Below are positions 1-57,381 of a stretch of DNA of 57,381 nucleotides, piece by piece. Each line of letters starts with the position of its first letter. The first letter of the stretch is position 1. Position numbers and translations under genes: made by a program. This DNA comes from a virus. Its lineage: Duplodnaviria > Caudoviricetes. The notes under the pieces are model-generated. The model saw only the letters and a list, made by a program, of their open reading frames with translations. It had not been told where the DNA came from and made no database searches. The DNA lies in the IMG/VR virus record IMGVR_UViG_3300042896_000260, positions 1 through 57,381 of that record, one strand, 5' to 3'.

Positions 1-149
1 AGGAATTCGACCCCAAGCGGGACTACATCGCCCCGAGCGGATCACCCATCATCACCGGTATCGTGTTCGCTATCGCACGAGAGAAGACGACGATCTTCAA
101 CGTGCTGAAGTGGAACTCGCGTGATTCGGCGTATACCTGCGCCACCATT
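1..149. repeat. Terminal direct repeat (left copy); circular overlap with 57233-57381
   Basis: 1-149 matches 57233-57381 except at positions 5 (A/G) and 23 (C/T); the overlap lies inside a CDS. Confidence 0.95.
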
Positions 150-179
150 GACATTTCGGAGAATAGCCTTGTCTACTGA
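1..179 (+). CDS. 3' part of a hypothetical protein that starts at 57070 and wraps around the circle
   Basis: Codons from base 3 read EFDPKRDYIAPSGSPIITGIVF...ENSLVY then TGA at 177-179, continuing the ORF that begins at 57070. Confidence 0.8.
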   Translation, partial: EFDPKRDYIAPSGSPIITGIVFAIAREKTTIFNVLKWNSRDSAYTCATIDISENSLVY

Positions 180-600
180 GAACGAATACAGCCAATACGA
201 CGGCATGACATTGGTGCAGCTTATCGAGGAGATGAGCCGCGTGCAGAAGGCCAAGGAATCTCTGGAGGATAACCTCAAGGGGCTGAACAAGGTGTTCGAT
301 TACCTGCGGATCACGAAGGTGCCCGCCAAGATGGAAGAGGATGGCGTGGACCGCATCACGGTGGCCGGCGTTGGGCGCGTGTCGCTCACTGCGGATATGC
401 ACGTGTCGGTGAAGGCCGACATGAAAGATAAGTTCTATGAGTGGCTGCGCGACAACGGGCGTGGCGACTTGCTGCAAGAGACAGTCAACGCCTCGACGCT
501 GAAGGCAGCGGTCAAGGGCATGTACAAGAACGGTGAAGAGATTCCCGACGACATGTTGAATGTATCGCCCTTCACCCGTGCCTCGATCACGAAGGCATAA
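169..600 (+). CDS. Phage replication-region hypothetical protein (coiled-coil; commonly precedes the SSB/annealing gene)
   Basis: ORF 121..600; more likely start is TTG at 169 after GGAGA; motif EWLRDNGRGDLLQETVNASTLKA. Confidence 0.7.
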   Translation: MSTENEYSQYDGMTLVQLIEEMSRVQKAKESLEDNLKGLNKVFDYLRITKVPAKMEEDGVDRITVAGVGRVSLTADMHVSVKADMKDKFYEWLRDNGRGDLLQETVNASTLKAAVKGMYKNGEEIPDDMLNVSPFTRASITKA

Positions 601-626
601 CAGAATTCGGCGAGAGCCGGATACCC

Positions 627-649
627 GGCGCACGACGTGCGTCTTTTTT
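627..649 (+). terminator. Putative intrinsic terminator
   Basis: GCGCAC-gac-GTGCGT hairpin followed by a T6 run. Confidence 0.45.
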
Positions 650-668
650 AACCAACTGGAGCATTTAA

Positions 669-1418
669 ATGGCAAAGACGAATCTGGCAGTCAAGGAAGC
701 TGAACAGTTCGAACTGGTAACTAACGAGGCACCGGAGTGGCTCAAGCAGGGCGCGGCACGGGGCGCGGAGAATGTCGGCACTGACGACATGATCATCCCC
801 CGGATCGAGCTCGTGCAGGCGCTGTCCCCGGCACGTAACAAGAAGGACGCGGCCTACATCGAGGGCGCGGAAGAGGGCATGCTCTTCAACAACGTCACGC
901 GCGAACTCTACGGCGAAGCGGTGACGGTGGTGCCGGTGTACTACACCAAGCAGTTCCTGATCTGGAAGGACCGCAAGCAGGGTGGTGGCGGCAGCAACGG
1001 CTTCCGTGGCGCGTTCGCGACCCGGGAACTCGCCGAGGCCGAGATCGCTCGACTGGGCGAGGACGGCCTGGAGGCTACCGACACGGCTCAGCACTTCGTG
1101 CTCGTCCGCAGCGGCGACGGGTGGACTGAAGCGGTGCTGTCGATGGCCAAGTCCAAGATGAAGGTGAGCAAGCGTTGGAATTCGCTGATTCGGATGTCGA
1201 ACACGGACTCTTTCGCACGTGCCTATAAGCTCTCCTCGGTCACCGAGACTAACGCCCGCAACGAATCGTACTTCAACTACAACGTGACCCCTCTGGGCTA
1301 CGTTGCCAAGGAGATCTACGAGCGTGCCGAGAAACTGTACGAGACGATCCGTTCGGGCAACGTCAAGGTCAGCAATGACTACGATTCCGAGCCTGTCGTT
1401 GCCGACAGCGAGTATTGA
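669..1418 (+). CDS. Putative ssDNA-binding/annealing protein
   Basis: DDMIIPRIELVQALSP motif typical of phage SSB-like proteins in PolA replication modules; acidic C-terminus; GGAG RBS. Confidence 0.55.
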   Translation: MAKTNLAVKEAEQFELVTNEAPEWLKQGAARGAENVGTDDMIIPRIELVQALSPARNKKDAAYIEGAEEGMLFNNVTRELYGEAVTVVPVYYTKQFLIWKDRKQGGGGSNGFRGAFATRELAEAEIARLGEDGLEATDTAQHFVLVRSGDGWTEAVLSMAKSKMKVSKRWNSLIRMSNTDSFARAYKLSSVTETNARNESYFNYNVTPLGYVAKEIYERAEKLYETIRSGNVKVSNDYDSEPVVADSEY

Positions 1419-1468
1419 TGTGACCCGGGGCCGTGCCGTCTGGTGCGGCCCCTCTACCGGAGACCAAA

Positions 1469-1759
1469 ATGGCTACCAAAAAGAGCGAAGCGGCTGCGCT
1501 GCAGGATGATTTTAAAGAAATGCCGAGCACGATGCCCGAGCCGGTCGCACCACCGCCCGTAGTGTATCATCCTCTGTCCGGGGACCAAGAGCGTCGCGTC
1601 GCGAAGGTCAAGGCCGATTTCAATGAATTGATCGGGTATATCAAGACCCTGCGCGATTCGGTGCACGACGCCGAGACGCAGCGTATGTATTCCGTCGCCG
1701 TCACCAACGCTGAGACCGCCAGTATGTGGGCAGTCAAGGCCATCACGCACCAGGGCTGA
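1469..1759 (+). CDS. Acb2/Tad1-like helical hairpin protein (candidate cyclic-nucleotide sponge)
   Basis: YHPLSGDQ...R-MYSVAVTNAETASMWAVKAIT resembles the YHxP...RxxSLAxTxLExAxMWAxKAI pattern; GGAG RBS before ATG 1469. Confidence 0.6.
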   Translation: MATKKSEAAALQDDFKEMPSTMPEPVAPPPVVYHPLSGDQERRVAKVKADFNELIGYIKTLRDSVHDAETQRMYSVAVTNAETASMWAVKAITHQG

Positions 1760-3174
1760 TGAGAGTCGAGGCCATCTACGGGCCTCCCGGCACGGGCAAG
1801 ACCACGGAGTTACTGCGTCGAGTGAAGCACACCCGGGACACCGGGGTGCAAGCCGAGCGCATCGCTTTCGTGTCCTTCACCCGTGCTGCGGCGAGCGAGG
1901 CGCTGTCGCGTCTTGGGCTCAAGCGGTCGAATAACGTGAGCACGATCCACGCGATGGCGTTCAGGCATCTGGGTCTGAGGCAAATGCAGGTGGTCGATCA
2001 CGTTAAACTCAAGGAATTCGCGAAGGCGGTGGGAGTGCCGATCATCGGCAAGTCACCAGAAGACGACGAGGAGCGTGCAGATGGGGATTTCTACCTCGAC
2101 CTACTCAACTACGCACGAAGCACATTCAGCGTACCAGAGGAGGTCTACGACGTCTCGGACCGACCGGGCACGAGATCAGAATTCGGGATGTTCGTTCGGG
2201 CGTACGCTGAGTGGAAACGTACATACGGCTATTACGACTTCACCGACATGTTGGAGAGAGCGGCGAAAGGTGGTATCCGTGCGGATGCCGAAGTCGTATT
2301 CGTCGACGAGGCTCAAGACTTATCACCTCTTCAGTGGGCTGTTGTCGACAAGATCTGCAAGCGTGCACACGAAGTGCATCTCGCGGGCGACGACGATCAG
2401 GCCATCTACACGTGGTCAGGAGCAGATCCTCACGGTATGGCACGATTCACGGACCGGCACAAGGGTCATAGCCACGTTCTGTCGCTCTCGCATCGACTTC
2501 CTGTTGCAGTCCACGAAAGATCTCAAGCGCTCATCAATCGAGTCATGCTCCGAGTGGATAAGGAATTCAGTTCCAAAGGACATCTGGGACTGGTCCGCCT
2601 ACACGGTTCGATCAACTCGGTGGATATCCGCCACGGGCAAGATACGCTACTTCTGGGACGGACGCATTCGGTCCTGCGCGAAGTTGAGCAATTGCTCATC
2701 GAAAGGCGTGTTCCATATTCCCGCGAATCCGGTCGCCCCGGTATGTATCAGAACAAGTACGCCGCCGGAGTCCGTGCCTTTAATAAGCTCAAGCGCGGGG
2801 GCCACATTACAGACGGAGAGCGTAACGCTATTTACAACATTGCCACTACCGACGCACTTAAACGAATGGACGACGGTGACTACAAGTACCTCATCGACCG
2901 CCCCTTCTACGTCTGCCTCAACGTCCCCGCCCGAGCCGTTGACTTTTACGCGGATGCTGACCTTGATGCGGAGCCTACTATACGCCTTTCTACTATCCAT
3001 GCTTCTAAGGGTCACGAAGCGGATCAAGTGATCCTGCTGACCGACATGACGACGCGTGTGCAGCAGACAGCGGACAAACACCCGGACGACGAGATTCGGG
3101 TGTTCTACGTCGGCATGACGCGCAGCAAGAACATTCTCGACATAGTGGAGGGCTATAACGGATTCAAACTGTAG
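1759..3174 (+). CDS. UvrD/Rep-like superfamily 1 DNA helicase
   Basis: GPPGTGKT (Walker A), VDEAQD (Walker B), [23 protein letters not shown]; ATG overlaps the upstream TGA. Confidence 0.92.
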
Positions 3175-3177
3175 ACA

Positions 3178-3206
3178 TTGATGTATTATTCCACCCGTGG
3201 TATACT
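3178..3206 (+). promoter_or_regulatory. Sigma70-like promoter with CACCCGTG box, upstream of ssb-dpoZ-purZ
   Basis: TTGATG-17 bp-TATACT with extended -10 TG; ATAGAGGAC RBS at 3222-3230. Confidence 0.7.
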
Positions 3207-3233
3207 TATACCGTCACTGACATAGAGGACCAA

Positions 3234-3503
3234 ATGAGCAAGCAATACGACAACACCAATTCCGGTATCCTCGCGCGTAACGAGCGCAAGGAGAAGGATA
3301 CCCACCCCGACTTCACGGGGTCGATCAACGTTGGGGGCACCGAATACTGGCTGTCTGCCTGGGTGAACGAGGGCCGTCCTGGCACGAAGTTCGAGGGCCG
3401 CAAGTACTTTTCGATCAAGGTCAATCCGAAGGATCAGGGTGGTGCTTCCCGGCCCGCGCCGCCCAGGGGCGACACGTACGTCGACGAAGACATCCCATTC
3501 TGA
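3234..3503 (+). CDS. Small SSB-like protein (DUF736-like)
   Basis: [25 protein letters not shown] and an SSB-type acidic tail EDIPF. Confidence 0.7.
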
Positions 3504-5341
3504 TGACTGCCTTCCCGCGCATTGACCGCGTGCCTTACGTGGTCATCGACACGGAGACCACCGGGCTGTCGTGGTGGAAGGACCGAGTATTCGGGATTTC
3601 CATCGCTCTGCCCGGGGGCGACTCCCTGTACTGGGACATCCGCACCGACCCGCAGGTCATCCAGTGGCTCAACGATCTGGCTAAGGACGACCGCGTGGGC
3701 GTGTGGGTGGGGCACAACCTCAAATTCGACTACCACTTCCTGCGCGAGGCCGGATTCGAGATGCCGCGCGACAAGATCGACTGCACGATGGTGCGGGGCG
3801 CTCTGATCAACGAGCACGAGCCGTCCTACTCGCTCGATTTCCTGGCCCGCAAGTATGCTAAGCAGCAGAAGGACGAGGAGATCTACGAGGAGATGGCGAA
3901 GCTCTTTGGCGGTCGGCCTACCCGGTCGGCCCAGATGCCGAACATCTCGCGTGCCCCGGTGCACGTCGTCGCGAAATACGCCAAGCAGGACGTGATCGCC
4001 ACTCAGGCGCTGTACGAATGGCAGCAGGGCGAGATCGAGCGGCAGGGTCTGCACAAGGTGCACGGTTTCGAGCGTCGGCTCATGCCGGTGATCATCGACA
4101 TGGAGACCGAGGGCGTGGAGGTCGATGTGGAACTGGCCGAGAAGGCCGTTCGTGGCCTCACGGAGCGCATCGACACGATGCAGGGCGATCTCAATACCCT
4201 CGCGGGCTTCGAGGTCAACCCGAACCCCTCCGGATCGATCACGGACCTATTCAAGCCGACACTGGGCGACGATAACGAGTGGTATCTGGTTGACGGCACC
4301 AAGGCCGACAAGACCGAGGGCGGCAAGGCGTCCATCAACGCTGAGTGTCTGCGTCGCATGAAGCATCCCGCTGCCAAGATGATCTTGGACCTGCGCAAGA
4401 TGCTCAAGACGCGTGACACGTTCCTGTCCGGCCACATCCTGGGGCATCAGCATGACGGAATCATCCACTGTAATTACAATCAGACGAAGAATGATAGCGA
4501 GGCTGGCACGGGTACCGGGCGCTTATCTATTACAAATCCCGCTCTTCAGCAGATACCATCTCGAGACGTGGCAATCAAGTCCCTGGTTAGGCCCATTTTC
4601 AAGGCTGATCTGGGAGCGAAGTGGTTGGGCATGGATTGGTCCCAGTTTGAATTCCGAGTGGCTAATCATTACGGTCAGGTGCCCGCGATTCTGAAGGCGT
4701 ACCACGACAATCCGAATCTCGATTTCCACCAACTGGTGAGCGATATGACCGGGATTCCGCGAAATGCGCAGTACGCGGGCGGGCCGTCTTCCAAGGCGAT
4801 CAATCTCGGGCTCGCGTTCAACATGGGGTCGGGGCGACTGGCGCAGGAGTGCGGGCTACCATACACCGAAGAGGAGGGGCCGAATGGCAACGTCTACCTC
4901 AAGGCGGGGCCAGAGGCGATGGCGCTGTTCGAGAAGTACCACGCCGCCAATCCCGGAATGCGCAACACCGCGCAGAAGGCGAGCAGTATCGCCAAGGAGC
5001 GTGGCTACGTGCATTCGGCGATGGGACGGCACATCCGATTCCCAGGTGGGCAGTTTGTGCACAAGGCGTCGGGCTTGATCTATCAGGCCACGTCTGCTGA
5101 CTGCATGAAGCAGAAGCTCATCGAACTGGATGCGTATTTGAAGGAACATCAGTGCGGGCGGCTGCTGCTGACCGTGCACGACGAGGTGGGTATCTCCCTG
5201 GACAACGACTCGGTGCATCACGCGGAGGAAATCGCGCGGATCTACACGACGTTCGATGGCCGCGAGTGCCCGATAGCATTGCGGGTTCCGATCACGTGTG
5301 ATTGGGGCCTTGGTGATAACTGGTTAGAGGCGAAGGGTTAA
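3503..5341 (+). CDS. dpoZ: Family A DNA polymerase with 3'-5' exonuclease, DpoZ type
   Basis: Exo DTET and HNLKFD; TGRLS; motif A DWSQFEFR; atypical motif B KAINLGLAFNMG; ASGLIYQ; motif C TVHDE; directly upstream of purZ. Confidence 0.8.
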   Translation: MTAFPRIDRVPYVVIDTETTGLSWWKDRVFGISIALPGGDSLYWDIRTDPQVIQWLNDLAKDDRVGVWVGHNLKFDYHFLREAGFEMPRDKIDCTMVRGALINEHEPSYSLDFLARKYAKQQKDEEIYEEMAKLFGGRPTRSAQMPNISRAPVHVVAKYAKQDVIATQALYEWQQGEIERQGLHKVHGFERRLMPVIIDMETEGVEVDVELAEKAVRGLTERIDTMQGDLNTLAGFEVNPNPSGSITDLFKPTLGDDNEWYLVDGTKADKTEGGKASINAECLRRMKHPAAKMILDLRKMLKTRDTFLSGHILGHQHDGIIHCNYNQTKNDSEAGTGTGRLSITNPALQQIPSRDVAIKSLVRPIFKADLGAKWLGMDWSQFEFRVANHYGQVPAILKAYHDNPNLDFHQLVSDMTGIPRNAQYAGGPSSKAINLGLAFNMGSGRLAQECGLPYTEEEGPNGNVYLKAGPEAMALFEKYHAANPGMRNTAQKASSIAKERGYVHSAMGRHIRFPGGQFVHKASGLIYQATSADCMKQKLIELDAYLKEHQCGRLLLTVHDEVGISLDNDSVHHAEEIARIYTTFDGRECPIALRVPITCDWGLGDNWLEAKG

Positions 5342-5342
5342 T

Positions 5343-6455
5343 ATGGACAAATTAGACGTGGTGGTGGATCTGCAATACGGTAGCACCGGCAAGGGATTGA
5401 TCGTCGGCTATCTGGCCGAAAATGGCCCGTACGACACCGTGGTCACAGCGTGGGCACCAAATGCGGGGCACACCTACATCGACAAGAAGGGGCGCAAATT
5501 CGTGCACACGCATCTGGCCAACGGCATCGTAGGCCCCGCAGTGCGCAAGGTCATGCTCGGCCCGGGCTCGCTGATCAACCCGCTGAGCCTGATGGCTGAG
5601 ATCTGGGAATGCGAGGACGTGGTCAAGAGCAAGGGCATCCGCATCATGATCCACCCGCACGCGGCGGTCGTGACTCAGCGGCATATCGACGAGGAAGCTG
5701 GCCCGATGACCAAGATCGGCTCGACCAAGAAGGGTGTGGGTGCTGCCATGATTCAGCGCATCCGGCGCGACCCGGACGACACGAATATCGCCGCGAACTG
5801 CGCAGCGCTGAAGGAATGGGTAGTGACCGTGGACGAGTACCGCCGGGAATTGAAGGATTCCGAGTACGTCCTGGTGGAGGGTGCCCAGGGCTACGGGCTG
5901 TCGATGTATCATGGGTTCTACCCGTACACCACCTCGCGTGACGTGTCGCTCTGGCAGATCCTCGCAGACTCCGGCATTCAGGCAGCGGACGTGCTCGACA
6001 AGTACAAGATGACCAAGGTCCGCGCCATCGGCACCTGCCGCACCTTCCCGATCCGCGTGGCGAACCGATTCGATGAGAATGGCACCCAGGTGGGCTACTC
6101 CGGCCCGTGCTACGACGACCAGTGCGAGATCACATTCGAGGACATTGGACAAAAGACCGAACTCACGACGGTGACCAAGCTGCCCCGCCGGATCTTCACG
6201 TTCAGCGGCAAGCAGATCAAGGAAGCGATCGACCACAACGCCGTGTACGAGGTGTTCCTGAACTTCGTGAATTACGTGCGCACCGAGACCGAACTCATCG
6301 ACATCGTGCAGCGCATCGAGCGCAAGGACACCCAGGTGCGTTGGATCGGCACCGGCCCCGCTCACAAGGACGTGCACGAGATTAATGGGGATCGCGCCCA
6401 GCGTATGCAAAAGATCGTATCTGTCTGGAAGGAATGTAAAAATGCTGCTGCCTGA
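5343..6455 (+). CDS. purZ: N6-succino-2-amino-2'-deoxyadenylate synthase PurZ
   Basis: PurA-fold protein with QYGSTGKG in place of GDEGKG, plus NAGHT, EGAQG, YPYTTSR, RTFPIRV, TTVTKLPRRIF and FLNFVNY (NFxN, ATP-using type). Confidence 0.93.
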   Translation: MDKLDVVVDLQYGSTGKGLIVGYLAENGPYDTVVTAWAPNAGHTYIDKKGRKFVHTHLANGIVGPAVRKVMLGPGSLINPLSLMAEIWECEDVVKSKGIRIMIHPHAAVVTQRHIDEEAGPMTKIGSTKKGVGAAMIQRIRRDPDDTNIAANCAALKEWVVTVDEYRRELKDSEYVLVEGAQGYGLSMYHGFYPYTTSRDVSLWQILADSGIQAADVLDKYKMTKVRAIGTCRTFPIRVANRFDENGTQVGYSGPCYDDQCEITFEDIGQKTELTTVTKLPRRIFTFSGKQIKEAIDHNAVYEVFLNFVNYVRTETELIDIVQRIERKDTQVRWIGTGPAHKDVHEINGDRAQRMQKIVSVWKECKNAAA

Positions 6456-6936
6456 ATCCGAACTGCACACCGACGAGATGAACGACCTGCCGTGGTCGCT
6501 CCATCCGGAGAATAACGCCATGATACTCGATGCGAAAGGCTCGCCCGTCGCGTCGTTCGAGGTGCGCAACCCGTACCGTGGCGTGATGGGCAACTGCGAC
6601 AAGAACGCCGACCTCGCGGTGCGGGCGGTGAACGCCTACAAGAAGCGCGGTGGTGCCGACATCCGGCAACTGCAGGAGCGGATCACCAAGTGGGCCGACG
6701 CGAAGTTCCCGAATCGCACGACCGCCGACATTCTGCTCAAGCTTTACGAGGAACTTGGCGAGTACGCGCGTGACCCGAAATCCTCGCTCGAACTGGGCGA
6801 CGTGTTCATCCTGCTGCTCGACGTGGCGCACCGCAACGGCATCGACATCCACCGGGCGGTCGAGGAGAAGATGGAGATCAACGAGTCCCGCCAGTGGCGG
6901 GTGGACGAGAACACTCGAATCATGAGGCACGTATGA
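6442..6936 (+). CDS. mazZ: MazZ-like (MazG/DUF550-type) dGTP/dATP pyrophosphohydrolase with an extra N-terminal domain
   Basis: C-terminal WADAKFP...KLYEELGE...ELGDVFILLLD...KMEINESRQW is the MazG-like ExxE/ExxD pattern; overlaps the purZ stop. Confidence 0.78.
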   Translation: MLLPESELHTDEMNDLPWSLHPENNAMILDAKGSPVASFEVRNPYRGVMGNCDKNADLAVRAVNAYKKRGGADIRQLQERITKWADAKFPNRTTADILLKLYEELGEYARDPKSSLELGDVFILLLDVAHRNGIDIHRAVEEKMEINESRQWRVDENTRIMRHV

Positions 6937-7139
6937 AAGATACTGCATTCAGCCACTGGTACGACACCATGTTCGGCAACGTCCTGGGCGCGGAGGACGA
7001 CGAGAATCGTAACGCGGTGCGAAAGATCTGGAATGGCGTGATTGAGCACGTCGCGCAGTCGGTGGAATTCAACAATTTCGAGCCGATCAGCGCGGAGGAG
7101 ATCGCCGCCCGTATTCGTATGATGAAGGAGCGTGCATAA
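6933..7139 (+). CDS. Hypothetical protein between mazZ and datZ
   Basis: 68-aa ORF, translationally coupled on both sides (ATGA and TAATG overlaps). Confidence 0.65.
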   Translation: MKDTAFSHWYDTMFGNVLGAEDDENRNAVRKIWNGVIEHVAQSVEFNNFEPISAEEIAARIRMMKERA

Positions 7140-7702
7140 TGGCACTCACGATCGCCGAGCAGATGCGGGCAAGCCACGTCACGCGGTGGCACATTGTGGC
7201 CACCTCGCGCAAGCAGTCGCTCGCTGAACACTTGTTCAACGTGTGCATTCTGTCGGTCGATTTGGCCGGTCGTGTCTACTGGCCCGGGATTCTGCACGAT
7301 TCGGAAAAGATGAAGCTCATGGATTACGCGCTCAGGCACGACCTGATCGAGGTCCGCACCGGCGACATCCCCACACCGTTCAAGAAGGTGCTCAAGGCGC
7401 TGATCGGCGCTGACGTCATGCACAGGGCCGAATCCGAGGTCGACAACGACCAATCAGGATTCTGCCGTTTGTACGCGGGCACCGACATCGAGCGCATCGT
7501 GAAGATGGCCGACATGATCGACGCGATCCAGTTCTGCACCGACACCGGTGTGGGGCTGCACGCAAAAGGCGTAATCGACGGTCTGCGCCAGGATTTCGAC
7601 GCGATGGTGAACCAGTACGAGAAAGAGTGCCCGCATTTGCGCATCCGCGAGGGGTGCCGGTCGATCTGTCGTGATCTCGGTGTCTGGGGAGGGATGCTAT
7701 GA
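7139..7702 (+). CDS. datZ: HD-domain dATP triphosphohydrolase DatZ
   Basis: RASHVTRWHIV, QSLAEH, HDLIEVRTGDIPTPFK, VKMAD; closely resembles S-2L DatZ motifs as recalled; lies in the purZ cluster. Confidence 0.85.
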   Translation: MALTIAEQMRASHVTRWHIVATSRKQSLAEHLFNVCILSVDLAGRVYWPGILHDSEKMKLMDYALRHDLIEVRTGDIPTPFKKVLKALIGADVMHRAESEVDNDQSGFCRLYAGTDIERIVKMADMIDAIQFCTDTGVGLHAKGVIDGLRQDFDAMVNQYEKECPHLRIREGCRSICRDLGVWGGML

Positions 7703-7923
7703 AGTGTGTACAATGCGGCGGTAGTACCAAGGTGATGACCACCTACAACAACGAGAATGGCAGCATCCGAAGGCGTCGCCGGTGCCTGGAGTGTGACTAT
7801 CGGTTCACCACCCGGGAGAAAGCCGACCCTCCCGAGGAACAACTGTATCCGTACGGGATTCGGGTTGACGGGTTACCCCACCCGTGTTATAATCGGGATT
7901 CCGAGGAACTTATAGAGGACTGA
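7699..7923 (+). CDS. NrdR-N-terminal-like zinc ribbon protein without ATP-cone
   Basis: MKCxxCG...TKV...IRRRRRCLECDYRFTTRE matches the NrdR Zn-ribbon pattern; only 74 aa. Confidence 0.75.
   Translation: MKCVQCGGSTKVMTTYNNENGSIRRRRRCLECDYRFTTREKADPPEEQLYPYGIRVDGLPHPCYNRDSEELIED
7865..7893 (+). promoter_or_regulatory. Sigma70-like promoter with CACCCGTG box, upstream of the deacetylase gene
   Basis: TTGACG-17 bp-TATAAT with extended -10; ATAGAGGAC RBS at 7912-7920. Confidence 0.78.
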
Positions 7924-7924
7924 C

Positions 7925-8755
7925 TTGACCCCGATTTTCTACACCCCCGCCCAGACCGCTGACCACGACTTCATCTCGGTCAGCAAGATCCCCGAGTTCG
8001 TGCGACAGGCCGACCGCAAGACCAACAGCGATATCGAGCCGCTGACCCCGACCGATCTGGCCCGGGCGCACGACCCCGATTTCGTGGACGACGTGCTTAC
8101 GTGCCGAGTCGCGAACGGATTCGGAAACAGGAATCCGGCGCTCACCGACACAACCCGCTACACGACCGGGAACATCGTCCGGGCGACCGAGTGGGTGATT
8201 CAGGAGGGCATGCTCGTGGCGTGCTCGGCCACACAGGGATTCCACCACGCACACTACGCTAGTTGCTACGGGTACTGCACGTTCAACGGCCTGATCCTGG
8301 CCGCGCGGCGTGCTGTCGATCTCCTGGGCTTGAGGGTGCTGATCATCGACGGCGACGGCCATGAGGGTGACGGCACCGACGACATCATCGACAAGACGGG
8401 TCTCTACCACGACGTAATCAACATCGACCGTCGACAACTGGCGCATGGTGTTCGCCCGACTTGGAACGCCCGGATGTGGATGCATTACTTCACCCATTTG
8501 ATCAATCTGCACGAGCCGGGTATAATACTATACCAAGCGGGGGCCGATGCCTGGGAAGAAGATCCGTACGGCGCGGGGTACCTGAGCAAAGAGGGGATGC
8601 GTGATCGCGATAGCGGGTTGTTCCAAGCCGCTGCAAATGCTGTGATCCCCGTGGTGTGGAACCTAGCCGGTGGGTACACCGATCCGATGCAGGGCACGAT
8701 CGACATCCATCTGCAAACGCTCCAAGTGAGCGACGAGGTGTACTATGGCCGGTAA
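7925..8755 (+). CDS. Histone deacetylase-family Zn-dependent amidohydrolase
   Basis: AHDPDFV, GFHHA, GYCTFN, IDGDGHEGDGT, YQAGAD and LAGGY motifs; TTG start after the phage RBS. Confidence 0.88.
   Translation: MTPIFYTPAQTADHDFISVSKIPEFVRQADRKTNSDIEPLTPTDLARAHDPDFVDDVLTCRVANGFGNRNPALTDTTRYTTGNIVRATEWVIQEGMLVACSATQGFHHAHYASCYGYCTFNGLILAARRAVDLLGLRVLIIDGDGHEGDGTDDIIDKTGLYHDVINIDRRQLAHGVRPTWNARMWMHYFTHLINLHEPGIILYQAGADAWEEDPYGAGYLSKEGMRDRDSGLFQAAANAVIPVVWNLAGGYTDPMQGTIDIHLQTLQVSDEVYYGR
8498..8526 (+). promoter_or_regulatory. Possible internal sigma70 promoter inside the HDAC gene, facing the 8745 gene
   Basis: TTGATC-17 bp-TATAAT. Confidence 0.45.
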
Positions 8756-9929
8756 TGCCCCGATGTCCTTCGTGGACCTGATGCGCGGCGTGAGCAAGGT
8801 GCACAAGGGTCTCGCCGAGAGCGTGCCCGGTGCCAAACGCATTCCGCAGGAGATGTCCTCCAAGGTCGAGAAGATGATGCCGACGGAGGTGCTCGAGGAG
8901 TACAACCGGCGAAAGATGTTCGGCCAGACCTCCACCGGCGAGCCCTACCGTGGCGTGATCCGCGAGTCGATCGGGGAGGCACCGGGTACCGGCGGGCGTC
9001 TGCCGAAGAGAGGGCATCTTCTCGTGGTGCCGGAGTCCAAGGCTAGCCGCTACGCGCAGGGGCTCGAGCCCATGGCGGGCGTCAGCGACATGCGATTCAA
9101 GCGCTACCAGAACATGGGAGCCGAGCCGCCGCTGACCGCCTATACCTTGGGCGATGTCGACCAGATGAAGATGGCCGGTCAGCCGAAGGCCGACATCTTT
9201 GACATTAACGCACTCGACATCGGACGTGGCATGGGGCCGATGCAGTACCGTGCGATGTACGACATGATCAACGCGGGCGGCGACGTGAATCAGGCGTCGT
9301 TCCTGACCGACATCAACGTGCTGCGGCGTCTGGGCAACGTGGCACCGCTGTATCTGGACGACCCCGCCCGCGTGGCCCATCGCGGTATCATGCCGATCAG
9401 CGAGTCGCCAAAGCCCGCCGGGTCTTACAGTCAGCAATTGTTCTCACAGCCGATCTCCTCGAAAGGTGGGGAGCAGTACGCTCTGCAGAAACTGTTCGAG
9501 GACTACGACGATTTGGTCGATGAGGCGATGACCATGCAACCCCGCGACCTGCGTGGCATGAGCCCCGACGTCATGGCCGGGTTGCTTTACTCACGCGAGG
9601 CGCAGTTGAACAAGGCGTACGGTCCGGAGTCGCAAGGCGGTATGATGGCGCTGCCTCAGCACCTGGGGAACAAGGACGTATTGTTCCGTCTGACGGAGCC
9701 CTACCGTTCTGCGGCTGCACGAGTTAACGAGACTGGCGTGCGTGCCGGCATCGGACCCCACACACTCGGGCGTGCTCGCACCACCGAAGAGGCGATCTAC
9801 CGGATGTTGCGTCAGGGTTCGGACCCGGACGACATCGCGAACGACCTGCTGCGCGAGATGCGCGGAGAGACCGGCGGCATGAAGGGACGCTATGCAAAAG
9901 GGGGACTCGCAAGTGCACTCCAAGGTTGA
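8745..9929 (+). CDS. Hypothetical protein (394 aa) ending in a YAKGG motif
   Basis: GAGGTG RBS; no recognisable family; C-terminal GRYAKGGLASALQG. Confidence 0.75.
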   Translation: MAGNAPMSFVDLMRGVSKVHKGLAESVPGAKRIPQEMSSKVEKMMPTEVLEEYNRRKMFGQTSTGEPYRGVIRESIGEAPGTGGRLPKRGHLLVVPESKASRYAQGLEPMAGVSDMRFKRYQNMGAEPPLTAYTLGDVDQMKMAGQPKADIFDINALDIGRGMGPMQYRAMYDMINAGGDVNQASFLTDINVLRRLGNVAPLYLDDPARVAHRGIMPISESPKPAGSYSQQLFSQPISSKGGEQYALQKLFEDYDDLVDEAMTMQPRDLRGMSPDVMAGLLYSREAQLNKAYGPESQGGMMALPQHLGNKDVLFRLTEPYRSAAARVNETGVRAGIGPHTLGRARTTEEAIYRMLRQGSDPDDIANDLLREMRGETGGMKGRYAKGGLASALQG

Positions 9930-10185
9930 CATCACCACAATCGTGGACGAGCGGGGCTCGCAGTACGGCGATTTCGCCGAGCAGGGGCAGATCGCTCAGG
10001 CGCTGAAGGACTACATGCGCGAGCACATCGGGTGGGACCGGCTGAGTGCCCATCAGCGCGAGGCGCTCGACATGATCATGCACAAGGTCTCCCGCATTCT
10101 GAACGGGAACCCGAACCACAAAGACTCCTGGGTCGACATCGAGGGTTACGCCCATATCGTGGCGATCAGGATACCGGGGGATTGA
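9913..10185 (+). CDS. DUF6378-like protein
   Basis: ERGSQYGDF...KVSRILNGNPNHKDSWVDIEGYA; start codon uncertain (GTG 9913 chosen). Confidence 0.7.
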   Translation: MHSKVDITTIVDERGSQYGDFAEQGQIAQALKDYMREHIGWDRLSAHQREALDMIMHKVSRILNGNPNHKDSWVDIEGYAHIVAIRIPGD

Positions 10186-10225
10186 CAAGGGTATAGCACC
10201 GGTGTTATACTTCAGGTACTGGATC
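10182..10225 (+). promoter_or_regulatory. Early promoter repeat copy 1
   Basis: TTGACA-18 bp-TATACT; 34 bp (10192-10225) identical to 12541-12574. Confidence 0.85.
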
Positions 10226-10256
10226 TTCCCAGTGAAACACATAGAGGACACGCCAA

Positions 10257-10541
10257 ATGGCACAAGTTGCAAGCATCATCACCGAGTCCATGGTCGACGA
10301 GTTGGCGCAAGTGCGCGACCAGTTGAAGGCACTGGAGGCCCGCGAGAAGTTCCTCAAGGAGCAATTCCGCAACGAGGGCGCGGGCACCTATCGTGGCCGT
10401 CACTACCAGATCGAGATCGTGTTCACGACGCAGAAGAACACGGACATGGACGCGGTGCGGGCAGAATTGGGGGCCGCATGGATCGCGTCACACTACAAGA
10501 CCATCGAGAAGATGAACATTCGCCAGATGGAACTCGTATGA
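10257..10541 (+). CDS. Small coiled-coil hypothetical protein
   Basis: ATAGAGGAC RBS; VDELAQVRDQLKALEAREKFLK. Confidence 0.75.
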   Translation: MAQVASIITESMVDELAQVRDQLKALEAREKFLKEQFRNEGAGTYRGRHYQIEIVFTTQKNTDMDAVRAELGAAWIASHYKTIEKMNIRQMELV

Positions 10542-10771
10542 AAGAGATCTACACCACCAAGACGGGGGTGAAGATTGGCCTCGCCTACGAGCGCCCCTTG
10601 CGATTTACCGTTGGTCAAGACATGGAGCGCCTACAGACGGCGCTTCTCAGCCAGAGGAGAAAGATTATGCCGAACATGAGTACTCAGCACCTAGTCGACA
10701 TCTTGTGTTGGATTCTGGCGGTCGTTGCCCTGGTCGGCATGTTCGCCATAGGCAGTCACGTCTTCGCGTGA
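10538..10771 (+). CDS. Hypothetical membrane protein
   Basis: ATGA overlap; C-terminal hydrophobic helix ILCWILAVVALVGMFAIG. Confidence 0.65.
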   Translation: MKEIYTTKTGVKIGLAYERPLRFTVGQDMERLQTALLSQRRKIMPNMSTQHLVDILCWILAVVALVGMFAIGSHVFA

Positions 10772-10820
10772 TATGATCGGAATGCCGGGTTCATCTCCGC
10801 CCGGTGCAGAAGCCATTAAC

Positions 10821-10846
10821 AGGAGCCCTCCGGGGCTCCTCTTTTT
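10821..10846 (+). terminator. Intrinsic terminator
   Basis: AGGAGCCC-tccg-GGGCTCCT stem followed by CTTTTT. Confidence 0.75.
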
Positions 10847-10861
10847 ACATAGAGGACCAAA

Positions 10862-11620
10862 ATGAGCCGAATCGTGTGGACCAAAGCCGAGAAAGCGCTG
10901 ATCTCGGACGAACTCGAGCGTATTTTCGCATCGATGCCCTGGAAGACCAATCTCGATGCCCTGCGAGAGGCGCAGCGAGTCCTGCCCGCAGCGAGGCATA
11001 TAGTAGTAAACCACGGCAGGGCGTGGAGCCACAAGGAGAGGATCCGTCTGGCGCGCGCTGCTGCGGGGCAGGTGCTCAAGAAGCGAGCCGAGGCCGAGAA
11101 GACCCGCAAGGAGGCGTTCGAGGTGGCCGTCGCTACTGGGATAGCCCGACCCGTGCAGGAGCCCAAGGAAGGTACCACGGCGAGGCTCGCTCGGGTATTC
11201 GACGAGATCCTGGACATCCTGGCCGACAAGGTGGCGCAGCGGCTGCAGCAACCGGGGGTCTCGATCAGCACGAAGGCCATGCCGCTGCCCGAGCGGGTCA
11301 AGCACAACCCCGAGCCGCCCAGTGCACCCCGCGTGGCCAAGACCGGCGTGCTCGTGATCGGGCTCCTGGGCGATCGGGTCGAGGCGTTGCCTATCTACAA
11401 CACCCTGGACATCACGTTCCTACCGACCGAACAAGCGCTGTCGAAAGACTACGTGAAGCGTGCCTACACGATCCTGATGACGAAATTCATCAATCACGCG
11501 GTGCAGGACAAATACCGAAAGGCCAACAACCTGCACTACTGCAACGGCGGCACGAGCGACCTAGCGAGAATCCTGATCTCGATCGCCGTCAAGGAGGATA
11601 TGGATCTTGCAAGGGTATAG
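10862..11620 (+). CDS. Hypothetical protein with a possible DUF2325-like C-terminal domain
   Basis: ATAGAGGAC RBS; ILMTKFINH...GGTSDL; family assignment weak. Confidence 0.65.
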   Translation: MSRIVWTKAEKALISDELERIFASMPWKTNLDALREAQRVLPAARHIVVNHGRAWSHKERIRLARAAAGQVLKKRAEAEKTRKEAFEVAVATGIARPVQEPKEGTTARLARVFDEILDILADKVAQRLQQPGVSISTKAMPLPERVKHNPEPPSAPRVAKTGVLVIGLLGDRVEALPIYNTLDITFLPTEQALSKDYVKRAYTILMTKFINHAVQDKYRKANNLHYCNGGTSDLARILISIAVKEDMDLARV

Positions 11621-11635
11621 CACCCGTGTTATAAT
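11607..11635 (+). promoter_or_regulatory. Early promoter with GCACCCGTG box
   Basis: TTGCAA-17 bp-TATAAT; shares AAGGGTATAGCACC with the 10182 copy. Confidence 0.8.
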
Positions 11636-11666
11636 GGGTTTCCATCAACTGATAGAGGACAGCAAA

Positions 11667-11876
11667 ATGGTCAAGACTACTGAATTCCGATTCGCTTCCG
11701 GTGCCGAGGCCGTCGCCCATTTCTACAAGCAGGGCTTTGAGACCATCGAGTGGGTCAAGACTGAGGACGGGTCGCCCGACGTGCGCGTCATGGACGACGG
11801 CATCAACATCGTGCAGATCCGTCGCGCCGAAATGCTCGATTGGGTGGCCACGCTGATCGAAGTGGAGGGCATCTGA
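11667..11876 (+). CDS. Hypothetical protein
   Basis: ATG after ATAGAGGAC RBS. Confidence 0.7.
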   Translation: MVKTTEFRFASGAEAVAHFYKQGFETIEWVKTEDGSPDVRVMDDGINIVQIRRAEMLDWVATLIEVEGI

Positions 11877-11877
11877 C

Positions 11878-12108
11878 ATGGTGGCGCACGCTCTGCGCCT
11901 GGGGCGCTACACCGAGATCGCCGGATCGGTGCGTGGGAAGTTCAAGACATACACCGACGGGCAGTTGTCGTTCGCCTACAACGACATCGTGCAGACCATC
12001 TCGATCATGGGCGACTCGATCGACCCTGAGTATGCCACTAAGCTCGACGCCGAGATGGACGAAATCCTGACTGAGATGAGCAAGCGTATGAAAGGAGCCA
12101 AGAAATGA
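11878..12108 (+). CDS. Hypothetical protein
   Basis: GGAGG RBS; tightly packed in the operon. Confidence 0.65.
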   Translation: MVAHALRLGRYTEIAGSVRGKFKTYTDGQLSFAYNDIVQTISIMGDSIDPEYATKLDAEMDEILTEMSKRMKGAKK

Positions 12109-12245
12109 CACGCGACGAATTCCTGCGACTGTTGGCCGAGTGGATCGAGCGCGAGGCCGCGCAGCACCCCGATTCTGATGACGCCGAGCCCTTGCGTGCA
12201 GCGGGCGACCGCCTTGTAGACGAAGCCCTGGAGTACGTGCCATGA
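12105..12245 (+). CDS. Small hypothetical protein (46 aa, not in the ORF track)
   Basis: AAGGAG RBS and ATGA overlaps at both ends; MTRDEFLRLLAEWIERE...EYVP. Confidence 0.6.
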   Translation: MTRDEFLRLLAEWIEREAAQHPDSDDAEPLRAAGDRLVDEALEYVP

Positions 12246-12526
12246 ACATCCCCGAGCGCACCCTTGACCTGATCGACGAACTCGCCAATCACGGATTTCA
12301 GCCCCGGTCGTATTCGGGGCGTTTCATGAACGGCAAGAAATGCGTGGCGTGCGTGATGCCGTGGAACAGCGGCTACACACTGGACGACTTTCCGCAGGAG
12401 GGCCAGATCTGGGACAATCTCGGTCTGGACACGATCATCTACTGGCCCGGGCACGAGTGGACGCCCGCCGTCGAGAAATACGTCGAGACGGTCTTTGACC
12501 CTTCCGGTGATGGGGTCAACGAGTAA
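12242..12526 (+). CDS. Hypothetical protein
   Basis: RSYSGRFMNGKKC...DNLGLDTIIYWP; coupled to the upstream ORF. Confidence 0.7.
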   Translation: MNIPERTLDLIDELANHGFQPRSYSGRFMNGKKCVACVMPWNSGYTLDDFPQEGQIWDNLGLDTIIYWPGHEWTPAVEKYVETVFDPSGDGVNE

Positions 12527-12530
12527 ATAA

Positions 12531-12574
12531 TTGACAATACTATAGCACCGGTGTTATACTTCAGGTACTGGATC
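12531..12574 (+). promoter_or_regulatory. Early promoter repeat copy 2
   Basis: TTGACA-18 bp-TATACT; 34-bp identity with 10192-10225. Confidence 0.85.
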
Positions 12575-12619
12575 GCGAAACGACCAGTAATCATCAACCC
12601 GACATAGAGGACAGACATC

Positions 12620-13135
12620 ATGACCAAGATCGCCATCATCAAGAGCACCAACGAGCAAGTGACCGTTCTGTCGGTCACCGGTGGTTGGACCACGGTTCGC
12701 GACCAAGCCGGCACCGAGAAGAAGGTGCGCAATGGCGCACTGACTGAGCCGGTCGAAATCACCGCCCCGACCACCGCGAAGCTCGTGAAGGCAAAGGCCG
12801 AGAAAGTGGCAAAGGAGCCCAAGGCACCCCGCGCCAAGAAGCCCCTGAATGAGCGTCTGAATGGCGTGGTCGAGTCCCTGTACCTGCAGTTCTACCAGGG
12901 CTACACCACCACCCGCAAGGACGGCACGAAGGTCCGCTCGATGGACAAGGGCGACAGCGTGGCCCAGTCGCTGCGCGGTCTGTCGATGGACGAGGTGTAC
13001 AAGCACGCCGCCAAGATCACGCACATCGGCGTGGCCGACCTGACCTCGCGATTCGCGCACCTGAACCCCGGCATGCAGCGCATGAACCTGGGCAACATGA
13101 TCCGCAAGTCCATGAAGGAGCAGGCAAATGTCTGA
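12620..13135 (+). CDS. Basic hypothetical protein
   Basis: ATAGAGGAC RBS; C-terminal HLNPGMQRMNLGNMIRK. Confidence 0.78.
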   Translation: MTKIAIIKSTNEQVTVLSVTGGWTTVRDQAGTEKKVRNGALTEPVEITAPTTAKLVKAKAEKVAKEPKAPRAKKPLNERLNGVVESLYLQFYQGYTTTRKDGTKVRSMDKGDSVAQSLRGLSMDEVYKHAAKITHIGVADLTSRFAHLNPGMQRMNLGNMIRKSMKEQANV

Positions 13136-13358
13136 TATCTACTCGATCACCTTCTGGCTTCGTAACTTCGGCTACTCCACCTACCAAGTTACGAACGCTG
13201 ATGACGCCCTGCACGCGATGAACGTTCTGGTCGACATGTTCGAGAACAAGGAGCGCGTGCACATCAAAGACTTCAAGATTCGCGAAGTCAAGATCGTGCA
13301 CAAGATCGACACCGACTGGCCGTGGATCGACGCCGCGCAGGAGCAAGCAAATGCCTAA
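13128..13358 (+). CDS. Hypothetical protein
   Basis: AGGAG RBS; overlapping start. Confidence 0.65.
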   Translation: MSDIYSITFWLRNFGYSTYQVTNADDALHAMNVLVDMFENKERVHIKDFKIREVKIVHKIDTDWPWIDAAQEQANA

Positions 13359-13557
13359 GGCACGCATCAAGATCACGACCGGCGAATTCGAGGGGCTGAT
13401 GCTCCTCGAAGGACGGCATATTCGGTTCACCACCAAAGTGCACCAGTTCGGGACCGACGCGGAGTTCAGCAAGCTCCTGCCCGAGGACCCGGAAGTCGAC
13501 GTGTGGAAGGCGTTCAAGGCGCTTGATACCTGGATCGACGAGAACATGAGAGGCTGA
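13351..13557 (+). CDS. Hypothetical protein
   Basis: AGGAG RBS; overlapping start. Confidence 0.65.
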   Translation: MPKARIKITTGEFEGLMLLEGRHIRFTTKVHQFGTDAEFSKLLPEDPEVDVWKAFKALDTWIDENMRG

Positions 13558-13558
13558 C

Positions 13559-13678
13559 ATGAAGTGGCTCGGTGACTTGTTCGCCCTGGCCTGGGCGGTG
13601 TCTGTGGTGCTTGTGGTCTTCCTCGGGCCATTCGTCGCGTTGGCAATACTGATCAGTTACTTGTGGGGGATGCTATGA
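13559..13678 (+). CDS. Small hydrophobic membrane peptide (39 aa, not in the ORF track)
   Basis: GAGG RBS; MKWLGDLFALAWAVSVVLVVFLGPFVALAILISYLWGML. Confidence 0.55.
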   Translation: MKWLGDLFALAWAVSVVLVVFLGPFVALAILISYLWGML

Positions 13679-13902
13679 GCCTACGAGAAGCAGCGCAGCA
13701 GGCGCTTGAGGCGTTGGAAGACATCGCCGACGAGTTGATTTCCCCATACAACGATCCCATTGGCAAAGCAATCCTCGAACTCCGCACCGCGCTCACAGTG
13801 CCAGGAAACGACTACGAACGGGGCTTTGTGGACGGTATGTCCCATCAGGCCAAGTCCAGTGTGGATAGGGCTGTAAATGCGATGGCAAGGGGGCAGGAAT
13901 GA
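13675..13902 (+). CDS. Hypothetical protein
   Basis: MSLREAAQQALEALE...; ATGA overlap. Confidence 0.65.
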   Translation: MSLREAAQQALEALEDIADELISPYNDPIGKAILELRTALTVPGNDYERGFVDGMSHQAKSSVDRAVNAMARGQE

Positions 13903-14258
13903 CCCGCGACGACATCATCCGCATGGCAGAGGAGTGCGGCATACCTGAGTTTGAGAACAACGAGTCTCAGGCAGACAACATCCTGCGCTTTGCCGCCCTT
14001 GTTGCCGCTGCCGAGCGAGAGAAGGTAGCCAGGTGGATGATGGGGCGTGGTTACGCCACGGGCCACGGCGACACCATAGAAGACCTGCTGCAAGAACTTG
14101 ATTGGCAGATTGCTGAAAACTGGAATAGGGCGCTGATCAATGGAATCACGACCGAGCGTGAGGCGTGTGCAAAGGTGTGCGAAACGTACGATCACGCTGA
14201 CCCGCTTGGCGTATCTACTGAGTGCGCCGCAGCCATCAGAGCAAGGGGGCAGGAATGA
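13899..14258 (+). CDS. Hypothetical protein flanked by 18-bp direct repeats
   Basis: MTRDDIIRMA...RFAALVAAAERE...EREACAKVCE...AAIRARG. Confidence 0.7.
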   Translation: MTRDDIIRMAEECGIPEFENNESQADNILRFAALVAAAEREKVARWMMGRGYATGHGDTIEDLLQELDWQIAENWNRALINGITTEREACAKVCETYDHADPLGVSTECAAAIRARGQE

Positions 14259-14395
14259 ACTGGCCCTTCCCTCCCCCTGGTGGCCCGAAGCCACCCGACC
14301 CGCGCGAAATGCGCCAGTGGGAGCGACGTCAAAGGCAGAACGACCGACAGGAGCGGCAGCGCGAACGTGACCGGATGCCCCCGGCACCCTTCTGA
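14255..14395 (+). CDS. Small Pro/Arg-rich peptide (46 aa, not in the ORF track)
   Basis: ATGA overlap; MNWPFPPPGGP...MPPAPF. Confidence 0.55.
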   Translation: MNWPFPPPGGPKPPDPREMRQWERRQRQNDRQERQRERDRMPPAPF

Positions 14396-14405
14396 CGCGA
14401 AATAC

Positions 14406-14435
14406 TTGTGCAGTATATGGCACGGGTGTTATAAT
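14406..14435 (+). promoter_or_regulatory. Early promoter with GCACGGGTG box
   Basis: TTGTGC-18 bp-TATAAT with extended -10, followed by CATCAAC...ATAGAGGAC leader. Confidence 0.75.
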
Positions 14436-14470
14436 GTGTTCATCATCAACCGACCGATAGAGGACACGAA

Positions 14471-14674
14471 ATGACGCAAGATTACTCGCTCACCCTGCAA
14501 GACAGCACTGGTCGCACCACGACCCTGCATATCGATGGCGCATCGATCGACGAGGCGATCGCTTCCGGCGTCGAAGCCTGGGAGGCTAAGGAAAACGCCG
14601 AGTCTAATGCCTTCGGCAACGCCATCTCGAATGGCGTGATCGGCGATGACGCTTGGCTCGTCGCTCACGAATAA
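14471..14674 (+). CDS. Acidic hypothetical protein
   Basis: ATAGAGGAC RBS. Confidence 0.7.
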   Translation: MTQDYSLTLQDSTGRTTTLHIDGASIDEAIASGVEAWEAKENAESNAFGNAISNGVIGDDAWLVAHE

Positions 14675-14702
14675 TCCACCCACCACATAGAGGACACACA
14701 TC

Positions 14703-14921
14703 ATGGCACAGCCCCGACTGATCACCCTGGAATCCGACAAGACGTACGCCACCCGCGCCAACGCCATCAAGGCCGTCGAGAAGGCCTTCGCGGGCCACGA
14801 AGACGGCGACATCCTGCTGTACTTCGTGAACCAGGACGAGAAAGGCCGGTTCTTCCCGGTGTTCATCGGCGAGCGGGCGATCCGCAACATGGTCCATTTC
14901 CGCTTCAACGTGGTGGCCTGA
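14703..14921 (+). CDS. Hypothetical protein
   Basis: ATAGAGGAC RBS; KTYATRANAIKAVEK...GRFFPVF. Confidence 0.72.
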   Translation: MAQPRLITLESDKTYATRANAIKAVEKAFAGHEDGDILLYFVNQDEKGRFFPVFIGERAIRNMVHFRFNVVA

Positions 14922-14923
14922 TC

Positions 14924-15376
14924 ATGGCACACCCGATCCACGCAGTCATGACCGAACATTGCCCCCGGGGCACGGACGACCCGTGCTACGTGCCCTGGTG
15001 GGCGAAAGGTGAGTACGCCAGGAAGAACGGCACGAAATACACGACCGAGGAGGGCTCGGCGATCGATGCGGGCCGGGTCAAGACGGAAGGCCACGGGAGG
15101 CGTTCGGAGCCCGCGCCGGTATCTAAGTACCGCCCGGAACCCGAGAAGGCCACGGAGACCCCAAGGAAGGCTCAGGAGACCCCTTCGAGGGTGACCAGGA
15201 CCCTCCCGGTCACGACGGACGACCAAGCCGCCGAGTTAGTAGCCACTTACAGGGATCGGAAGGGGCGCGAGTTCCTGTGCAGGAAATACGGCCTGGACCC
15301 AGGGATTCTCGACGCCCCCAACGCCGGTATCCAATCGATGCGTCTGCGCAACGCGCTAAGGAAGGTGATCAGATGA
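14924..15376 (+). CDS. Hypothetical protein
   Basis: Operon packing; C-terminal PNAGIQSMRLRNALRK. Confidence 0.65.
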   Translation: MAHPIHAVMTEHCPRGTDDPCYVPWWAKGEYARKNGTKYTTEEGSAIDAGRVKTEGHGRRSEPAPVSKYRPEPEKATETPRKAQETPSRVTRTLPVTTDDQAAELVATYRDRKGREFLCRKYGLDPGILDAPNAGIQSMRLRNALRKVIR

Positions 15377-15672
15377 CACAGTGGTACGACATGTTCCTGC
15401 GGGGTGAGTATCAGGCGACGGTGTTCATGCCGTCCCCGGAGAAACTGGCGGAGTTCACCCGCCGATACAGCGAGTCGTACGCGGAGGAGACCGGGGAGCG
15501 AGAGCCATACCCCGAGGAGATCCGGTACGTGCAGCGCTCGTCGTTCAGCGGAGAGTACCTCACGACGCTCGACAGTCAGGGCGGGTATATCAGTAGCTAC
15601 CCCCCGGTCGAGAGCGTCTCCCGGGGCCACGGAGATACCTTCGCGGCGGACTCGGAAGGCGGGGAAGTATGA
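15373..15672 (+). CDS. Hypothetical protein
   Basis: AAGGTG RBS and ATGA overlap at 15373. Confidence 0.6.
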   Translation: MTQWYDMFLRGEYQATVFMPSPEKLAEFTRRYSESYAEETGEREPYPEEIRYVQRSSFSGEYLTTLDSQGGYISSYPPVESVSRGHGDTFAADSEGGEV

Positions 15673-16106
15673 GACTGCCCGAGCAGCGGCTGTGGGACTG
15701 GCTGCGCGACCGTCTGACCGGCAGGTGGTTCGCCGAGCGGGTCGAGAATCGGGTGATGGCCGGCACGCCGGACGTGTACTTCAGCCACCGCCTGGGGCGG
15801 GGGTGGATCGAACTCAAGGTGGTGAACAACTGGCCGCGCACCGAGGCAGCGAAATTCAAGATCCCGCACTGGACGCAGAACCAGAGGAACTGGATGCAAC
15901 AACACCACGCGCAGGGCGGCAAGTCGTGGCTCGTCGTGGGAATCGAGCACACCGGGGAGTTGCTGATACTGCCCGACACCCTGGCGCTGCGGGTGGTGGA
16001 CCACTGGACACAGGACGACATCCGACTGCACGCCAGGGGCGAAGGGATGCTGCAAGAGAAGAGAAAGACCGGGCCACAGGCACTGCTTGACGCGCTGCGA
16101 GGGTAG
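15669..16106 (+). CDS. PD-(D/E)XK nuclease (VRR-NUC / Holliday junction resolvase-like)
   Basis: RVEN...GTPDV...WIELK...Q..W...GG. Confidence 0.8.
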   Translation: MRLPEQRLWDWLRDRLTGRWFAERVENRVMAGTPDVYFSHRLGRGWIELKVVNNWPRTEAAKFKIPHWTQNQRNWMQQHHAQGGKSWLVVGIEHTGELLILPDTLALRVVDHWTQDDIRLHARGEGMLQEKRKTGPQALLDALRG

Positions 16107-16115
16107 TGGTTTAAT
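16087..16115 (+). promoter_or_regulatory. Putative sigma70 promoter facing a hairpin cluster and element A
   Basis: TTGACG-17 bp-TTTAAT with extended -10 TG. Confidence 0.5.
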
Positions 16116-16124
16116 CGAGTCCGA

Positions 16125-16183
16125 GGCAGAGTCTATGCTCTGCCCATCCCGTGCGCAACGCCGGGAAGACGGGGCCACCCGTC
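16125..16183 (+). ncRNA. Three consecutive GC hairpins; candidate structured leader or small RNA
   Basis: Stems GGCAGAG/CTCTGCC, TCCCG/CGGGA and GACGGG/CCCGTC immediately after the promoter. Confidence 0.3.
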
Positions 16184-16199
16184 CGGTGATAACGAGATC

Positions 16200-16560
16200 T
16201 GTTACACCGTTCCATCAAGATGTAACACAGATGTAACACGCTCTCCCAGTCGAGAGAAGGGGGTCGTGTTACATTGTTACATGCATACGCGGGGGAAGAA
16301 CTTTGGTTCGGAAACCAGAATATGGGGGGTATATGATGGAACGGGTACTACAATGTAACAACCTCACAAAAGCGAAGAAGGACGCGGGCTGTGGAAGGGT
16401 GGTCTGTTACATCTGTGTTACATCTCGATGTAACAGCATTAGGGACGACCCTAATATGACATTAGGGAGAACCCTAATATGAATGCTTCCAGACGTCCCG
16501 GACCCTTCCACCACCACATAGGCATTCACGATATTCTCTCGTGTACGTGCATGTAAGCAG
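16200..16560 (+). repeat. Element A: non-coding repeat-rich element, inverted homologue of 53335-53676 (candidate origin)
   Basis: Nine TGTAACA/TGTTACA heptamers and two ATTAGGG-N4-CCCTAAT palindromes; aligns to the reverse complement of element B. Confidence 0.9.
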
Positions 16561-16645
16561 TTAGCGGACGCTAACATCGGCGATAGTTTAAGCCTATCGG
16601 GTGGTGAAGGTCGATAGTTGGCTGAACCGGACTGGTAAGTAAGAC

Positions 16646-16682
16646 CACGGGTGTTGTAGCACGGGTGGGGTTGTGTTGTAAT
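16646..16682 (+). promoter_or_regulatory. Putative late-arm promoter with two CACGGGTG boxes
   Basis: CACGGGTG at 16646-16653 and 16660-16667; TTGTAG-17 bp-TGTAAT ending 7 nt before the terS ATG. Confidence 0.45.
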
Positions 16683-16689
16683 TCGCGCC

Positions 16690-17361
16690 ATGGACCCAGG
16701 GTACGTTGAATCTAAGGTAATTGAACTGGACAAACTCGGTGCCGAGACGCTCGCCGAGTTGGAGCGCCGCGCGGGCATCTCTGTCCTGGCCCTCCTGGAC
16801 GCCATCCGGCGTGATCGGGTGCGCCATGCCGACAGCCCTGCAGCAAACGACTCCTCGTCTTTGTCGTGTAACAATCCGTCGCTCGAGGCAAGGGGCTTCC
16901 TCAAGAAAAATGAGGAGACCAAAGCTTACCGGATGCTGATTTTCCTGGCTGAATTTCGTGATGGTCCGTCCGATGCGAAATTCAGCATGCGGCACGCGTA
17001 CACGAAAGCCGGCATCATTCGGGTGACCCTGAGCGACTGGCGCAACGCGCATCCACTGTTCAATTCGATCGTGGAGTCGATCCAGGAAGAAATGGTCGAC
17101 ACGATGCGTGCCGAGGCGTACCGGCGTGCGGTGGTGGGTCACGACGAGCCTTTGGTGCACCAGGGCGTCAAGACCGGCGAAACGGTGAAGAAATTCAGCG
17201 ACGGCCTGCTGCAGTTCACGCTGATGGGCTACGACGCCAAGTTCCGTCAGAAAGAGGTCAACATGAACGTGTCGGGGCAACTCGACTCGAACATCAATAT
17301 CGAGGGTCTCCGTGATCGTCTTGCCCAACGCCTACAGCAGAAGGCAAAAGCCGAAGATTAA
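16690..17361 (+). CDS. terS: Terminase small subunit
   Basis: EAYRRAVVGHDEP...KKFSDGLLQFTL pattern; immediately upstream of terL. Confidence 0.75.
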   Translation: MDPGYVESKVIELDKLGAETLAELERRAGISVLALLDAIRRDRVRHADSPAANDSSSLSCNNPSLEARGFLKKNEETKAYRMLIFLAEFRDGPSDAKFSMRHAYTKAGIIRVTLSDWRNAHPLFNSIVESIQEEMVDTMRAEAYRRAVVGHDEPLVHQGVKTGETVKKFSDGLLQFTLMGYDAKFRQKEVNMNVSGQLDSNINIEGLRDRLAQRLQQKAKAED

Positions 17362-18751
17362 GCTCCAGGCGCTCGATCCGCACAACATGAGCGAGTTCGT
17401 CGCGGAGTTGTCGGATCGGGAGGCACTGGAGCTTTTCTACGACTGGAAGACGTGGGCGCGGCCCAACCAGTTGGTGCCGGTGGACGACGAGACCTGGACC
17501 ACGTGGCTGATCCTGGCGGGGCGCGGGTGGGGAAAGACTCGGTGCGGCGCGGAGTTTGTGCGTTACCACGTCGAGAACAAACTCGCCGGTCGTATCGCGC
17601 TGATCGCCGAGGACGCGGGCGACGCGCGTGACGTGATGGTCGAGGGCGAGTCGGGCATCCTGGCGATCTCGCACCCGTACATGAAACCCACGTTCGTGCC
17701 GTCCAAGCGGCGGCTCGAGTGGCCCAATGGCGCGATTGCCACGATCTATTCGGACAACGACCCCGAGACCCTGCGCGGACCGCAGCATGATTTGGCCTGG
17801 GTGGACGAACTGGCGAAATTCCGCAACGCCGAGGACATGTGGTCGAACCTGATGTTCGGCCTGCGCCTGGGGCAGCGCCCACGCGTTTGCGTGACGACCA
17901 CGCCAAAGCCCGTGCCGATCGTCAAACGTCTGTATCAGGACGAGCGCACCTTCGTGACCACGGGCACGACGCACGAGAACTTCGGTAATCTGGCCCCGAC
18001 CTTCCGCGACGAAATCATCTCGCAGTACGAAGGCACGCGCATCGGGCGGCAGGAACTGTACGCCGAGATCATCGACCCGGAAGATTACGGCATCATCAAG
18101 CGGTCGTGGTTCAAGTTGTGGGACGCGAACAAGGCGTTTCCCGACTTCATGTACGTGTTGCAGTCCTACGACTGCGCGTACACGGACAAGACGATCAACG
18201 ACCCGACCGCGTGCTCGGTGTGGGGCGTCTTCCGTCCATCCGAGGACGGCCCGATGTGCGTCATGCTCATCGACTGTTGGGAGGACCACCTCGCCTACCC
18301 GGACCTGCGCGGTAAGGTCATCGAGGAGTACAAGTCCATCTACGGCGACCCGGGCAAGAAAGTCGACATGGTGCTCGTCGAGGACAAAGCCTCGGGCATC
18401 TCGATCATCCAGGACCTGCAGCGTGCAGGGGTGCCGTGCCGCGCGTACAACCCGGGCCGTGCCGACAAGACGCAGCGTCTGCATCTGGTGGCAAACATCA
18501 TCGCCCACGGGCGCGTGTACATCCCCGAATCCGTCGTGCACCGGGGACAGCCGCGCGACTGGGCCGAGGCTCTAGTGTCGCAGGTCTGCTCGTTCCCTGA
18601 GGCCGAGCATGACGACCTGACTGATACAATGAGCCAAGCCCTGCGCCTGTTGCGCGACATGGGTTTCCTCAACATCGACCCGGTGGCACCAGACACTGAA
18701 TACGTGGACGACGAGTACCGCGAGCGAAAGGCGAACCCTTATGCCCAATGA
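17312..18751 (+). CDS. terL: Terminase large subunit
   Basis: GRGWGKT Walker A, WVDELA Walker B, TTTP, nuclease EDKASG and HDDLTD; exact start uncertain. Confidence 0.93.
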   Translation: MIVLPNAYSRRQKPKIKLQALDPHNMSEFVAELSDREALELFYDWKTWARPNQLVPVDDETWTTWLILAGRGWGKTRCGAEFVRYHVENKLAGRIALIAEDAGDARDVMVEGESGILAISHPYMKPTFVPSKRRLEWPNGAIATIYSDNDPETLRGPQHDLAWVDELAKFRNAEDMWSNLMFGLRLGQRPRVCVTTTPKPVPIVKRLYQDERTFVTTGTTHENFGNLAPTFRDEIISQYEGTRIGRQELYAEIIDPEDYGIIKRSWFKLWDANKAFPDFMYVLQSYDCAYTDKTINDPTACSVWGVFRPSEDGPMCVMLIDCWEDHLAYPDLRGKVIEEYKSIYGDPGKKVDMVLVEDKASGISIIQDLQRAGVPCRAYNPGRADKTQRLHLVANIIAHGRVYIPESVVHRGQPRDWAEALVSQVCSFPEAEHDDLTDTMSQALRLLRDMGFLNIDPVAPDTEYVDDEYRERKANPYAQ

Positions 18752-20393
18752 TTCAGCTTTGCGGTCATTCCTGGCCGAACTGTCGCCCGAGGACATCACC
18801 ACGCTCGTGGGCCGGCTGTCACGCCTGATGCCGCAGGGCGCGGCGGTGTACTCACCCGAACTGAACGCGGGCGAGGCCGAGTTGGTGGCCAAGCGGCGTG
18901 CAGAGCGCGACGCGGCCCGGGCACGTGAACTCGAAATCATGGAGCAGATGCTGCCTCAGATGGCGGCACGTCGTCGTGCAGCGGTGCCCGAGGCACAGGC
19001 CGACGTGTTTGTGCCGACCCGGCCACGCGTCATGCGTGAAAGTCCGTTCATGTTCACGCAGCCCCAGTCATCCCGCGCCTATGCCGGTGGTGGCCCGGTG
19101 CTCGGCGACCAGACCATGCCGGACATGACCGATGCCGGTCGCATACTAACCGACCCGACCCCGTACCAATCGGGTGGACTGGCAAAAGCATTTAAGCACG
19201 CGAAAAGCCTGCTCGACGAGCCCCTGTATCATGGCGGCTCGTATAAGAAGGGCGATACGATCACGCAGCCGCTGTACACGACACCGAGCGAGGCGATGGC
19301 AAGCTCATTCGCCGACCCGATGCGCATTCCCGGTGCTAAACTGCAGGTGCTTAAGCCGGATGTCAAAAATCCTGCACCCGAGCGTCTTGTGCGTGCTGCA
19401 GCCCGGAAGTATGTACCCGCTAACGAACGTTCCGGTTTCACCCCGGCTTCGGTGTTCGATCCGAATCTGCATGACCCGAGAGATATTGATGCGTTGATTC
19501 GCGAGTTGAGGCGCAGGGGCTACGACAGCGCAGTGGCCGGCGATGTCGGTATGGGCGGGAATTGGCGAGCCAAAGAGGACGCGCTAGTTGTATTCCCCGG
19601 CTCCAAGGCGTATGCTAAGGGCGGCAAGGTCGGCACCAAGACTCTGGACGAAATGCAAGCCGAACTGATGAGCAAGCAGGGCCTCACGCGCCGCTCGCTG
19701 TTCGGTCTGCCCACCCAGTCGCAGCAGTACCCGCTGTCCAAGGTCGAGCAGGAAGTGCAGCGCATCGAGCAACAGGCTCGCAAGAAAGGCGAGGCACCGG
19801 CGGTCTCCACCACGCGAGTCGATGTGGACCCGGGCACGGGCAGCAAGCGCTCGGTCATGGAATCACTGGTCGAAACGCCTATGTCGCGCCGCGCAGTGCT
19901 CAAGACCGCAGGATCGCAAGCCATGCAGAGTATGTTGCCGGTGGGCGACATCGCCAAGGCGTTGGATGTCCCGGCTCCCACTGGTGTGGCAGGCGCATTG
20001 TCGCGAGCCACGCAGGCAGCACCGGTCATACCTGTGGTGACCGAGGCCATGATCCCAGGAATGATCGCCGAGGGTCTCAAGATGGGTTACAGTTTCCCTC
20101 GCATCATGAGGATGATAGAGTCCGATCTCGGCACCGGCCTTAAGAATGTCGGGGCCGACGACATCGAGCGTGCATACTACAACATGTTCGACCCGTTTAG
20201 TGCCACCTCGGGATTTGAGCGCAAAGTCACACCCGGTGAGGCGTGGCAGTCGTTGACTGGTGTAGAGAGAGCTTATGGGTCACCTATGGGTAAAATGCGT
20301 CAGTCTATGCGATCGGTCAAGGCGGCAGACCCGGAGTTGTACAATACTTTGAAGACTCTCTCTCGCGACATCGCCGAGTACGGTCCCGAATAA
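18741..20393 (+). CDS. Multi-module protein with an ADP-ribosyltransferase-like segment and xGG motifs
   Basis: LYHGG...LYTT...LRRRGYDS segment bracketed by YQSGG and YAKGG; lies between terL and portal. Confidence 0.65.
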   Translation: MPNDSALRSFLAELSPEDITTLVGRLSRLMPQGAAVYSPELNAGEAELVAKRRAERDAARARELEIMEQMLPQMAARRRAAVPEAQADVFVPTRPRVMRESPFMFTQPQSSRAYAGGGPVLGDQTMPDMTDAGRILTDPTPYQSGGLAKAFKHAKSLLDEPLYHGGSYKKGDTITQPLYTTPSEAMASSFADPMRIPGAKLQVLKPDVKNPAPERLVRAAARKYVPANERSGFTPASVFDPNLHDPRDIDALIRELRRRGYDSAVAGDVGMGGNWRAKEDALVVFPGSKAYAKGGKVGTKTLDEMQAELMSKQGLTRRSLFGLPTQSQQYPLSKVEQEVQRIEQQARKKGEAPAVSTTRVDVDPGTGSKRSVMESLVETPMSRRAVLKTAGSQAMQSMLPVGDIAKALDVPAPTGVAGALSRATQAAPVIPVVTEAMIPGMIAEGLKMGYSFPRIMRMIESDLGTGLKNVGADDIERAYYNMFDPFSATSGFERKVTPGEAWQSLTGVERAYGSPMGKMRQSMRSVKAADPELYNTLKTLSRDIAEYGPE

Positions 20394-20405
20394 AGAAAGA
20401 TACAT

Positions 20406-22898
20406 ATGGCCACCGAATTCCCGCAGCCGCAGATGGAACCCCAGGCAGGGCCTGAGGATACCGAAGGCATCGTGTTCGACCTGGAGGACGAGTTCGCAGA
20501 GGTCGAGGAGCAGCCGGATGGCTCGGCCATCGTGCGGATGGAGGACTTCAAGGGGCCGAACGAGGACCAGGATTTTTACCAAAATCTGGCCGAGGAAATC
20601 CCGAGTTACGAACTGTCTGCACTGGCGCTCAAGTACCTTGACCTCATCGAGAAGGACAAGGATGCACGCAAGGAGCGCGACAAGCAGTACGAAGAGGGCC
20701 TGAAGCGCACGGGCATGGGCAACGACGCGCCCGGTGGTGCGCAGTTCCAGGGTGCGAGCCGTGTGGTGCACCCCGCCATGGCAGAGGCGTGCATCGATTT
20801 CGAGTCGCGTGCCATCAAGGAGCTTTTCCCACCCGATGGCCCGGTGCGTACGAACATCATCGGCAAGGTGGACGAGGAGCAGGAAAGGCGTGCTGAGCGC
20901 AAGCGCGACTTCATGAACTGGCAGCTTACCGAACAAATCGAGGAATTCCGCGACGAGGAAGAGCAGATGCTCACCCAGTTGCCGCTCGGTGGCTCGCAGT
21001 ACCTCAAGATGTACTACGACTCGCGCAAGAAGCGCCCGGTCGCCGAGTTCATCCCGATCGATAATGTCATCCTGCCTTTCTCTGCTGCAAACTTCTACAC
21101 GGCGCAGCGTGCCACCGAAATGCAGGACATCACGCAGCAGGAATTCGAGTCGCGCATCGCGTCGGGCCTGTATCGTGACGTGAGCATCATGCGGGCGTCG
21201 ATGGAGCCCGAGCCCACCGCGCCGGAGAAGGCCAACGACAAGATCGAAGGCAAATCCTGGCAGGACAATGTGGACGGCACGCGCCGCGTGTACCACGTGT
21301 ACGTAATGCTCGAGGTCGAGGAGGACTCGTACTCCAAAGGCGAACTCGCGCCGTACATCCTGATGATCGACGAACTCGATACCGAGATTGTGGGCCTGTA
21401 CCGCAACTGGGAAGAGGGCGACGATACTATGACCAAGCTCGACTGGATAGTCGAGTTCAAATTCATCCCGTGGCGAGGTGCATATGCGATTGGTCTTCCG
21501 CACCTTATTGGCGGTCTTTCTGCTGCCATTACTGGCGGTCTTCGTGCTTTGTTGGATACTGCGCATATTAATAACGCGGCCACAATGCTTAAGCTTAAAG
21601 GAGCGAAGATATCTGGCCAATCGCAGAATGTGGAGGTGACGCAGGTCACCGAGATTGAGGGTGCACCCGGCGTGGACGATATCCGCAAGATCGCCATGCC
21701 GATGCCTTTCAATCCGCCGAGCGAAGTGCTGTTCAAACTGGTTGGCTTCCTGACCGAGGCGGCAAAGGGCGTGGTGACGACCGCTGAGGAAAAGATCGCC
21801 GACGTGAGCGCGACGACCCCGGTGGGCACCGCCCAGGCGCTCATCGAGCAGGGCTCGAAGGTGTTCTCGGCCATTCACGCACGGTTGCACGACTCGCAGT
21901 CGCGCGTGCTCAAGATCCTGCAGCGCATCAACCGGTGGTATCTCGACGAGATGCACAAGGGCGATGTGGTCCAGGAACTCGACATAAAGCGCGAGGACTT
22001 CAATCGCAATTCGGACGTGATTCCGGTCTCGGACCCGCACATTTTCTCCGAGACGCAGCGCATGGCGCAGACCCAAGCGGTCATGGCCATGATGGACAAG
22101 TACCCGGATCTGTTCGACCGGCGTGCCGTGGTGCAGCGGGCACTTAAACAGATGAAGGTGCCGAACGTCCAGGAACTGATGCCCGCCACCGCCGAGCCGA
22201 TGGAGATCAACGCAGCGGAGGAAAATGCGGCGATGGCGATCGGTCGCGCGGCGTTCGCGTACCCACACCAGAATCAGTTGGCGCACCTGCAGGCGCATTT
22301 GGATTTCGCGCTGAACCCGATGCTCGGCAGCAATCCGATCATCGCGCCGCAATTCCTGCCGCAAGCACTCGAGCACATCAAGCAGCATTTGATGCTGTGG
22401 TACATGGGCCACATGAATGGCTACGTCGAGGAGAGCCTGGGTCGTCCGGTGAAAGACTACGACATCGCGGGCATCACCGGTGAGGTCGATAAGCTCTTTG
22501 CACTGGCGTCGCAGCACACGATGATCGACGTCAAAGAAACGCTCACTAAGGTGCAGCCCGCGATCATCCAGATGGTCAAGGTCCTGCAGTCGCTCAAGCC
22601 GCAGCCCCCGATGGACGGCGCGGATCAGGTGATCCTGCAGACGAGCATGGCCGAGACCGAGCGCCGGAAGCTCAAGGATCAGGCTGACGCGATCCTGGGC
22701 GAGAAGCGTTTGACGCAGGACGCATTGCACAAGAATCGTCAGCAGCAAATTGACATCGCGCTCAACGCGTCGGATAATCTGACCGAGGAGCGGATAAAAT
22801 CGGCAGAATTGTCGCACGATGCGCGGCGTCTGCAACAGGAGCAGCTTACCACTGCACTCACCGCGCAAGAAAGCGCACAGCGAGCACTAGGAGCTTAA
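20406..22898 (+). CDS. Portal protein (podovirus-like, long helical C-terminus)
   Basis: 830 aa after terL; VVHPAMAEA, KELFPPDGPV, DFMNWQLTE, TPVGTAQAL. Confidence 0.88.
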   Translation: MATEFPQPQMEPQAGPEDTEGIVFDLEDEFAEVEEQPDGSAIVRMEDFKGPNEDQDFYQNLAEEIPSYELSALALKYLDLIEKDKDARKERDKQYEEGLKRTGMGNDAPGGAQFQGASRVVHPAMAEACIDFESRAIKELFPPDGPVRTNIIGKVDEEQERRAERKRDFMNWQLTEQIEEFRDEEEQMLTQLPLGGSQYLKMYYDSRKKRPVAEFIPIDNVILPFSAANFYTAQRATEMQDITQQEFESRIASGLYRDVSIMRASMEPEPTAPEKANDKIEGKSWQDNVDGTRRVYHVYVMLEVEEDSYSKGELAPYILMIDELDTEIVGLYRNWEEGDDTMTKLDWIVEFKFIPWRGAYAIGLPHLIGGLSAAITGGLRALLDTAHINNAATMLKLKGAKISGQSQNVEVTQVTEIEGAPGVDDIRKIAMPMPFNPPSEVLFKLVGFLTEAAKGVVTTAEEKIADVSATTPVGTAQALIEQGSKVFSAIHARLHDSQSRVLKILQRINRWYLDEMHKGDVVQELDIKREDFNRNSDVIPVSDPHIFSETQRMAQTQAVMAMMDKYPDLFDRRAVVQRALKQMKVPNVQELMPATAEPMEINAAEENAAMAIGRAAFAYPHQNQLAHLQAHLDFALNPMLGSNPIIAPQFLPQALEHIKQHLMLWYMGHMNGYVEESLGRPVKDYDIAGITGEVDKLFALASQHTMIDVKETLTKVQPAIIQMVKVLQSLKPQPPMDGADQVILQTSMAETERRKLKDQADAILGEKRLTQDALHKNRQQQIDIALNASDNLTEERIKSAELSHDARRLQQEQLTTALTAQESAQRALGA

Positions 22899-22901
22899 AT
22901 C

Positions 22902-23066
22902 ATGGCATCCAATCAAGAGCAAATGGGCCAGAACGTGAACTACCACAAGCGGATCGCCATGGGCGCGTCGCTTGATGGCAGCACGCTCGGCAGCAAAGAC
23001 GCCCCCAAGTCGTCGGCACCGGCTAAGTCCGGCACCGGCGCTCTGGCTCAAGCCAAGAAGAAATAA
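22902..23066 (+). CDS. Small hypothetical protein (54 aa, not in the ORF track)
   Basis: AGGAG RBS; MASNQEQMGQNVNYHKRIAMG...AKKK; TAATG overlap. Confidence 0.65.
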   Translation: MASNQEQMGQNVNYHKRIAMGASLDGSTLGSKDAPKSSAPAKSGTGALAQAKKK

Positions 23067-23275
23067 TGCGTTACGTCAGCGACCTGATCGGTGCTATCAG
23101 GGACCGCCAAGCGACGATCGCGAAGTCACTGGTGTCGGGTAACGCCGTCACCTTTGAGGCCTACCAACGCCTAGTTGGACAGCACCAAGGGCTTGAAGAA
23201 GTCCTGGAAATCATAAACGACCTTTTAAAGGACCCTGACGATGAGTCAGATCGTAGAGCCGGTGGCTTCGAATGA
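23066..23275 (+). CDS. Small head-region hypothetical protein
   Basis: YQRLVGQHQGLEEVL; lies between portal and the GroES-like gene. Confidence 0.72.
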   Translation: MRYVSDLIGAIRDRQATIAKSLVSGNAVTFEAYQRLVGQHQGLEEVLEIINDLLKDPDDESDRRAGGFE

Positions 23276-23678
23276 AGCCGAATTGCGGGAAGCATTTCCC
23301 GCTGTCGATCCCGGTGCCCTCCCCGTAGGTGGCCGTATTCTCGTGCAATGGCGACGGACCAAGAAGACCGTAACCAGTGCCGGAATCGTTCTCGTCGAGG
23401 AGACCAAGGAAACCGAGAAGTGGAACAATCAGGTCGCGAAAGTGATCGCTCTTGGACCACTCGCTTTCAAGAAGCGCGACACACTGGAGCCGTGGCCGGA
23501 AGGCAACTGGGTGCAGGTGGGTGATTACGTGCGGATGCCCAAATGGGGCGGCGACCGGTGGGAAGTCATTTATGGCGACCCTCAACTGGGCGAAACCGCA
23601 TTGTTCTCCGTGTTCAATGACCACGAAGTGATCGCAAAGGTCACTGGTGATCCCTTGAAGGTGAAGGCTTTCCTATGA
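23241..23678 (+). CDS. groES: GroES-like co-chaperonin
   Basis: PVGGRILV...TSAGIVL...KVIALGP...VQVGDYV...NDHEVIAKV. Confidence 0.82.
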   Translation: MSQIVEPVASNEAELREAFPAVDPGALPVGGRILVQWRRTKKTVTSAGIVLVEETKETEKWNNQVAKVIALGPLAFKKRDTLEPWPEGNWVQVGDYVRMPKWGGDRWEVIYGDPQLGETALFSVFNDHEVIAKVTGDPLKVKAFL

Positions 23679-24670
23679 ACCAAGTCGAGAAGATGGAAAT
23701 GCAGGTGGCTGAGGAGCAGGACGGCTCCGCAGTCGTGCAGATGCCACCGGGTGAAATGCCCGGAAGCGAGGAGGTCGATGTCAAGCGGGCATCGGCTGAC
23801 GATCAATTGGACGATGACGACCACGACGATGGCGTCGACGACGGTATTCCGGACGTCGACCCGGAGCGCGAGGCGATTCGTCAGGCACGCCGCGAAGAGC
23901 GGCAGTTGAAGAAGAAACTCCAGAAGGCAAAGACCACCGAGTCGAACCACCTGATCCAGGCGCTCAAGCGTCAGAATGAGCAGATGGCCGAGCGTTTGGC
24001 GGTCCTGGAGAAGCGTACGGCGGGTTCCGACCTCGCCCGACTGGACAAGGCGATCGAGGACGGTCACCTGCGTTTGCAGTATGCCAAGTTGAAGCTCAAG
24101 GAGGCCGCTGAAATGGCCGACGGGGCGGCTTTGGCCGAGGCGAACGAGGCGTGGTATGAGGCCCGCCGTCAGGTCGAGTCCCTGGAAGCGCTGAAGAAAA
24201 AGGCCGTCGAGACCGACTCGACGCCCAAACACTCCGTGCCAAAGGCTCCGGACCCCCTCCTGAAGCAGCAAGCCTCCCGGTGGATGGATCGGAACAGGTG
24301 GTACGACCCCAACGGCGCGGACATGGACTCCCAGGTCGCGACCAAGATCGACGAGAAGCTCGTGGCCGAGGGTTGGGACCCGACGACCCCCGATTACTGG
24401 GACGAGCTTGACCGCCGATTGACAAAATATTTGCCGCACCGCTATAATGGTGGCAATGACGAATCAAATAGTCGGTCGTCAGACAGGAGACCCCGAACTG
24501 TGGTAACTGGCTCAGGACGCGAACAATCACCTTCGGCGAAGCCGGGGGAGTTCCGTCTGTCACCCGAGCGGGTGCGGGCCATTAAAGAAGCCGGTAAATG
24601 GGACAACATTTCCGAGCGTAACCGCATGATCAAGAAGTACGCGGAATATGACCGCGCCAACAAGCAATAA
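23675..24670 (+). CDS. Putative capsid scaffolding protein
   Basis: Acidic N-terminus, long coiled coil, W..RN.WY, LSPERV...KKYAEY tail; upstream of the capsid genes. Confidence 0.7.
   Translation: MNQVEKMEMQVAEEQDGSAVVQMPPGEMPGSEEVDVKRASADDQLDDDDHDDGVDDGIPDVDPEREAIRQARREERQLKKKLQKAKTTESNHLIQALKRQNEQMAERLAVLEKRTAGSDLARLDKAIEDGHLRLQYAKLKLKEAAEMADGAALAEANEAWYEARRQVESLEALKKKAVETDSTPKHSVPKAPDPLLKQQASRWMDRNRWYDPNGADMDSQVATKIDEKLVAEGWDPTTPDYWDELDRRLTKYLPHRYNGGNDESNSRSSDRRPRTVVTGSGREQSPSAKPGEFRLSPERVRAIKEAGKWDNISERNRMIKKYAEYDRANKQ
24419..24448 (+). promoter_or_regulatory. Possible internal promoter in the scaffold gene, facing the capsid genes
   Basis: Perfect TTGACA-18 bp-TATAAT in a GC-rich CDS. 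Confidence 0.5.
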
Positions 24671-24680
24671 GGGGCTTCAA

Positions 24681-25223
24681 ATGACACGTGATGACCGACT
24701 GAAAAAAGATCTTTCCGCAGGTGGCCGTGAGTCTCGCGCAACGCAAGACAGTTCACGCGGTTCGGCTACGGAGGAACTGGCGAGCGCGCAAGAACGTCGT
24801 AGGATGTTCAGATCGGAATGGATTCAAGAATCCCTTCCTACACCCCCGGCGATTCCGGGATTCCATGTATGTTGGCTTTCGACTACCAACGGGTACGACC
24901 CCATCCATAAGCGACTCCGCATGGGCTATCAGCCTGTGCAGATCGAAGAAGTGCCGGGCTTTGAGAACTACAAAGTTAAAGCCGGTGAGCACACTGGGTT
25001 CGTCGCCTGTAACGAGATGCTTCTGTACAAGATTCCTGAAGAAGTCTATCAGGACATCATGGCAGAACTGCACCACTACGCCCCTCAGGAAGAAGCGGAC
25101 AAAATCCGCGTTCAGGCTGAACAGGCGGTTGGTCGCGACTCGAAGGGCAGGCCCCTGGGTATGATCGAAGGCGAAGGCATCTCGGAATTGGACAAGCCAA
25201 AGCCCGTCCCTGTATTCCAGTGA
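24681..25223 (+). CDS. Head-region hypothetical protein
   Basis: LPTPPAIPGFHVCWLS...GYQPV...MLLYKIPEE. Confidence 0.72.
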   Translation: MTRDDRLKKDLSAGGRESRATQDSSRGSATEELASAQERRRMFRSEWIQESLPTPPAIPGFHVCWLSTTNGYDPIHKRLRMGYQPVQIEEVPGFENYKVKAGEHTGFVACNEMLLYKIPEEVYQDIMAELHHYAPQEEADKIRVQAEQAVGRDSKGRPLGMIEGEGISELDKPKPVPVFQ

Positions 25224-25255
25224 CGGATATCTGAACCCATATGGAGTAAAAGCAA

Positions 25256-25858
25256 ATGTCTGCTACCTCTGCTCCGTTTGGCCTGCGCCCCGCGTTCCAT
25301 CCCTCTGGTCTGGACCGCGCTCAAGCGTTGGCTAACGGCATCCAAGCCGTCTCGACGAGCGGCAACGTTTCTGCTGGCTATGCCACCAACATCTTGAAGG
25401 GTCAGCCCGTCAAGATGGACACCGGTGGTTATATCGTCGTCGCCGCTGCCGGTGATGCGTTCCTCGGTGCCTTCGCTGGTGTCGAGTGGACGGATTCTAC
25501 TGGCCGTCGTCGCGTCAGCAATTATTGGCCCGCGAATGAGTCCTTCCAAGTGGGCTCGGTGGTCGCGTATTTCTACAACGATCCCAACATCGTGTACGAA
25601 ATTCAGACCGATGGTACCCTGACTCAGACCGCTATCGGTGCTGAGGCTGACCTGAGCAACACGACCAATGGTTCCACGACCACGGGTCTGTCTCAGGCCA
25701 CGCTGTCCATCAGTGTTGTGGCATCGCCCAACACGGCGCAAATGCGCATCGTGGACATCGCTCCGTACCCCGACAACGCTTGGGGAGATAATTTCGTCAT
25801 CGTCCGTGCAACCATCGCCGAATACCAATTCGCCGGTGTCGCCGGAACTGCACTGTAA
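25256..25858 (+). CDS. Putative capsid decoration/minor capsid protein
   Basis: APFGLRP...GAFAGVEWTD...DPNIVYEIQ; directly precedes the major capsid gene. Confidence 0.65.
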   Translation: MSATSAPFGLRPAFHPSGLDRAQALANGIQAVSTSGNVSAGYATNILKGQPVKMDTGGYIVVAAAGDAFLGAFAGVEWTDSTGRRRVSNYWPANESFQVGSVVAYFYNDPNIVYEIQTDGTLTQTAIGAEADLSNTTNGSTTTGLSQATLSISVVASPNTAQMRIVDIAPYPDNAWGDNFVIVRATIAEYQFAGVAGTAL

Positions 25859-25873
25859 AGGAGGGCATGAATC

Positions 25874-26788
25874 ATGGCAGCCCCGATGAGAAGTACCGAC
25901 TTCCGGAGCATCGTTGAGCCTATCCTCAATGAGTGCTTCGATGGCGTGTACGACCAACGTAAGGATGAGTGGTCCCGTGTCTTCCGCGAAGAGCAGGGCA
26001 TCCCCCGTAACTACCACGAAGAGCCGGTCCTGTACGGATTTGGTGCCGCTCCTCAACTGCCTGATGGCACTCCGGTGGCCTATCAGCAGGGCGGCGTGCT
26101 GTTCCTCAAGCGCTATGTGTACCAAGTCTATGGCTTGGCCTTCGCGCTGACCAAGGTTCTGGTCGAGGACGGCGATCACATCCGTATCGGTCAGGTCTAC
26201 GCCAAGCACCTTGCCCAGTCTCTGATTGAGACCAAGGAAACGCTGTCGGCTAACGTCCTGAACCGCGCCTTTAACAGCGCCTATCCCGGTGGTGATGGCG
26301 TGCAGTTGAACTCGGCTTCGCATCCGATCGTCAACGGCACCTTCAGCAACCTGCTGAGCACCGCTGCTAACCTGTCGCAGACCTCGCTTGAGCAAATGCT
26401 CATCCAGATCCGTCAGGCTGTGGATAACAACGGCAAGAAGATTCGTCTGGTGCCCCGCCAACTGGTGGTCGCTCCTGGCAACGTCTTCCAGGCCGAGGTG
26501 CTGCTGAAGTCGGTTCTGCGTGCCGGTACCGCCAACAACGACATCAACCCCGTGAAATCGATTGGTCTCCTGGACGAAGGCGCTGCCGTTCTGTCCCGTC
26601 TGACCAACGCCAACGCATGGTGGGTTCAGACCGACGCTCCCGAGGGCATGAAGCTCTTGATGCGCCGCGCTCTGGAGAAGACCATGGAAGGCGACTTCGA
26701 AACGGACTCGATGCGTTACAAGGCCACCGAGCGTTACGACGTGGGCTTCACTGATCCGCGTGCGATGTACGGTACCCCCGGCGTCTAA
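25874..26788 (+). CDS. Major capsid protein
   Basis: 304 aa; AKHLAQSLIETKE...NVLNRAF, GDFETDSMRYKATERY; followed by a hairpin. Confidence 0.85.
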   Translation: MAAPMRSTDFRSIVEPILNECFDGVYDQRKDEWSRVFREEQGIPRNYHEEPVLYGFGAAPQLPDGTPVAYQQGGVLFLKRYVYQVYGLAFALTKVLVEDGDHIRIGQVYAKHLAQSLIETKETLSANVLNRAFNSAYPGGDGVQLNSASHPIVNGTFSNLLSTAANLSQTSLEQMLIQIRQAVDNNGKKIRLVPRQLVVAPGNVFQAEVLLKSVLRAGTANNDINPVKSIGLLDEGAAVLSRLTNANAWWVQTDAPEGMKLLMRRALEKTMEGDFETDSMRYKATERYDVGFTDPRAMYGTPGV

Positions 26789-26792
26789 ACCT

Positions 26793-26814
26793 AGAAGGGG
26801 CTTCGGCCCCTTCT
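26793..26814 (+). terminator. cUUCGg hairpin after the capsid gene
   Basis: AGAAGGGGC-TTCG-GCCCCTTCT; no U-tract. Confidence 0.55.
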
Positions 26815-26832
26815 CCAACTAGGAGCAAGACA

Positions 26833-27282
26833 ATGGCACAAACGTACTTTGGCTCGACCGTCCGCACTGGCACGGATGCGCTGTCTGATACTGTTGACGG
26901 CGGCTTCGTCGTCACGGCTCAGACAACCACTGTGACCACGGTTGCGGCGGGCACGGCTGTTTCGTCTACCATCACCATCCCGGCGTACTCGCAGATCATT
27001 AATTTCTTTATTGACTGCACGACGCTTCCGGTGGTCGGTGGTGGCACCGCTACCACTGTTCCCATCACGATCGGCACCGCTGCTGCGGGTACCCAGTACC
27101 TGTCGGCTACGGACTGCATTTCTGGTGGTCGTGCTGCCCTCACCTTCACCGCCGCTCAACTGACGGCGATGTCGGATGTCAGCACCAACCAGAGCGTGGT
27201 GGTCACGGTGGATCCCAACGGCACCATCAGCACGACTCAGGGTGTGTACCGCCTCACGGTGGTCTACGCTCAGAAGGTCTAA
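26833..27282 (+). CDS. Putative virion (head-associated) protein
   Basis: Thr/Val/Gly-rich; follows the capsid gene; AGGAG RBS. Confidence 0.7.
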   Translation: MAQTYFGSTVRTGTDALSDTVDGGFVVTAQTTTVTTVAAGTAVSSTITIPAYSQIINFFIDCTTLPVVGGGTATTVPITIGTAAAGTQYLSATDCISGGRAALTFTAAQLTAMSDVSTNQSVVVTVDPNGTISTTQGVYRLTVVYAQKV

Positions 27283-27292
27283 GGAGGTCATC

Positions 27293-28105
27293 ATGGGCCA
27301 ATTCAAACCAATGGTCAAGATGATGACCACCGAGCCTTCGGTGGAGTTGAAGCTCAAGAAGGGTGGCAGCGCGACTCACGATCGCCTCCACAAAGAGGGA
27401 GCCAAGGAGGGCTTTAAGCCTGTAAAAAAGATGAACGGGGGAGTGATGGGCGCTTTATCCCGCACTCCCGCCCCAACTACTCCTATGGGCAATCTCCCCG
27501 CCGCTCGGGCAATGGCGGCTAAGCGTCCGATGCGTGCACCGGCTCTGCCGGGACGCAGCATGGCCGCAGCACCCGCTCGTCCGATGATGAAAAGCGGCGG
27601 CATGATGGAGGCGCTTGAGGCTCACGCCGACAAGCCCGCGTCGAAGGCTCACAAGGGCCTGAAGACTGGTGGCGTCGTCATGGGCCAGGGCGGCTTTAAG
27701 GATGGCGGTATCATCAAGTCGGATTTCCACAAGAAGACGACGAAGATGAGCACCGCTGAGGGCGAGAAGCATTTCCCCAAGCACACCGGCGAAGTCCGTA
27801 TGGGCAACGACGGCGGCTACAAGCACGGCGGCAAGGCGGTGAAGAAATTCGCCAAAGGCGGCGGTGTCGAGGGCAATGTGTCTGGCACTCCTCCCGGCGT
27901 CACCAACACGACCACAGGCGAAGTCAAGAAGGGCAACGCCGGCGGTTACAAGAAGGGTGGTGCCGCAAAAAAAGCTTTTGCTACGGGGGGCGTAGTTGAT
28001 ACTGGGCGTCCCGTAGCAATGCCCCAAGGTAAGAAGCCACCAAGCAAGCCCGTCGCGATCTCCGAACTATCGGGGACCTTCAAGAAGGGCGGCAGGGTCT
28101 GCTGA
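27293..28105 (+). CDS. Lys/Gly-rich protein built of [FYML][KA]xGG repeats
   Basis: AAGGAGG RBS before ATG 27293; nine motif copies. Confidence 0.75.
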   Translation: MGQFKPMVKMMTTEPSVELKLKKGGSATHDRLHKEGAKEGFKPVKKMNGGVMGALSRTPAPTTPMGNLPAARAMAAKRPMRAPALPGRSMAAAPARPMMKSGGMMEALEAHADKPASKAHKGLKTGGVVMGQGGFKDGGIIKSDFHKKTTKMSTAEGEKHFPKHTGEVRMGNDGGYKHGGKAVKKFAKGGGVEGNVSGTPPGVTNTTTGEVKKGNAGGYKKGGAAKKAFATGGVVDTGRPVAMPQGKKPPSKPVAISELSGTFKKGGRVC

Positions 28106-28108
28106 TCT

Positions 28109-28135
28109 AGCGGGGGCTTCGGCCCCCGCTTTTTT
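28109..28135 (+). terminator. Intrinsic terminator
   Basis: AGCGGGGGC-TTCG-GCCCCCGCT followed by TTTTT. Confidence 0.85.
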
Positions 28136-28146
28136 AGAGGATTGTT

Positions 28147-28449
28147 ATGAAGGTCCAAACCGTATCCAAAACCGGTGTCGGTTCGAGTTCCACCTTGGTC
28201 ATGAACACCAACATCACGCCATTCAACGTTGGCTTCGGGGTGATTGTGACCGGGACTGTCGACTATACGATTCAGCACACCTTTGACGACCCCTTCTCGG
28301 GGACGCCCACATGGTTCTCGCACCCAACGATCACTGGTGAGACCACCAATCAGGATGGCAATTACGCTTTCCCTGTCACTGGTATCAAAGTGCTCGTGAA
28401 TTCCGGAACGGGAACGGCCACTCTGAAGCTCATTCAGGCGGGTATCTGA
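28147..28449 (+). CDS. Small virion-region protein
   Basis: GAGG RBS; YTIQHTFDD; beta-rich. Confidence 0.72.
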   Translation: MKVQTVSKTGVGSSSTLVMNTNITPFNVGFGVIVTGTVDYTIQHTFDDPFSGTPTWFSHPTITGETTNQDGNYAFPVTGIKVLVNSGTGTATLKLIQAGI

Positions 28450-28450
28450 C

Positions 28451-28687
28451 ATGTCTTACGTTGGCTATGGTGGCGTCGCCAATCAGGTCAACACTACGGA
28501 CGGCTTCGGCGATAACGTCAACGCCGTCAATCCCGTCGGCGGGGGCGTGGGTGAGGATGTTGGTGATGATGGGGTGGTTGATCTGTATGGTGCCACACCA
28601 GTCACCACGTTTTACATCCTTGATGAGACGAGTCCCGGCTATGTCCTGCAAGAGGACGACAGCAAGATCATACTGGAGAAGTCGTAA
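28451..28687 (+). CDS. Small acidic virion-region protein
   Basis: YVLQEDDSKIILE tail. Confidence 0.65.
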   Translation: MSYVGYGGVANQVNTTDGFGDNVNAVNPVGGGVGEDVGDDGVVDLYGATPVTTFYILDETSPGYVLQEDDSKIILEKS

Positions 28688-29271
28688 TGGCTGACCAAAA
28701 AATCTCCGCGATGCCGTCGGCCCTAGCGCTTGACGGTACTGAATTAGTTCCCTTGGTGCAGAGTGGTGCCAACGTCAAGGCCACGCTTGCTACAATCAGG
28801 GCATTCGAGAACGCCTATGGCGCTTTCAGCGATAATACTGACCAGACCGGTAACATCGCGGCGGGCACCATTGTTACGATGAACACCATTGATGTGGCAG
28901 ATGGTGTGACCTTGGTCAGCGGTAGCCGCATGACTGTCCCAAGCACCGGTGTCTACAATCTGCAGTTCAGCATTCAGTTCAAGAACACGAACAACGCTCA
29001 GGAAGACGCTACGATCTGGTTGCGCGTAAATGGCGTGGACCTGCCGAATTCCGCTACCCAGTACACCATCCCCGCTCGTAAGAGCGCCGGTATATTCGGG
29101 TATAACGTGGCAGCGCTGACGTTCATGTTGAATCTGAATGCCGCGCAGTATGTCGAGGTCGTGTGGGTACCCGCATCTACCACAGTAACCATCGAACATC
29201 TTCCGGCCAGTGTCTCGCCTGCGTATCCGGCGATTCCTTCCATCGTCGCTTGCATGCTGCAGGTGGCCTAA
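28687..29271 (+). CDS. Putative head/tail fibre protein (C1q/BclA-like C-terminus)
   Basis: MADQKISAMP..., TGVYNLQFSIQF, YVEVVW. Confidence 0.65.
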   Translation: MADQKISAMPSALALDGTELVPLVQSGANVKATLATIRAFENAYGAFSDNTDQTGNIAAGTIVTMNTIDVADGVTLVSGSRMTVPSTGVYNLQFSIQFKNTNNAQEDATIWLRVNGVDLPNSATQYTIPARKSAGIFGYNVAALTFMLNLNAAQYVEVVWVPASTTVTIEHLPASVSPAYPAIPSIVACMLQVA

Positions 29272-29790
29272 ATGCCGCTGATCAAGAGCAAATCCGACAA
29301 GGCGTTCAAGGAGAATATCCGCGCGGAGGTCAAGGCGGGTAAGCCTGTAAAGCAAGCGGTCGCGATCGCGTACGACGTTCAACGGCGTGCAAAGGGCATG
29401 GCAGAAGGAGGTCTCTATGCCAATATCAATGCAAAGCGTGAAAGAATCGCTGAAGGATCTGGCGAAAAGATGCGCAAGCCGGGTCAGGCAGGTGCTCCAA
29501 CGGATCAGGCCTTCAAAGACTCCGCCAAAACAGTCCGAATGAAGGACGGCGGGGTAAACCTTTCGATCGGTCGCGGAGAGAAGCTCTCTGTCAAAGAGGG
29601 CGCCGGATTGACCGAAAAGGGTCGAAAGAAATATAATGCGGCTACTGGCAGCGATCTGAAGGCTCCTCAACCGCAGGGAGGACCCCGCCGGGATTCTTTC
29701 TGTGCTAGAATGGGGCCAGTCGCGAAATCTAGTGAAAAAGGTAGCCGCGCTCGTGCTTCTATGAGGCGTTGGAATTGCCCCGGGTGGTGA
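29272..29790 (+). CDS. Basic three-module protein (DUF6321-like C-terminus) with xGG linkers
   Basis: KENIRAEVKAGKPVKQAVAIA / MAEGG / LYANINAKRERI / MKDGG / RRDSFCARM...RWNC. Confidence 0.7.
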   Translation: MPLIKSKSDKAFKENIRAEVKAGKPVKQAVAIAYDVQRRAKGMAEGGLYANINAKRERIAEGSGEKMRKPGQAGAPTDQAFKDSAKTVRMKDGGVNLSIGRGEKLSVKEGAGLTEKGRKKYNAATGSDLKAPQPQGGPRRDSFCARMGPVAKSSEKGSRARASMRRWNCPGW

Positions 29791-29798
29791 GGTGATAA

Positions 29799-30884
29799 AT
29801 GTCTTATTCGGGCACTGTAGGGACGACGGTAATCAGCGTACAGAAGCTGATTGATCATGGTGCCCGTCGCTGCGGCAAGTTGGCCGAGGAGCTAACCTCC
29901 GAGCAGGTGTTGTCGGCCCGCGAGAGCCTGTTCTTTTTGCTCATGAACCTGAGTAACATCGGGATTCAGTATTGGGCAATCGACAAAAAAGTCTTCGGAC
30001 TCCAGGCGGACAAATACCAGTACAAGATGCCGCTCGGCACCATAGACGTGCTGAACGTCTTGTACCGCACGATGAATCGTCCGACGCCCAATTCTACGGG
30101 CGGTTACAGCACGAGTGCCGGTGGCGTGATCGCGAATGCTTTCGATAACAACATCAATACTTACACGCAGCAGACGAGCCCCAACGGGAATATCGCGATC
30201 AATTACGGCACGAACAATCCGATCTACGCGGGTTCCATCGGCATACTACCGTATGTCGCAGGAGGCGGTTCTGCCACTTGGTCGTTGATTCTTGAGTATT
30301 CCGTAGACGGGATTTCGTGGAACACGCTCAATGACCTGGGCGAGGTGGTGGTCACGGATGACGAATGGATCTGGACTGATATCGATCCAGGTCAGACTGT
30401 ACAATACTACCGGGTTCGCGCGTATAACGGCACGACCTTGTCCCTGCGGGAATTCTACGTCGGAAACAATAGCCGCGAGATCCAGATGTCCCGATTGAAC
30501 AGGGACGACTACACGAACCTCCCGAACAAGAATTTCACGGCCAATCAGCCATACCAGTTCTGGTTCGACCGCACAATCCCTCAGCCGCAGGTGTTCTTGT
30601 GGCCCACCCCTAGCGACCCCTTCATTCAGATGACGGTGTGGTATTCGCGTCAGATCATGGACGTGGGTTCTCTGAGTGACGAACTTGAAGTCCCGCAGCG
30701 GTGGTACGAAGCCACCGTGATGATGCTCGCCCACCGGATGTCCCTTGAACTCCCGCAGGTGCCTCTGGACCGCGTTCAATACCTCGAGGGTCAAGCTGAG
30801 AAGTTTCTGCAGCAAGCGGAGCAGGAAGAACGCGACAAGTCGCCAATCTACTGGGCTCCGAATCTGAGCGTGTACACGAAGTAA
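29799..30884 (+). CDS. Putative head-tail adaptor with an inserted beta-sandwich domain
   Basis: ARESLFFLL..., LNRDDYTNLPNK...QPYQFWFDR...LWPTP, VPQRWYEA; insert resembles a discoidin/carbohydrate-binding domain. Confidence 0.65.
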   Translation: MSYSGTVGTTVISVQKLIDHGARRCGKLAEELTSEQVLSARESLFFLLMNLSNIGIQYWAIDKKVFGLQADKYQYKMPLGTIDVLNVLYRTMNRPTPNSTGGYSTSAGGVIANAFDNNINTYTQQTSPNGNIAINYGTNNPIYAGSIGILPYVAGGGSATWSLILEYSVDGISWNTLNDLGEVVVTDDEWIWTDIDPGQTVQYYRVRAYNGTTLSLREFYVGNNSREIQMSRLNRDDYTNLPNKNFTANQPYQFWFDRTIPQPQVFLWPTPSDPFIQMTVWYSRQIMDVGSLSDELEVPQRWYEATVMMLAHRMSLELPQVPLDRVQYLEGQAEKFLQQAEQEERDKSPIYWAPNLSVYTK

Positions 30885-30886
30885 TC

Positions 30887-31237
30887 ATGCCCATCTTTCT
30901 TGACACTACTGGGCTAACATCTATCGCGATCGCGGTCTGCGATCGTTGCAAGATGAAGCGCCCTTTCGTGTCTTTGGGCTCCGATCCGAATTTTCCGGGT
31001 TTGAGGGTGTGCGATCAAGGGTGCCGAGATCAATTCGACCCGTATCGACTCCCGGCTCGAAAGACCGAACGAATCAATCTACGTTTCCCTCGTCCCGACG
31101 TGAGTGTTGCGGTCAATCCGAACGACATCATCACGACTGGTTACGGTGGTTACGTCCTGTCCACACAGACCAACGACCAGAATCCCGAGAACAACGGTAA
31201 TCTGGACGGCATCGCGGTCACTCCGTCTTCCTCATAA
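30887..31237 (+). CDS. Small Cys-rich (Zn-binding) protein
   Basis: CDRC...GLRVCDQGC...PRPD. Confidence 0.7.
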   Translation: MPIFLDTTGLTSIAIAVCDRCKMKRPFVSLGSDPNFPGLRVCDQGCRDQFDPYRLPARKTERINLRFPRPDVSVAVNPNDIITTGYGGYVLSTQTNDQNPENNGNLDGIAVTPSSS

Positions 31238-33735
31238 TGGCAAACGTAACCATTACACAGTTACCCGCTGCCGGTCCCATAACGGGAACGGAGTCGGTGC
31301 CTATTGTTCAGAACGGGGTGACGGTACAGACGACCACGGCGGCTATTGCTGCGTCGCCCTCGCAGTTCCAGACATTCCTGACGCTGAATTCGGAAGCCAC
31401 TCTTCCGAATAGTCGTTACCTGTCTACGGGGCTCGGTCTGGGCCTCACGGATGGTGGAGCGCTATCTTACTACCGGATAACTCTCAACAGGGCCTCCGGA
31501 AGCCTCGAGAGTGCCTCCACGGGCATCATCGCGAAGGACACAGCCTCCTCCGTAGTCGCTCGGACGCTCCAGACGTCCGGGAATGGCCTCTCGGTGACCG
31601 ACGGGAATGCCGTTTCGGGTAATCCGACATTCTCGCTGACTGGTCAAGTCCTCTCCCTGGCCAATGTGACGGGTCCTGGCCTTGTCGCGTTACCGAACAA
31701 CGGCTCGGTGGTTCCTCGAATTCTCACCGGCACCACATCTGAAATCGATGTAGCCAATGGAACGGGTGCCCTGGGCAATCCGACCATTGGGATCGCCGAC
31801 GACCCAGTTCTCCCTGGTACTGGCGCGGTCACGCTGCCCAAAGGAACCAACGCCCAGAAGCCCGGCGGCGTGACCGGCATGGTTCGCTACAACACGGACT
31901 TGGCGACGTTCGAGGGCTACACCTTGAGCGGGTGGAATCAGTTCGCCCTGACTGGTGGCGTTACCCTGATCAACACCGGCACCGGCTTGACGGGTGGCCC
32001 GATCACAACCTCGGGAACGATCTCAATTGCCAACACGGGCGTGACGGCGGCGACCTATGGTTCGGCCACTGAAGTCGCGCAGATTGCTGTCAACGCACAG
32101 GGCCAAATCACCAGTGCGAGCAACGTTGTCATTTCCGCAAGCGGTATTGGTGCTGTAGCGTCCGTATCTGGTACGGTCAACGAGATCACGGCAACCGGTA
32201 CAACGAACGTCACGTTGTCCCTGCCGTCTTCGCTGACCTTCACCGGCAAGACGGTCACCAATGGCACCTTCAACTCCCCGACCCTGGTCACCCCTGCGTT
32301 GGGCACTCCTACTTCGGGAACGCTGACAAACGCTACCGGGCTGCCGATCTCCACCGGCGTTTCCGGCCTGGGGACGGGAGTTGCATCTGCCCTGGCGGTC
32401 AATGTCGGCACCGCCGGTGCATTCGTCGTCAACGGCGGGGCGCTCGGCACCCCCACTTCGGGAACGCTGACCAATGCCACGGGTTTGCCGATTTCCACTG
32501 GCGTATCCGGCCTGGGCACCGGAGTTGCCACGGCGCTCGGACTCAATGTCGGAACCGTTGGCTCTGTGGTGGTCAACGGAGGAGCCCTTGGAACGCCTTC
32601 CTCGGGGACTTTGACCAACGCCACTGGTCTACCTATCTCCACGGGCGTTAGCGGTCTGGGAGCGGGCATTGCGACCTTCCTGGCCACCCCGTCAAGCGCG
32701 AACCTCGCTGCGGCGGTCACGGACGAGACCGGTTCTGGATCTTTGGTCTTCGGCACGAGTCCCACGATTACGACGCCCGCGATCACTGGCGGCACGATCG
32801 ACAACACGATCATCGGAGGAACTACCCCTGCTGCGGGCACGTTCACTTCGGTGACGATGACCTCCGGCACGATCACCACGGCTCCGGTCAGTGGCAACGA
32901 CATCGTTAACAAGACGTATGCCGATTCGATCGCCTCGGGCATCAACTTCCACCAGTCCTGCGTCTACGCAACGACAACCGCACTGGCCGCGAACACCTAC
33001 AACAACGGCACTGGAGGCGTCGGCGCGACGCTGACCGGGAACGTCAACGGTGCTCTGGTCATTGATGGCCACACCTTCGTCTCCCCGACTGATGTAGGCA
33101 AGCGGGTTCTGATCAAGAACGAAGGGAATGCTGCGTACAACGGCGTCTATACCGTCACGCAGACGGGTAGCGCCGGTGCTGTGTACATCCTGACCCGTGC
33201 GACCGACTTTGATACCGCGGGTTCTGGTGTTGACCAGATCGATCAGGGCGACTTCTTCCTGATCACCTCGGGTACGGCGAATGCCAATACTTCGTGGGTG
33301 CAGCAGACTCCGCTGCCAGTCACGGTTGGTACGACGGGAATCGTCTTCTCGCAGTTCGGTGCGCCGCTGACCTACTCAGCCGGGACTGGGCTGAATGAGT
33401 CCCCTGCCTACACCTTCAACATCGCCAACACTGGGGTGTCTTCCGGGTCTTATGGCAGCGCATCAAGCGTGCCGACGATCTCGGTCAACGCTCAGGGTCA
33501 GATCACCTCTGCGGTCAGCACCTCGATTGCGATTGCTGCATCTCAGGTAACTTCTGGGACTTTGGCGATCGCGCAGGGCGGTACGAACACCAACGCCACG
33601 CCAACTGCGGGAGGCGCGGTATACGGAACCGGCACGGCGTATGCGTTGACCGCTGCGGGAACTGCAGGTCAGGTATTAACATCAACCGGAGCAAGCGCCC
33701 CCGTATGGTCGGGCATCTCTGGCGGCACTTTCTGA
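31237..33735 (+). CDS. Tail fibre protein
   Basis: Gly/Thr-rich; VNAQGQITSA repeats, RVLIKNE...NGVY...LTRATDFD; ends ISGGTF. Confidence 0.82.
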   Translation: MANVTITQLPAAGPITGTESVPIVQNGVTVQTTTAAIAASPSQFQTFLTLNSEATLPNSRYLSTGLGLGLTDGGALSYYRITLNRASGSLESASTGIIAKDTASSVVARTLQTSGNGLSVTDGNAVSGNPTFSLTGQVLSLANVTGPGLVALPNNGSVVPRILTGTTSEIDVANGTGALGNPTIGIADDPVLPGTGAVTLPKGTNAQKPGGVTGMVRYNTDLATFEGYTLSGWNQFALTGGVTLINTGTGLTGGPITTSGTISIANTGVTAATYGSATEVAQIAVNAQGQITSASNVVISASGIGAVASVSGTVNEITATGTTNVTLSLPSSLTFTGKTVTNGTFNSPTLVTPALGTPTSGTLTNATGLPISTGVSGLGTGVASALAVNVGTAGAFVVNGGALGTPTSGTLTNATGLPISTGVSGLGTGVATALGLNVGTVGSVVVNGGALGTPSSGTLTNATGLPISTGVSGLGAGIATFLATPSSANLAAAVTDETGSGSLVFGTSPTITTPAITGGTIDNTIIGGTTPAAGTFTSVTMTSGTITTAPVSGNDIVNKTYADSIASGINFHQSCVYATTTALAANTYNNGTGGVGATLTGNVNGALVIDGHTFVSPTDVGKRVLIKNEGNAAYNGVYTVTQTGSAGAVYILTRATDFDTAGSGVDQIDQGDFFLITSGTANANTSWVQQTPLPVTVGTTGIVFSQFGAPLTYSAGTGLNESPAYTFNIANTGVSSGSYGSASSVPTISVNAQGQITSAVSTSIAIAASQVTSGTLAIAQGGTNTNATPTAGGAVYGTGTAYALTAAGTAGQVLTSTGASAPVWSGISGGTF
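32296..32680 (+). repeat. Roughly three 144-bp (48-aa) tandem repeats in the tail fibre
   Basis: ALGTP(T/S)SGTLTNATGLPISTGVSGLG units begin at 32296, 32440 and 32584. Confidence 0.9.
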
Positions 33736-33744
33736 GGAACCATC

Positions 33745-35772
33745 ATGGCTCAAACCGGATACACCCCGATTCAGATCTACTACAGCACGACGACCACCAA
33801 CGCTCCGTCGGCGGGTAACCTTCTGAGTGGTGAACTGGCCATCAACATCACTGATGGCAAGATGTTCTACAAGGACAACGGGGGCTCTGTACAAGTCATC
33901 GCCTGGAAGACCACCCCGACGACGGCAGGTGGTACGGGTCTGACCTCCTGGACCGCAGGTGACCTTCCGTACTACTCCACCGGCACGACGCTGACCAAAC
34001 TCGGCATCGGCACCAACGGTCAAGTCCTGACCTCGACGGGAACGGCCCCTCAGTGGAGCACCCTGTCTGGTGTGGCGGTCACGACCTTCAGCGCAGGCAC
34101 GACGGGCTTCACGCCCTCAACCGCCACCTCCGGCGCAGTCACCCTGGCAGGAACACTTGCCACCACGAACGGCGGCACGGGGCTGACATCGTTCACCGCA
34201 AACGGTGTTGTTTACGCATCGTCTAGCAGTGCGCTGACCACGGGGAGTGCGCTTGTCTTTGACGGCACTAACCTCGGCATTGGGACGACAAGTCCAACTG
34301 GTTGGGGAAGAACTGTTTCAGTTAGCAATACTTCAACTGACAGCGGCTTTACTTTTGAAGGTTCCACAAGAAAATGGGGTATTGGTGGTGGATTTACAGA
34401 TGGGGCTTTACGCATCTATGACTTTACTGCTGCCACCGAGAGTATGCGTATCAGCGCCACGGGTGACGTGGGCATTGGGACGAGTTCGCCTGTTTATAAG
34501 TTGGATGTTTCTGGTTCTGTTATTCGCTTGAATAATTCAGGATCAACTGCTGATATTTTTCTAACTGATTCCGGAACTACAAACGGTCATGTCCGTCTTC
34601 GTGGCGAATCAAACGCCATGAAATTCATTACTGGTAATGGTATTTCAGCCACCCTTGACTCCTCCGGCAACCTCGGTCTGGGGGTGACGCCGAGTGCTTG
34701 GAGTTCTTTATGGTCTGCCGAGCAATTTGGTCAAGCAGGCTCTTTGTTTTCGTATAAATCAGGTTCTAACTACACCGTAATTTCTAATAACAGTTATGCC
34801 GCTGGAGGCAATTATCAAGGAACAGACGCAAGATATACAAACGACGGGTATGCAACTGCGTATGTCCAAAATAATAGTGGCCAACATTTGTGGTTAAACG
34901 CAGCCTCCGGCACGGCGGGTGTTGGTGTCACCTTCACGCAGGCGATGACGCTGGGGGCTGACGGAAATTTGCTTGTTGGTACTACTTCATCAACGTCTGG
35001 AATAAGACTAGATGTCCAAGGAGCAAGCGGAGCAAACTCCTATGTTCGCACAACAAGTGTTGGCAATAGTACAAGGTCTGGATTCCGTGCTTTTGGGAAA
35101 ACGAGCGGTGGCGCAGATGTTCAATTAGATTTTATTGCATACGGTGATTCTCCAGAAGCGGGTCTAAATGTTGTAACCAATCATCCACTTACTTTTGCCA
35201 CCAACAACACCGAACGCGCACGGATTACGTCGGGTGGGGATTTGTTGGTTGGGACTACGGATTCTGGGTCAGGAGCAACAGCAGCCAAACAAAGAATTAT
35301 TGGTGCGGCTGCCAATAACTTGTATTTGGGAAGCACTTCTGCTGGAGGCTGGAGAATTACCTCAGACGCGCTAAATGATGGTGGCACTTTCTACCACATT
35401 AAATTTACTGAAAATGGCACTGAGCGAGGTTCTATTACTTCTAACGGCACAATAACTACCTACAACACCACCTCTGACTACCGCCTTAAAACCGTAATTG
35501 GCCCTGTGGCAAACGCAGGCCAGCGCATTGACGCACTCCAGCCTGTGGAGTACACATGGAACGCTGATGGCTCACGCACTCGCGGCTTCTTGGCTCACCA
35601 ATTCCAAGAGGTATATGCAAGCAGCGTAAGCGGCACTAAAGACGCTGTGGACGCTGAAGGCAAGCCCGTGTACCAAGCCATGCAAGCAAGCACCTCTGAG
35701 GTCATTGCTGACCTTGTTGCAGAAATCCAATCTCTCCGCGCCCGTGTGGCGGCCCTGGAGAGCCAGGCATGA
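33745..35772 (+). CDS. Tail fibre with C-terminal intramolecular chaperone (peptidase S74-like)
   Basis: GELAINITDGKMFYKD N-terminus, GxxGIGT repeats, TSDYRLK...GFLAH...coiled coil. Confidence 0.85.
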   Translation: MAQTGYTPIQIYYSTTTTNAPSAGNLLSGELAINITDGKMFYKDNGGSVQVIAWKTTPTTAGGTGLTSWTAGDLPYYSTGTTLTKLGIGTNGQVLTSTGTAPQWSTLSGVAVTTFSAGTTGFTPSTATSGAVTLAGTLATTNGGTGLTSFTANGVVYASSSSALTTGSALVFDGTNLGIGTTSPTGWGRTVSVSNTSTDSGFTFEGSTRKWGIGGGFTDGALRIYDFTAATESMRISATGDVGIGTSSPVYKLDVSGSVIRLNNSGSTADIFLTDSGTTNGHVRLRGESNAMKFITGNGISATLDSSGNLGLGVTPSAWSSLWSAEQFGQAGSLFSYKSGSNYTVISNNSYAAGGNYQGTDARYTNDGYATAYVQNNSGQHLWLNAASGTAGVGVTFTQAMTLGADGNLLVGTTSSTSGIRLDVQGASGANSYVRTTSVGNSTRSGFRAFGKTSGGADVQLDFIAYGDSPEAGLNVVTNHPLTFATNNTERARITSGGDLLVGTTDSGSGATAAKQRIIGAAANNLYLGSTSAGGWRITSDALNDGGTFYHIKFTENGTERGSITSNGTITTYNTTSDYRLKTVIGPVANAGQRIDALQPVEYTWNADGSRTRGFLAHQFQEVYASSVSGTKDAVDAEGKPVYQAMQASTSEVIADLVAEIQSLRARVAALESQA

Positions 35773-36248
35773 TTACTCAAGAGCAGGCAAACCATCTTTT
35801 TGAATACAGAGATGGCAAGTTGTTTTGGAAAAACTCCAAAAGACCGTCATTCAATGGCAAAGAGGTTGGTTGCGATGACGGACAAGGGTACATCAAAGTT
35901 ACTATTGACAAAAAACAATATCTTGCGCATCGCATCATTTATTTAATGCATCATGGTGAGATGCCTGAAATGATAGATCATGCTGATAGAAATGTGAAAA
36001 ATAACTATATTGAAAATTTGAGGGCGGCAGACGCTACAAAAAATCGCATGAACGGAAGACATTGGCGGCCTGCTAAAAGTGGATGCAGAAATGTAAGCCT
36101 GCAAAAAGGAAGAAGCAAATTTTCTGTCTATATCAGGATACAAGGTAAAAGCACGTTTATCGGAAATTTTGATAACTTAGAGTTGGCCGACTTGGTTGCA
36201 ACTGAAGCAAGATCAAAATATCACGGTGAGTTTGCTTTTAATGGTTAA
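35769..36248 (+). mobile_element. Free-standing HNH homing endonuclease (HNH plus AP2-like)
   Basis: YLAHRIIYLMHHG...IDHADRNVKNNYIENLR...HGEFA; markedly AT-rich. Confidence 0.85.
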
Positions 36249-36272
36249 TGTAAAGTAAGAAAGGAACTGAAC

Positions 36273-36608
36273 ATGGCTACGACTATTACCTGGGTAATCT
36301 CTGCCCTTGATTGCATCCCTAGCACCCCCGAAGGTGCCGACTACGTTGTGACAGCGCACTGGCGCTGTAACGGCGCAGATGGCACCTACAACGGTACTGT
36401 CTACAGCACCTGCTCTTTCCCGGTGGTGCAGGGTTCTTCGTTTGTGCCCTACGCGCAGTTGACAGAGAATGAAGTTCTGGGCTGGTGTTGGGCAAACGGC
36501 GTGGACAAGGCTGCAACCGAAGCCGCCGTTGAGCAACAAATCCAGAACCAGATCACGCCGCCGGTAATTTCACCGCCACTTCCTTGGATCACCCCCGCAA
36601 CCGCCTAA
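36273..36608 (+). CDS. Tail fibre-associated small protein
   Basis: VVTAHW...FVPYAQLTENEVLGW...PLPW; follows the fibre gene. Confidence 0.7.
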   Translation: MATTITWVISALDCIPSTPEGADYVVTAHWRCNGADGTYNGTVYSTCSFPVVQGSSFVPYAQLTENEVLGWCWANGVDKAATEAAVEQQIQNQITPPVISPPLPWITPATA

Positions 36609-36656
36609 TGGGCAAGCCACCGGCCCTTGACGGTGGCATCTTGAAGGAGAAACAGA

Positions 36657-36875
36657 ATGGGCAACAACAAAGAACCCCAGACTGTCAGCATCGACGGCAA
36701 AGAGTACAACCTGGACGACTTCACGCAGGAGCAGAAGATGATGCTCGACCACTGCATGGACCTCGACCGGAAGATTGCCTCTTGCCAGTTCCAGTTCGAC
36801 CAACTTCGCGTGGGTAAGGATGCGTTCCTGACCCTGCTGAAGAAGTCGCTCGAACAGCCCGAAAAGGCTGAGTAA
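36657..36875 (+). CDS. Small coiled-coil protein
   Basis: AAGGAG RBS; VSIDGKEYNLDDFT. Confidence 0.7.
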   Translation: MGNNKEPQTVSIDGKEYNLDDFTQEQKMMLDHCMDLDRKIASCQFQFDQLRVGKDAFLTLLKKSLEQPEKAE

Positions 36876-36880
36876 CAACC

Positions 36881-36894
36881 GGGGCTTCGGCCCC
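36881..36894 (+). terminator. cUUCGg hairpin
   Basis: GGGGC-TTCG-GCCCC, same 14-mer core as the 26793 and 28109 hairpins. Confidence 0.45.
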
Positions 36895-36913
36895 TCACTA
36901 ATCTTTAGCGATC

Positions 36914-37111
36914 ATGGAAGAGACAGTGGAGACCCGATTGTCCGTACACGAAGCGGTGTGCGCTCAACGCTATGAGGGCATCGAGAGGAACTTCAAAGAG
37001 GGAACTCGGCGCATGCGTAACATCGAGATCCTGCTGTACATCACTATCGCTGCGGTCTTCCTTGGCCCTGGCGTGGCGGCGCTGTTCCTGAAGAATCTAT
37101 TGGGCCTGTAA
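36914..37111 (+). CDS. Small membrane protein of the lysis region
   Basis: HEAVCAQRY coiled coil plus one C-terminal TM segment. Confidence 0.68.
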   Translation: MEETVETRLSVHEAVCAQRYEGIERNFKEGTRRMRNIEILLYITIAAVFLGPGVAALFLKNLLGL

Positions 37112-37605
37112 TGGAGCCGATCACCGGCATTCTTGCGGCAGTCTCAGCAGCGAATGCCGCGTTCGGCGCAGTCAAGAAACTTGTCGCCACTGGTCGCGAG
37201 ATTCAAGATGTTGCCGGTCAGATTGGCAAATGGTACGGCGCCTTTGGGGATTTCAACCGCCTAGCCAACGAGAAGGCCAACAAGAAGCCCTCGGTCTTCA
37301 AGCGGCTGCTGCACGACGACAGCGTTGAGCAGGAAGCCTTGCAGATCACGATGCACAAGCAGGCGCTGATCAAGCAGGAGTACGAACTCAAGATTCTGAT
37401 CGTCGCTCACTACGGTGAGAGCGTCTACAACGAGATGATCATGGAGCGCATCCGGCTGAAGAAGGAGCGCGAAAAGAAGGAGCGTGAGCACCGCCTGCGG
37501 CAGCAGGAGTTCATGCTCAACGTGAAGTACGGGGCAGGTATTGCCTTCGTGGCAACCGCCCTGATTGCGGTGGGCTACTACTTACTCGACAAGGTACAGC
37601 AATGA
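37111..37605 (+). CDS. Coiled-coil membrane-anchored protein
   Basis: MEPIT...; C-terminal TM segment. Confidence 0.7.
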   Translation: MEPITGILAAVSAANAAFGAVKKLVATGREIQDVAGQIGKWYGAFGDFNRLANEKANKKPSVFKRLLHDDSVEQEALQITMHKQALIKQEYELKILIVAHYGESVYNEMIMERIRLKKEREKKEREHRLRQQEFMLNVKYGAGIAFVATALIAVGYYLLDKVQQ

Positions 37606-38078
37606 GTTTCAGGAAGCCGCCGGAAGGCGCAAGCCGTTCAGAAAGGGAGGCCCATGTCAAGGCTCTTGCTGCGGTTTCTATTAGCCTGCTTGCTCTACTC
37701 CTTGCTGTTACAAATTACTTTGCCGGACGGAACTCATCTGCAGTTCTCAACGGAACCATAGAGTCCAACAATCTGTGGGCGTGGTATCAGGCCAAGAATG
37801 TCCGGGCGACCATCTACGAGGTCACCAACAACGAGCAGAAGGCCACCAAGCAACGCGCCGACATGGACGAGATCATGGAGAAGGCCCGTGCTGCTGAAGC
37901 CAAGCGTGACGCTGCCAAGGCCAAGTCTTCCTACTACTCCTACTCCGGCATGGCGCTGCAACTTGCCATCGTCCTGTCCTCTGCCGCCATCTTGGCCGTC
38001 ACCCTGAGCCTGTTCTACGCCTCCATCGGCGTGGGGGCGGTTGGGGTGCTTCTGTTCTTTTTTGCTCTAGGAGCCTGA
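37602..38078 (+). CDS. DUF4337-like membrane protein
   Basis: NNLWAWYQAKN and LQLAIVLSS; three hydrophobic segments. Confidence 0.68.
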   Translation: MSFRKPPEGASRSEREAHVKALAAVSISLLALLLAVTNYFAGRNSSAVLNGTIESNNLWAWYQAKNVRATIYEVTNNEQKATKQRADMDEIMEKARAAEAKRDAAKAKSSYYSYSGMALQLAIVLSSAAILAVTLSLFYASIGVGAVGVLLFFFALGA

Positions 38079-38079
38079 C

Positions 38080-38355
38080 ATGGGTTGGTCAGACGTACTC
38101 AAGGCAGTCATCCCCATCGTCGTTGCCTGTCTTGCATGGCTCTTGGGTCAAGTGGCATCCTTCTCTGAGCGTCTGACCAAGATCGAAGGGCAGATGCCTG
38201 CCCTCATCACGAAGGAAGGCGTCCCGACTGATAGTCCCATCAGCGCAGAGCGCAGGGCCATCCTGAAGGAACAAATCTACAAGGACATCAACGACCTTCA
38301 GGTGAAGGTCAAACTCCTTGAAGAGCGCGAGAAATTCTTAAAAGGAGCCAAGTAA
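38080..38355 (+). CDS. Membrane-anchored coiled-coil protein
   Basis: N-terminal TM segment; AGGAG RBS. Confidence 0.68.
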   Translation: MGWSDVLKAVIPIVVACLAWLLGQVASFSERLTKIEGQMPALITKEGVPTDSPISAERRAILKEQIYKDINDLQVKVKLLEEREKFLKGAK

Positions 38356-38858
38356 TGCTGTCCTTGCTTTCCACCCTTGGGGGCTTGCTGCTCTCGGGCC
38401 TGCCCAAATTGCTCGAATACTTCCAGAACAAGGCAGACCAAGCCCATGAACTGAAGTTGGCTCAGGTTCAGACCGAGCGCGAACTGCAACTGGCCGCAGC
38501 AGGCTTTGCCGCCCAGGCCCGGATGGAGGAGATTCGCACCGAGCAAGTGGCGATGGAGACTGACGCCAGGATGACCGAGGCGGCTCTGGCGCACGACCAG
38601 AAGATCATGGACAAGGCTTCCCGGTGGGTGGTGAACTACACCGGCACCGTCCGTCCCACGGTTACTTACATCTTCGTCTTTGAGTTGGTGGCCATCAACG
38701 CCTTCATGGCGTGGTATCTGTGGAACCACCCGAATCTGATTCAGGGCATGGACGACATCATCCTGTACTCCGACCTGATCTTCTCTGCCGACGAGATGGC
38801 GATCCTCGGGGGCATCATCGGCTACTGGTTCGGTTCTCGCCAGTGGAGTAAGAAGTGA
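38355..38858 (+). CDS. Putative holin
   Basis: VRPTVTY...IIGYWFGSR pattern; directly upstream of the lysozyme. Confidence 0.7.
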   Translation: MLSLLSTLGGLLLSGLPKLLEYFQNKADQAHELKLAQVQTERELQLAAAGFAAQARMEEIRTEQVAMETDARMTEAALAHDQKIMDKASRWVVNYTGTVRPTVTYIFVFELVAINAFMAWYLWNHPNLIQGMDDIILYSDLIFSADEMAILGGIIGYWFGSRQWSKK

Positions 38859-39358
38859 AACTGAGCAAGGCGGGCGAAGACCTCATGCACAAGTATGAGG
38901 GGTTTAGGAGTAAACCCTACCTTTGCCCTGCCCACATTTGGACGATTGGCTATGGCCACGTCCTGTACCAAGAGCAGATTAGGCTCCCGGTTATCCGCAA
39001 GGAAGGCTACACCGGGATGCTCCGCAACGAGTTCCCCCTGAAGCCGGAGGACAGCCGTGTCTGGACTAAGACGGAGATCGACGAACTATTCCGTAATGAT
39101 GTCGGGACTTTTGAACGTGGTGTTCTTCGACTTGTTCCCGGCGTATCTGGCCGTCAAGGCTCTTTTGACGCTCTGGTCAGTTTTGCCTTTAATGCAGGGC
39201 TAGGCAATCTTCAGCGCAGTCAGATCAGGATGCGTGCCAACCGGGATGACTGGAGCGGGGCGGCTGATGCCTTTCGCCAGTGGACGATGGGCGGCGGCAA
39301 AGTCCTGCCGGGTCTGGTCAAGCGCCGGGAAGCCGAGGTTGCGTTGTTCCTGTCTTAG
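38855..39358 (+). CDS. Endolysin, GH24 lysozyme
   Basis: YEG...YLCPAHIWTIGYGH, FDALVSFAFNAG, LPGLVKRREAE. Confidence 0.92.
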   Translation: MKLSKAGEDLMHKYEGFRSKPYLCPAHIWTIGYGHVLYQEQIRLPVIRKEGYTGMLRNEFPLKPEDSRVWTKTEIDELFRNDVGTFERGVLRLVPGVSGRQGSFDALVSFAFNAGLGNLQRSQIRMRANRDDWSGAADAFRQWTMGGGKVLPGLVKRREAEVALFLS

Positions 39359-39387
39359 TTGACCATATACTTGAGTGGTGATATAAT
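39359..39387 (+). promoter_or_regulatory. Sigma70-like promoter for the tail/ejection operon
   Basis: TTGACC-17 bp-TATAAT with extended -10 TG; AAAGGAG RBS downstream. Confidence 0.7.
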
Positions 39388-39419
39388 ATGCGAAACCCAC
39401 CTGAATCGAAAGGAGTTGT

Positions 39420-40055
39420 ATGACTACCGCTGCGGTCATGACATACGACTCGTTGGTCGAAAACATCCGTACCTACCTTGAGCGCACGGATGCCGCTACC
39501 CTGGACAAGATCCCCCTTTTCATCATGCTCGCCGAGCAGGTGATCGCGGCTGATCTCAAGATCCTGGGTAGTATTACGGTCAATGCTAGCACGATGGTAC
39601 AGGGCTCGAACGTTATCGACAAGCCCGCCCGGTGGCACAAGACCGTATCGATGAATGTCACGGTCAATGGCAAGCGTCAGCCGGTGCTCCTGCGTAAGTA
39701 CGAGTATATCAGGAATTACTGGCCTGACCCCTCCGAGACTGACGTTCCGCTGTTCTACTGCGACTACGACTACACGCACTGGATGGTGGGTCCCACGCCA
39801 AATGCTGCGTACAATTTCGAGGTACTGTACTACGAGCGGGCTCAGCCGTTGGATTCCTCGAATCAGACCAACTGGTTCACGATCTACGCTCCCCAGGCTC
39901 TGCTCTATGGCTCGCTGCTGCAAGCCATGCCCTTCCTCAAAAACGACGACCGTATCCCGATCTGGCAAGCACAGTACGACCAGATCATCGCAGTGTTGAA
40001 GAACGAAGACAAACTGCGGATTGCTGATCGTCAAGCCATAGCGGTGGATACATGA
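39420..40055 (+). CDS. Putative tail adaptor protein
   Basis: IPLFIMLAE, VGPTPNAAY, TNW...APQALLYGSL. Confidence 0.72.
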   Translation: MTTAAVMTYDSLVENIRTYLERTDAATLDKIPLFIMLAEQVIAADLKILGSITVNASTMVQGSNVIDKPARWHKTVSMNVTVNGKRQPVLLRKYEYIRNYWPDPSETDVPLFYCDYDYTHWMVGPTPNAAYNFEVLYYERAQPLDSSNQTNWFTIYAPQALLYGSLLQAMPFLKNDDRIPIWQAQYDQIIAVLKNEDKLRIADRQAIAVDT

Positions 40056-41290
40056 GTTACAACAGTCCTTTCACCGGTACCGTCATTCAACCGACGGACG
40101 TTGCGTATCGAGCGGTCACGCTGACGGCCAACACCCAGTTGCAGTGGCCGATCAACGGCAACGCGACGGACGATTACGCCGCGCGTATCATGAACGTGAC
40201 GGCCTCCTCTGCGGGGTTGTCGCTGTATATGCCGCCTGCGAACCAGACGTCGGTAGGTAACGACGCTCTGATCCGTAACGTCGGCGCGAACTCCTTCACC
40301 GTCAGGACCTTTGAGGGTAACAGCACGATCGTTACGATCGCGGCAGGAGAGACCAAGTACATATACATCACGGCCAATCCGAACGTGTATGGCACGTGGG
40401 GTAATATCGCGTTTGGCGTTGGTACCTCTGCTGCGGACGCCGCGACCCTGGCGGGCAATGGCCTTGTGGCGACGGGCGCTACGCTGAACCAGAGTCATCC
40501 GGCCCTGTCGCTGATCGCGTCGTACACTTTCGCTGCTACCGACCGCGCCCAGAATTACGTCTGGACTGGTGGTACCACGACCGCGACCCTGCCGACTGCC
40601 GCAACCGTCGGAAATAACTGGTTCCTGCTGTTCAAGAACAACGGGTCGGGAACGGTCACAATTAATACCACCGGTGGTCAGTTCATCGACGGAATCACTT
40701 CTAAGGCGTTCGCCCCGGGCGAATCCGCGATGATTCTGTGCACCGGCGTCGAGTACGTGACGGTCGGGTACGGGCAGAGTTCCGAATTTGCGTTCAACGT
40801 CTTGACGAAGCCGGTGACCGGTGGCGCGTACACGCTGACCGCCTCGGAAGCATCGAACACGATTCAGTTCTACACCGGCACGCTGTCCTCGAATGTGACG
40901 GTCACCTACCCGCCGGTGGTAAACCTGTACGTGATTTCGAACCAGACGAGTGCGGGTGGCTACACGCTGACGGTCACCACCGGCATTATCGGCGGCGCTG
41001 ACGCGATCATCCCTTCCGGTGGTCAGGCGACCGTCATCTGCGACGGTATTAATTTCTACAACGCCAACACCACTCAGGCCGGCGCTACCGCTTTGAGCCT
41101 CGTGAACGGCTCGGCGGGTTCGCCTTCGCTTAACTTCGCATCTGAGACCAACACTGGCGTATACCGCCCCGGATTAGGTCGCTTCGGCATTTCGGTGCTC
41201 GGTAACCTGATCGTCGACACGACGGCCACTGGGATCGCCGTGACTGGTTCCGGCAATTTCACCTCCGGCATCTCAGGCGGGGCCTTCTGA
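40052..41290 (+). CDS. Tail/fibre-associated structural protein
   Basis: Thr/Gly-rich; GSAGSPSLNFASETNTGVYRPG; ends ISGGAF. Confidence 0.7.
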   Translation: MSYNSPFTGTVIQPTDVAYRAVTLTANTQLQWPINGNATDDYAARIMNVTASSAGLSLYMPPANQTSVGNDALIRNVGANSFTVRTFEGNSTIVTIAAGETKYIYITANPNVYGTWGNIAFGVGTSAADAATLAGNGLVATGATLNQSHPALSLIASYTFAATDRAQNYVWTGGTTTATLPTAATVGNNWFLLFKNNGSGTVTINTTGGQFIDGITSKAFAPGESAMILCTGVEYVTVGYGQSSEFAFNVLTKPVTGGAYTLTASEASNTIQFYTGTLSSNVTVTYPPVVNLYVISNQTSAGGYTLTVTTGIIGGADAIIPSGGQATVICDGINFYNANTTQAGATALSLVNGSAGSPSLNFASETNTGVYRPGLGRFGISVLGNLIVDTTATGIAVTGSGNFTSGISGGAF

Positions 41291-41291
41291 A

Positions 41292-43298
41292 GTGACCAAG
41301 AAGGTATTCGCCCTCGATACCAAACCCGGCATTCAGCGGGATGGTACGACTTTTGACAAGCAGTATTATTCTGATGGTCAGTGGGTGCGATTTCAGCGTG
41401 GCCGCCCGCGCAAGATTGGTGGGTACAAGCAGATCGTAGACGACCTTGCGGGGCCGTCACGCGGCATCTATGTTGATCCGCGAAGCAGTTTCAACGATGT
41501 CTACAGCGGCTACAACAACGGGTTGCAGGTCATCCCGATCGACAATAACGGCGTCGGCTCCGGTATTACATTCCTGACGCTGAATAATTTCACGCCGAAC
41601 AATCTGAATCTCTGGCAGTTCGACACATTCACGGACACGGCAGGGTCGGGGAACAAGATCCTCCTGGCACATCCGGGCCTGAACCTCCTGAATATCGACA
41701 ACGAGGTCAACACCCCGGTGCTCGGTGGCGCGGTGTCGGGCACCACGATGTCGGCCATTGGTGTATTCACCCAGTCGGCGACCACGACCTCGGGTCTCCC
41801 TACGATCACCCTGTCCGCTGCGAACACCAATGTCGGCGTTGGTCAATTGGTGACGGGCACAGGCATTCCCGCGAGCACCACAGTCACAGCGGTGGTGGGC
41901 ACCACAGTCACGCTGTCGAATAATGCCTCCGCGAGTGGTACGGTGACCCTGACCTTTGACAATCAGGTCGCAGTGTCTGGGGGCGTGGTTACGCTGCACC
42001 CGTATGTATTCGTCTATGGTAACAACGGTCTGATCAGAAACAGCGCCTCTGGCAATATCGACGACTGGGTGTCGGCTGAGGCGAACGAGGTGAACGTCGC
42101 CACCGGCAAGTTCATCCAGGCACTCCCGGTGCGCGGTGGTTCAAACTCCCCGTCAGGGCTGTTCTGGTCACTCGATTCTCTCGTGCGTGTAAGTTACGCC
42201 CCGACGAATATTGTGGTCGGTACCACGACGGTGACCCAATACTGGCGCTACGACATTATTTCGAGCCAGTCTTCGATCATGTCGAGCCAGTGTGTGATCG
42301 AGTACGACGGCATCTATTACTGGATCGGCACCGACCGGTTCTTGCTGTACAACGGCGTCGTCAAAGAGATCCCGAACGCGTTCAACCAGAACTACTTCTT
42401 CGATAATCTGAACTACTCGCAGCGCCAGAAGGTGTGGGCTACCAAGGTGCCCCGCTTCGGCGAGATCTGGTGGTTCTACCCGCGTGGCGACTCCACCGAG
42501 TGTAACGACGCGATCATTTACAACATCCGCGAGAATTGTTGGTACGACGCCGGTACGGCGGTCGGGTCACGCCGCTCGGCGGGTTTCTTCTCGCAGGTGT
42601 TCCGGTTCCCGATCTCTGCCGGTTGGGAGCCCAACGCTGTCGGTGGCGTCGACCTTTACACATTGACCAGTCCTGGCAGCGGCTACGTTAACGGTACTTA
42701 CAGTTACGTTCCGGTGTCAGGTGGTGCCGGGACCGGAGCGACCGCCACCGTAATCGTGACCGGTGGTGTGGTGACCAGTTTCACGATTCAAGATCGGGGC
42801 GTCAATTACGCCGTCGGCAATACCCTGACGGTGGCGAACACGCACCTAGGCGGCACCGGCTCCGGTCTCGCCGTCACTGTGGACGCTACCGAGACTTACG
42901 TCTCGCTGTGGCAGCACGAGACTGGCACCGACGCGATTCGAGGAACCACACAACTGGCCGTCGAGAGTTATTTCACGACGAACGACCTGGGGTGGGTGTC
43001 TGGTGGTCCGTCGGAACCCGCTATGGTGGGCGAAAACCGGTGGTTGGACATCGAGCGTGTCGAACCCGACTTCTTGCTGTCGGGCAGCATGACGATGAAT
43101 TTCCAGGCGAACCCGTACGCCCAGTCTGACACTGAGACGTCCTCAGATTACGTGTTCGGTGCGGATACGAATAAGATCGACGTCCGATTCCAGGGCCGCG
43201 AATTGCGGATCAGATTCACCTCGAACGAGGTGGGTGGCAATTACCAGTGTGGTCGAATCCTGCTCAACGGCTACTTCGGCGACGTGCGGGGTTACTGA
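41292..43298 (+). CDS. Putative tail nozzle (tubular protein B-like)
   Basis: PGIQRDGT...DGQWVRF.RGRPRKIGG, FGEIWWFYP, KIDVRFQGR. Confidence 0.72.
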   Translation: MTKKVFALDTKPGIQRDGTTFDKQYYSDGQWVRFQRGRPRKIGGYKQIVDDLAGPSRGIYVDPRSSFNDVYSGYNNGLQVIPIDNNGVGSGITFLTLNNFTPNNLNLWQFDTFTDTAGSGNKILLAHPGLNLLNIDNEVNTPVLGGAVSGTTMSAIGVFTQSATTTSGLPTITLSAANTNVGVGQLVTGTGIPASTTVTAVVGTTVTLSNNASASGTVTLTFDNQVAVSGGVVTLHPYVFVYGNNGLIRNSASGNIDDWVSAEANEVNVATGKFIQALPVRGGSNSPSGLFWSLDSLVRVSYAPTNIVVGTTTVTQYWRYDIISSQSSIMSSQCVIEYDGIYYWIGTDRFLLYNGVVKEIPNAFNQNYFFDNLNYSQRQKVWATKVPRFGEIWWFYPRGDSTECNDAIIYNIRENCWYDAGTAVGSRRSAGFFSQVFRFPISAGWEPNAVGGVDLYTLTSPGSGYVNGTYSYVPVSGGAGTGATATVIVTGGVVTSFTIQDRGVNYAVGNTLTVANTHLGGTGSGLAVTVDATETYVSLWQHETGTDAIRGTTQLAVESYFTTNDLGWVSGGPSEPAMVGENRWLDIERVEPDFLLSGSMTMNFQANPYAQSDTETSSDYVFGADTNKIDVRFQGRELRIRFTSNEVGGNYQCGRILLNGYFGDVRGY

Positions 43299-43540
43299 TG
43301 TCGACATTCTACGACCCTCGCTATCAGACATGGGACAATTGGGCTGCTCTCATGTGCGAGGCATACGCCGCACAGAATCTCGAGATACCAAACGGCGAGG
43401 ACAATTGGAAGGGATGGGCGGCAGGATTCGTGGGCATCGACCTCTTCGCCCGCGACGGCATGCCGAATCCGTACCAGTACGACGACTGGCAGGAGTGGGC
43501 CATGGCCGTAACGAATACTCTCAGCACATCGGGTAGGTAA
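43298..43540 (+). CDS. Small Trp-rich hypothetical protein
   Basis: TGATG overlap; PNPYQYDDWQEWA. Confidence 0.7.
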   Translation: MSTFYDPRYQTWDNWAALMCEAYAAQNLEIPNGEDNWKGWAAGFVGIDLFARDGMPNPYQYDDWQEWAMAVTNTLSTSGR

Positions 43541-46500
43541 ATGCGATTCATCGACGAATCAGATTACTATCAGTTCGATGAACAGGATTACCCGTCAGTT
43601 CCGTCGTCGCCTCTGCAATCTGCGGCTGCAAATACAGCGCCCGTAGTGGCGACGTCACCTCTGAGGACGGCATCGACCGAGAATGCTACCACTCTGACGT
43701 CTTTGTATCAAGATGTCCTGGGTCGGGCTCCTGACGAGGGCGGCTTTGGCTTCTGGCTCAACGCCATGAATGACCAAGGTTACACGCCTGAGATGGTTCG
43801 TCAGCAGTTTATGCAATCGCCTGAATATCAGGCTCGTCAAGCAACTACCACCGGGGCTCTTGCTCAGGCGGTATCCCCAACGCCCACCACGGCACCGACT
43901 CCCATTTCCGCAGCGCCCTCTGTAGGAGTTACCCCGAGCATTTCCCCCGCAGAGCGTGTTACCCCATCGACTCCTGCGGCAGAGGTCATGCCGCCGAGCC
44001 GACCTGTAGACCAGATACCTGATCGCGAAATCGTAGAACCAGAACCCGTTCGAGTCGCACCTAATCTTCTCCGCACTCCTGGTGGGACCTACATCAACGA
44101 TTCGGGCTATCCGGTTGACACGGCAGAAGCTCAGAGAGTTATCTCCGGTGGTGCTGCCCCGGCTCCTGCTCCTGCTCCTGCACCCGCCCCGTCGCCTTCC
44201 TCCGCTCTCTCCCAAGCGGCATCCGCTTCTCCTCAGGCGCTCTTCACGACTTTGTTTGGTGCCGACCCAAGCATTGCTGATCAATTGAGGGCGAGTTATA
44301 ACCAAGCGTTCAACCAGGGCGAAGGCTCCACCTTCTACGACGCCGGGATGCAGGTCGGCGAATACACCGTTCGGTCCATGCCGATCGGGTACGATTTCGC
44401 GGGCGAGCGCCAGGGTGGCGGATTCCAGGCCACCAAGACTGCGACGAACGACCGCAATCTGCCGCTTGAGACGACCTACACCTACGACGACAACGGAGCG
44501 ATCACGGGTGCCGAGGTTCGTTATTTCACGGGCAGTGATAGTGGCGTCGCCATCCGTTTCGACGGCCAAGGTAACAAGATAGACGAGAGGGGCTTCGACT
44601 ATTCGGAGTCCTGGAAGGGCGCTGTCGCTCCTTTGGTGTCGATGGCAGCGATGGCCTTCGCGGGGCCAGTCGCACAGACCCTCGGTGCCACCCTCGGAGG
44701 GGGTACCGCCACGCTCGCGTCGGAGATCGCGGCAAATGCTATCGTTCGCGGTGGCCTTGGTGCTGCCCAGGCGGGCCTGACCGGTGGCGACATATTGAAG
44801 GGTGCCTTGACCGGTGCAGCGACTGGAGCACTCGGCGCGGGTGGTGCGAGCCTCGCCAACACCGCCGCCGCTGAGACGCTGAATCTTACCGGAAGCCAGA
44901 TCGCCGCTGATGCGGTGCGTGGTGCCGTGCAAAGCGGGCTGAATGCCATCCCCGGTGCCATCGTGTCCGGCGATCTCGGCGGGCTTGGACAGGCTCTTCT
45001 CACCGGTGCGGTGACCTCCGGCGTTGGTAGTGCTGCGGGGCAAGCGCTTTCCGGCACCGGCATCACCCAACAGCAAGTCACTTCCGGATTGGCACTGGCA
45101 CAGCAATTGCAGTCTGGAAAGCCCAACATCTCCGCCATCGCTAACGCCGCAGCAGGACTCGTAAATAACCCGAATGCCACCGTCGCAGCGAAGGCTATCA
45201 GCTTGATGGATACCATCCAGAGGGCGGGTGGTAACCCGATGGCCCTCATGGGTATCATGGAGGCGGCGAATCAGTTATCGAACGCGGTGAATGCTGCGGA
45301 GCAAGCCGGTATCAAACGTCTACCCGGGACTGTCACCGGTCCTACGGTCTCCGTGACTGGTGGTGATCTGCAATCGGTTGGTTCTACGGACCTTGGGCTA
45401 TCCACGTTCATCAACTCGATCAACACGCTCGGCGCGTCTACAGACGAGGCGTTGGCAGCGGCTAACGCGGCACTGGGCCGAGCCACCACAAATCTCGCCA
45501 CGCAAGACGCGATCGAGAATGCATCCACCTTTGACAGTGCCTTCTCGCAAGCCCGCGCTGCATACGGCCCCGGTAAGACCTTCACGTGGCAAGGCAAAGA
45601 GTACAGCACTGACACCCGCACTGAGAACCCAACGCTCGCTGCGGCATCCGACGCTGCACGACAAACAGCAGTAGGGGCCGGTGCCGGACGCGGGACTAGC
45701 ACTGGCATGACCGCCACCGAGGCGACGAATCTGGCCGGTGTCCCGCTCCGCACGACGTCGACCACTGGGACGACTAGTGGTGACGATACCGCCATCGATT
45801 ATGGCTCTGCTGCCACCTCTATGCAGGGCACTCCACTAAGCGACGAATTCAAGCCGGTGGTGGCGGCCCCGCAGTGGATGAAGGATCACTTGCAGACCGG
45901 CGGTAACGTCGTACAGCAGGGCATCTCGAACATTCTGCAGTTGGTGGGCGAGCAGGGCTCCAGTCTGGTCACTGGCCTGGGTGGTCGAAATACTTTCGTC
46001 GATCGTGCTTTCACAGCGCTTGAGCACGCCGGCAAGTACATGGAGTTGCCGCAGGTCACCGAGGCCACACAGAACGTCCTGAACCGGGTCCAGAACACGG
46101 AAGGTCTCTTTAACAAGGGATTCGAATTTGTTAAGGCGGTTATCGATAACCCGTTGTCGCTTAACATGGTCCTGCGCGAAGTGGGGCAAGAAATCCTGCC
46201 AACTGCGGCAGCGGCGCGTGCCACCAAATTACTGGGTCTCGCTGCCGGGGTGACCACTGATGTTGGACTCAACTCGATCGAGTCGATCGGAGCCACATCC
46301 CGCGACAAATACCAGGAATATCTGCAAAAGGGGATGACACCGGAACAGGCAGACCGCGAGGCCGCTATCGATGGCTACATAGCGGGCGGTATCACCGCTG
46401 CCACTGCCGGTGTCGTGGACGCGGCTATCGCCAAACGGTTCGGAAATGCCATCGAATCATTGGTGGGTAGGAAGGTTGGAGCGGGGGCGACAGAGGCTCC

Positions 46501-48613
46501 CGTGGAGGGTTTCGAAGAATTCGTCATTGCCCTGGCCACGGGTGAAGACCTGAATTCCGCTCTTACGAAGTCCATCGTCGGTGCAGGTGTGAGCGGTAAG
46601 ACCGCCAGTACAATCCAGACCTCAGCAGATGTCAACACTGCACTGGCGAATTCTTTCGCTAATCAGGGACTGATATCGATAGACGGTTCATACCGTCCCG
46701 ATTCGGTGGTCAACACCAACATCTCTATTGGTACCGATGCTTCGGGCAATACGCTAACCCTCGGCGATCTGGTTAATGTCTCTCTTGCGAACGACAACTC
46801 ATACCTGTCCACCACCGGCCAGATCGACGTCAATCAATTAATCTCGGATTACAGCCGTGAAGTGTTGGGCGGCGGGTTGATCGATACGTCTGGCATGACT
46901 GCAGACACCGTGCTTGGCACGAGTGCGTCGGGTACCCCGATCACGGCGGCGAGCCTCGGGTTGGTGGGTGGTGGTACGGCCCCGGGAGTGAAGGTAAACA
47001 CCAACACCGGGACGGTGACTGATTCTACTGTGAATAACACCGGCGGCACGACCGTGACTGCCACGAATCAGAACACCGGAGCAACGAGCACCACCAACAC
47101 CGACGCGTCGAACAACACGACCACGACTAGTTCGTCTAACCCTAACAACGGCACAGATACCGTCACCCAGACGAATAACAACACCGGCACTTCTACGAGC
47201 ACCACTACCGACAACAACGCCGGTACCAGCACTGTCGTAACGAATGATCCGAACGCCGGGACGAAGGCTGAGACCGTCACAAATCAGAGCAACAATACTA
47301 CGACCGAGAGTGTGACGAACACGAATACTGGGGTGACCAATTCCACCAGTACGAACGCCAATACCGGTGCCACTACCCAGACCACGACCAATACCAACAC
47401 CGGGACGTCAACCTCGACTTCGACCGACCCGAGCACCGGTGCTACCACGAATTCTCAGACTAACAATAACACCGGTACGACGACTTCGACCGAGACGAAC
47501 ACGAATACTGGTACAACCACTTCGACCGAGACGAACACCAACACCGGAGTCAGCACCAGTACCGAGACCAACACGAATACCGGTACGACGACAAGCACGG
47601 AAACGAATACCAACACCGGCACCACGACATCGACTGAGACTAACAATAACACGGGCGTCACGACCACCACGCAGGTGGACCCCAACACCAATGTTACTAC
47701 CACTACGCAAGTAGATCCGAATACAAACACGGTCACTACCACTCAGGTCGATCCGAATACGAATATTCAGACCACGACGGTCACCGACACGAACACCAAT
47801 ACTAGCACGACGGTCAACGTCGACGTGAACACTGGTGAACCGGTGGAAGGACCCACAAAGACCCTGAGTCCTATTCCCCCGGTCAAAGATGTGCCGCCTA
47901 TGGACGTCACCCCGGAAGGGCCGGTCACGCCTCCGTCGGTAGACCCGATCACGACTCAAGTAACCAAGGTCACAGACAAGGCGATCAAGGCCGGTGCCAC
48001 ACCTACCCAGGCGACCCAGATCGCGATCGCCGAGGTCGCCGCCCGTACTGGGCGTCCCGAATCCGACATTAAAGAAACATGGCTCGGTGGAAGATTTATG
48101 AACAAGACTAGTCCATACGCTGCTCTGGCCGCTCTCTTCGGCTTGACCCCTGACGCACAAGAGGCCGAAGCCTTGTCCGCTCTGCAGCGGGCGTCCGGCG
48201 TAACCTCAGAGGAGCCCGGGTACTTCTCGTACGGCTCCGAGGCGTCGCCCGCCGACGTGATCGCCCCGTACCGGGCCGGTGGAACTGTACAGGGCCATGC
48301 CTCGGGTGGTAAAATTCTTTCGTCACCACTGATGGCAGCGGCAGGCGGCGATGTACCCCACAAAGGTTCGCATTATGTGCAGGGTGCCGGGGGCGGTCAA
48401 GACGATCTTATCCCCGCGAAACTGGCTGACGGCGAGTACGTCTTTGACGCGGAGATCGTGGCCGCGCTCGGCGACGGCTCTAACAAGGAGGGTGCCAAGA
48501 AGCTCGATGCAATGCGCGAATCAATCCGCAAGCACAAGCGTTCCGGCTCCTTGAAGTCGATCCCCCCACAAGCCAAATCGCCCCTGCAATACTTCAAAGA
48601 GGCTAACAAATGA
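43541..48613 (+). CDS. Large (1690 aa) putative internal virion protein with DUF4214-like domain and Thr/Asn repeats
   Basis: LYQDVLGRAPDEGGFGFW...FMQSPEY; 12-aa T/N repeats; C-terminal DDLIPAKLADGEYV. Confidence 0.75.
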   Translation: MRFIDESDYYQFDEQDYPSVPSSPLQSAAANTAPVVATSPLRTASTENATTLTSLYQDVLGRAPDEGGFGFWLNAMNDQGYTPEMVRQQFMQSPEYQARQATTTGALAQAVSPTPTTAPTPISAAPSVGVTPSISPAERVTPSTPAAEVMPPSRPVDQIPDREIVEPEPVRVAPNLLRTPGGTYINDSGYPVDTAEAQRVISGGAAPAPAPAPAPAPSPSSALSQAASASPQALFTTLFGADPSIADQLRASYNQAFNQGEGSTFYDAGMQVGEYTVRSMPIGYDFAGERQGGGFQATKTATNDRNLPLETTYTYDDNGAITGAEVRYFTGSDSGVAIRFDGQGNKIDERGFDYSESWKGAVAPLVSMAAMAFAGPVAQTLGATLGGGTATLASEIAANAIVRGGLGAAQAGLTGGDILKGALTGAATGALGAGGASLANTAAAETLNLTGSQIAADAVRGAVQSGLNAIPGAIVSGDLGGLGQALLTGAVTSGVGSAAGQALSGTGITQQQVTSGLALAQQLQSGKPNISAIANAAAGLVNNPNATVAAKAISLMDTIQRAGGNPMALMGIMEAANQLSNAVNAAEQAGIKRLPGTVTGPTVSVTGGDLQSVGSTDLGLSTFINSINTLGASTDEALAAANAALGRATTNLATQDAIENASTFDSAFSQARAAYGPGKTFTWQGKEYSTDTRTENPTLAAASDAARQTAVGAGAGRGTSTGMTATEATNLAGVPLRTTSTTGTTSGDDTAIDYGSAATSMQGTPLSDEFKPVVAAPQWMKDHLQTGGNVVQQGISNILQLVGEQGSSLVTGLGGRNTFVDRAFTALEHAGKYMELPQVTEATQNVLNRVQNTEGLFNKGFEFVKAVIDNPLSLNMVLREVGQEILPTAAAARATKLLGLAAGVTTDVGLNSIESIGATSRDKYQEYLQKGMTPEQADREAAIDGYIAGGITAATAGVVDAAIAKRFGNAIESLVGRKVGAGATEAPVEGFEEFVIALATGEDLNSALTKSIVGAGVSGKTASTIQTSADVNTALANSFANQGLISIDGSYRPDSVVNTNISIGTDASGNTLTLGDLVNVSLANDNSYLSTTGQIDVNQLISDYSREVLGGGLIDTSGMTADTVLGTSASGTPITAASLGLVGGGTAPGVKVNTNTGTVTDSTVNNTGGTTVTATNQNTGATSTTNTDASNNTTTTSSSNPNNGTDTVTQTNNNTGTSTSTTTDNNAGTSTVVTNDPNAGTKAETVTNQSNNTTTESVTNTNTGVTNSTSTNANTGATTQTTTNTNTGTSTSTSTDPSTGATTNSQTNNNTGTTTSTETNTNTGTTTSTETNTNTGVSTSTETNTNTGTTTSTETNTNTGTTTSTETNNNTGVTTTTQVDPNTNVTTTTQVDPNTNTVTTTQVDPNTNIQTTTVTDTNTNTSTTVNVDVNTGEPVEGPTKTLSPIPPVKDVPPMDVTPEGPVTPPSVDPITTQVTKVTDKAIKAGATPTQATQIAIAEVAARTGRPESDIKETWLGGRFMNKTSPYAALAALFGLTPDAQEAEALSALQRASGVTSEEPGYFSYGSEASPADVIAPYRAGGTVQGHASGGKILSSPLMAAAGGDVPHKGSHYVQGAGGGQDDLIPAKLADGEYVFDAEIVAALGDGSNKEGAKKLDAMRESIRKHKRSGSLKSIPPQAKSPLQYFKEANK
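47000..47835 (+). repeat. Thr/Asn-rich ~12-aa (36-bp) degenerate tandem repeats
   Basis: TTTSTETNTNTG-type units followed by TTTQVDPNTN units. Confidence 0.85.
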
Positions 48614-49626
48614 GTCTGCTTCAAGGTGACCCGCTACCGAATATTACGACCACCAAGGACGTAAAGACCCTCGGTCCGGATTGGTATAACCAATACCTCC
48701 AAGATCTGTCTAAACCGGGTCAGGCCCTGATCGGGCAGACCGGTGAGCAACTGGTCTCGCCGATGACCGGTTTGCAGACTGGCGCACTCGCTGCGGCACC
48801 GTCTGATCTGGCTCGTTATGAAGACCTGATGAGACAGGCCGGCGAGACCGCGCAACTGGCCGCACAGGGCATCAGCCCCGAGTTGATCAAGACGTACATG
48901 AACCCCTACACTGGTGGTGTGGTGGACGAGATGGCACGTCTGCAGCAGCAGAATCTGCAGCGTAACTTGCTGCCAAGCCTCAAGAGCGCATTCGCCGGTA
49001 CCGGTGGGTTCGGCTCGCGGCGCATGGCGGGCGCACTGGGCCAGATGGGTGCTGACGTCCAGGCGAATCTGCTCGGTCAGCAGCAAAAGGCTCTTGAGAC
49101 TGGCTACAATAAGGCGCTCGACACCGCACTGGCTCAAGCCGGTCTGTACCGTCAAGCCGCCGAGACCCAGAGGGGCATTTCTACCGCTGACCTGGACACC
49201 GCGATCAAATCGCTTGAGGGGCAATACGGGCTTGGCAGCAAGGAGCAGCAATTCGAGCAGTCGAAGATCCTCGCTCCGGTCGCTGCTGCGAAGAGCGCCG
49301 CCGACGTGTACGCGAACCTCAAGGTGCCTACCACCGTGTCGGAGACTGCCGTTGGTCCGGTGCCCGGTGCCTACAGCACCTCGCCCTTGGCGCAAATCGC
49401 GGGCCTGGGCTCCCTGTTCGCTTCCGGCTCCGGCGGCACCAGTGCTGTTCAGGGGATCCTGAATATGTTCGGCCTCGGTGGCAGTGGAGGTGGCAGCGGT
49501 GGCGGTCTCCAATTCCTCGGAGGCGGCGGCAGCGGCGGCAGTAGTGGCGGTATCACTTACAATTCGGACGGCAGCTATACCACCTCCAGTGGGGACATAG
49601 TTCGTCCGGGTGACTACGGCGGTTAA
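48610..49626 (+). CDS. Putative ejection (DNA transfer) protein
   Basis: YMNPYT..VVD, GGFGSRR, Gly-rich C-terminus. Confidence 0.68.
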   Translation: MSLLQGDPLPNITTTKDVKTLGPDWYNQYLQDLSKPGQALIGQTGEQLVSPMTGLQTGALAAAPSDLARYEDLMRQAGETAQLAAQGISPELIKTYMNPYTGGVVDEMARLQQQNLQRNLLPSLKSAFAGTGGFGSRRMAGALGQMGADVQANLLGQQQKALETGYNKALDTALAQAGLYRQAAETQRGISTADLDTAIKSLEGQYGLGSKEQQFEQSKILAPVAAAKSAADVYANLKVPTTVSETAVGPVPGAYSTSPLAQIAGLGSLFASGSGGTSAVQGILNMFGLGGSGGGSGGGLQFLGGGGSGGSSGGITYNSDGSYTTSSGDIVRPGDYGG

Positions 49627-49631
49627 TAATC

Positions 49632-51245
49632 ATGGCAGAATCCACTGAAGACAGCGGCTACAGCCCGCTCCTGGCTAGGATGCTGAAGGTGGACCCGAAT
49701 CAAATCGGGTCTATCTCCTTGTCCGCTCTCGGTAGACAGGCCATGGGCGCGGATAGCGAGGCGTATCAGAAGGCAAAGGCTGAGGTAGACTCTGCGCGTA
49801 CTGCGATGGTGAGCGCGTTGCAGGACCGCAAGAGTCGAATTGATCCGTCGATGTTGGCTCTGGCTCAGGGATTCCTCGCCCCCACCCGCACCGGCTCATT
49901 TGGTGAATCGCTAGGTTCTGCGGCGGGTGCCTACTCTAAGGCGCAACAGGCCGAGGAGGATCGTGCCGCCAGGATCGCGCAGATGCGCTATGAACTGGCT
50001 CGCGCGGCGATGGGCGAAGAGACCCAGGCGGCGCAACTAGGCCTGTCGGTGGCCTCGAAGCTCTCACCTAAGCTCACCGCATACCAACAGCAGGTGCAGT
50101 CGGAGGGCATCGACCCCCGCTCGCCCGAGGGCATCAACCGGGTCAAGGAACTTCTCGCGGGTGACAAGGCCACACCCGAGATGAAGATGTTCGCGGCTCA
50201 GACCGGGACTTCGCTGACTGACCCGGCCTTCGCGGCCAAATTCCGTCAGTACGAAGAGACCAAGGGTCTCCGCGATATCGCCGCGCGTCTGAATCTAAAT
50301 CTGACCGACCCCAACCAACTCGCTCGGGCACAGCAGGAAGCACAGCGCGAGGCCTTCCGGCGCGAAAATCCCGAGGTGGCCAAGAAACTGCAGCAGTTCG
50401 GTGGCGACCCGCTCAACCCGAAGGATCTGGCCCGCGCTCAGCAGGAAATGCAGACGGATGTGGGTCTGGAGCGCCAGAGTAAGGTCACTTCGATAGCGCA
50501 ACAGCAAGCCCAGACTATCCGAACCCGGCAGGAGATCGATGAACACATCCGACAGGGAGACGTCAACGCAATCGCCCAGACCGCGCAGGAGGCGGGGATA
50601 CCAATCGATCCCAAAGTCCAGTTCACCGGACTTAACAAGAAAGAAATCGCAACCAAGCGCACAGAGCAAGCAAGAGAAGCGGACAAGTACATCAACGAGA
50701 AGATCGCTCCGCATATCTCTGGTATCGACGATGATCTCAACGACCTTCGTCGCGCCCTGGCATTGAACGCCGAGATCCGCACCGGCTACACCTACGGTGT
50801 GGGCATGGGTGTTGGCGAAGCCGCTAAACTGCTGTCCGGCGACCGCGCCAAGATCAGTGAGTTCGACTCTATCGCTGCCCGTGCCGCCAAGCAGAATCGG
50901 ATCCCCGGTGACTCCAACGTGTCGAATGCTGACATGGCGTGGATGCGACTGGGCACGTTCAGTTCGGACAAGGAGCCCATCACCAACGAGAACATCATCA
51001 AGTTCCAGTTGGCGCAGCGGCAGCGTGACCGGGACTTCCACGACTACATCCAGAAGTACGCCGCGATCAACGGTGCGGTGACTCCCCACGCCCAGGCTCA
51101 GTGGCGCAGGTACCTGGAAGCGAACCCAATCACGACGCGTGACGCGAGCGGTAAGATCGTGCTGAATCCGAATCGCATGACGTATCAGCAGTATTTCAGT
51201 ATGCCTCGCGTCCGTGTTGACGCCCAAGGCCGGGAGACTCAGTGA
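49632..51245 (+). CDS. Putative ejection protein
   Basis: LALAQGFLAPTRTGSFGESLG; helical, Ala/Gln-rich. Confidence 0.65.
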   Translation: MAESTEDSGYSPLLARMLKVDPNQIGSISLSALGRQAMGADSEAYQKAKAEVDSARTAMVSALQDRKSRIDPSMLALAQGFLAPTRTGSFGESLGSAAGAYSKAQQAEEDRAARIAQMRYELARAAMGEETQAAQLGLSVASKLSPKLTAYQQQVQSEGIDPRSPEGINRVKELLAGDKATPEMKMFAAQTGTSLTDPAFAAKFRQYEETKGLRDIAARLNLNLTDPNQLARAQQEAQREAFRRENPEVAKKLQQFGGDPLNPKDLARAQQEMQTDVGLERQSKVTSIAQQQAQTIRTRQEIDEHIRQGDVNAIAQTAQEAGIPIDPKVQFTGLNKKEIATKRTEQAREADKYINEKIAPHISGIDDDLNDLRRALALNAEIRTGYTYGVGMGVGEAAKLLSGDRAKISEFDSIAARAAKQNRIPGDSNVSNADMAWMRLGTFSSDKEPITNENIIKFQLAQRQRDRDFHDYIQKYAAINGAVTPHAQAQWRRYLEANPITTRDASGKIVLNPNRMTYQQYFSMPRVRVDAQGRETQ

Positions 51246-53278
51246 TGCCAATCGAACGCGTGATCGGAGGGGTGATCTATGAATTCCCTGATGGTACTTC
51301 TGAAGCCACAATCCGGAAGTTCGAGGCCCAAAAGACTGGCGGCGCTGCTGCTCCCTCCGCAGCCCCGGCTCAACCCTCAGCGTCCCGCCCTAGACCCTTC
51401 TCCACCGGTGCCGGTAGCCAATTCCTGCAAGGCCTGACGTTCGGCTTCTCGGACGAGGCAATCGCGGGTCTGCGTTCGGCGATGGGTCAGGGTAAGTACG
51501 AAGATCTGGTCAAGGCTGAGCGCGAGGCATTGCGCAAATACGGTGAGCAACACCCGGTGATCGGGACCACCGCCGAGATCGTGGGCGGCATAGCCCCCGC
51601 AGTGGTGACAGGCGGTGCGTCATTAATCCCAGGACTCGGTCGGACTCTGGCTTCGACGGTCGGTCCTCGAGCCGCACAATTGCTTCTGGGTACTCAACCC
51701 ACCATTGGTCGCATGGCCGCAACTGGTGCGGGGGCCGGTGCCGCCACCGCCGTGGGTACATCCGAGAAGTCCCTGATGGAACAGCCCGCCGAGGCTGCGA
51801 AAGGGGCCGTGGCCGGTGCCGCCGTGACAGGCACACTCGGTGTGGCCGGCAAATACATCATGGCTCCGGCGTTCCGCAGGGTCAAGCAAGCCATGGGGTT
51901 CGGCGATGCGAACAAAGCCGCTGACATCGCGATAGCCCGGGCACTGGAGAAGGACGGCCTGACACCGGATCAAGCCGCCGCAAAGATCGCTGCCGTTCAA
52001 CGTGGCGAGATGACACTGGCCGACCTGGGCGAGAACACCGCAGCACTCCTGCGCCACGCGTCTGCCGCGCCGGGTGAGGCACGTCGTGTAACGAAGGCCG
52101 AACTCGCAGGGCGTGAAATGGAGCGGGTGCCCCGCGTGACGGAAGACCTGCGCACGTTGATGTCCGGATCGAAGGATTTCTACACCGATATTCAGGACCT
52201 GATCAAGAAGCGCTCGAAGGACGCAAACGCCCTGTACGACGCGGCGTACTCCGCAGCGCCTTCTTTCTCCGCGCAGACCGCACCAGACATCGCCCGACTG
52301 CGTAACCTGCCGAGCTTCCAAGAGGCCATGAAGAAAGGCGCGAAACGCATGGCCGATCTGGACCTCGACATCGCCGACCCGAAGAACACGTTGCGGGCGC
52401 TGCACGAGACCAAGATCGCACTCGACGACATGATCGACACCGCAGTGCGGGCCGGCGAGGGCAATCAGGCACGCACGCTGATCAGCATGAAGAATCGACT
52501 GCTCAAAGACATGGAGAGCGCGTCGCCCGAGTACAAGATCGCCCGCCAGACGTACGCCGGTGATATGGAGATGCAGACCGCGATGCAGGAAGGGCAGCGC
52601 GTGTACCAGTTGCCCGAACTCGAGATGCGCAAGCTCATCGACCGGTTCAAGGATTCCCCGAGCGAGTACGACGCTTTCCGCGCCGGTATCGCCCAGTCGA
52701 TGCTCGACCGACTGCGTGCCGGTGGCCCGTCGGCAGATCCGGTCAAAACGGTGTTCCCGCGCGGGGTCGAGGATAAACTGCGCCGCGCCTTCCGCGACGA
52801 CGAAGCCTTTGACGCATTCAAGACCCGACTGGCTGAAGAGCAGACGATGCTCGGCACCGAGAAGGCCGCATTCCGTCGCACGCCTTTGGATACCGACCTG
52901 GATCAGGGCGCGGGCGGGGTCGGTGCCGCCACGAGCCTGCTCGCCGGTCGTCCGATGACCGCCGGGATGGAGGCGTTGCGTGCCCGGTTCCCGAATGTGG
53001 TAGGCATGCCCCCGGCGATCGCCACCCCCACTGCTCAGAAACTGTTAGCGCCCGCTAACAAGACCGACGAGGTGTTGGGTAGCATCATGCAGTCGCTGAA
53101 ACAGCAGGAACAGGAACTGCTCGCCGCGACCGGTGCTGTGGGTGCCGGATCGGCCCTTATGGGTGGTCTCGCTGCCGCCCGACCGGTTCAGCAGCAGTAT
53201 CCGGAAGAGAGCCTGAACCAACCCGGCCTGCCGCCGATGCCCTCCGGAGCCTCTCCGTTGGGCTCTCTGAAGCCTTAA
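51242..53278 (+). CDS. Putative ejection protein
   Basis: YEFPDGT N-terminus, QGLTFGFSDE; last gene of the late arm. Confidence 0.65.
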   Translation: MMPIERVIGGVIYEFPDGTSEATIRKFEAQKTGGAAAPSAAPAQPSASRPRPFSTGAGSQFLQGLTFGFSDEAIAGLRSAMGQGKYEDLVKAEREALRKYGEQHPVIGTTAEIVGGIAPAVVTGGASLIPGLGRTLASTVGPRAAQLLLGTQPTIGRMAATGAGAGAATAVGTSEKSLMEQPAEAAKGAVAGAAVTGTLGVAGKYIMAPAFRRVKQAMGFGDANKAADIAIARALEKDGLTPDQAAAKIAAVQRGEMTLADLGENTAALLRHASAAPGEARRVTKAELAGREMERVPRVTEDLRTLMSGSKDFYTDIQDLIKKRSKDANALYDAAYSAAPSFSAQTAPDIARLRNLPSFQEAMKKGAKRMADLDLDIADPKNTLRALHETKIALDDMIDTAVRAGEGNQARTLISMKNRLLKDMESASPEYKIARQTYAGDMEMQTAMQEGQRVYQLPELEMRKLIDRFKDSPSEYDAFRAGIAQSMLDRLRAGGPSADPVKTVFPRGVEDKLRRAFRDDEAFDAFKTRLAEEQTMLGTEKAAFRRTPLDTDLDQGAGGVGAATSLLAGRPMTAGMEALRARFPNVVGMPPAIATPTAQKLLAPANKTDEVLGSIMQSLKQQEQELLAATGAVGAGSALMGGLAAARPVQQQYPEESLNQPGLPPMPSGASPLGSLKP

Positions 53279-53293
53279 GCTATATATATAGCT
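53278..53293. terminator. Palindrome at the end of the late arm
   Basis: AGCTATATATATAGCT, a perfect 16-bp palindrome at the stop codon. Confidence 0.35.
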
Positions 53294-53334
53294 CCCACCA
53301 CTCCGGGGCTCTTCTCGGGCCTCGGAGGGCTTCT

Positions 53335-53676
53335 CTGCATTCATGCGCGTACACGAGAGTAATCCTGAATAGCCCTGAGTGGGGTCAGGAGGGTGGTGGA
53401 CGTCTGGAGAATACCCCGATATTAGGGAGAACCCTAATGCTGTTACATCGAGATGGAACGGAGATGTAACAGACCATAGGCTCAGAGGCCGCGTCGGACG
53501 CGGGCTCTGACAGTGTGTTACATTGTAGTACCCGTTCCACCTACTACCCCCCATATTCCGGTTTCCGAACCAGAACTCGACCCCCGCGTACGCATGTAAC
53601 AATGTAACAGAGGGCCTGTTCTTCGATTGGGAGAGGGTGTTACATCTGTGTTACATCACGGTGGAACGGTGTAACA
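53335..53676 (-). repeat. Element B: inverted homologue of element A (candidate origin)
   Basis: Eight TGTAACA/TGTTACA heptamers and one ATTAGGGAGAACCCTAAT palindrome; directly upstream of the primase. Confidence 0.9.
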
Positions 53677-53686
53677 ATGTCGGGGG

Positions 53687-53715
53687 TTGAAGCCCCGAGC
53701 GAGGCGTGGTATGAT
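53687..53715 (+). promoter_or_regulatory. Sigma70-like promoter of the primase operon
   Basis: TTGAAG-17 bp-TATGAT with extended -10 TG; ATAGAGG RBS before ATG 53768. Confidence 0.65.
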
Positions 53716-53767
53716 TACATCACCACCGGGGAGCCGGTGTCAATCCATAGCCTAGAATAGAGGGATC

Positions 53768-55321
53768 ATGACGAGTTTAGTACAGGACTTTGCGGGCCTG
53801 TTCGCCGGTAATCTGAGGTCTTACGGCCAGTGGGACCCCGCGACAGGGAACATGACGACAGTGAAAGCCGAGATACCTCTCTCGGCCTACGAGGATCATA
53901 TAGAGGGCAGGATGGGCCTGGGGGTGGTGCCGATTACCGACGGCGGCACCTGCGTGTTCGGGGCGATCGACATCGACAAGCACGACACGCCTGAGGACAT
54001 CGACTTCAAGTCGCTTGCGGACAAGATCAAAGAGTACCGACTGCCCCTGGTGATGTGCCGCACCAAGCGCGGCGGGGCGCACCTGTACGTGTTCGGATCG
54101 GAGTTCCTCCCGGCCAAGCAGGTGCAGCGCATCCTGGCTTCGTGGCGCGACATGCTCAAGATCCCGTACAAGACCGAGATCTTCCCGAAGCAGGACTCGC
54201 TCGTGACAGCGGGAGGCGAGAAGGCGCTCGGTAACTGGATCAATCTGTGCTATTTTGACGTGGCCGACACCAAGCGGTACGCGTTCGACGAGAACGGCGA
54301 GCGGATGACGTTCGAGTTATTCGTGCAGTACGCCCAGTCCAAGCGGATCAGCGCGGCAGAATTGGCCGAGTTCACGCAGCGTGAGCATCTGGAGGCACCG
54401 CCCTGCGTGCAAAAGATGATCCACACTGGGGTGGAGTCTGGTGCCCGTAACGACGCCATGTACAACGTGGTGATCTACCTCAAGCGTGCGCGGCCCGAGA
54501 CGTTCTTCGACGACGCGATGGTGTTGAACAAGACGATGTTCGACAAGCCGTTACCACCGTCCGAGGCCAAGAAGGTGATCCGGTCGGCGTCCAGACGGGA
54601 TTACCTGTACAAATGCGCGGAGGAGCCCTGCAAGTCGCTGTGCGACCGTAAGGTGTGTGTCACGCGCGAGTTCGGCATCTCGATGGACGAGAAAAAGGAA
54701 CTGGACGCGCACGACTCGCTGCCGCAGTTCACCGACCTCATCGAGTACCAGTCCGACCCGCCACGGTGGGGGCTACACGTCAACGGCACACTGATCAGCA
54801 ATATCCCGACGGTGGTGCTGCGCGACCCGGCGGCGATGGGTACACTCATCTTCGAGAAGCTCAAGATCAATATTCCGAAGATCAGCCAGGACTCATGGCG
54901 CAAGCGAATCCTCGACCCTCTAGTGCCGAATCTGCGCGTGATCGAGGTGCCAAAGGAGGCGAGCGCGTCGGGCGTGATTCAGGCCAAGTTCGCCGAATTC
55001 GTGCAAAAGGCGAACCTCGACTCAGACGGCACCAACACTGAGGAGCGGAAGGCGCTGCTGCGGAATATCCCAGTGGTGCAAGTGATGAACGGCGTGCGCT
55101 GCGTGGTGTTCAGGGGCACCGCATTCTCCGAGTTCCTCAAGCGTAACAAGGCCGAGGTGATGACGGGCATGGACCTGTGGATCGCGCTGCGGCGTGACTG
55201 CGGCGCGGATCACGACAAGATGCGGATACCGGGCGGCAAGGTCATAAACGTTTGGTACGCCCCGATAACCGAGGATTATGAGGTGAGTGCTGATGAGCCC
55301 GAATTCAAGTCAGAATTCTAA
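53768..55321 (+). CDS. Archaeo-eukaryotic primase (AEP) superfamily protein with PriCT-like domain
   Basis: GAIDID (DxD), TKRGGAHLY, PPC...GARNDAMYN, Cys cluster; no Walker A seen. Confidence 0.8.
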   Translation: MTSLVQDFAGLFAGNLRSYGQWDPATGNMTTVKAEIPLSAYEDHIEGRMGLGVVPITDGGTCVFGAIDIDKHDTPEDIDFKSLADKIKEYRLPLVMCRTKRGGAHLYVFGSEFLPAKQVQRILASWRDMLKIPYKTEIFPKQDSLVTAGGEKALGNWINLCYFDVADTKRYAFDENGERMTFELFVQYAQSKRISAAELAEFTQREHLEAPPCVQKMIHTGVESGARNDAMYNVVIYLKRARPETFFDDAMVLNKTMFDKPLPPSEAKKVIRSASRRDYLYKCAEEPCKSLCDRKVCVTREFGISMDEKKELDAHDSLPQFTDLIEYQSDPPRWGLHVNGTLISNIPTVVLRDPAAMGTLIFEKLKINIPKISQDSWRKRILDPLVPNLRVIEVPKEASASGVIQAKFAEFVQKANLDSDGTNTEERKALLRNIPVVQVMNGVRCVVFRGTAFSEFLKRNKAEVMTGMDLWIALRRDCGADHDKMRIPGGKVINVWYAPITEDYEVSADEPEFKSEF

Positions 55322-57035
55322 TGTCTCCATTTCGTATGACAGCAAGACGGGTCGATATGTTATCGTCACTCCTGCATGGATGGTCGACAAGGTTCGCCAA
55401 ATTCCCAATCGCCGTTGGGATTCTCGTCGTCGAGTGTGGACGGCTCCTGCTCTTCGTGCTAACAGCCGCTACTTGCTCGATTCTTTTCCTGCTGACGTAT
55501 TCAGCGATGAAGCTCGCCAGATTGCGCATTCTTCTCTGGAGCGTACTCGAGCAAGAGAGATAGCGAATTTCCCGTCCCGGTACCGGTTCAAGACCGACCC
55601 ACGTCCGTATCAGGTCAAGGCGCTCGATCACGCGTGGGGGAAGGCCACCTACGCGTTCTACATGGACATGGGCACCGGCAAGACCAAGACGTCACTGGAC
55701 CTGTTCTGCGGGTACTACCAGGATGCTAAGGTCGAGCGGGTTCTAGTGGTGACCAAGTTCAGCACGCGAAAGAACTGGGAGCGCGAGATCGGCATTCACT
55801 GTCCGGTGGAGACCGACGTGCTAGTACTCGACACTGGTAAGCCCAAGGCGTTCGAGGAGTGGAATTCGACGGTGGATGGCCGGCTAAAGTTCCTAATCGT
55901 CGGCACCGAGTCGCTCGCTGCGGGCAACGCGATCCACCTTGCGCGAAAGTTCGTCGATTCGAGCGTGCGGGTCGGCATGATCGTGGACGAGGCGCACATG
56001 ATCAAGAACCACTCGGCGGTACGCAGCAAGAACTGCGTGAGCCTGGGCAGGTCGGCGAATTACAAGGTCATCATGACCGGCACGCCGGTGGCGAATGGCC
56101 CGATGGACGTGTTCATGCAGTTCGAGTTCCTCGACCCGAACATCATCGGGATTGGGGATTTCTACTCATTCCGCAACCGTTACGCGATCATGGGCGGCTA
56201 TGAGGACAAGCAGATCGTAGGATACCAGAATCTGGAAGAACTGATCGAATTGATCAGCCCTTTCGTGTATCAGGTGCGCAAGTCGGAGGTGCTGACCGAA
56301 CTGCCGCCGAAGGTGTATGAGATTCGAGAAGTGCAGTTAACCGATGAACAGAAGCGACTCTATAAAGACATTGCTAAACGTGACCAGACAGTATCTGGGG
56401 ATCAAGGAATCACCGTCAAGACCGTACTCGAAAGGATGCTCCGGCTCCAGGAGATCGCCGGTGGCGTCATCACATTCGAGCGCAATCCCGACATGTTCAA
56501 CCCCGACAAATTCGAGCACTGCCGAATCCCCGGTAGGAACCCCAAGGTAGAGGAACTGCTCGCGATCGCCGAAGAGAACGAGGTCAGCACGATCGTATGG
56601 TGCCGGTTCCTGGAAGAGATTCGGATGGTGTCGGCGGCGCTGCGTGAGAGATACGGCGACCACGCGGTCGTCGAGATTCACGGCGGCGTGAACGAGGCGC
56701 AGCGGGACTACAACGTGCAGAATCTGTTCCAGACGGGTAAGGCGCGATTTCTGGTGGGCAACGCTGCCACGGGTGGTGTGGGCCTGAACATGACGAAGGC
56801 CGAACTCGTGGTGTATTACTCGAACTCTTTCTCGTTCACCGACCGCGAGCAGTCAGAGGACCGTGCACACCGGATTGGTCAGACCAAGAGCGTGACTTAC
56901 ATCGACATCATCGCCGAGGGCACGGTGGATGGCCTGATCGTGGAAGCGCTTAAGTCCAAGAAGGACGTGTCGGAATTCGTGCGCACTACCATCAATTCGG
57001 TAAACGACAGGGCATTCCTGGGTGGTCTCGCCTAG
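55293..57035 (+). CDS. SNF2-family (SF2) helicase
   Basis: DMGTGKT, DEAH, TGTP, GGVGLN, QSEDRAHRIGQ. Confidence 0.92.
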   Translation: MSPNSSQNSNVSISYDSKTGRYVIVTPAWMVDKVRQIPNRRWDSRRRVWTAPALRANSRYLLDSFPADVFSDEARQIAHSSLERTRAREIANFPSRYRFKTDPRPYQVKALDHAWGKATYAFYMDMGTGKTKTSLDLFCGYYQDAKVERVLVVTKFSTRKNWEREIGIHCPVETDVLVLDTGKPKAFEEWNSTVDGRLKFLIVGTESLAAGNAIHLARKFVDSSVRVGMIVDEAHMIKNHSAVRSKNCVSLGRSANYKVIMTGTPVANGPMDVFMQFEFLDPNIIGIGDFYSFRNRYAIMGGYEDKQIVGYQNLEELIELISPFVYQVRKSEVLTELPPKVYEIREVQLTDEQKRLYKDIAKRDQTVSGDQGITVKTVLERMLRLQEIAGGVITFERNPDMFNPDKFEHCRIPGRNPKVEELLAIAEENEVSTIVWCRFLEEIRMVSAALRERYGDHAVVEIHGGVNEAQRDYNVQNLFQTGKARFLVGNAATGGVGLNMTKAELVVYYSNSFSFTDREQSEDRAHRIGQTKSVTYIDIIAEGTVDGLIVEALKSKKDVSEFVRTTINSVNDRAFLGGLA

Positions 57036-57069
57036 GTTATAATGAGCACATCAGTTAATAGAGGAGAAT

Positions 57070-57381
57070 ATGGACCGACCTAAAGTGTTCGTCACGCACG
57101 AAGTGCCGACGGCTAATTACGCACCCGCCGAGGAATGGGGTGAAGTCACGTTCCTGTCGGTGGCCGAGATCTCGGGCGTGCCGAATTCCTTGCACAATCG
57201 CAAGCTCATCGCGGCCATCCGTGACCGCATGAAGGAGTTCGACCCCAAGCGGGATTACATCGCCCCGAGCGGATCACCCATCATCACCGGTATCGTGTTC
57301 GCTATCGCACGAGAGAAGACGACGATCTTCAACGTGCTGAAGTGGAACTCGCGTGATTCGGCGTATACCTGCGCCACCATT
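57070..57381 (+). CDS. 5' part of a hypothetical protein that continues at 150-179 after circularisation
   Basis: GAGGAG RBS; TATAAT at 57038-57043; MDRPKVFVTHE... Confidence 0.78.
   Translation, partial: MDRPKVFVTHEVPTANYAPAEEWGEVTFLSVAEISGVPNSLHNRKLIAAIRDRMKEFDPKRDYIAPSGSPIITGIVFAIAREKTTIFNVLKWNSRDSAYTCATI
57233..57381. repeat. Terminal direct repeat (right copy)
   Basis: Matches 1-149 with two mismatches. Confidence 0.95.

Follow-up and report, generated by a model that had tools for sequence, protein, structure and literature searches.

A histone deacetylase (HDAC)-family gene and the gene directly behind it, orf394, form together with a dedicated promoter and ribosome-binding site a phage cassette whose architecture is conserved, which is gained and lost as one unit, and which occurs independently of purZ. 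In our estimate the chances are about even that this cassette encodes an early, optional eraser/writer-like pair that would rewrite the acylation of host or phage proteins. Much is known about eukaryotic HDAC-family enzymes, whereas their bacterial counterparts are poorly understood; our literature searches found no study of a phage HDAC-family enzyme, and those for purZ together with deacetylase returned unrelated matches only. The window analyzed here is the whole stretch of 57,381 nucleotides of the viral record IMGVR_UViG_3300042896_000260, to which all coordinates refer.

Architecture and distribution of the cassette

The window comes from a lake-water phage that makes Z-DNA, with the Z genes lying just upstream of the deacylase cassette. 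Its clade consists of lake-water phages of about 55-59 kb, probably with Burkholderiales hosts. The features of the region are as follows:

3503-5341, + strand: family-A polymerase, in the Z cassette (3503-7702)
5343-6455, + strand: PurZ with the P-loop GSTGKG, in the Z cassette
6385-6936, + strand: MazZ-like protein, in the Z cassette, with a small ORF next to it
7139-7702, + strand: DatZ-like HD hydrolase, in the Z cassette
7699-7923, + strand: NrdR-like Zn-ribbon protein of 74 aa, without ATP-cone (PF22811, E 5e-11)
7865-7893, + strand: predicted sigma-70-type promoter, TTGACG-17-TATAAT with extended -10 TG, within the 3' end of the Zn-ribbon ORF
7912-7920, + strand: ribosome-binding box ATAGAGGAC, 4 nt upstream of the TTG start
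7925-8755, + strand: deacylase ORF, TTG start, 276 aa, PF00850 (HDAC family)
8745-9929, + strand: orf394, clade-restricted, its ATG overlapping the deacylase stop
9892-10185, + strand: DUF6378 gene (Pfam PF19905, E 6.8e-11), in the same promoter-to-promoter interval and outside the cassette
10182-10211, + strand: next promoter box, TTGACA-18-TATACT, ending the interval opened at 7865

A sequence-only reading of this DNA had placed the deacylase two genes after datZ and given it a promoter and ribosome-binding site of its own, and both points were borne out. The DatZ-like gene is followed by the Zn-ribbon gene and then by the deacylase, and the predicted promoter, which matches the consensus at 11 of 12 positions, was the top-ranked site within positions 1-17000 in a promoter scan. 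A sigma-70 consensus site with at least 10 of 12 matches, located 59-85 nt upstream of the deacylase start, is present in all 56 distinct clade upstream regions, a count that leaves out duplicate upstream sequences and loci with less than 130 nt upstream; in 47 of the 56 the match is a perfect 12/12 with TG. Two cassette-less relatives (L209 and L170) have no site better than 5-6 of 12 in the corresponding 160 nt. By these sequence comparisons, the predicted promoter is beyond chance and belongs to the cassette. It is carried by the variable C-terminal tail of the Zn-ribbon protein, which matches TIGR00244 in its N-terminal part only and had no match in the phage collection. Eight exact copies of the box ATAGAGGAC are present, every one of them on the + strand within 3222-14695 and ahead of early-region genes; with one mismatch there are 14 matches compared with 7.9 expected, a number reached in 3 of 100 shuffles. 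Similar boxes precede most clade homologues of the deacylase. The same early region contains an Acb2/Tad1-hairpin gene. One RNA run (X20, share 0.13), representing a divergent relative, covered positions 10030-10992 only and left the deacylase uncovered.

In 72 of 72 clade loci the next gene directly 3' of the deacylase is a long ORF, which in most of them overlaps the deacylase stop, and DUF6378 is likewise present in 72 of 72. The presence of the deacylase itself in all 72 is circular, as these loci were found by searching with it; the independent count, from loci anchored on PurZ, is 50 of 73 with the deacylase and 23 without, one of the latter being a complete genome of the same clade. This phage (G008; 56,368 bp, terminal repeats, 100% complete) keeps the Z genes and has the Zn ribbon directly followed by DUF6378, with promoter, deacylase and orf394 all absent. 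L170 likewise keeps the Zn ribbon and DUF6378 without the three elements; in the loci L209 and L170, deacylase and orf394 are lost together and the Zn ribbon is directly followed by DUF6378. Because promoter, deacylase and orf394 are absent together between kept flanks, the unit is a moron-like cassette and not a Z module; DUF6378 is not part of it, since the cassette-less relatives retain that gene. Wherever a clade locus extends far enough, the deacylase cassette directly follows the Z cassette: 50 of the 72 show PurZ, and the other 22 contigs end before reaching it.

Comparison with a 97.5%-identical relative (L002) revealed that nucleotide identity falls to 77-91% inside the deacylase gene, where dS reaches 0.26, against 0.06-0.075 for its neighbours, at a dN/dS of 0.27. 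Judged from this pattern, deacylase alleles are exchanged between close relatives. Near-identical phages with and without the cassette, together with the swapped alleles, offer a ready natural comparison.

The deacylase and orf394

By profile, residues and predicted fold, the deacylase is an intact HDAC-family enzyme. It matches Pfam PF00850 (Hist_deacetyl) with an E value of 1.6e-29 and 103.7 bits (cut-off 27.9), and the motif set previously read as intact is complete: HH (H107, H108), DxDxH (D142-G-D144-G-H146), GAD (G206, A207, D208) and GGY (G249, G250, Y251). All four motifs and every catalytic or metal residue are invariant in an alignment of 32 sequences, in which the relatives share 48-93% identity; their conserved N-terminus, MTPIFY, agrees with the TTG start. 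The AF2 model (pLDDT 91, pTM 0.92) gave 456 Foldseek matches in the PDB at E<=0.001, and among the matches listed all were HDAC-family chains, headed by 9GKY/9GKV (VcHdaH of Vibrio cholerae) and 9GZ5 (HDAC11 of Leptospira) with TM scores of 0.81-0.83. A PDB profile search placed 9GKV/9GKY, 9RJE, 9GZ5 and 5JI5 on top, with an E value of 2.8e-33 for VcHdaH. The putative metal ligands D144, H146 and D208, the catalytic tyrosine Y251 and the tandem histidines H107 and H108, whose roles are assigned by homology, align with the same motifs of VcHdaH.

The RPP motif marks robust deacetylases and is replaced by GGGFHH in HDAC11 and by SGGYHH in VcHdaH, according to passages of PMC11532494; at this position the phage deacylase reads S-A-T-Q-G-F-H-H (101-108), with L-A-G-G-Y at 247-251, where a small residue precedes GGY as in this branch. 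The closest PDB matches and this motif assign the predicted enzyme to a class-IV-like (HDAC11/VcHdaH-like) branch. The closest crystal structures, 9GKV/9GKY and 9GZ5, hold C10/C12 fatty acids (decanoic, dodecenoic), which together with the motif suggests by analogy that the deacylase may prefer medium or long acyl chains. With an E cut-off of 0.001, a word-indexed search retrieved 1,462 relatives; the number of viral stretches that encode a relative is 195. Sixteen longer homologues (323-511 aa) had no informative fused domain, barring one weak HTH_3. No PHROGs, PADLOC or NCBIfam model was found for this subfamily, and a megablast of positions 3000-12000 of the window against the phage collection gave no match. 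None of the PADLOC-DB 2.0 families was matched by the deacylase, orf394, the Zn ribbon or DUF6378; with no matching PADLOC model for deacylase or orf394, no link to known defence or counter-defence is shown.

In the confident AF2 model of orf394 (pLDDT 85, pTM 0.88), residues ~47-231 form a putative GNAT-like fold; behind it come a C-terminal helical domain and a tail with the conserved sequence RY-x-K/R-GG. In a wide VIA-align search, residues 47-231 aligned to GNAT acyltransferases in nearly all of the best 50 rows, at weak Z scores of 5.6-3.8 that, by the tool's own warning for values this low (<=5.6), can reflect merely a common arrangement. The modelled core resembles GNAT acyltransferases most, albeit weakly. 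GNAT enzymes have the acyl-CoA motif Q/RxxGxG/A; in orf394 this motif is non-canonical, and only G164, at the strand-helix junction, is invariant (alignment A3). Foldseek with orf394 against the PDB returned no match, no Pfam, PADLOC or NCBIfam entry was matched, and 24 members had no acetyltransferase Pfam match even at E<=5. A PDB sequence profile search retrieved only two designed proteins (E about 0.5), and the ESM Atlas only unnamed viral clusters with scores <=0.87. The best viral structural match was a 'large polyvalent protein associated domain' protein (E 8e-3), and LPD37 was matched below threshold in 3 of 26 members. Nothing usable came from BLASTP of orf394 against a bacterial VWA neighbour or from an HMM of alignment A3 run against the ORFs of distant loci. 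Complex prediction of the deacylase with orf394 scored 0.13 (mark 0.32), which is evidence neither way.

Possible roles of the pair

As read from its sequence, the first gene of the cassette would encode an active Zn-dependent amidohydrolase of the class-IV branch. The whole unit, consisting of a consensus sigma-70 promoter, a ribosome-binding site, the deacylase and the translationally coupled orf394, would be a moron-like accessory cassette. It is an insertion at the margin of the Z-DNA replication module, with the Zn-ribbon gene on one side and DUF6378 on the other, and is probably transcribed early by the host RNA polymerase. The deacylase may take an N-acyl group, possibly longer than acetyl, off lysines of host or phage proteins, and orf394 with its GNAT-like core would be its partner, either an acyl-transferring 'writer' or a substrate adaptor. 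Together they could reset an acylation-controlled host process or defence in the phage's favour. To encode a writer and an eraser in a single operon would be futile, however, if both acted on the same targets. Among the functions put forward in the sequence-only reading, reversal of acylation-based host control is favoured and action on an acylated nucleotide is disfavoured. If the pair indeed rewrites host protein acylation, reversible lysine acylation would join the known currencies of phage-host conflict, and a pointer would be gained to the natural substrate of the enigmatic class-IV/HDAC11 branch.

A bolder version of this reading appears rather improbable to us. It would make the cassette the first phage-encoded lysine-acyl 'eraser plus writer', in which a deacylase of class-IV type, together with a new acyltransferase that is GNAT-like and related to LPD37, is expressed from a consensus host promoter at the start of infection; the two would rewrite medium-chain or acetyl host marks and disarm an acylation-gated response. 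In Burkholderiales chromosomes, a deacylase of the same lineage lies beside a VWA/MerR-type pair in island-like regions, which would be the host side. In favour of the main reading is a conflict-type context: besides the Acb2/Tad1-hairpin gene of the early region and the polyvalent-protein match of orf394, there are WYL, NERD-helicase, SbcCD-like, ADP-ribosylglycohydrolase and IS genes around the closest bacterial copies. Other bacterial neighbourhoods contain acyl-CoA synthetase, EutBC, subtilase or histidine kinase genes. These neighbourhoods are heterogeneous overall, so that 'conflict' is merely one among several contexts. A single conserved partner was not found across 80 bacterial loci, the commonest neighbour cluster being VWA (9 of 80). 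A quick tree nested ten Burkholderiales copies within the phage clade; phage monophyly was not rejected by an AU test (p 0.758; constrained tree 25 log-likelihood units higher), and hence neither direction of transfer is favoured.

The rival explanation that survives best, though we think it unlikely, is that the enzyme is a small-molecule or polyamine deacetylase serving as an auxiliary metabolic gene, which would release polyamines or another amine to be used in metabolism or in condensing DNA; orf394 would then be the N-acetyltransferase that goes with it. In the passages of PMC11532494 that bear on this, the HDAC family includes acetylpolyamine amidohydrolases, and VcHdaH is a weak lysine de-decanoylase for which the authors of the structure leave small-molecule substrates open; polyamine and thialysine acetyltransferases, moreover, occur among the GNAT rows of orf394. 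However, the best matches of the deacylase belong to cluster 5/class IV, with no acetylpolyamine amidohydrolase (cluster 4, characterized by a dimer-built, gated active site) in the best 60 profile rows or among the Foldseek matches listed, and the allele exchange and on/off distribution suggest an arms race rather than a metabolic role.

We regard as very unlikely a toxin/antidote or exclusion pair, in which the GNAT-like orf394 would acylate an essential host target and the deacylase would limit or time the damage, or shield phage components. Such a pair would fit the translational coupling and joint gain and loss of the two genes; some GNAT toxins acetylate tRNA, and AtaT and TacT3 appear among the GNAT-fold rows of orf394 (Z 4.1 and 3.9). 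Nevertheless, the GNAT resemblance is weak, no toxin family was matched by sequence, and the gene order is eraser first and larger protein second; moreover, HDAC-type enzymes are not known to reverse any GNAT toxin, which also counts against this alternative.

The sequence-only reading had tentatively joined the deacylase with the Zn ribbon and DUF6378 into an 'extended Z module'. Stated as a rival, the deacylase, perhaps with the GNAT-like orf394, would act on an acylated nucleotide or on the exocyclic amine of Z-DNA in an extra modification or protection step, a proposal to which we give very little credence. The position of the deacylase immediately downstream of DatZ in all far-reaching clade loci, within the replication/nucleotide region, would agree with such a role, as would the precedent of phage Mu Mom, a GNAT-fold enzyme modifying adenine in DNA. 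The occurrence of homologues independently of purZ had been named beforehand as what would refute it, and such homologues (32-52% identity) were found both in other phages and in bacteria. The more distant viral loci (33-37% identity) had no Z genes nearby in 9 of 9 cases, and the same was true of bacterial loci in 80 of 80. PurZ is also missing from three complete phage records that carry a homologue, and the PurA found in the jumbo-phage neighbours is a canonical one with GDEGKG. Conversely, the cassette is missing from the complete same-clade Z phage, from 21 further Z-phage loci and from the cultured Z-phage groups, which have no deacylase match; of the 215 phage records positive for PurZ/PurA, at least 196 come from organism-name groups without such a match. 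The cassette promoter is separate from the Z genes, and the closest solved relatives of the deacylase are protein lysine deacylases. DUF6378 was found in 267 phage records from many non-Z groups, including groups with few or no PurZ matches (Salmonella, 54 records vs 3 with PurZ; Klebsiella, 46 vs 2; Brucella, 41). On this comparative sequence evidence, the deacylase is not a step of 2-aminoadenine synthesis and is not to be counted in the Z pathway, a negative yet useful result for Z-genome biology. Hardly credible, finally, is a decaying or inert passenger without a role: at least one complete clade member can dispense with the deacylase, but its catalytic residues are invariant in 32 relatives, its dN/dS is 0.27, it is present in 50 of the 73 PurZ-anchored loci, and 47 of 56 regions have a perfect promoter consensus.

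Comparison with known systems

The preferred reading, an optional pair acting on protein acylation, can be set beside several known systems. Phage morons are accessory genes with their own promoter; the classical examples come from temperate phages and usually have a terminator beside them. The cassette is moron-like in that promoter, ribosome-binding site and both genes come and go as one block while the flanks are conserved; unlike classical morons, it has no terminator-like site 3' of orf394 in the promoter/terminator scan. Rhodococcus phage E3 encodes a 'putative histone deacetylase protein' (gp202; PF00850) that matches 82% of the query at 32% identity. This phage of 142.6 kb is unrelated and has no PurZ; in it, gp202 neighbours hypothetical proteins and a tail fibre and sits on a long tree branch.

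In Bacillus subtilis, a GNAT writer (AcuA) and an HDAC-type eraser (AcuC) of AcsA share one operon, and the phage likewise has an HDAC-family gene beside a gene for a putative GNAT-fold protein; several deacylase homologues carry the JGI name 'AcuC-like'. However, AcuC is assigned to the class-I-like cluster 2 in a passage of PMC11532494, whereas the phage deacylase is class-IV-like, and, unlike AcuA/AcuC, orf394 has no sequence match to acetyltransferase families and no AcsA-type target lies near the cassette.

The class-IV HDAC11 of Leptospira interrogans (9GZ5) is the second-best fold match (E 1.4e-14, TM 0.81, 20% identity); its entry title names a C12 fatty acid, and no paper on this structure was found. 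With human HDAC11, given as GGGFHH in PMC11532494, the phage deacylase has GFHH in common. The nearest likeness is to VcHdaH (cluster 5b; Graf et al. 2024), which has the same tandem histidines, D-H-D metal site and GGY tyrosine. In both proteins the RPP foot-pocket motif is replaced by G-aromatic-HH, with TQGFHH and AGGY in the phage deacylase corresponding to SGGYHH and GGGY in VcHdaH. The two are only 24-25% identical, and the phage protein is shorter by ~40 residues (276 vs 318 aa). Unlike VcHdaH, the deacylase studied here is phage-borne, has a promoter dedicated to it and is coupled to a partner gene.

Gene order of the window

The HDAC-family deacylase gene is well supported as the head of an accessory cassette that has its own promoter and is coupled to orf394, the ORF directly after it. 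Both genes lie at the left end of the window (57,381 bp, IMG/VR record), which is 100% complete by CheckV and carries nearly all of its genes on the + strand. No close relative was found in the phage collection by megablast, and the best identity of the window's PurZ in that collection is at most 48%. Metagenomes of lake water and fresh water contain the stretch again, in 20 rows (16 studies; two may be its source).

Left-end features of the window, in gene order
Pam3 gp33/gp34-like proteins, first in the order
1433–1756 (+), Acb2/Tad1-hairpin protein, 108 aa (PF24729, E 2.5e-15)
UvrD-type helicase, between the Acb2/Tad1-hairpin gene and the polymerase
3503–5341, family-A DNA polymerase
5343–6455, PurZ
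6385–6936, MazZ-like pyrophosphohydrolase
7139–7702, DatZ-like HD hydrolase
7699–7923, NrdR-like Zn ribbon without ATP-cone, 74 aa
7925–8755 (+), deacylase gene
8745–9929, orf394, a 394-aa ORF without a family
9892–10185, DUF6378 gene

The Acb2/Tad1-hairpin ORF (1433–1756), flanked by the gp34-like gene and the UvrD helicase, encodes a candidate cyclic-nucleotide sponge against CBASS or Thoeris. Two 45-nt promoter boxes (10181–10225 and 12530–12574) share 93% identity; at exactly 10181/10225, contigs from metagenomes break off or fork, with loose ends in four runs, and the box thus acts as a repeat in assemblies. Further along, an HNH endonuclease ORF (PF13392; 35769–36248, +) follows the tail-fibre gene; its third-position GC is 0.36 versus about 0.7–0.8 elsewhere, regional GC around it falls to 0.53, and it probably encodes a homing endonuclease acquired not long ago. 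The right end (53768–57035, +) encodes an AEP-type primase with AEP-TOTE and PriCT-1 domains, then a SNF2-family helicase, and because of their terminal position both probably share a replication module with the left-end genes.

Distribution of the deacylase relative to the Z genes

A search of viral contigs with the deacylase family returned 195 stretches, from which the best 80 were kept together with two found earlier. Seventy-two of these loci (L002–L073; 47–87% identity) belong to one phage clade with a common order: helicase, polymerase, PurZ, MazZ, DatZ, Zn ribbon, deacylase, orf394 and DUF6378. The last two were present in all 72 loci and the Zn ribbon in 68, the remaining four beginning at the deacylase; PurZ was present in 50, and the contigs of the other 22 stop short of it. 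This shared order is vertical inheritance within one lineage and no proof of a functional link.

Beyond the clade, the link between the deacylase and the Z genes vanishes. None of the nine more distant viral loci (33–37% identity) has Z genes nearby; they comprise a group of jumbo myoviruses, in which the gene adjoins those for tail sheath and tube, one phage in which it adjoins genes for a MoxR ATPase and a CobT-VWA protein, and a lambdoid phage carrying NinB, NinG and RecT. In the jumbo-phage contigs (L074–L082 except L078 and L081; up to 260 kb), a 285–298-aa homologue directly follows the sheath and tube genes, and a canonical PurA and a GDP-mannose dehydratase lie 7–9 kb from it. The adenylosuccinate synthetase of this group, 8–9 kb off, scores 447.7 bits against Pfam versus 103.8 for the window's PurZ, and its P-loop reads GDEGKG versus GSTGKG. 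An Asp-to-Ser change in the P-loop is a mark of PurZ, and by its sequence the jumbo-group enzyme is classed as canonical PurA. In a complete 103,921-bp phage (L078:10001–13985), genes for a MoxR-type AAA ATPase and a CobT-like VWA protein come after the homologue, which makes this a second, independent deacylase–VWA neighbourhood. PurZ is absent from three complete homologue-bearing records: this phage, Rhodococcus phage E3 and a 595-kb megaphage. Within the phage collection, only five records matched the deacylase (three uncultured, two Rhodococcus) and 215 contained PurZ/PurA-like matches, at least 196 of them under organism names without a deacylase match. The prokaryote search, with one genome per species, found 509 stretches encoding a relative; among the best 80 (32–52% identity), the fetched flanks held no Z gene except one PurA-like (26%) and one UvrD-like (36%) match. 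The sequence-only reading had suggested that the deacylase could belong to an extended Z module, and these purZ-free homologues in distant phages, bacteria and complete phage records contradict that membership. One further protein, P0186 of the representative library (4,333 aa), matches the deacylase in 22 separate stretches (28% identity, E 5.8e-40) and appears to consist of HDAC-like domains in a giant tandem array.

A promoter-led block and its partner gene

A second search was anchored on the clade PurZ (alignment A4) and counted only loci with at least 3.5 kb downstream (n = 73). The deacylase was present in 50 and missing in 23, of which 21 are more distant Z phages (PurZ 47–59%, polymerase 39–53%) that lack the Zn ribbon, deacylase and orf394. 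The remaining two are clade members (L209 and L170; PurZ 82%), with DUF6378 placed directly after the Zn ribbon, whose tail is without the promoter (best site 5–6 of 12 positions versus 11 of 12 in the window). With terminal repeats and a completeness of 100%, the L209 contig (56,368 bp) represents a whole genome, and neither deacylase nor orf394 occurs anywhere in it, the window serving as positive control for the tool. From L209 and L170, which lack promoter, deacylase and orf394 alike, it is well supported that promoter, ribosome-binding site (RBS) and the two genes form one block, present or absent as a unit. It is equally well supported that the cassette is dispensable for a Z genome and independent of Z-DNA synthesis; a role in Z or nucleotide chemistry, to which the shared order within the clade might point, is unlikely. 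DUF6378 and the Zn ribbon, once proposed to form a joint module with the deacylase, are retained in both loci without it and are flanks outside the cassette. DUF6378 was found in 267 phage records, mostly of groups with few or no PurZ matches. In Vibrio phages K227 (OZ195736.1) and VP2 (NC_005879.1), a DUF6378 homologue lies about 1.3–1.5 kb from PurZ on the same strand; an unrelated second group of Z phages thus has it next to Z genes too, although phages without PurZ commonly carry it as well.

The block starts with a promoter, TTGACG-17-TATAAT with a TG extension (7865–7893), which outranks every other sigma-70-like site that the promoter scan gave for the first 17 kb. A ATAGAGGAC box at 7912–7920 is among eight exact + strand copies, each ahead of early genes. 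A consensus promoter (at least 10/12) occurs 59–85 nt upstream of the homologue in all 56 distinct clade sequences and is perfect in 47, which excludes chance. As claimed earlier, the gene has its own promoter and RBS.

The ORF directly after the deacylase gene in all 72 loci is 371–430 aa long in 68 and longer in four, and its longest-ORF start overlaps the deacylase stop in most loci (8745 versus 8755 in the window). The family evolves fast (26–38% identity to the window copy) and is limited to the clade, with 36 database matches, none of them with a Pfam domain. The predicted fold is confident (pLDDT 85, pTM 0.88); Foldseek found no match in PDB. In an exhaustive VIA-align search, residues ~47–231 aligned to GNAT acyltransferases in nearly all of the top 50 rows (GNA1, HAT1, NatD, PAT, AAC(6') and AtaT among them), at Z scores of only 5.6–3.8, which according to the tool may mean merely a common arrangement. 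The invariant residues G164, Y168, D173, T188, N191, R194, R195 and N198 gather at a strand–helix junction and the next helices; in GNATs this junction is the cofactor-binding place. No canonical GNAT motif was found in the family alignment, and no acetyltransferase Pfam model matched. Among viral structures, orf394 comes closest to a protein annotated "large polyvalent protein associated domain" (E 8e-3, TM 0.43), and Pfam LPD37 matches the same region below threshold (14–15 bits) in three of 26 members. The GNAT-like character of the modelled fold is a lead, not a finding.

Probable allele exchange, proposed role and enzyme class

L002 is 97.5% identical to the window over 11.6 kb and falls to 77–91% only inside the deacylase gene (8000–8500). 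Synonymous divergence is 0.26 for this gene versus 0.06–0.075 for polymerase, PurZ, DatZ and orf394, and its dN/dS is 0.27, which suggests replacement by a divergent allele through recombination under continuing purifying selection; a variant contig over 8212–8495 in another lake sample fits such a replacement. In a quick tree (101 rows from 162 extracted sequences, 56 near-identical and five odd-length ones dropped), the clade deacylases and ten Burkholderiales chromosomal copies group at SH-aLRT 100, separate from all other bacterial and phage homologues. The tree nests the Burkholderiales copies within the phage set; monophyly of the phage proteins is not rejected by an AU test (p 0.758), and transfer may have gone in either direction. 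The closest bacterial homologues (48–51% identity) are on Burkholderiales MAG contigs (L085, L087–L092). The Burkholderiales copies adjoin a divergent pair encoding a 431-aa VWA protein and a 314–392-aa MerR-HTH protein, amid WYL regulators, ADP-ribosylglycohydrolase, DUF2201, NERD helicase, SbcCD-like genes and IS elements. This neighbourhood matches no known defence system; it looks island-like and may be an undescribed island system. Other bacterial homologues have varied neighbourhoods.

Given the consensus promoter, the cassette would be transcribed early by the host polymerase, and its nearest characterised relatives suggest acyl-lysines, in proteins of the host or the phage, as the substrate of the enzyme. 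The cassette is proposed to serve host takeover or counter-defence because its presence and absence among relatives is moron-like, its deacylase allele was apparently exchanged, an Acb2/Tad1-like gene lies in its neighbourhood, orf394 resembles polyvalent proteins and the Burkholderiales copies sit in an island-like context. The chief rival reading makes the enzyme a small-molecule or polyamine deacetylase.

The motif set read from the sequence is indeed intact: the TTG start at 7925 fits the relatives' conserved N-terminus MTPIFY, the protein matches PF00850 at 103.7 bits, and H107-H108, D142/D144/H146, D208 and Y251 are all invariant in a 32-sequence alignment (48–93% identity). No model in PHROGs, PADLOC or NCBIfam matched it, and searches of the open-access literature found neither an HDAC-family enzyme described from a phage nor a deacetylase described in Z phages. 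AF2 models the protein with confidence (pLDDT 91, pTM 0.92). Vibrio cholerae HdaH (9GKV/9GKY) is the top PDB match of the family profile (E 2.8e-33), far ahead of other PDB entries, with the bacterial 9RJE, 9GZ5 and 5JI5 of roughly 305–319 aa next, and Foldseek ranks 9GKY and 9GKV before Leptospira HDAC11 (9GZ5; TM 0.81–0.83). Together with a motif free of RPP, these matches give good support to an intact, compact class-IV-like deacylase, and we infer that it prefers acyl chains longer than acetyl. According to Graf et al. (2024, PMC11532494), VcHdaH is placed in cluster 5 with human HDAC11, is a weak lysine de-decanoylase and has no RPP, the foot-pocket motif found in robust deacetylases. Where VcHdaH has SGGYHH and HDAC11 has GGGFHH, the phage family, which also carries LAGGY, has an invariant QGFHH preceded by S-A-T.
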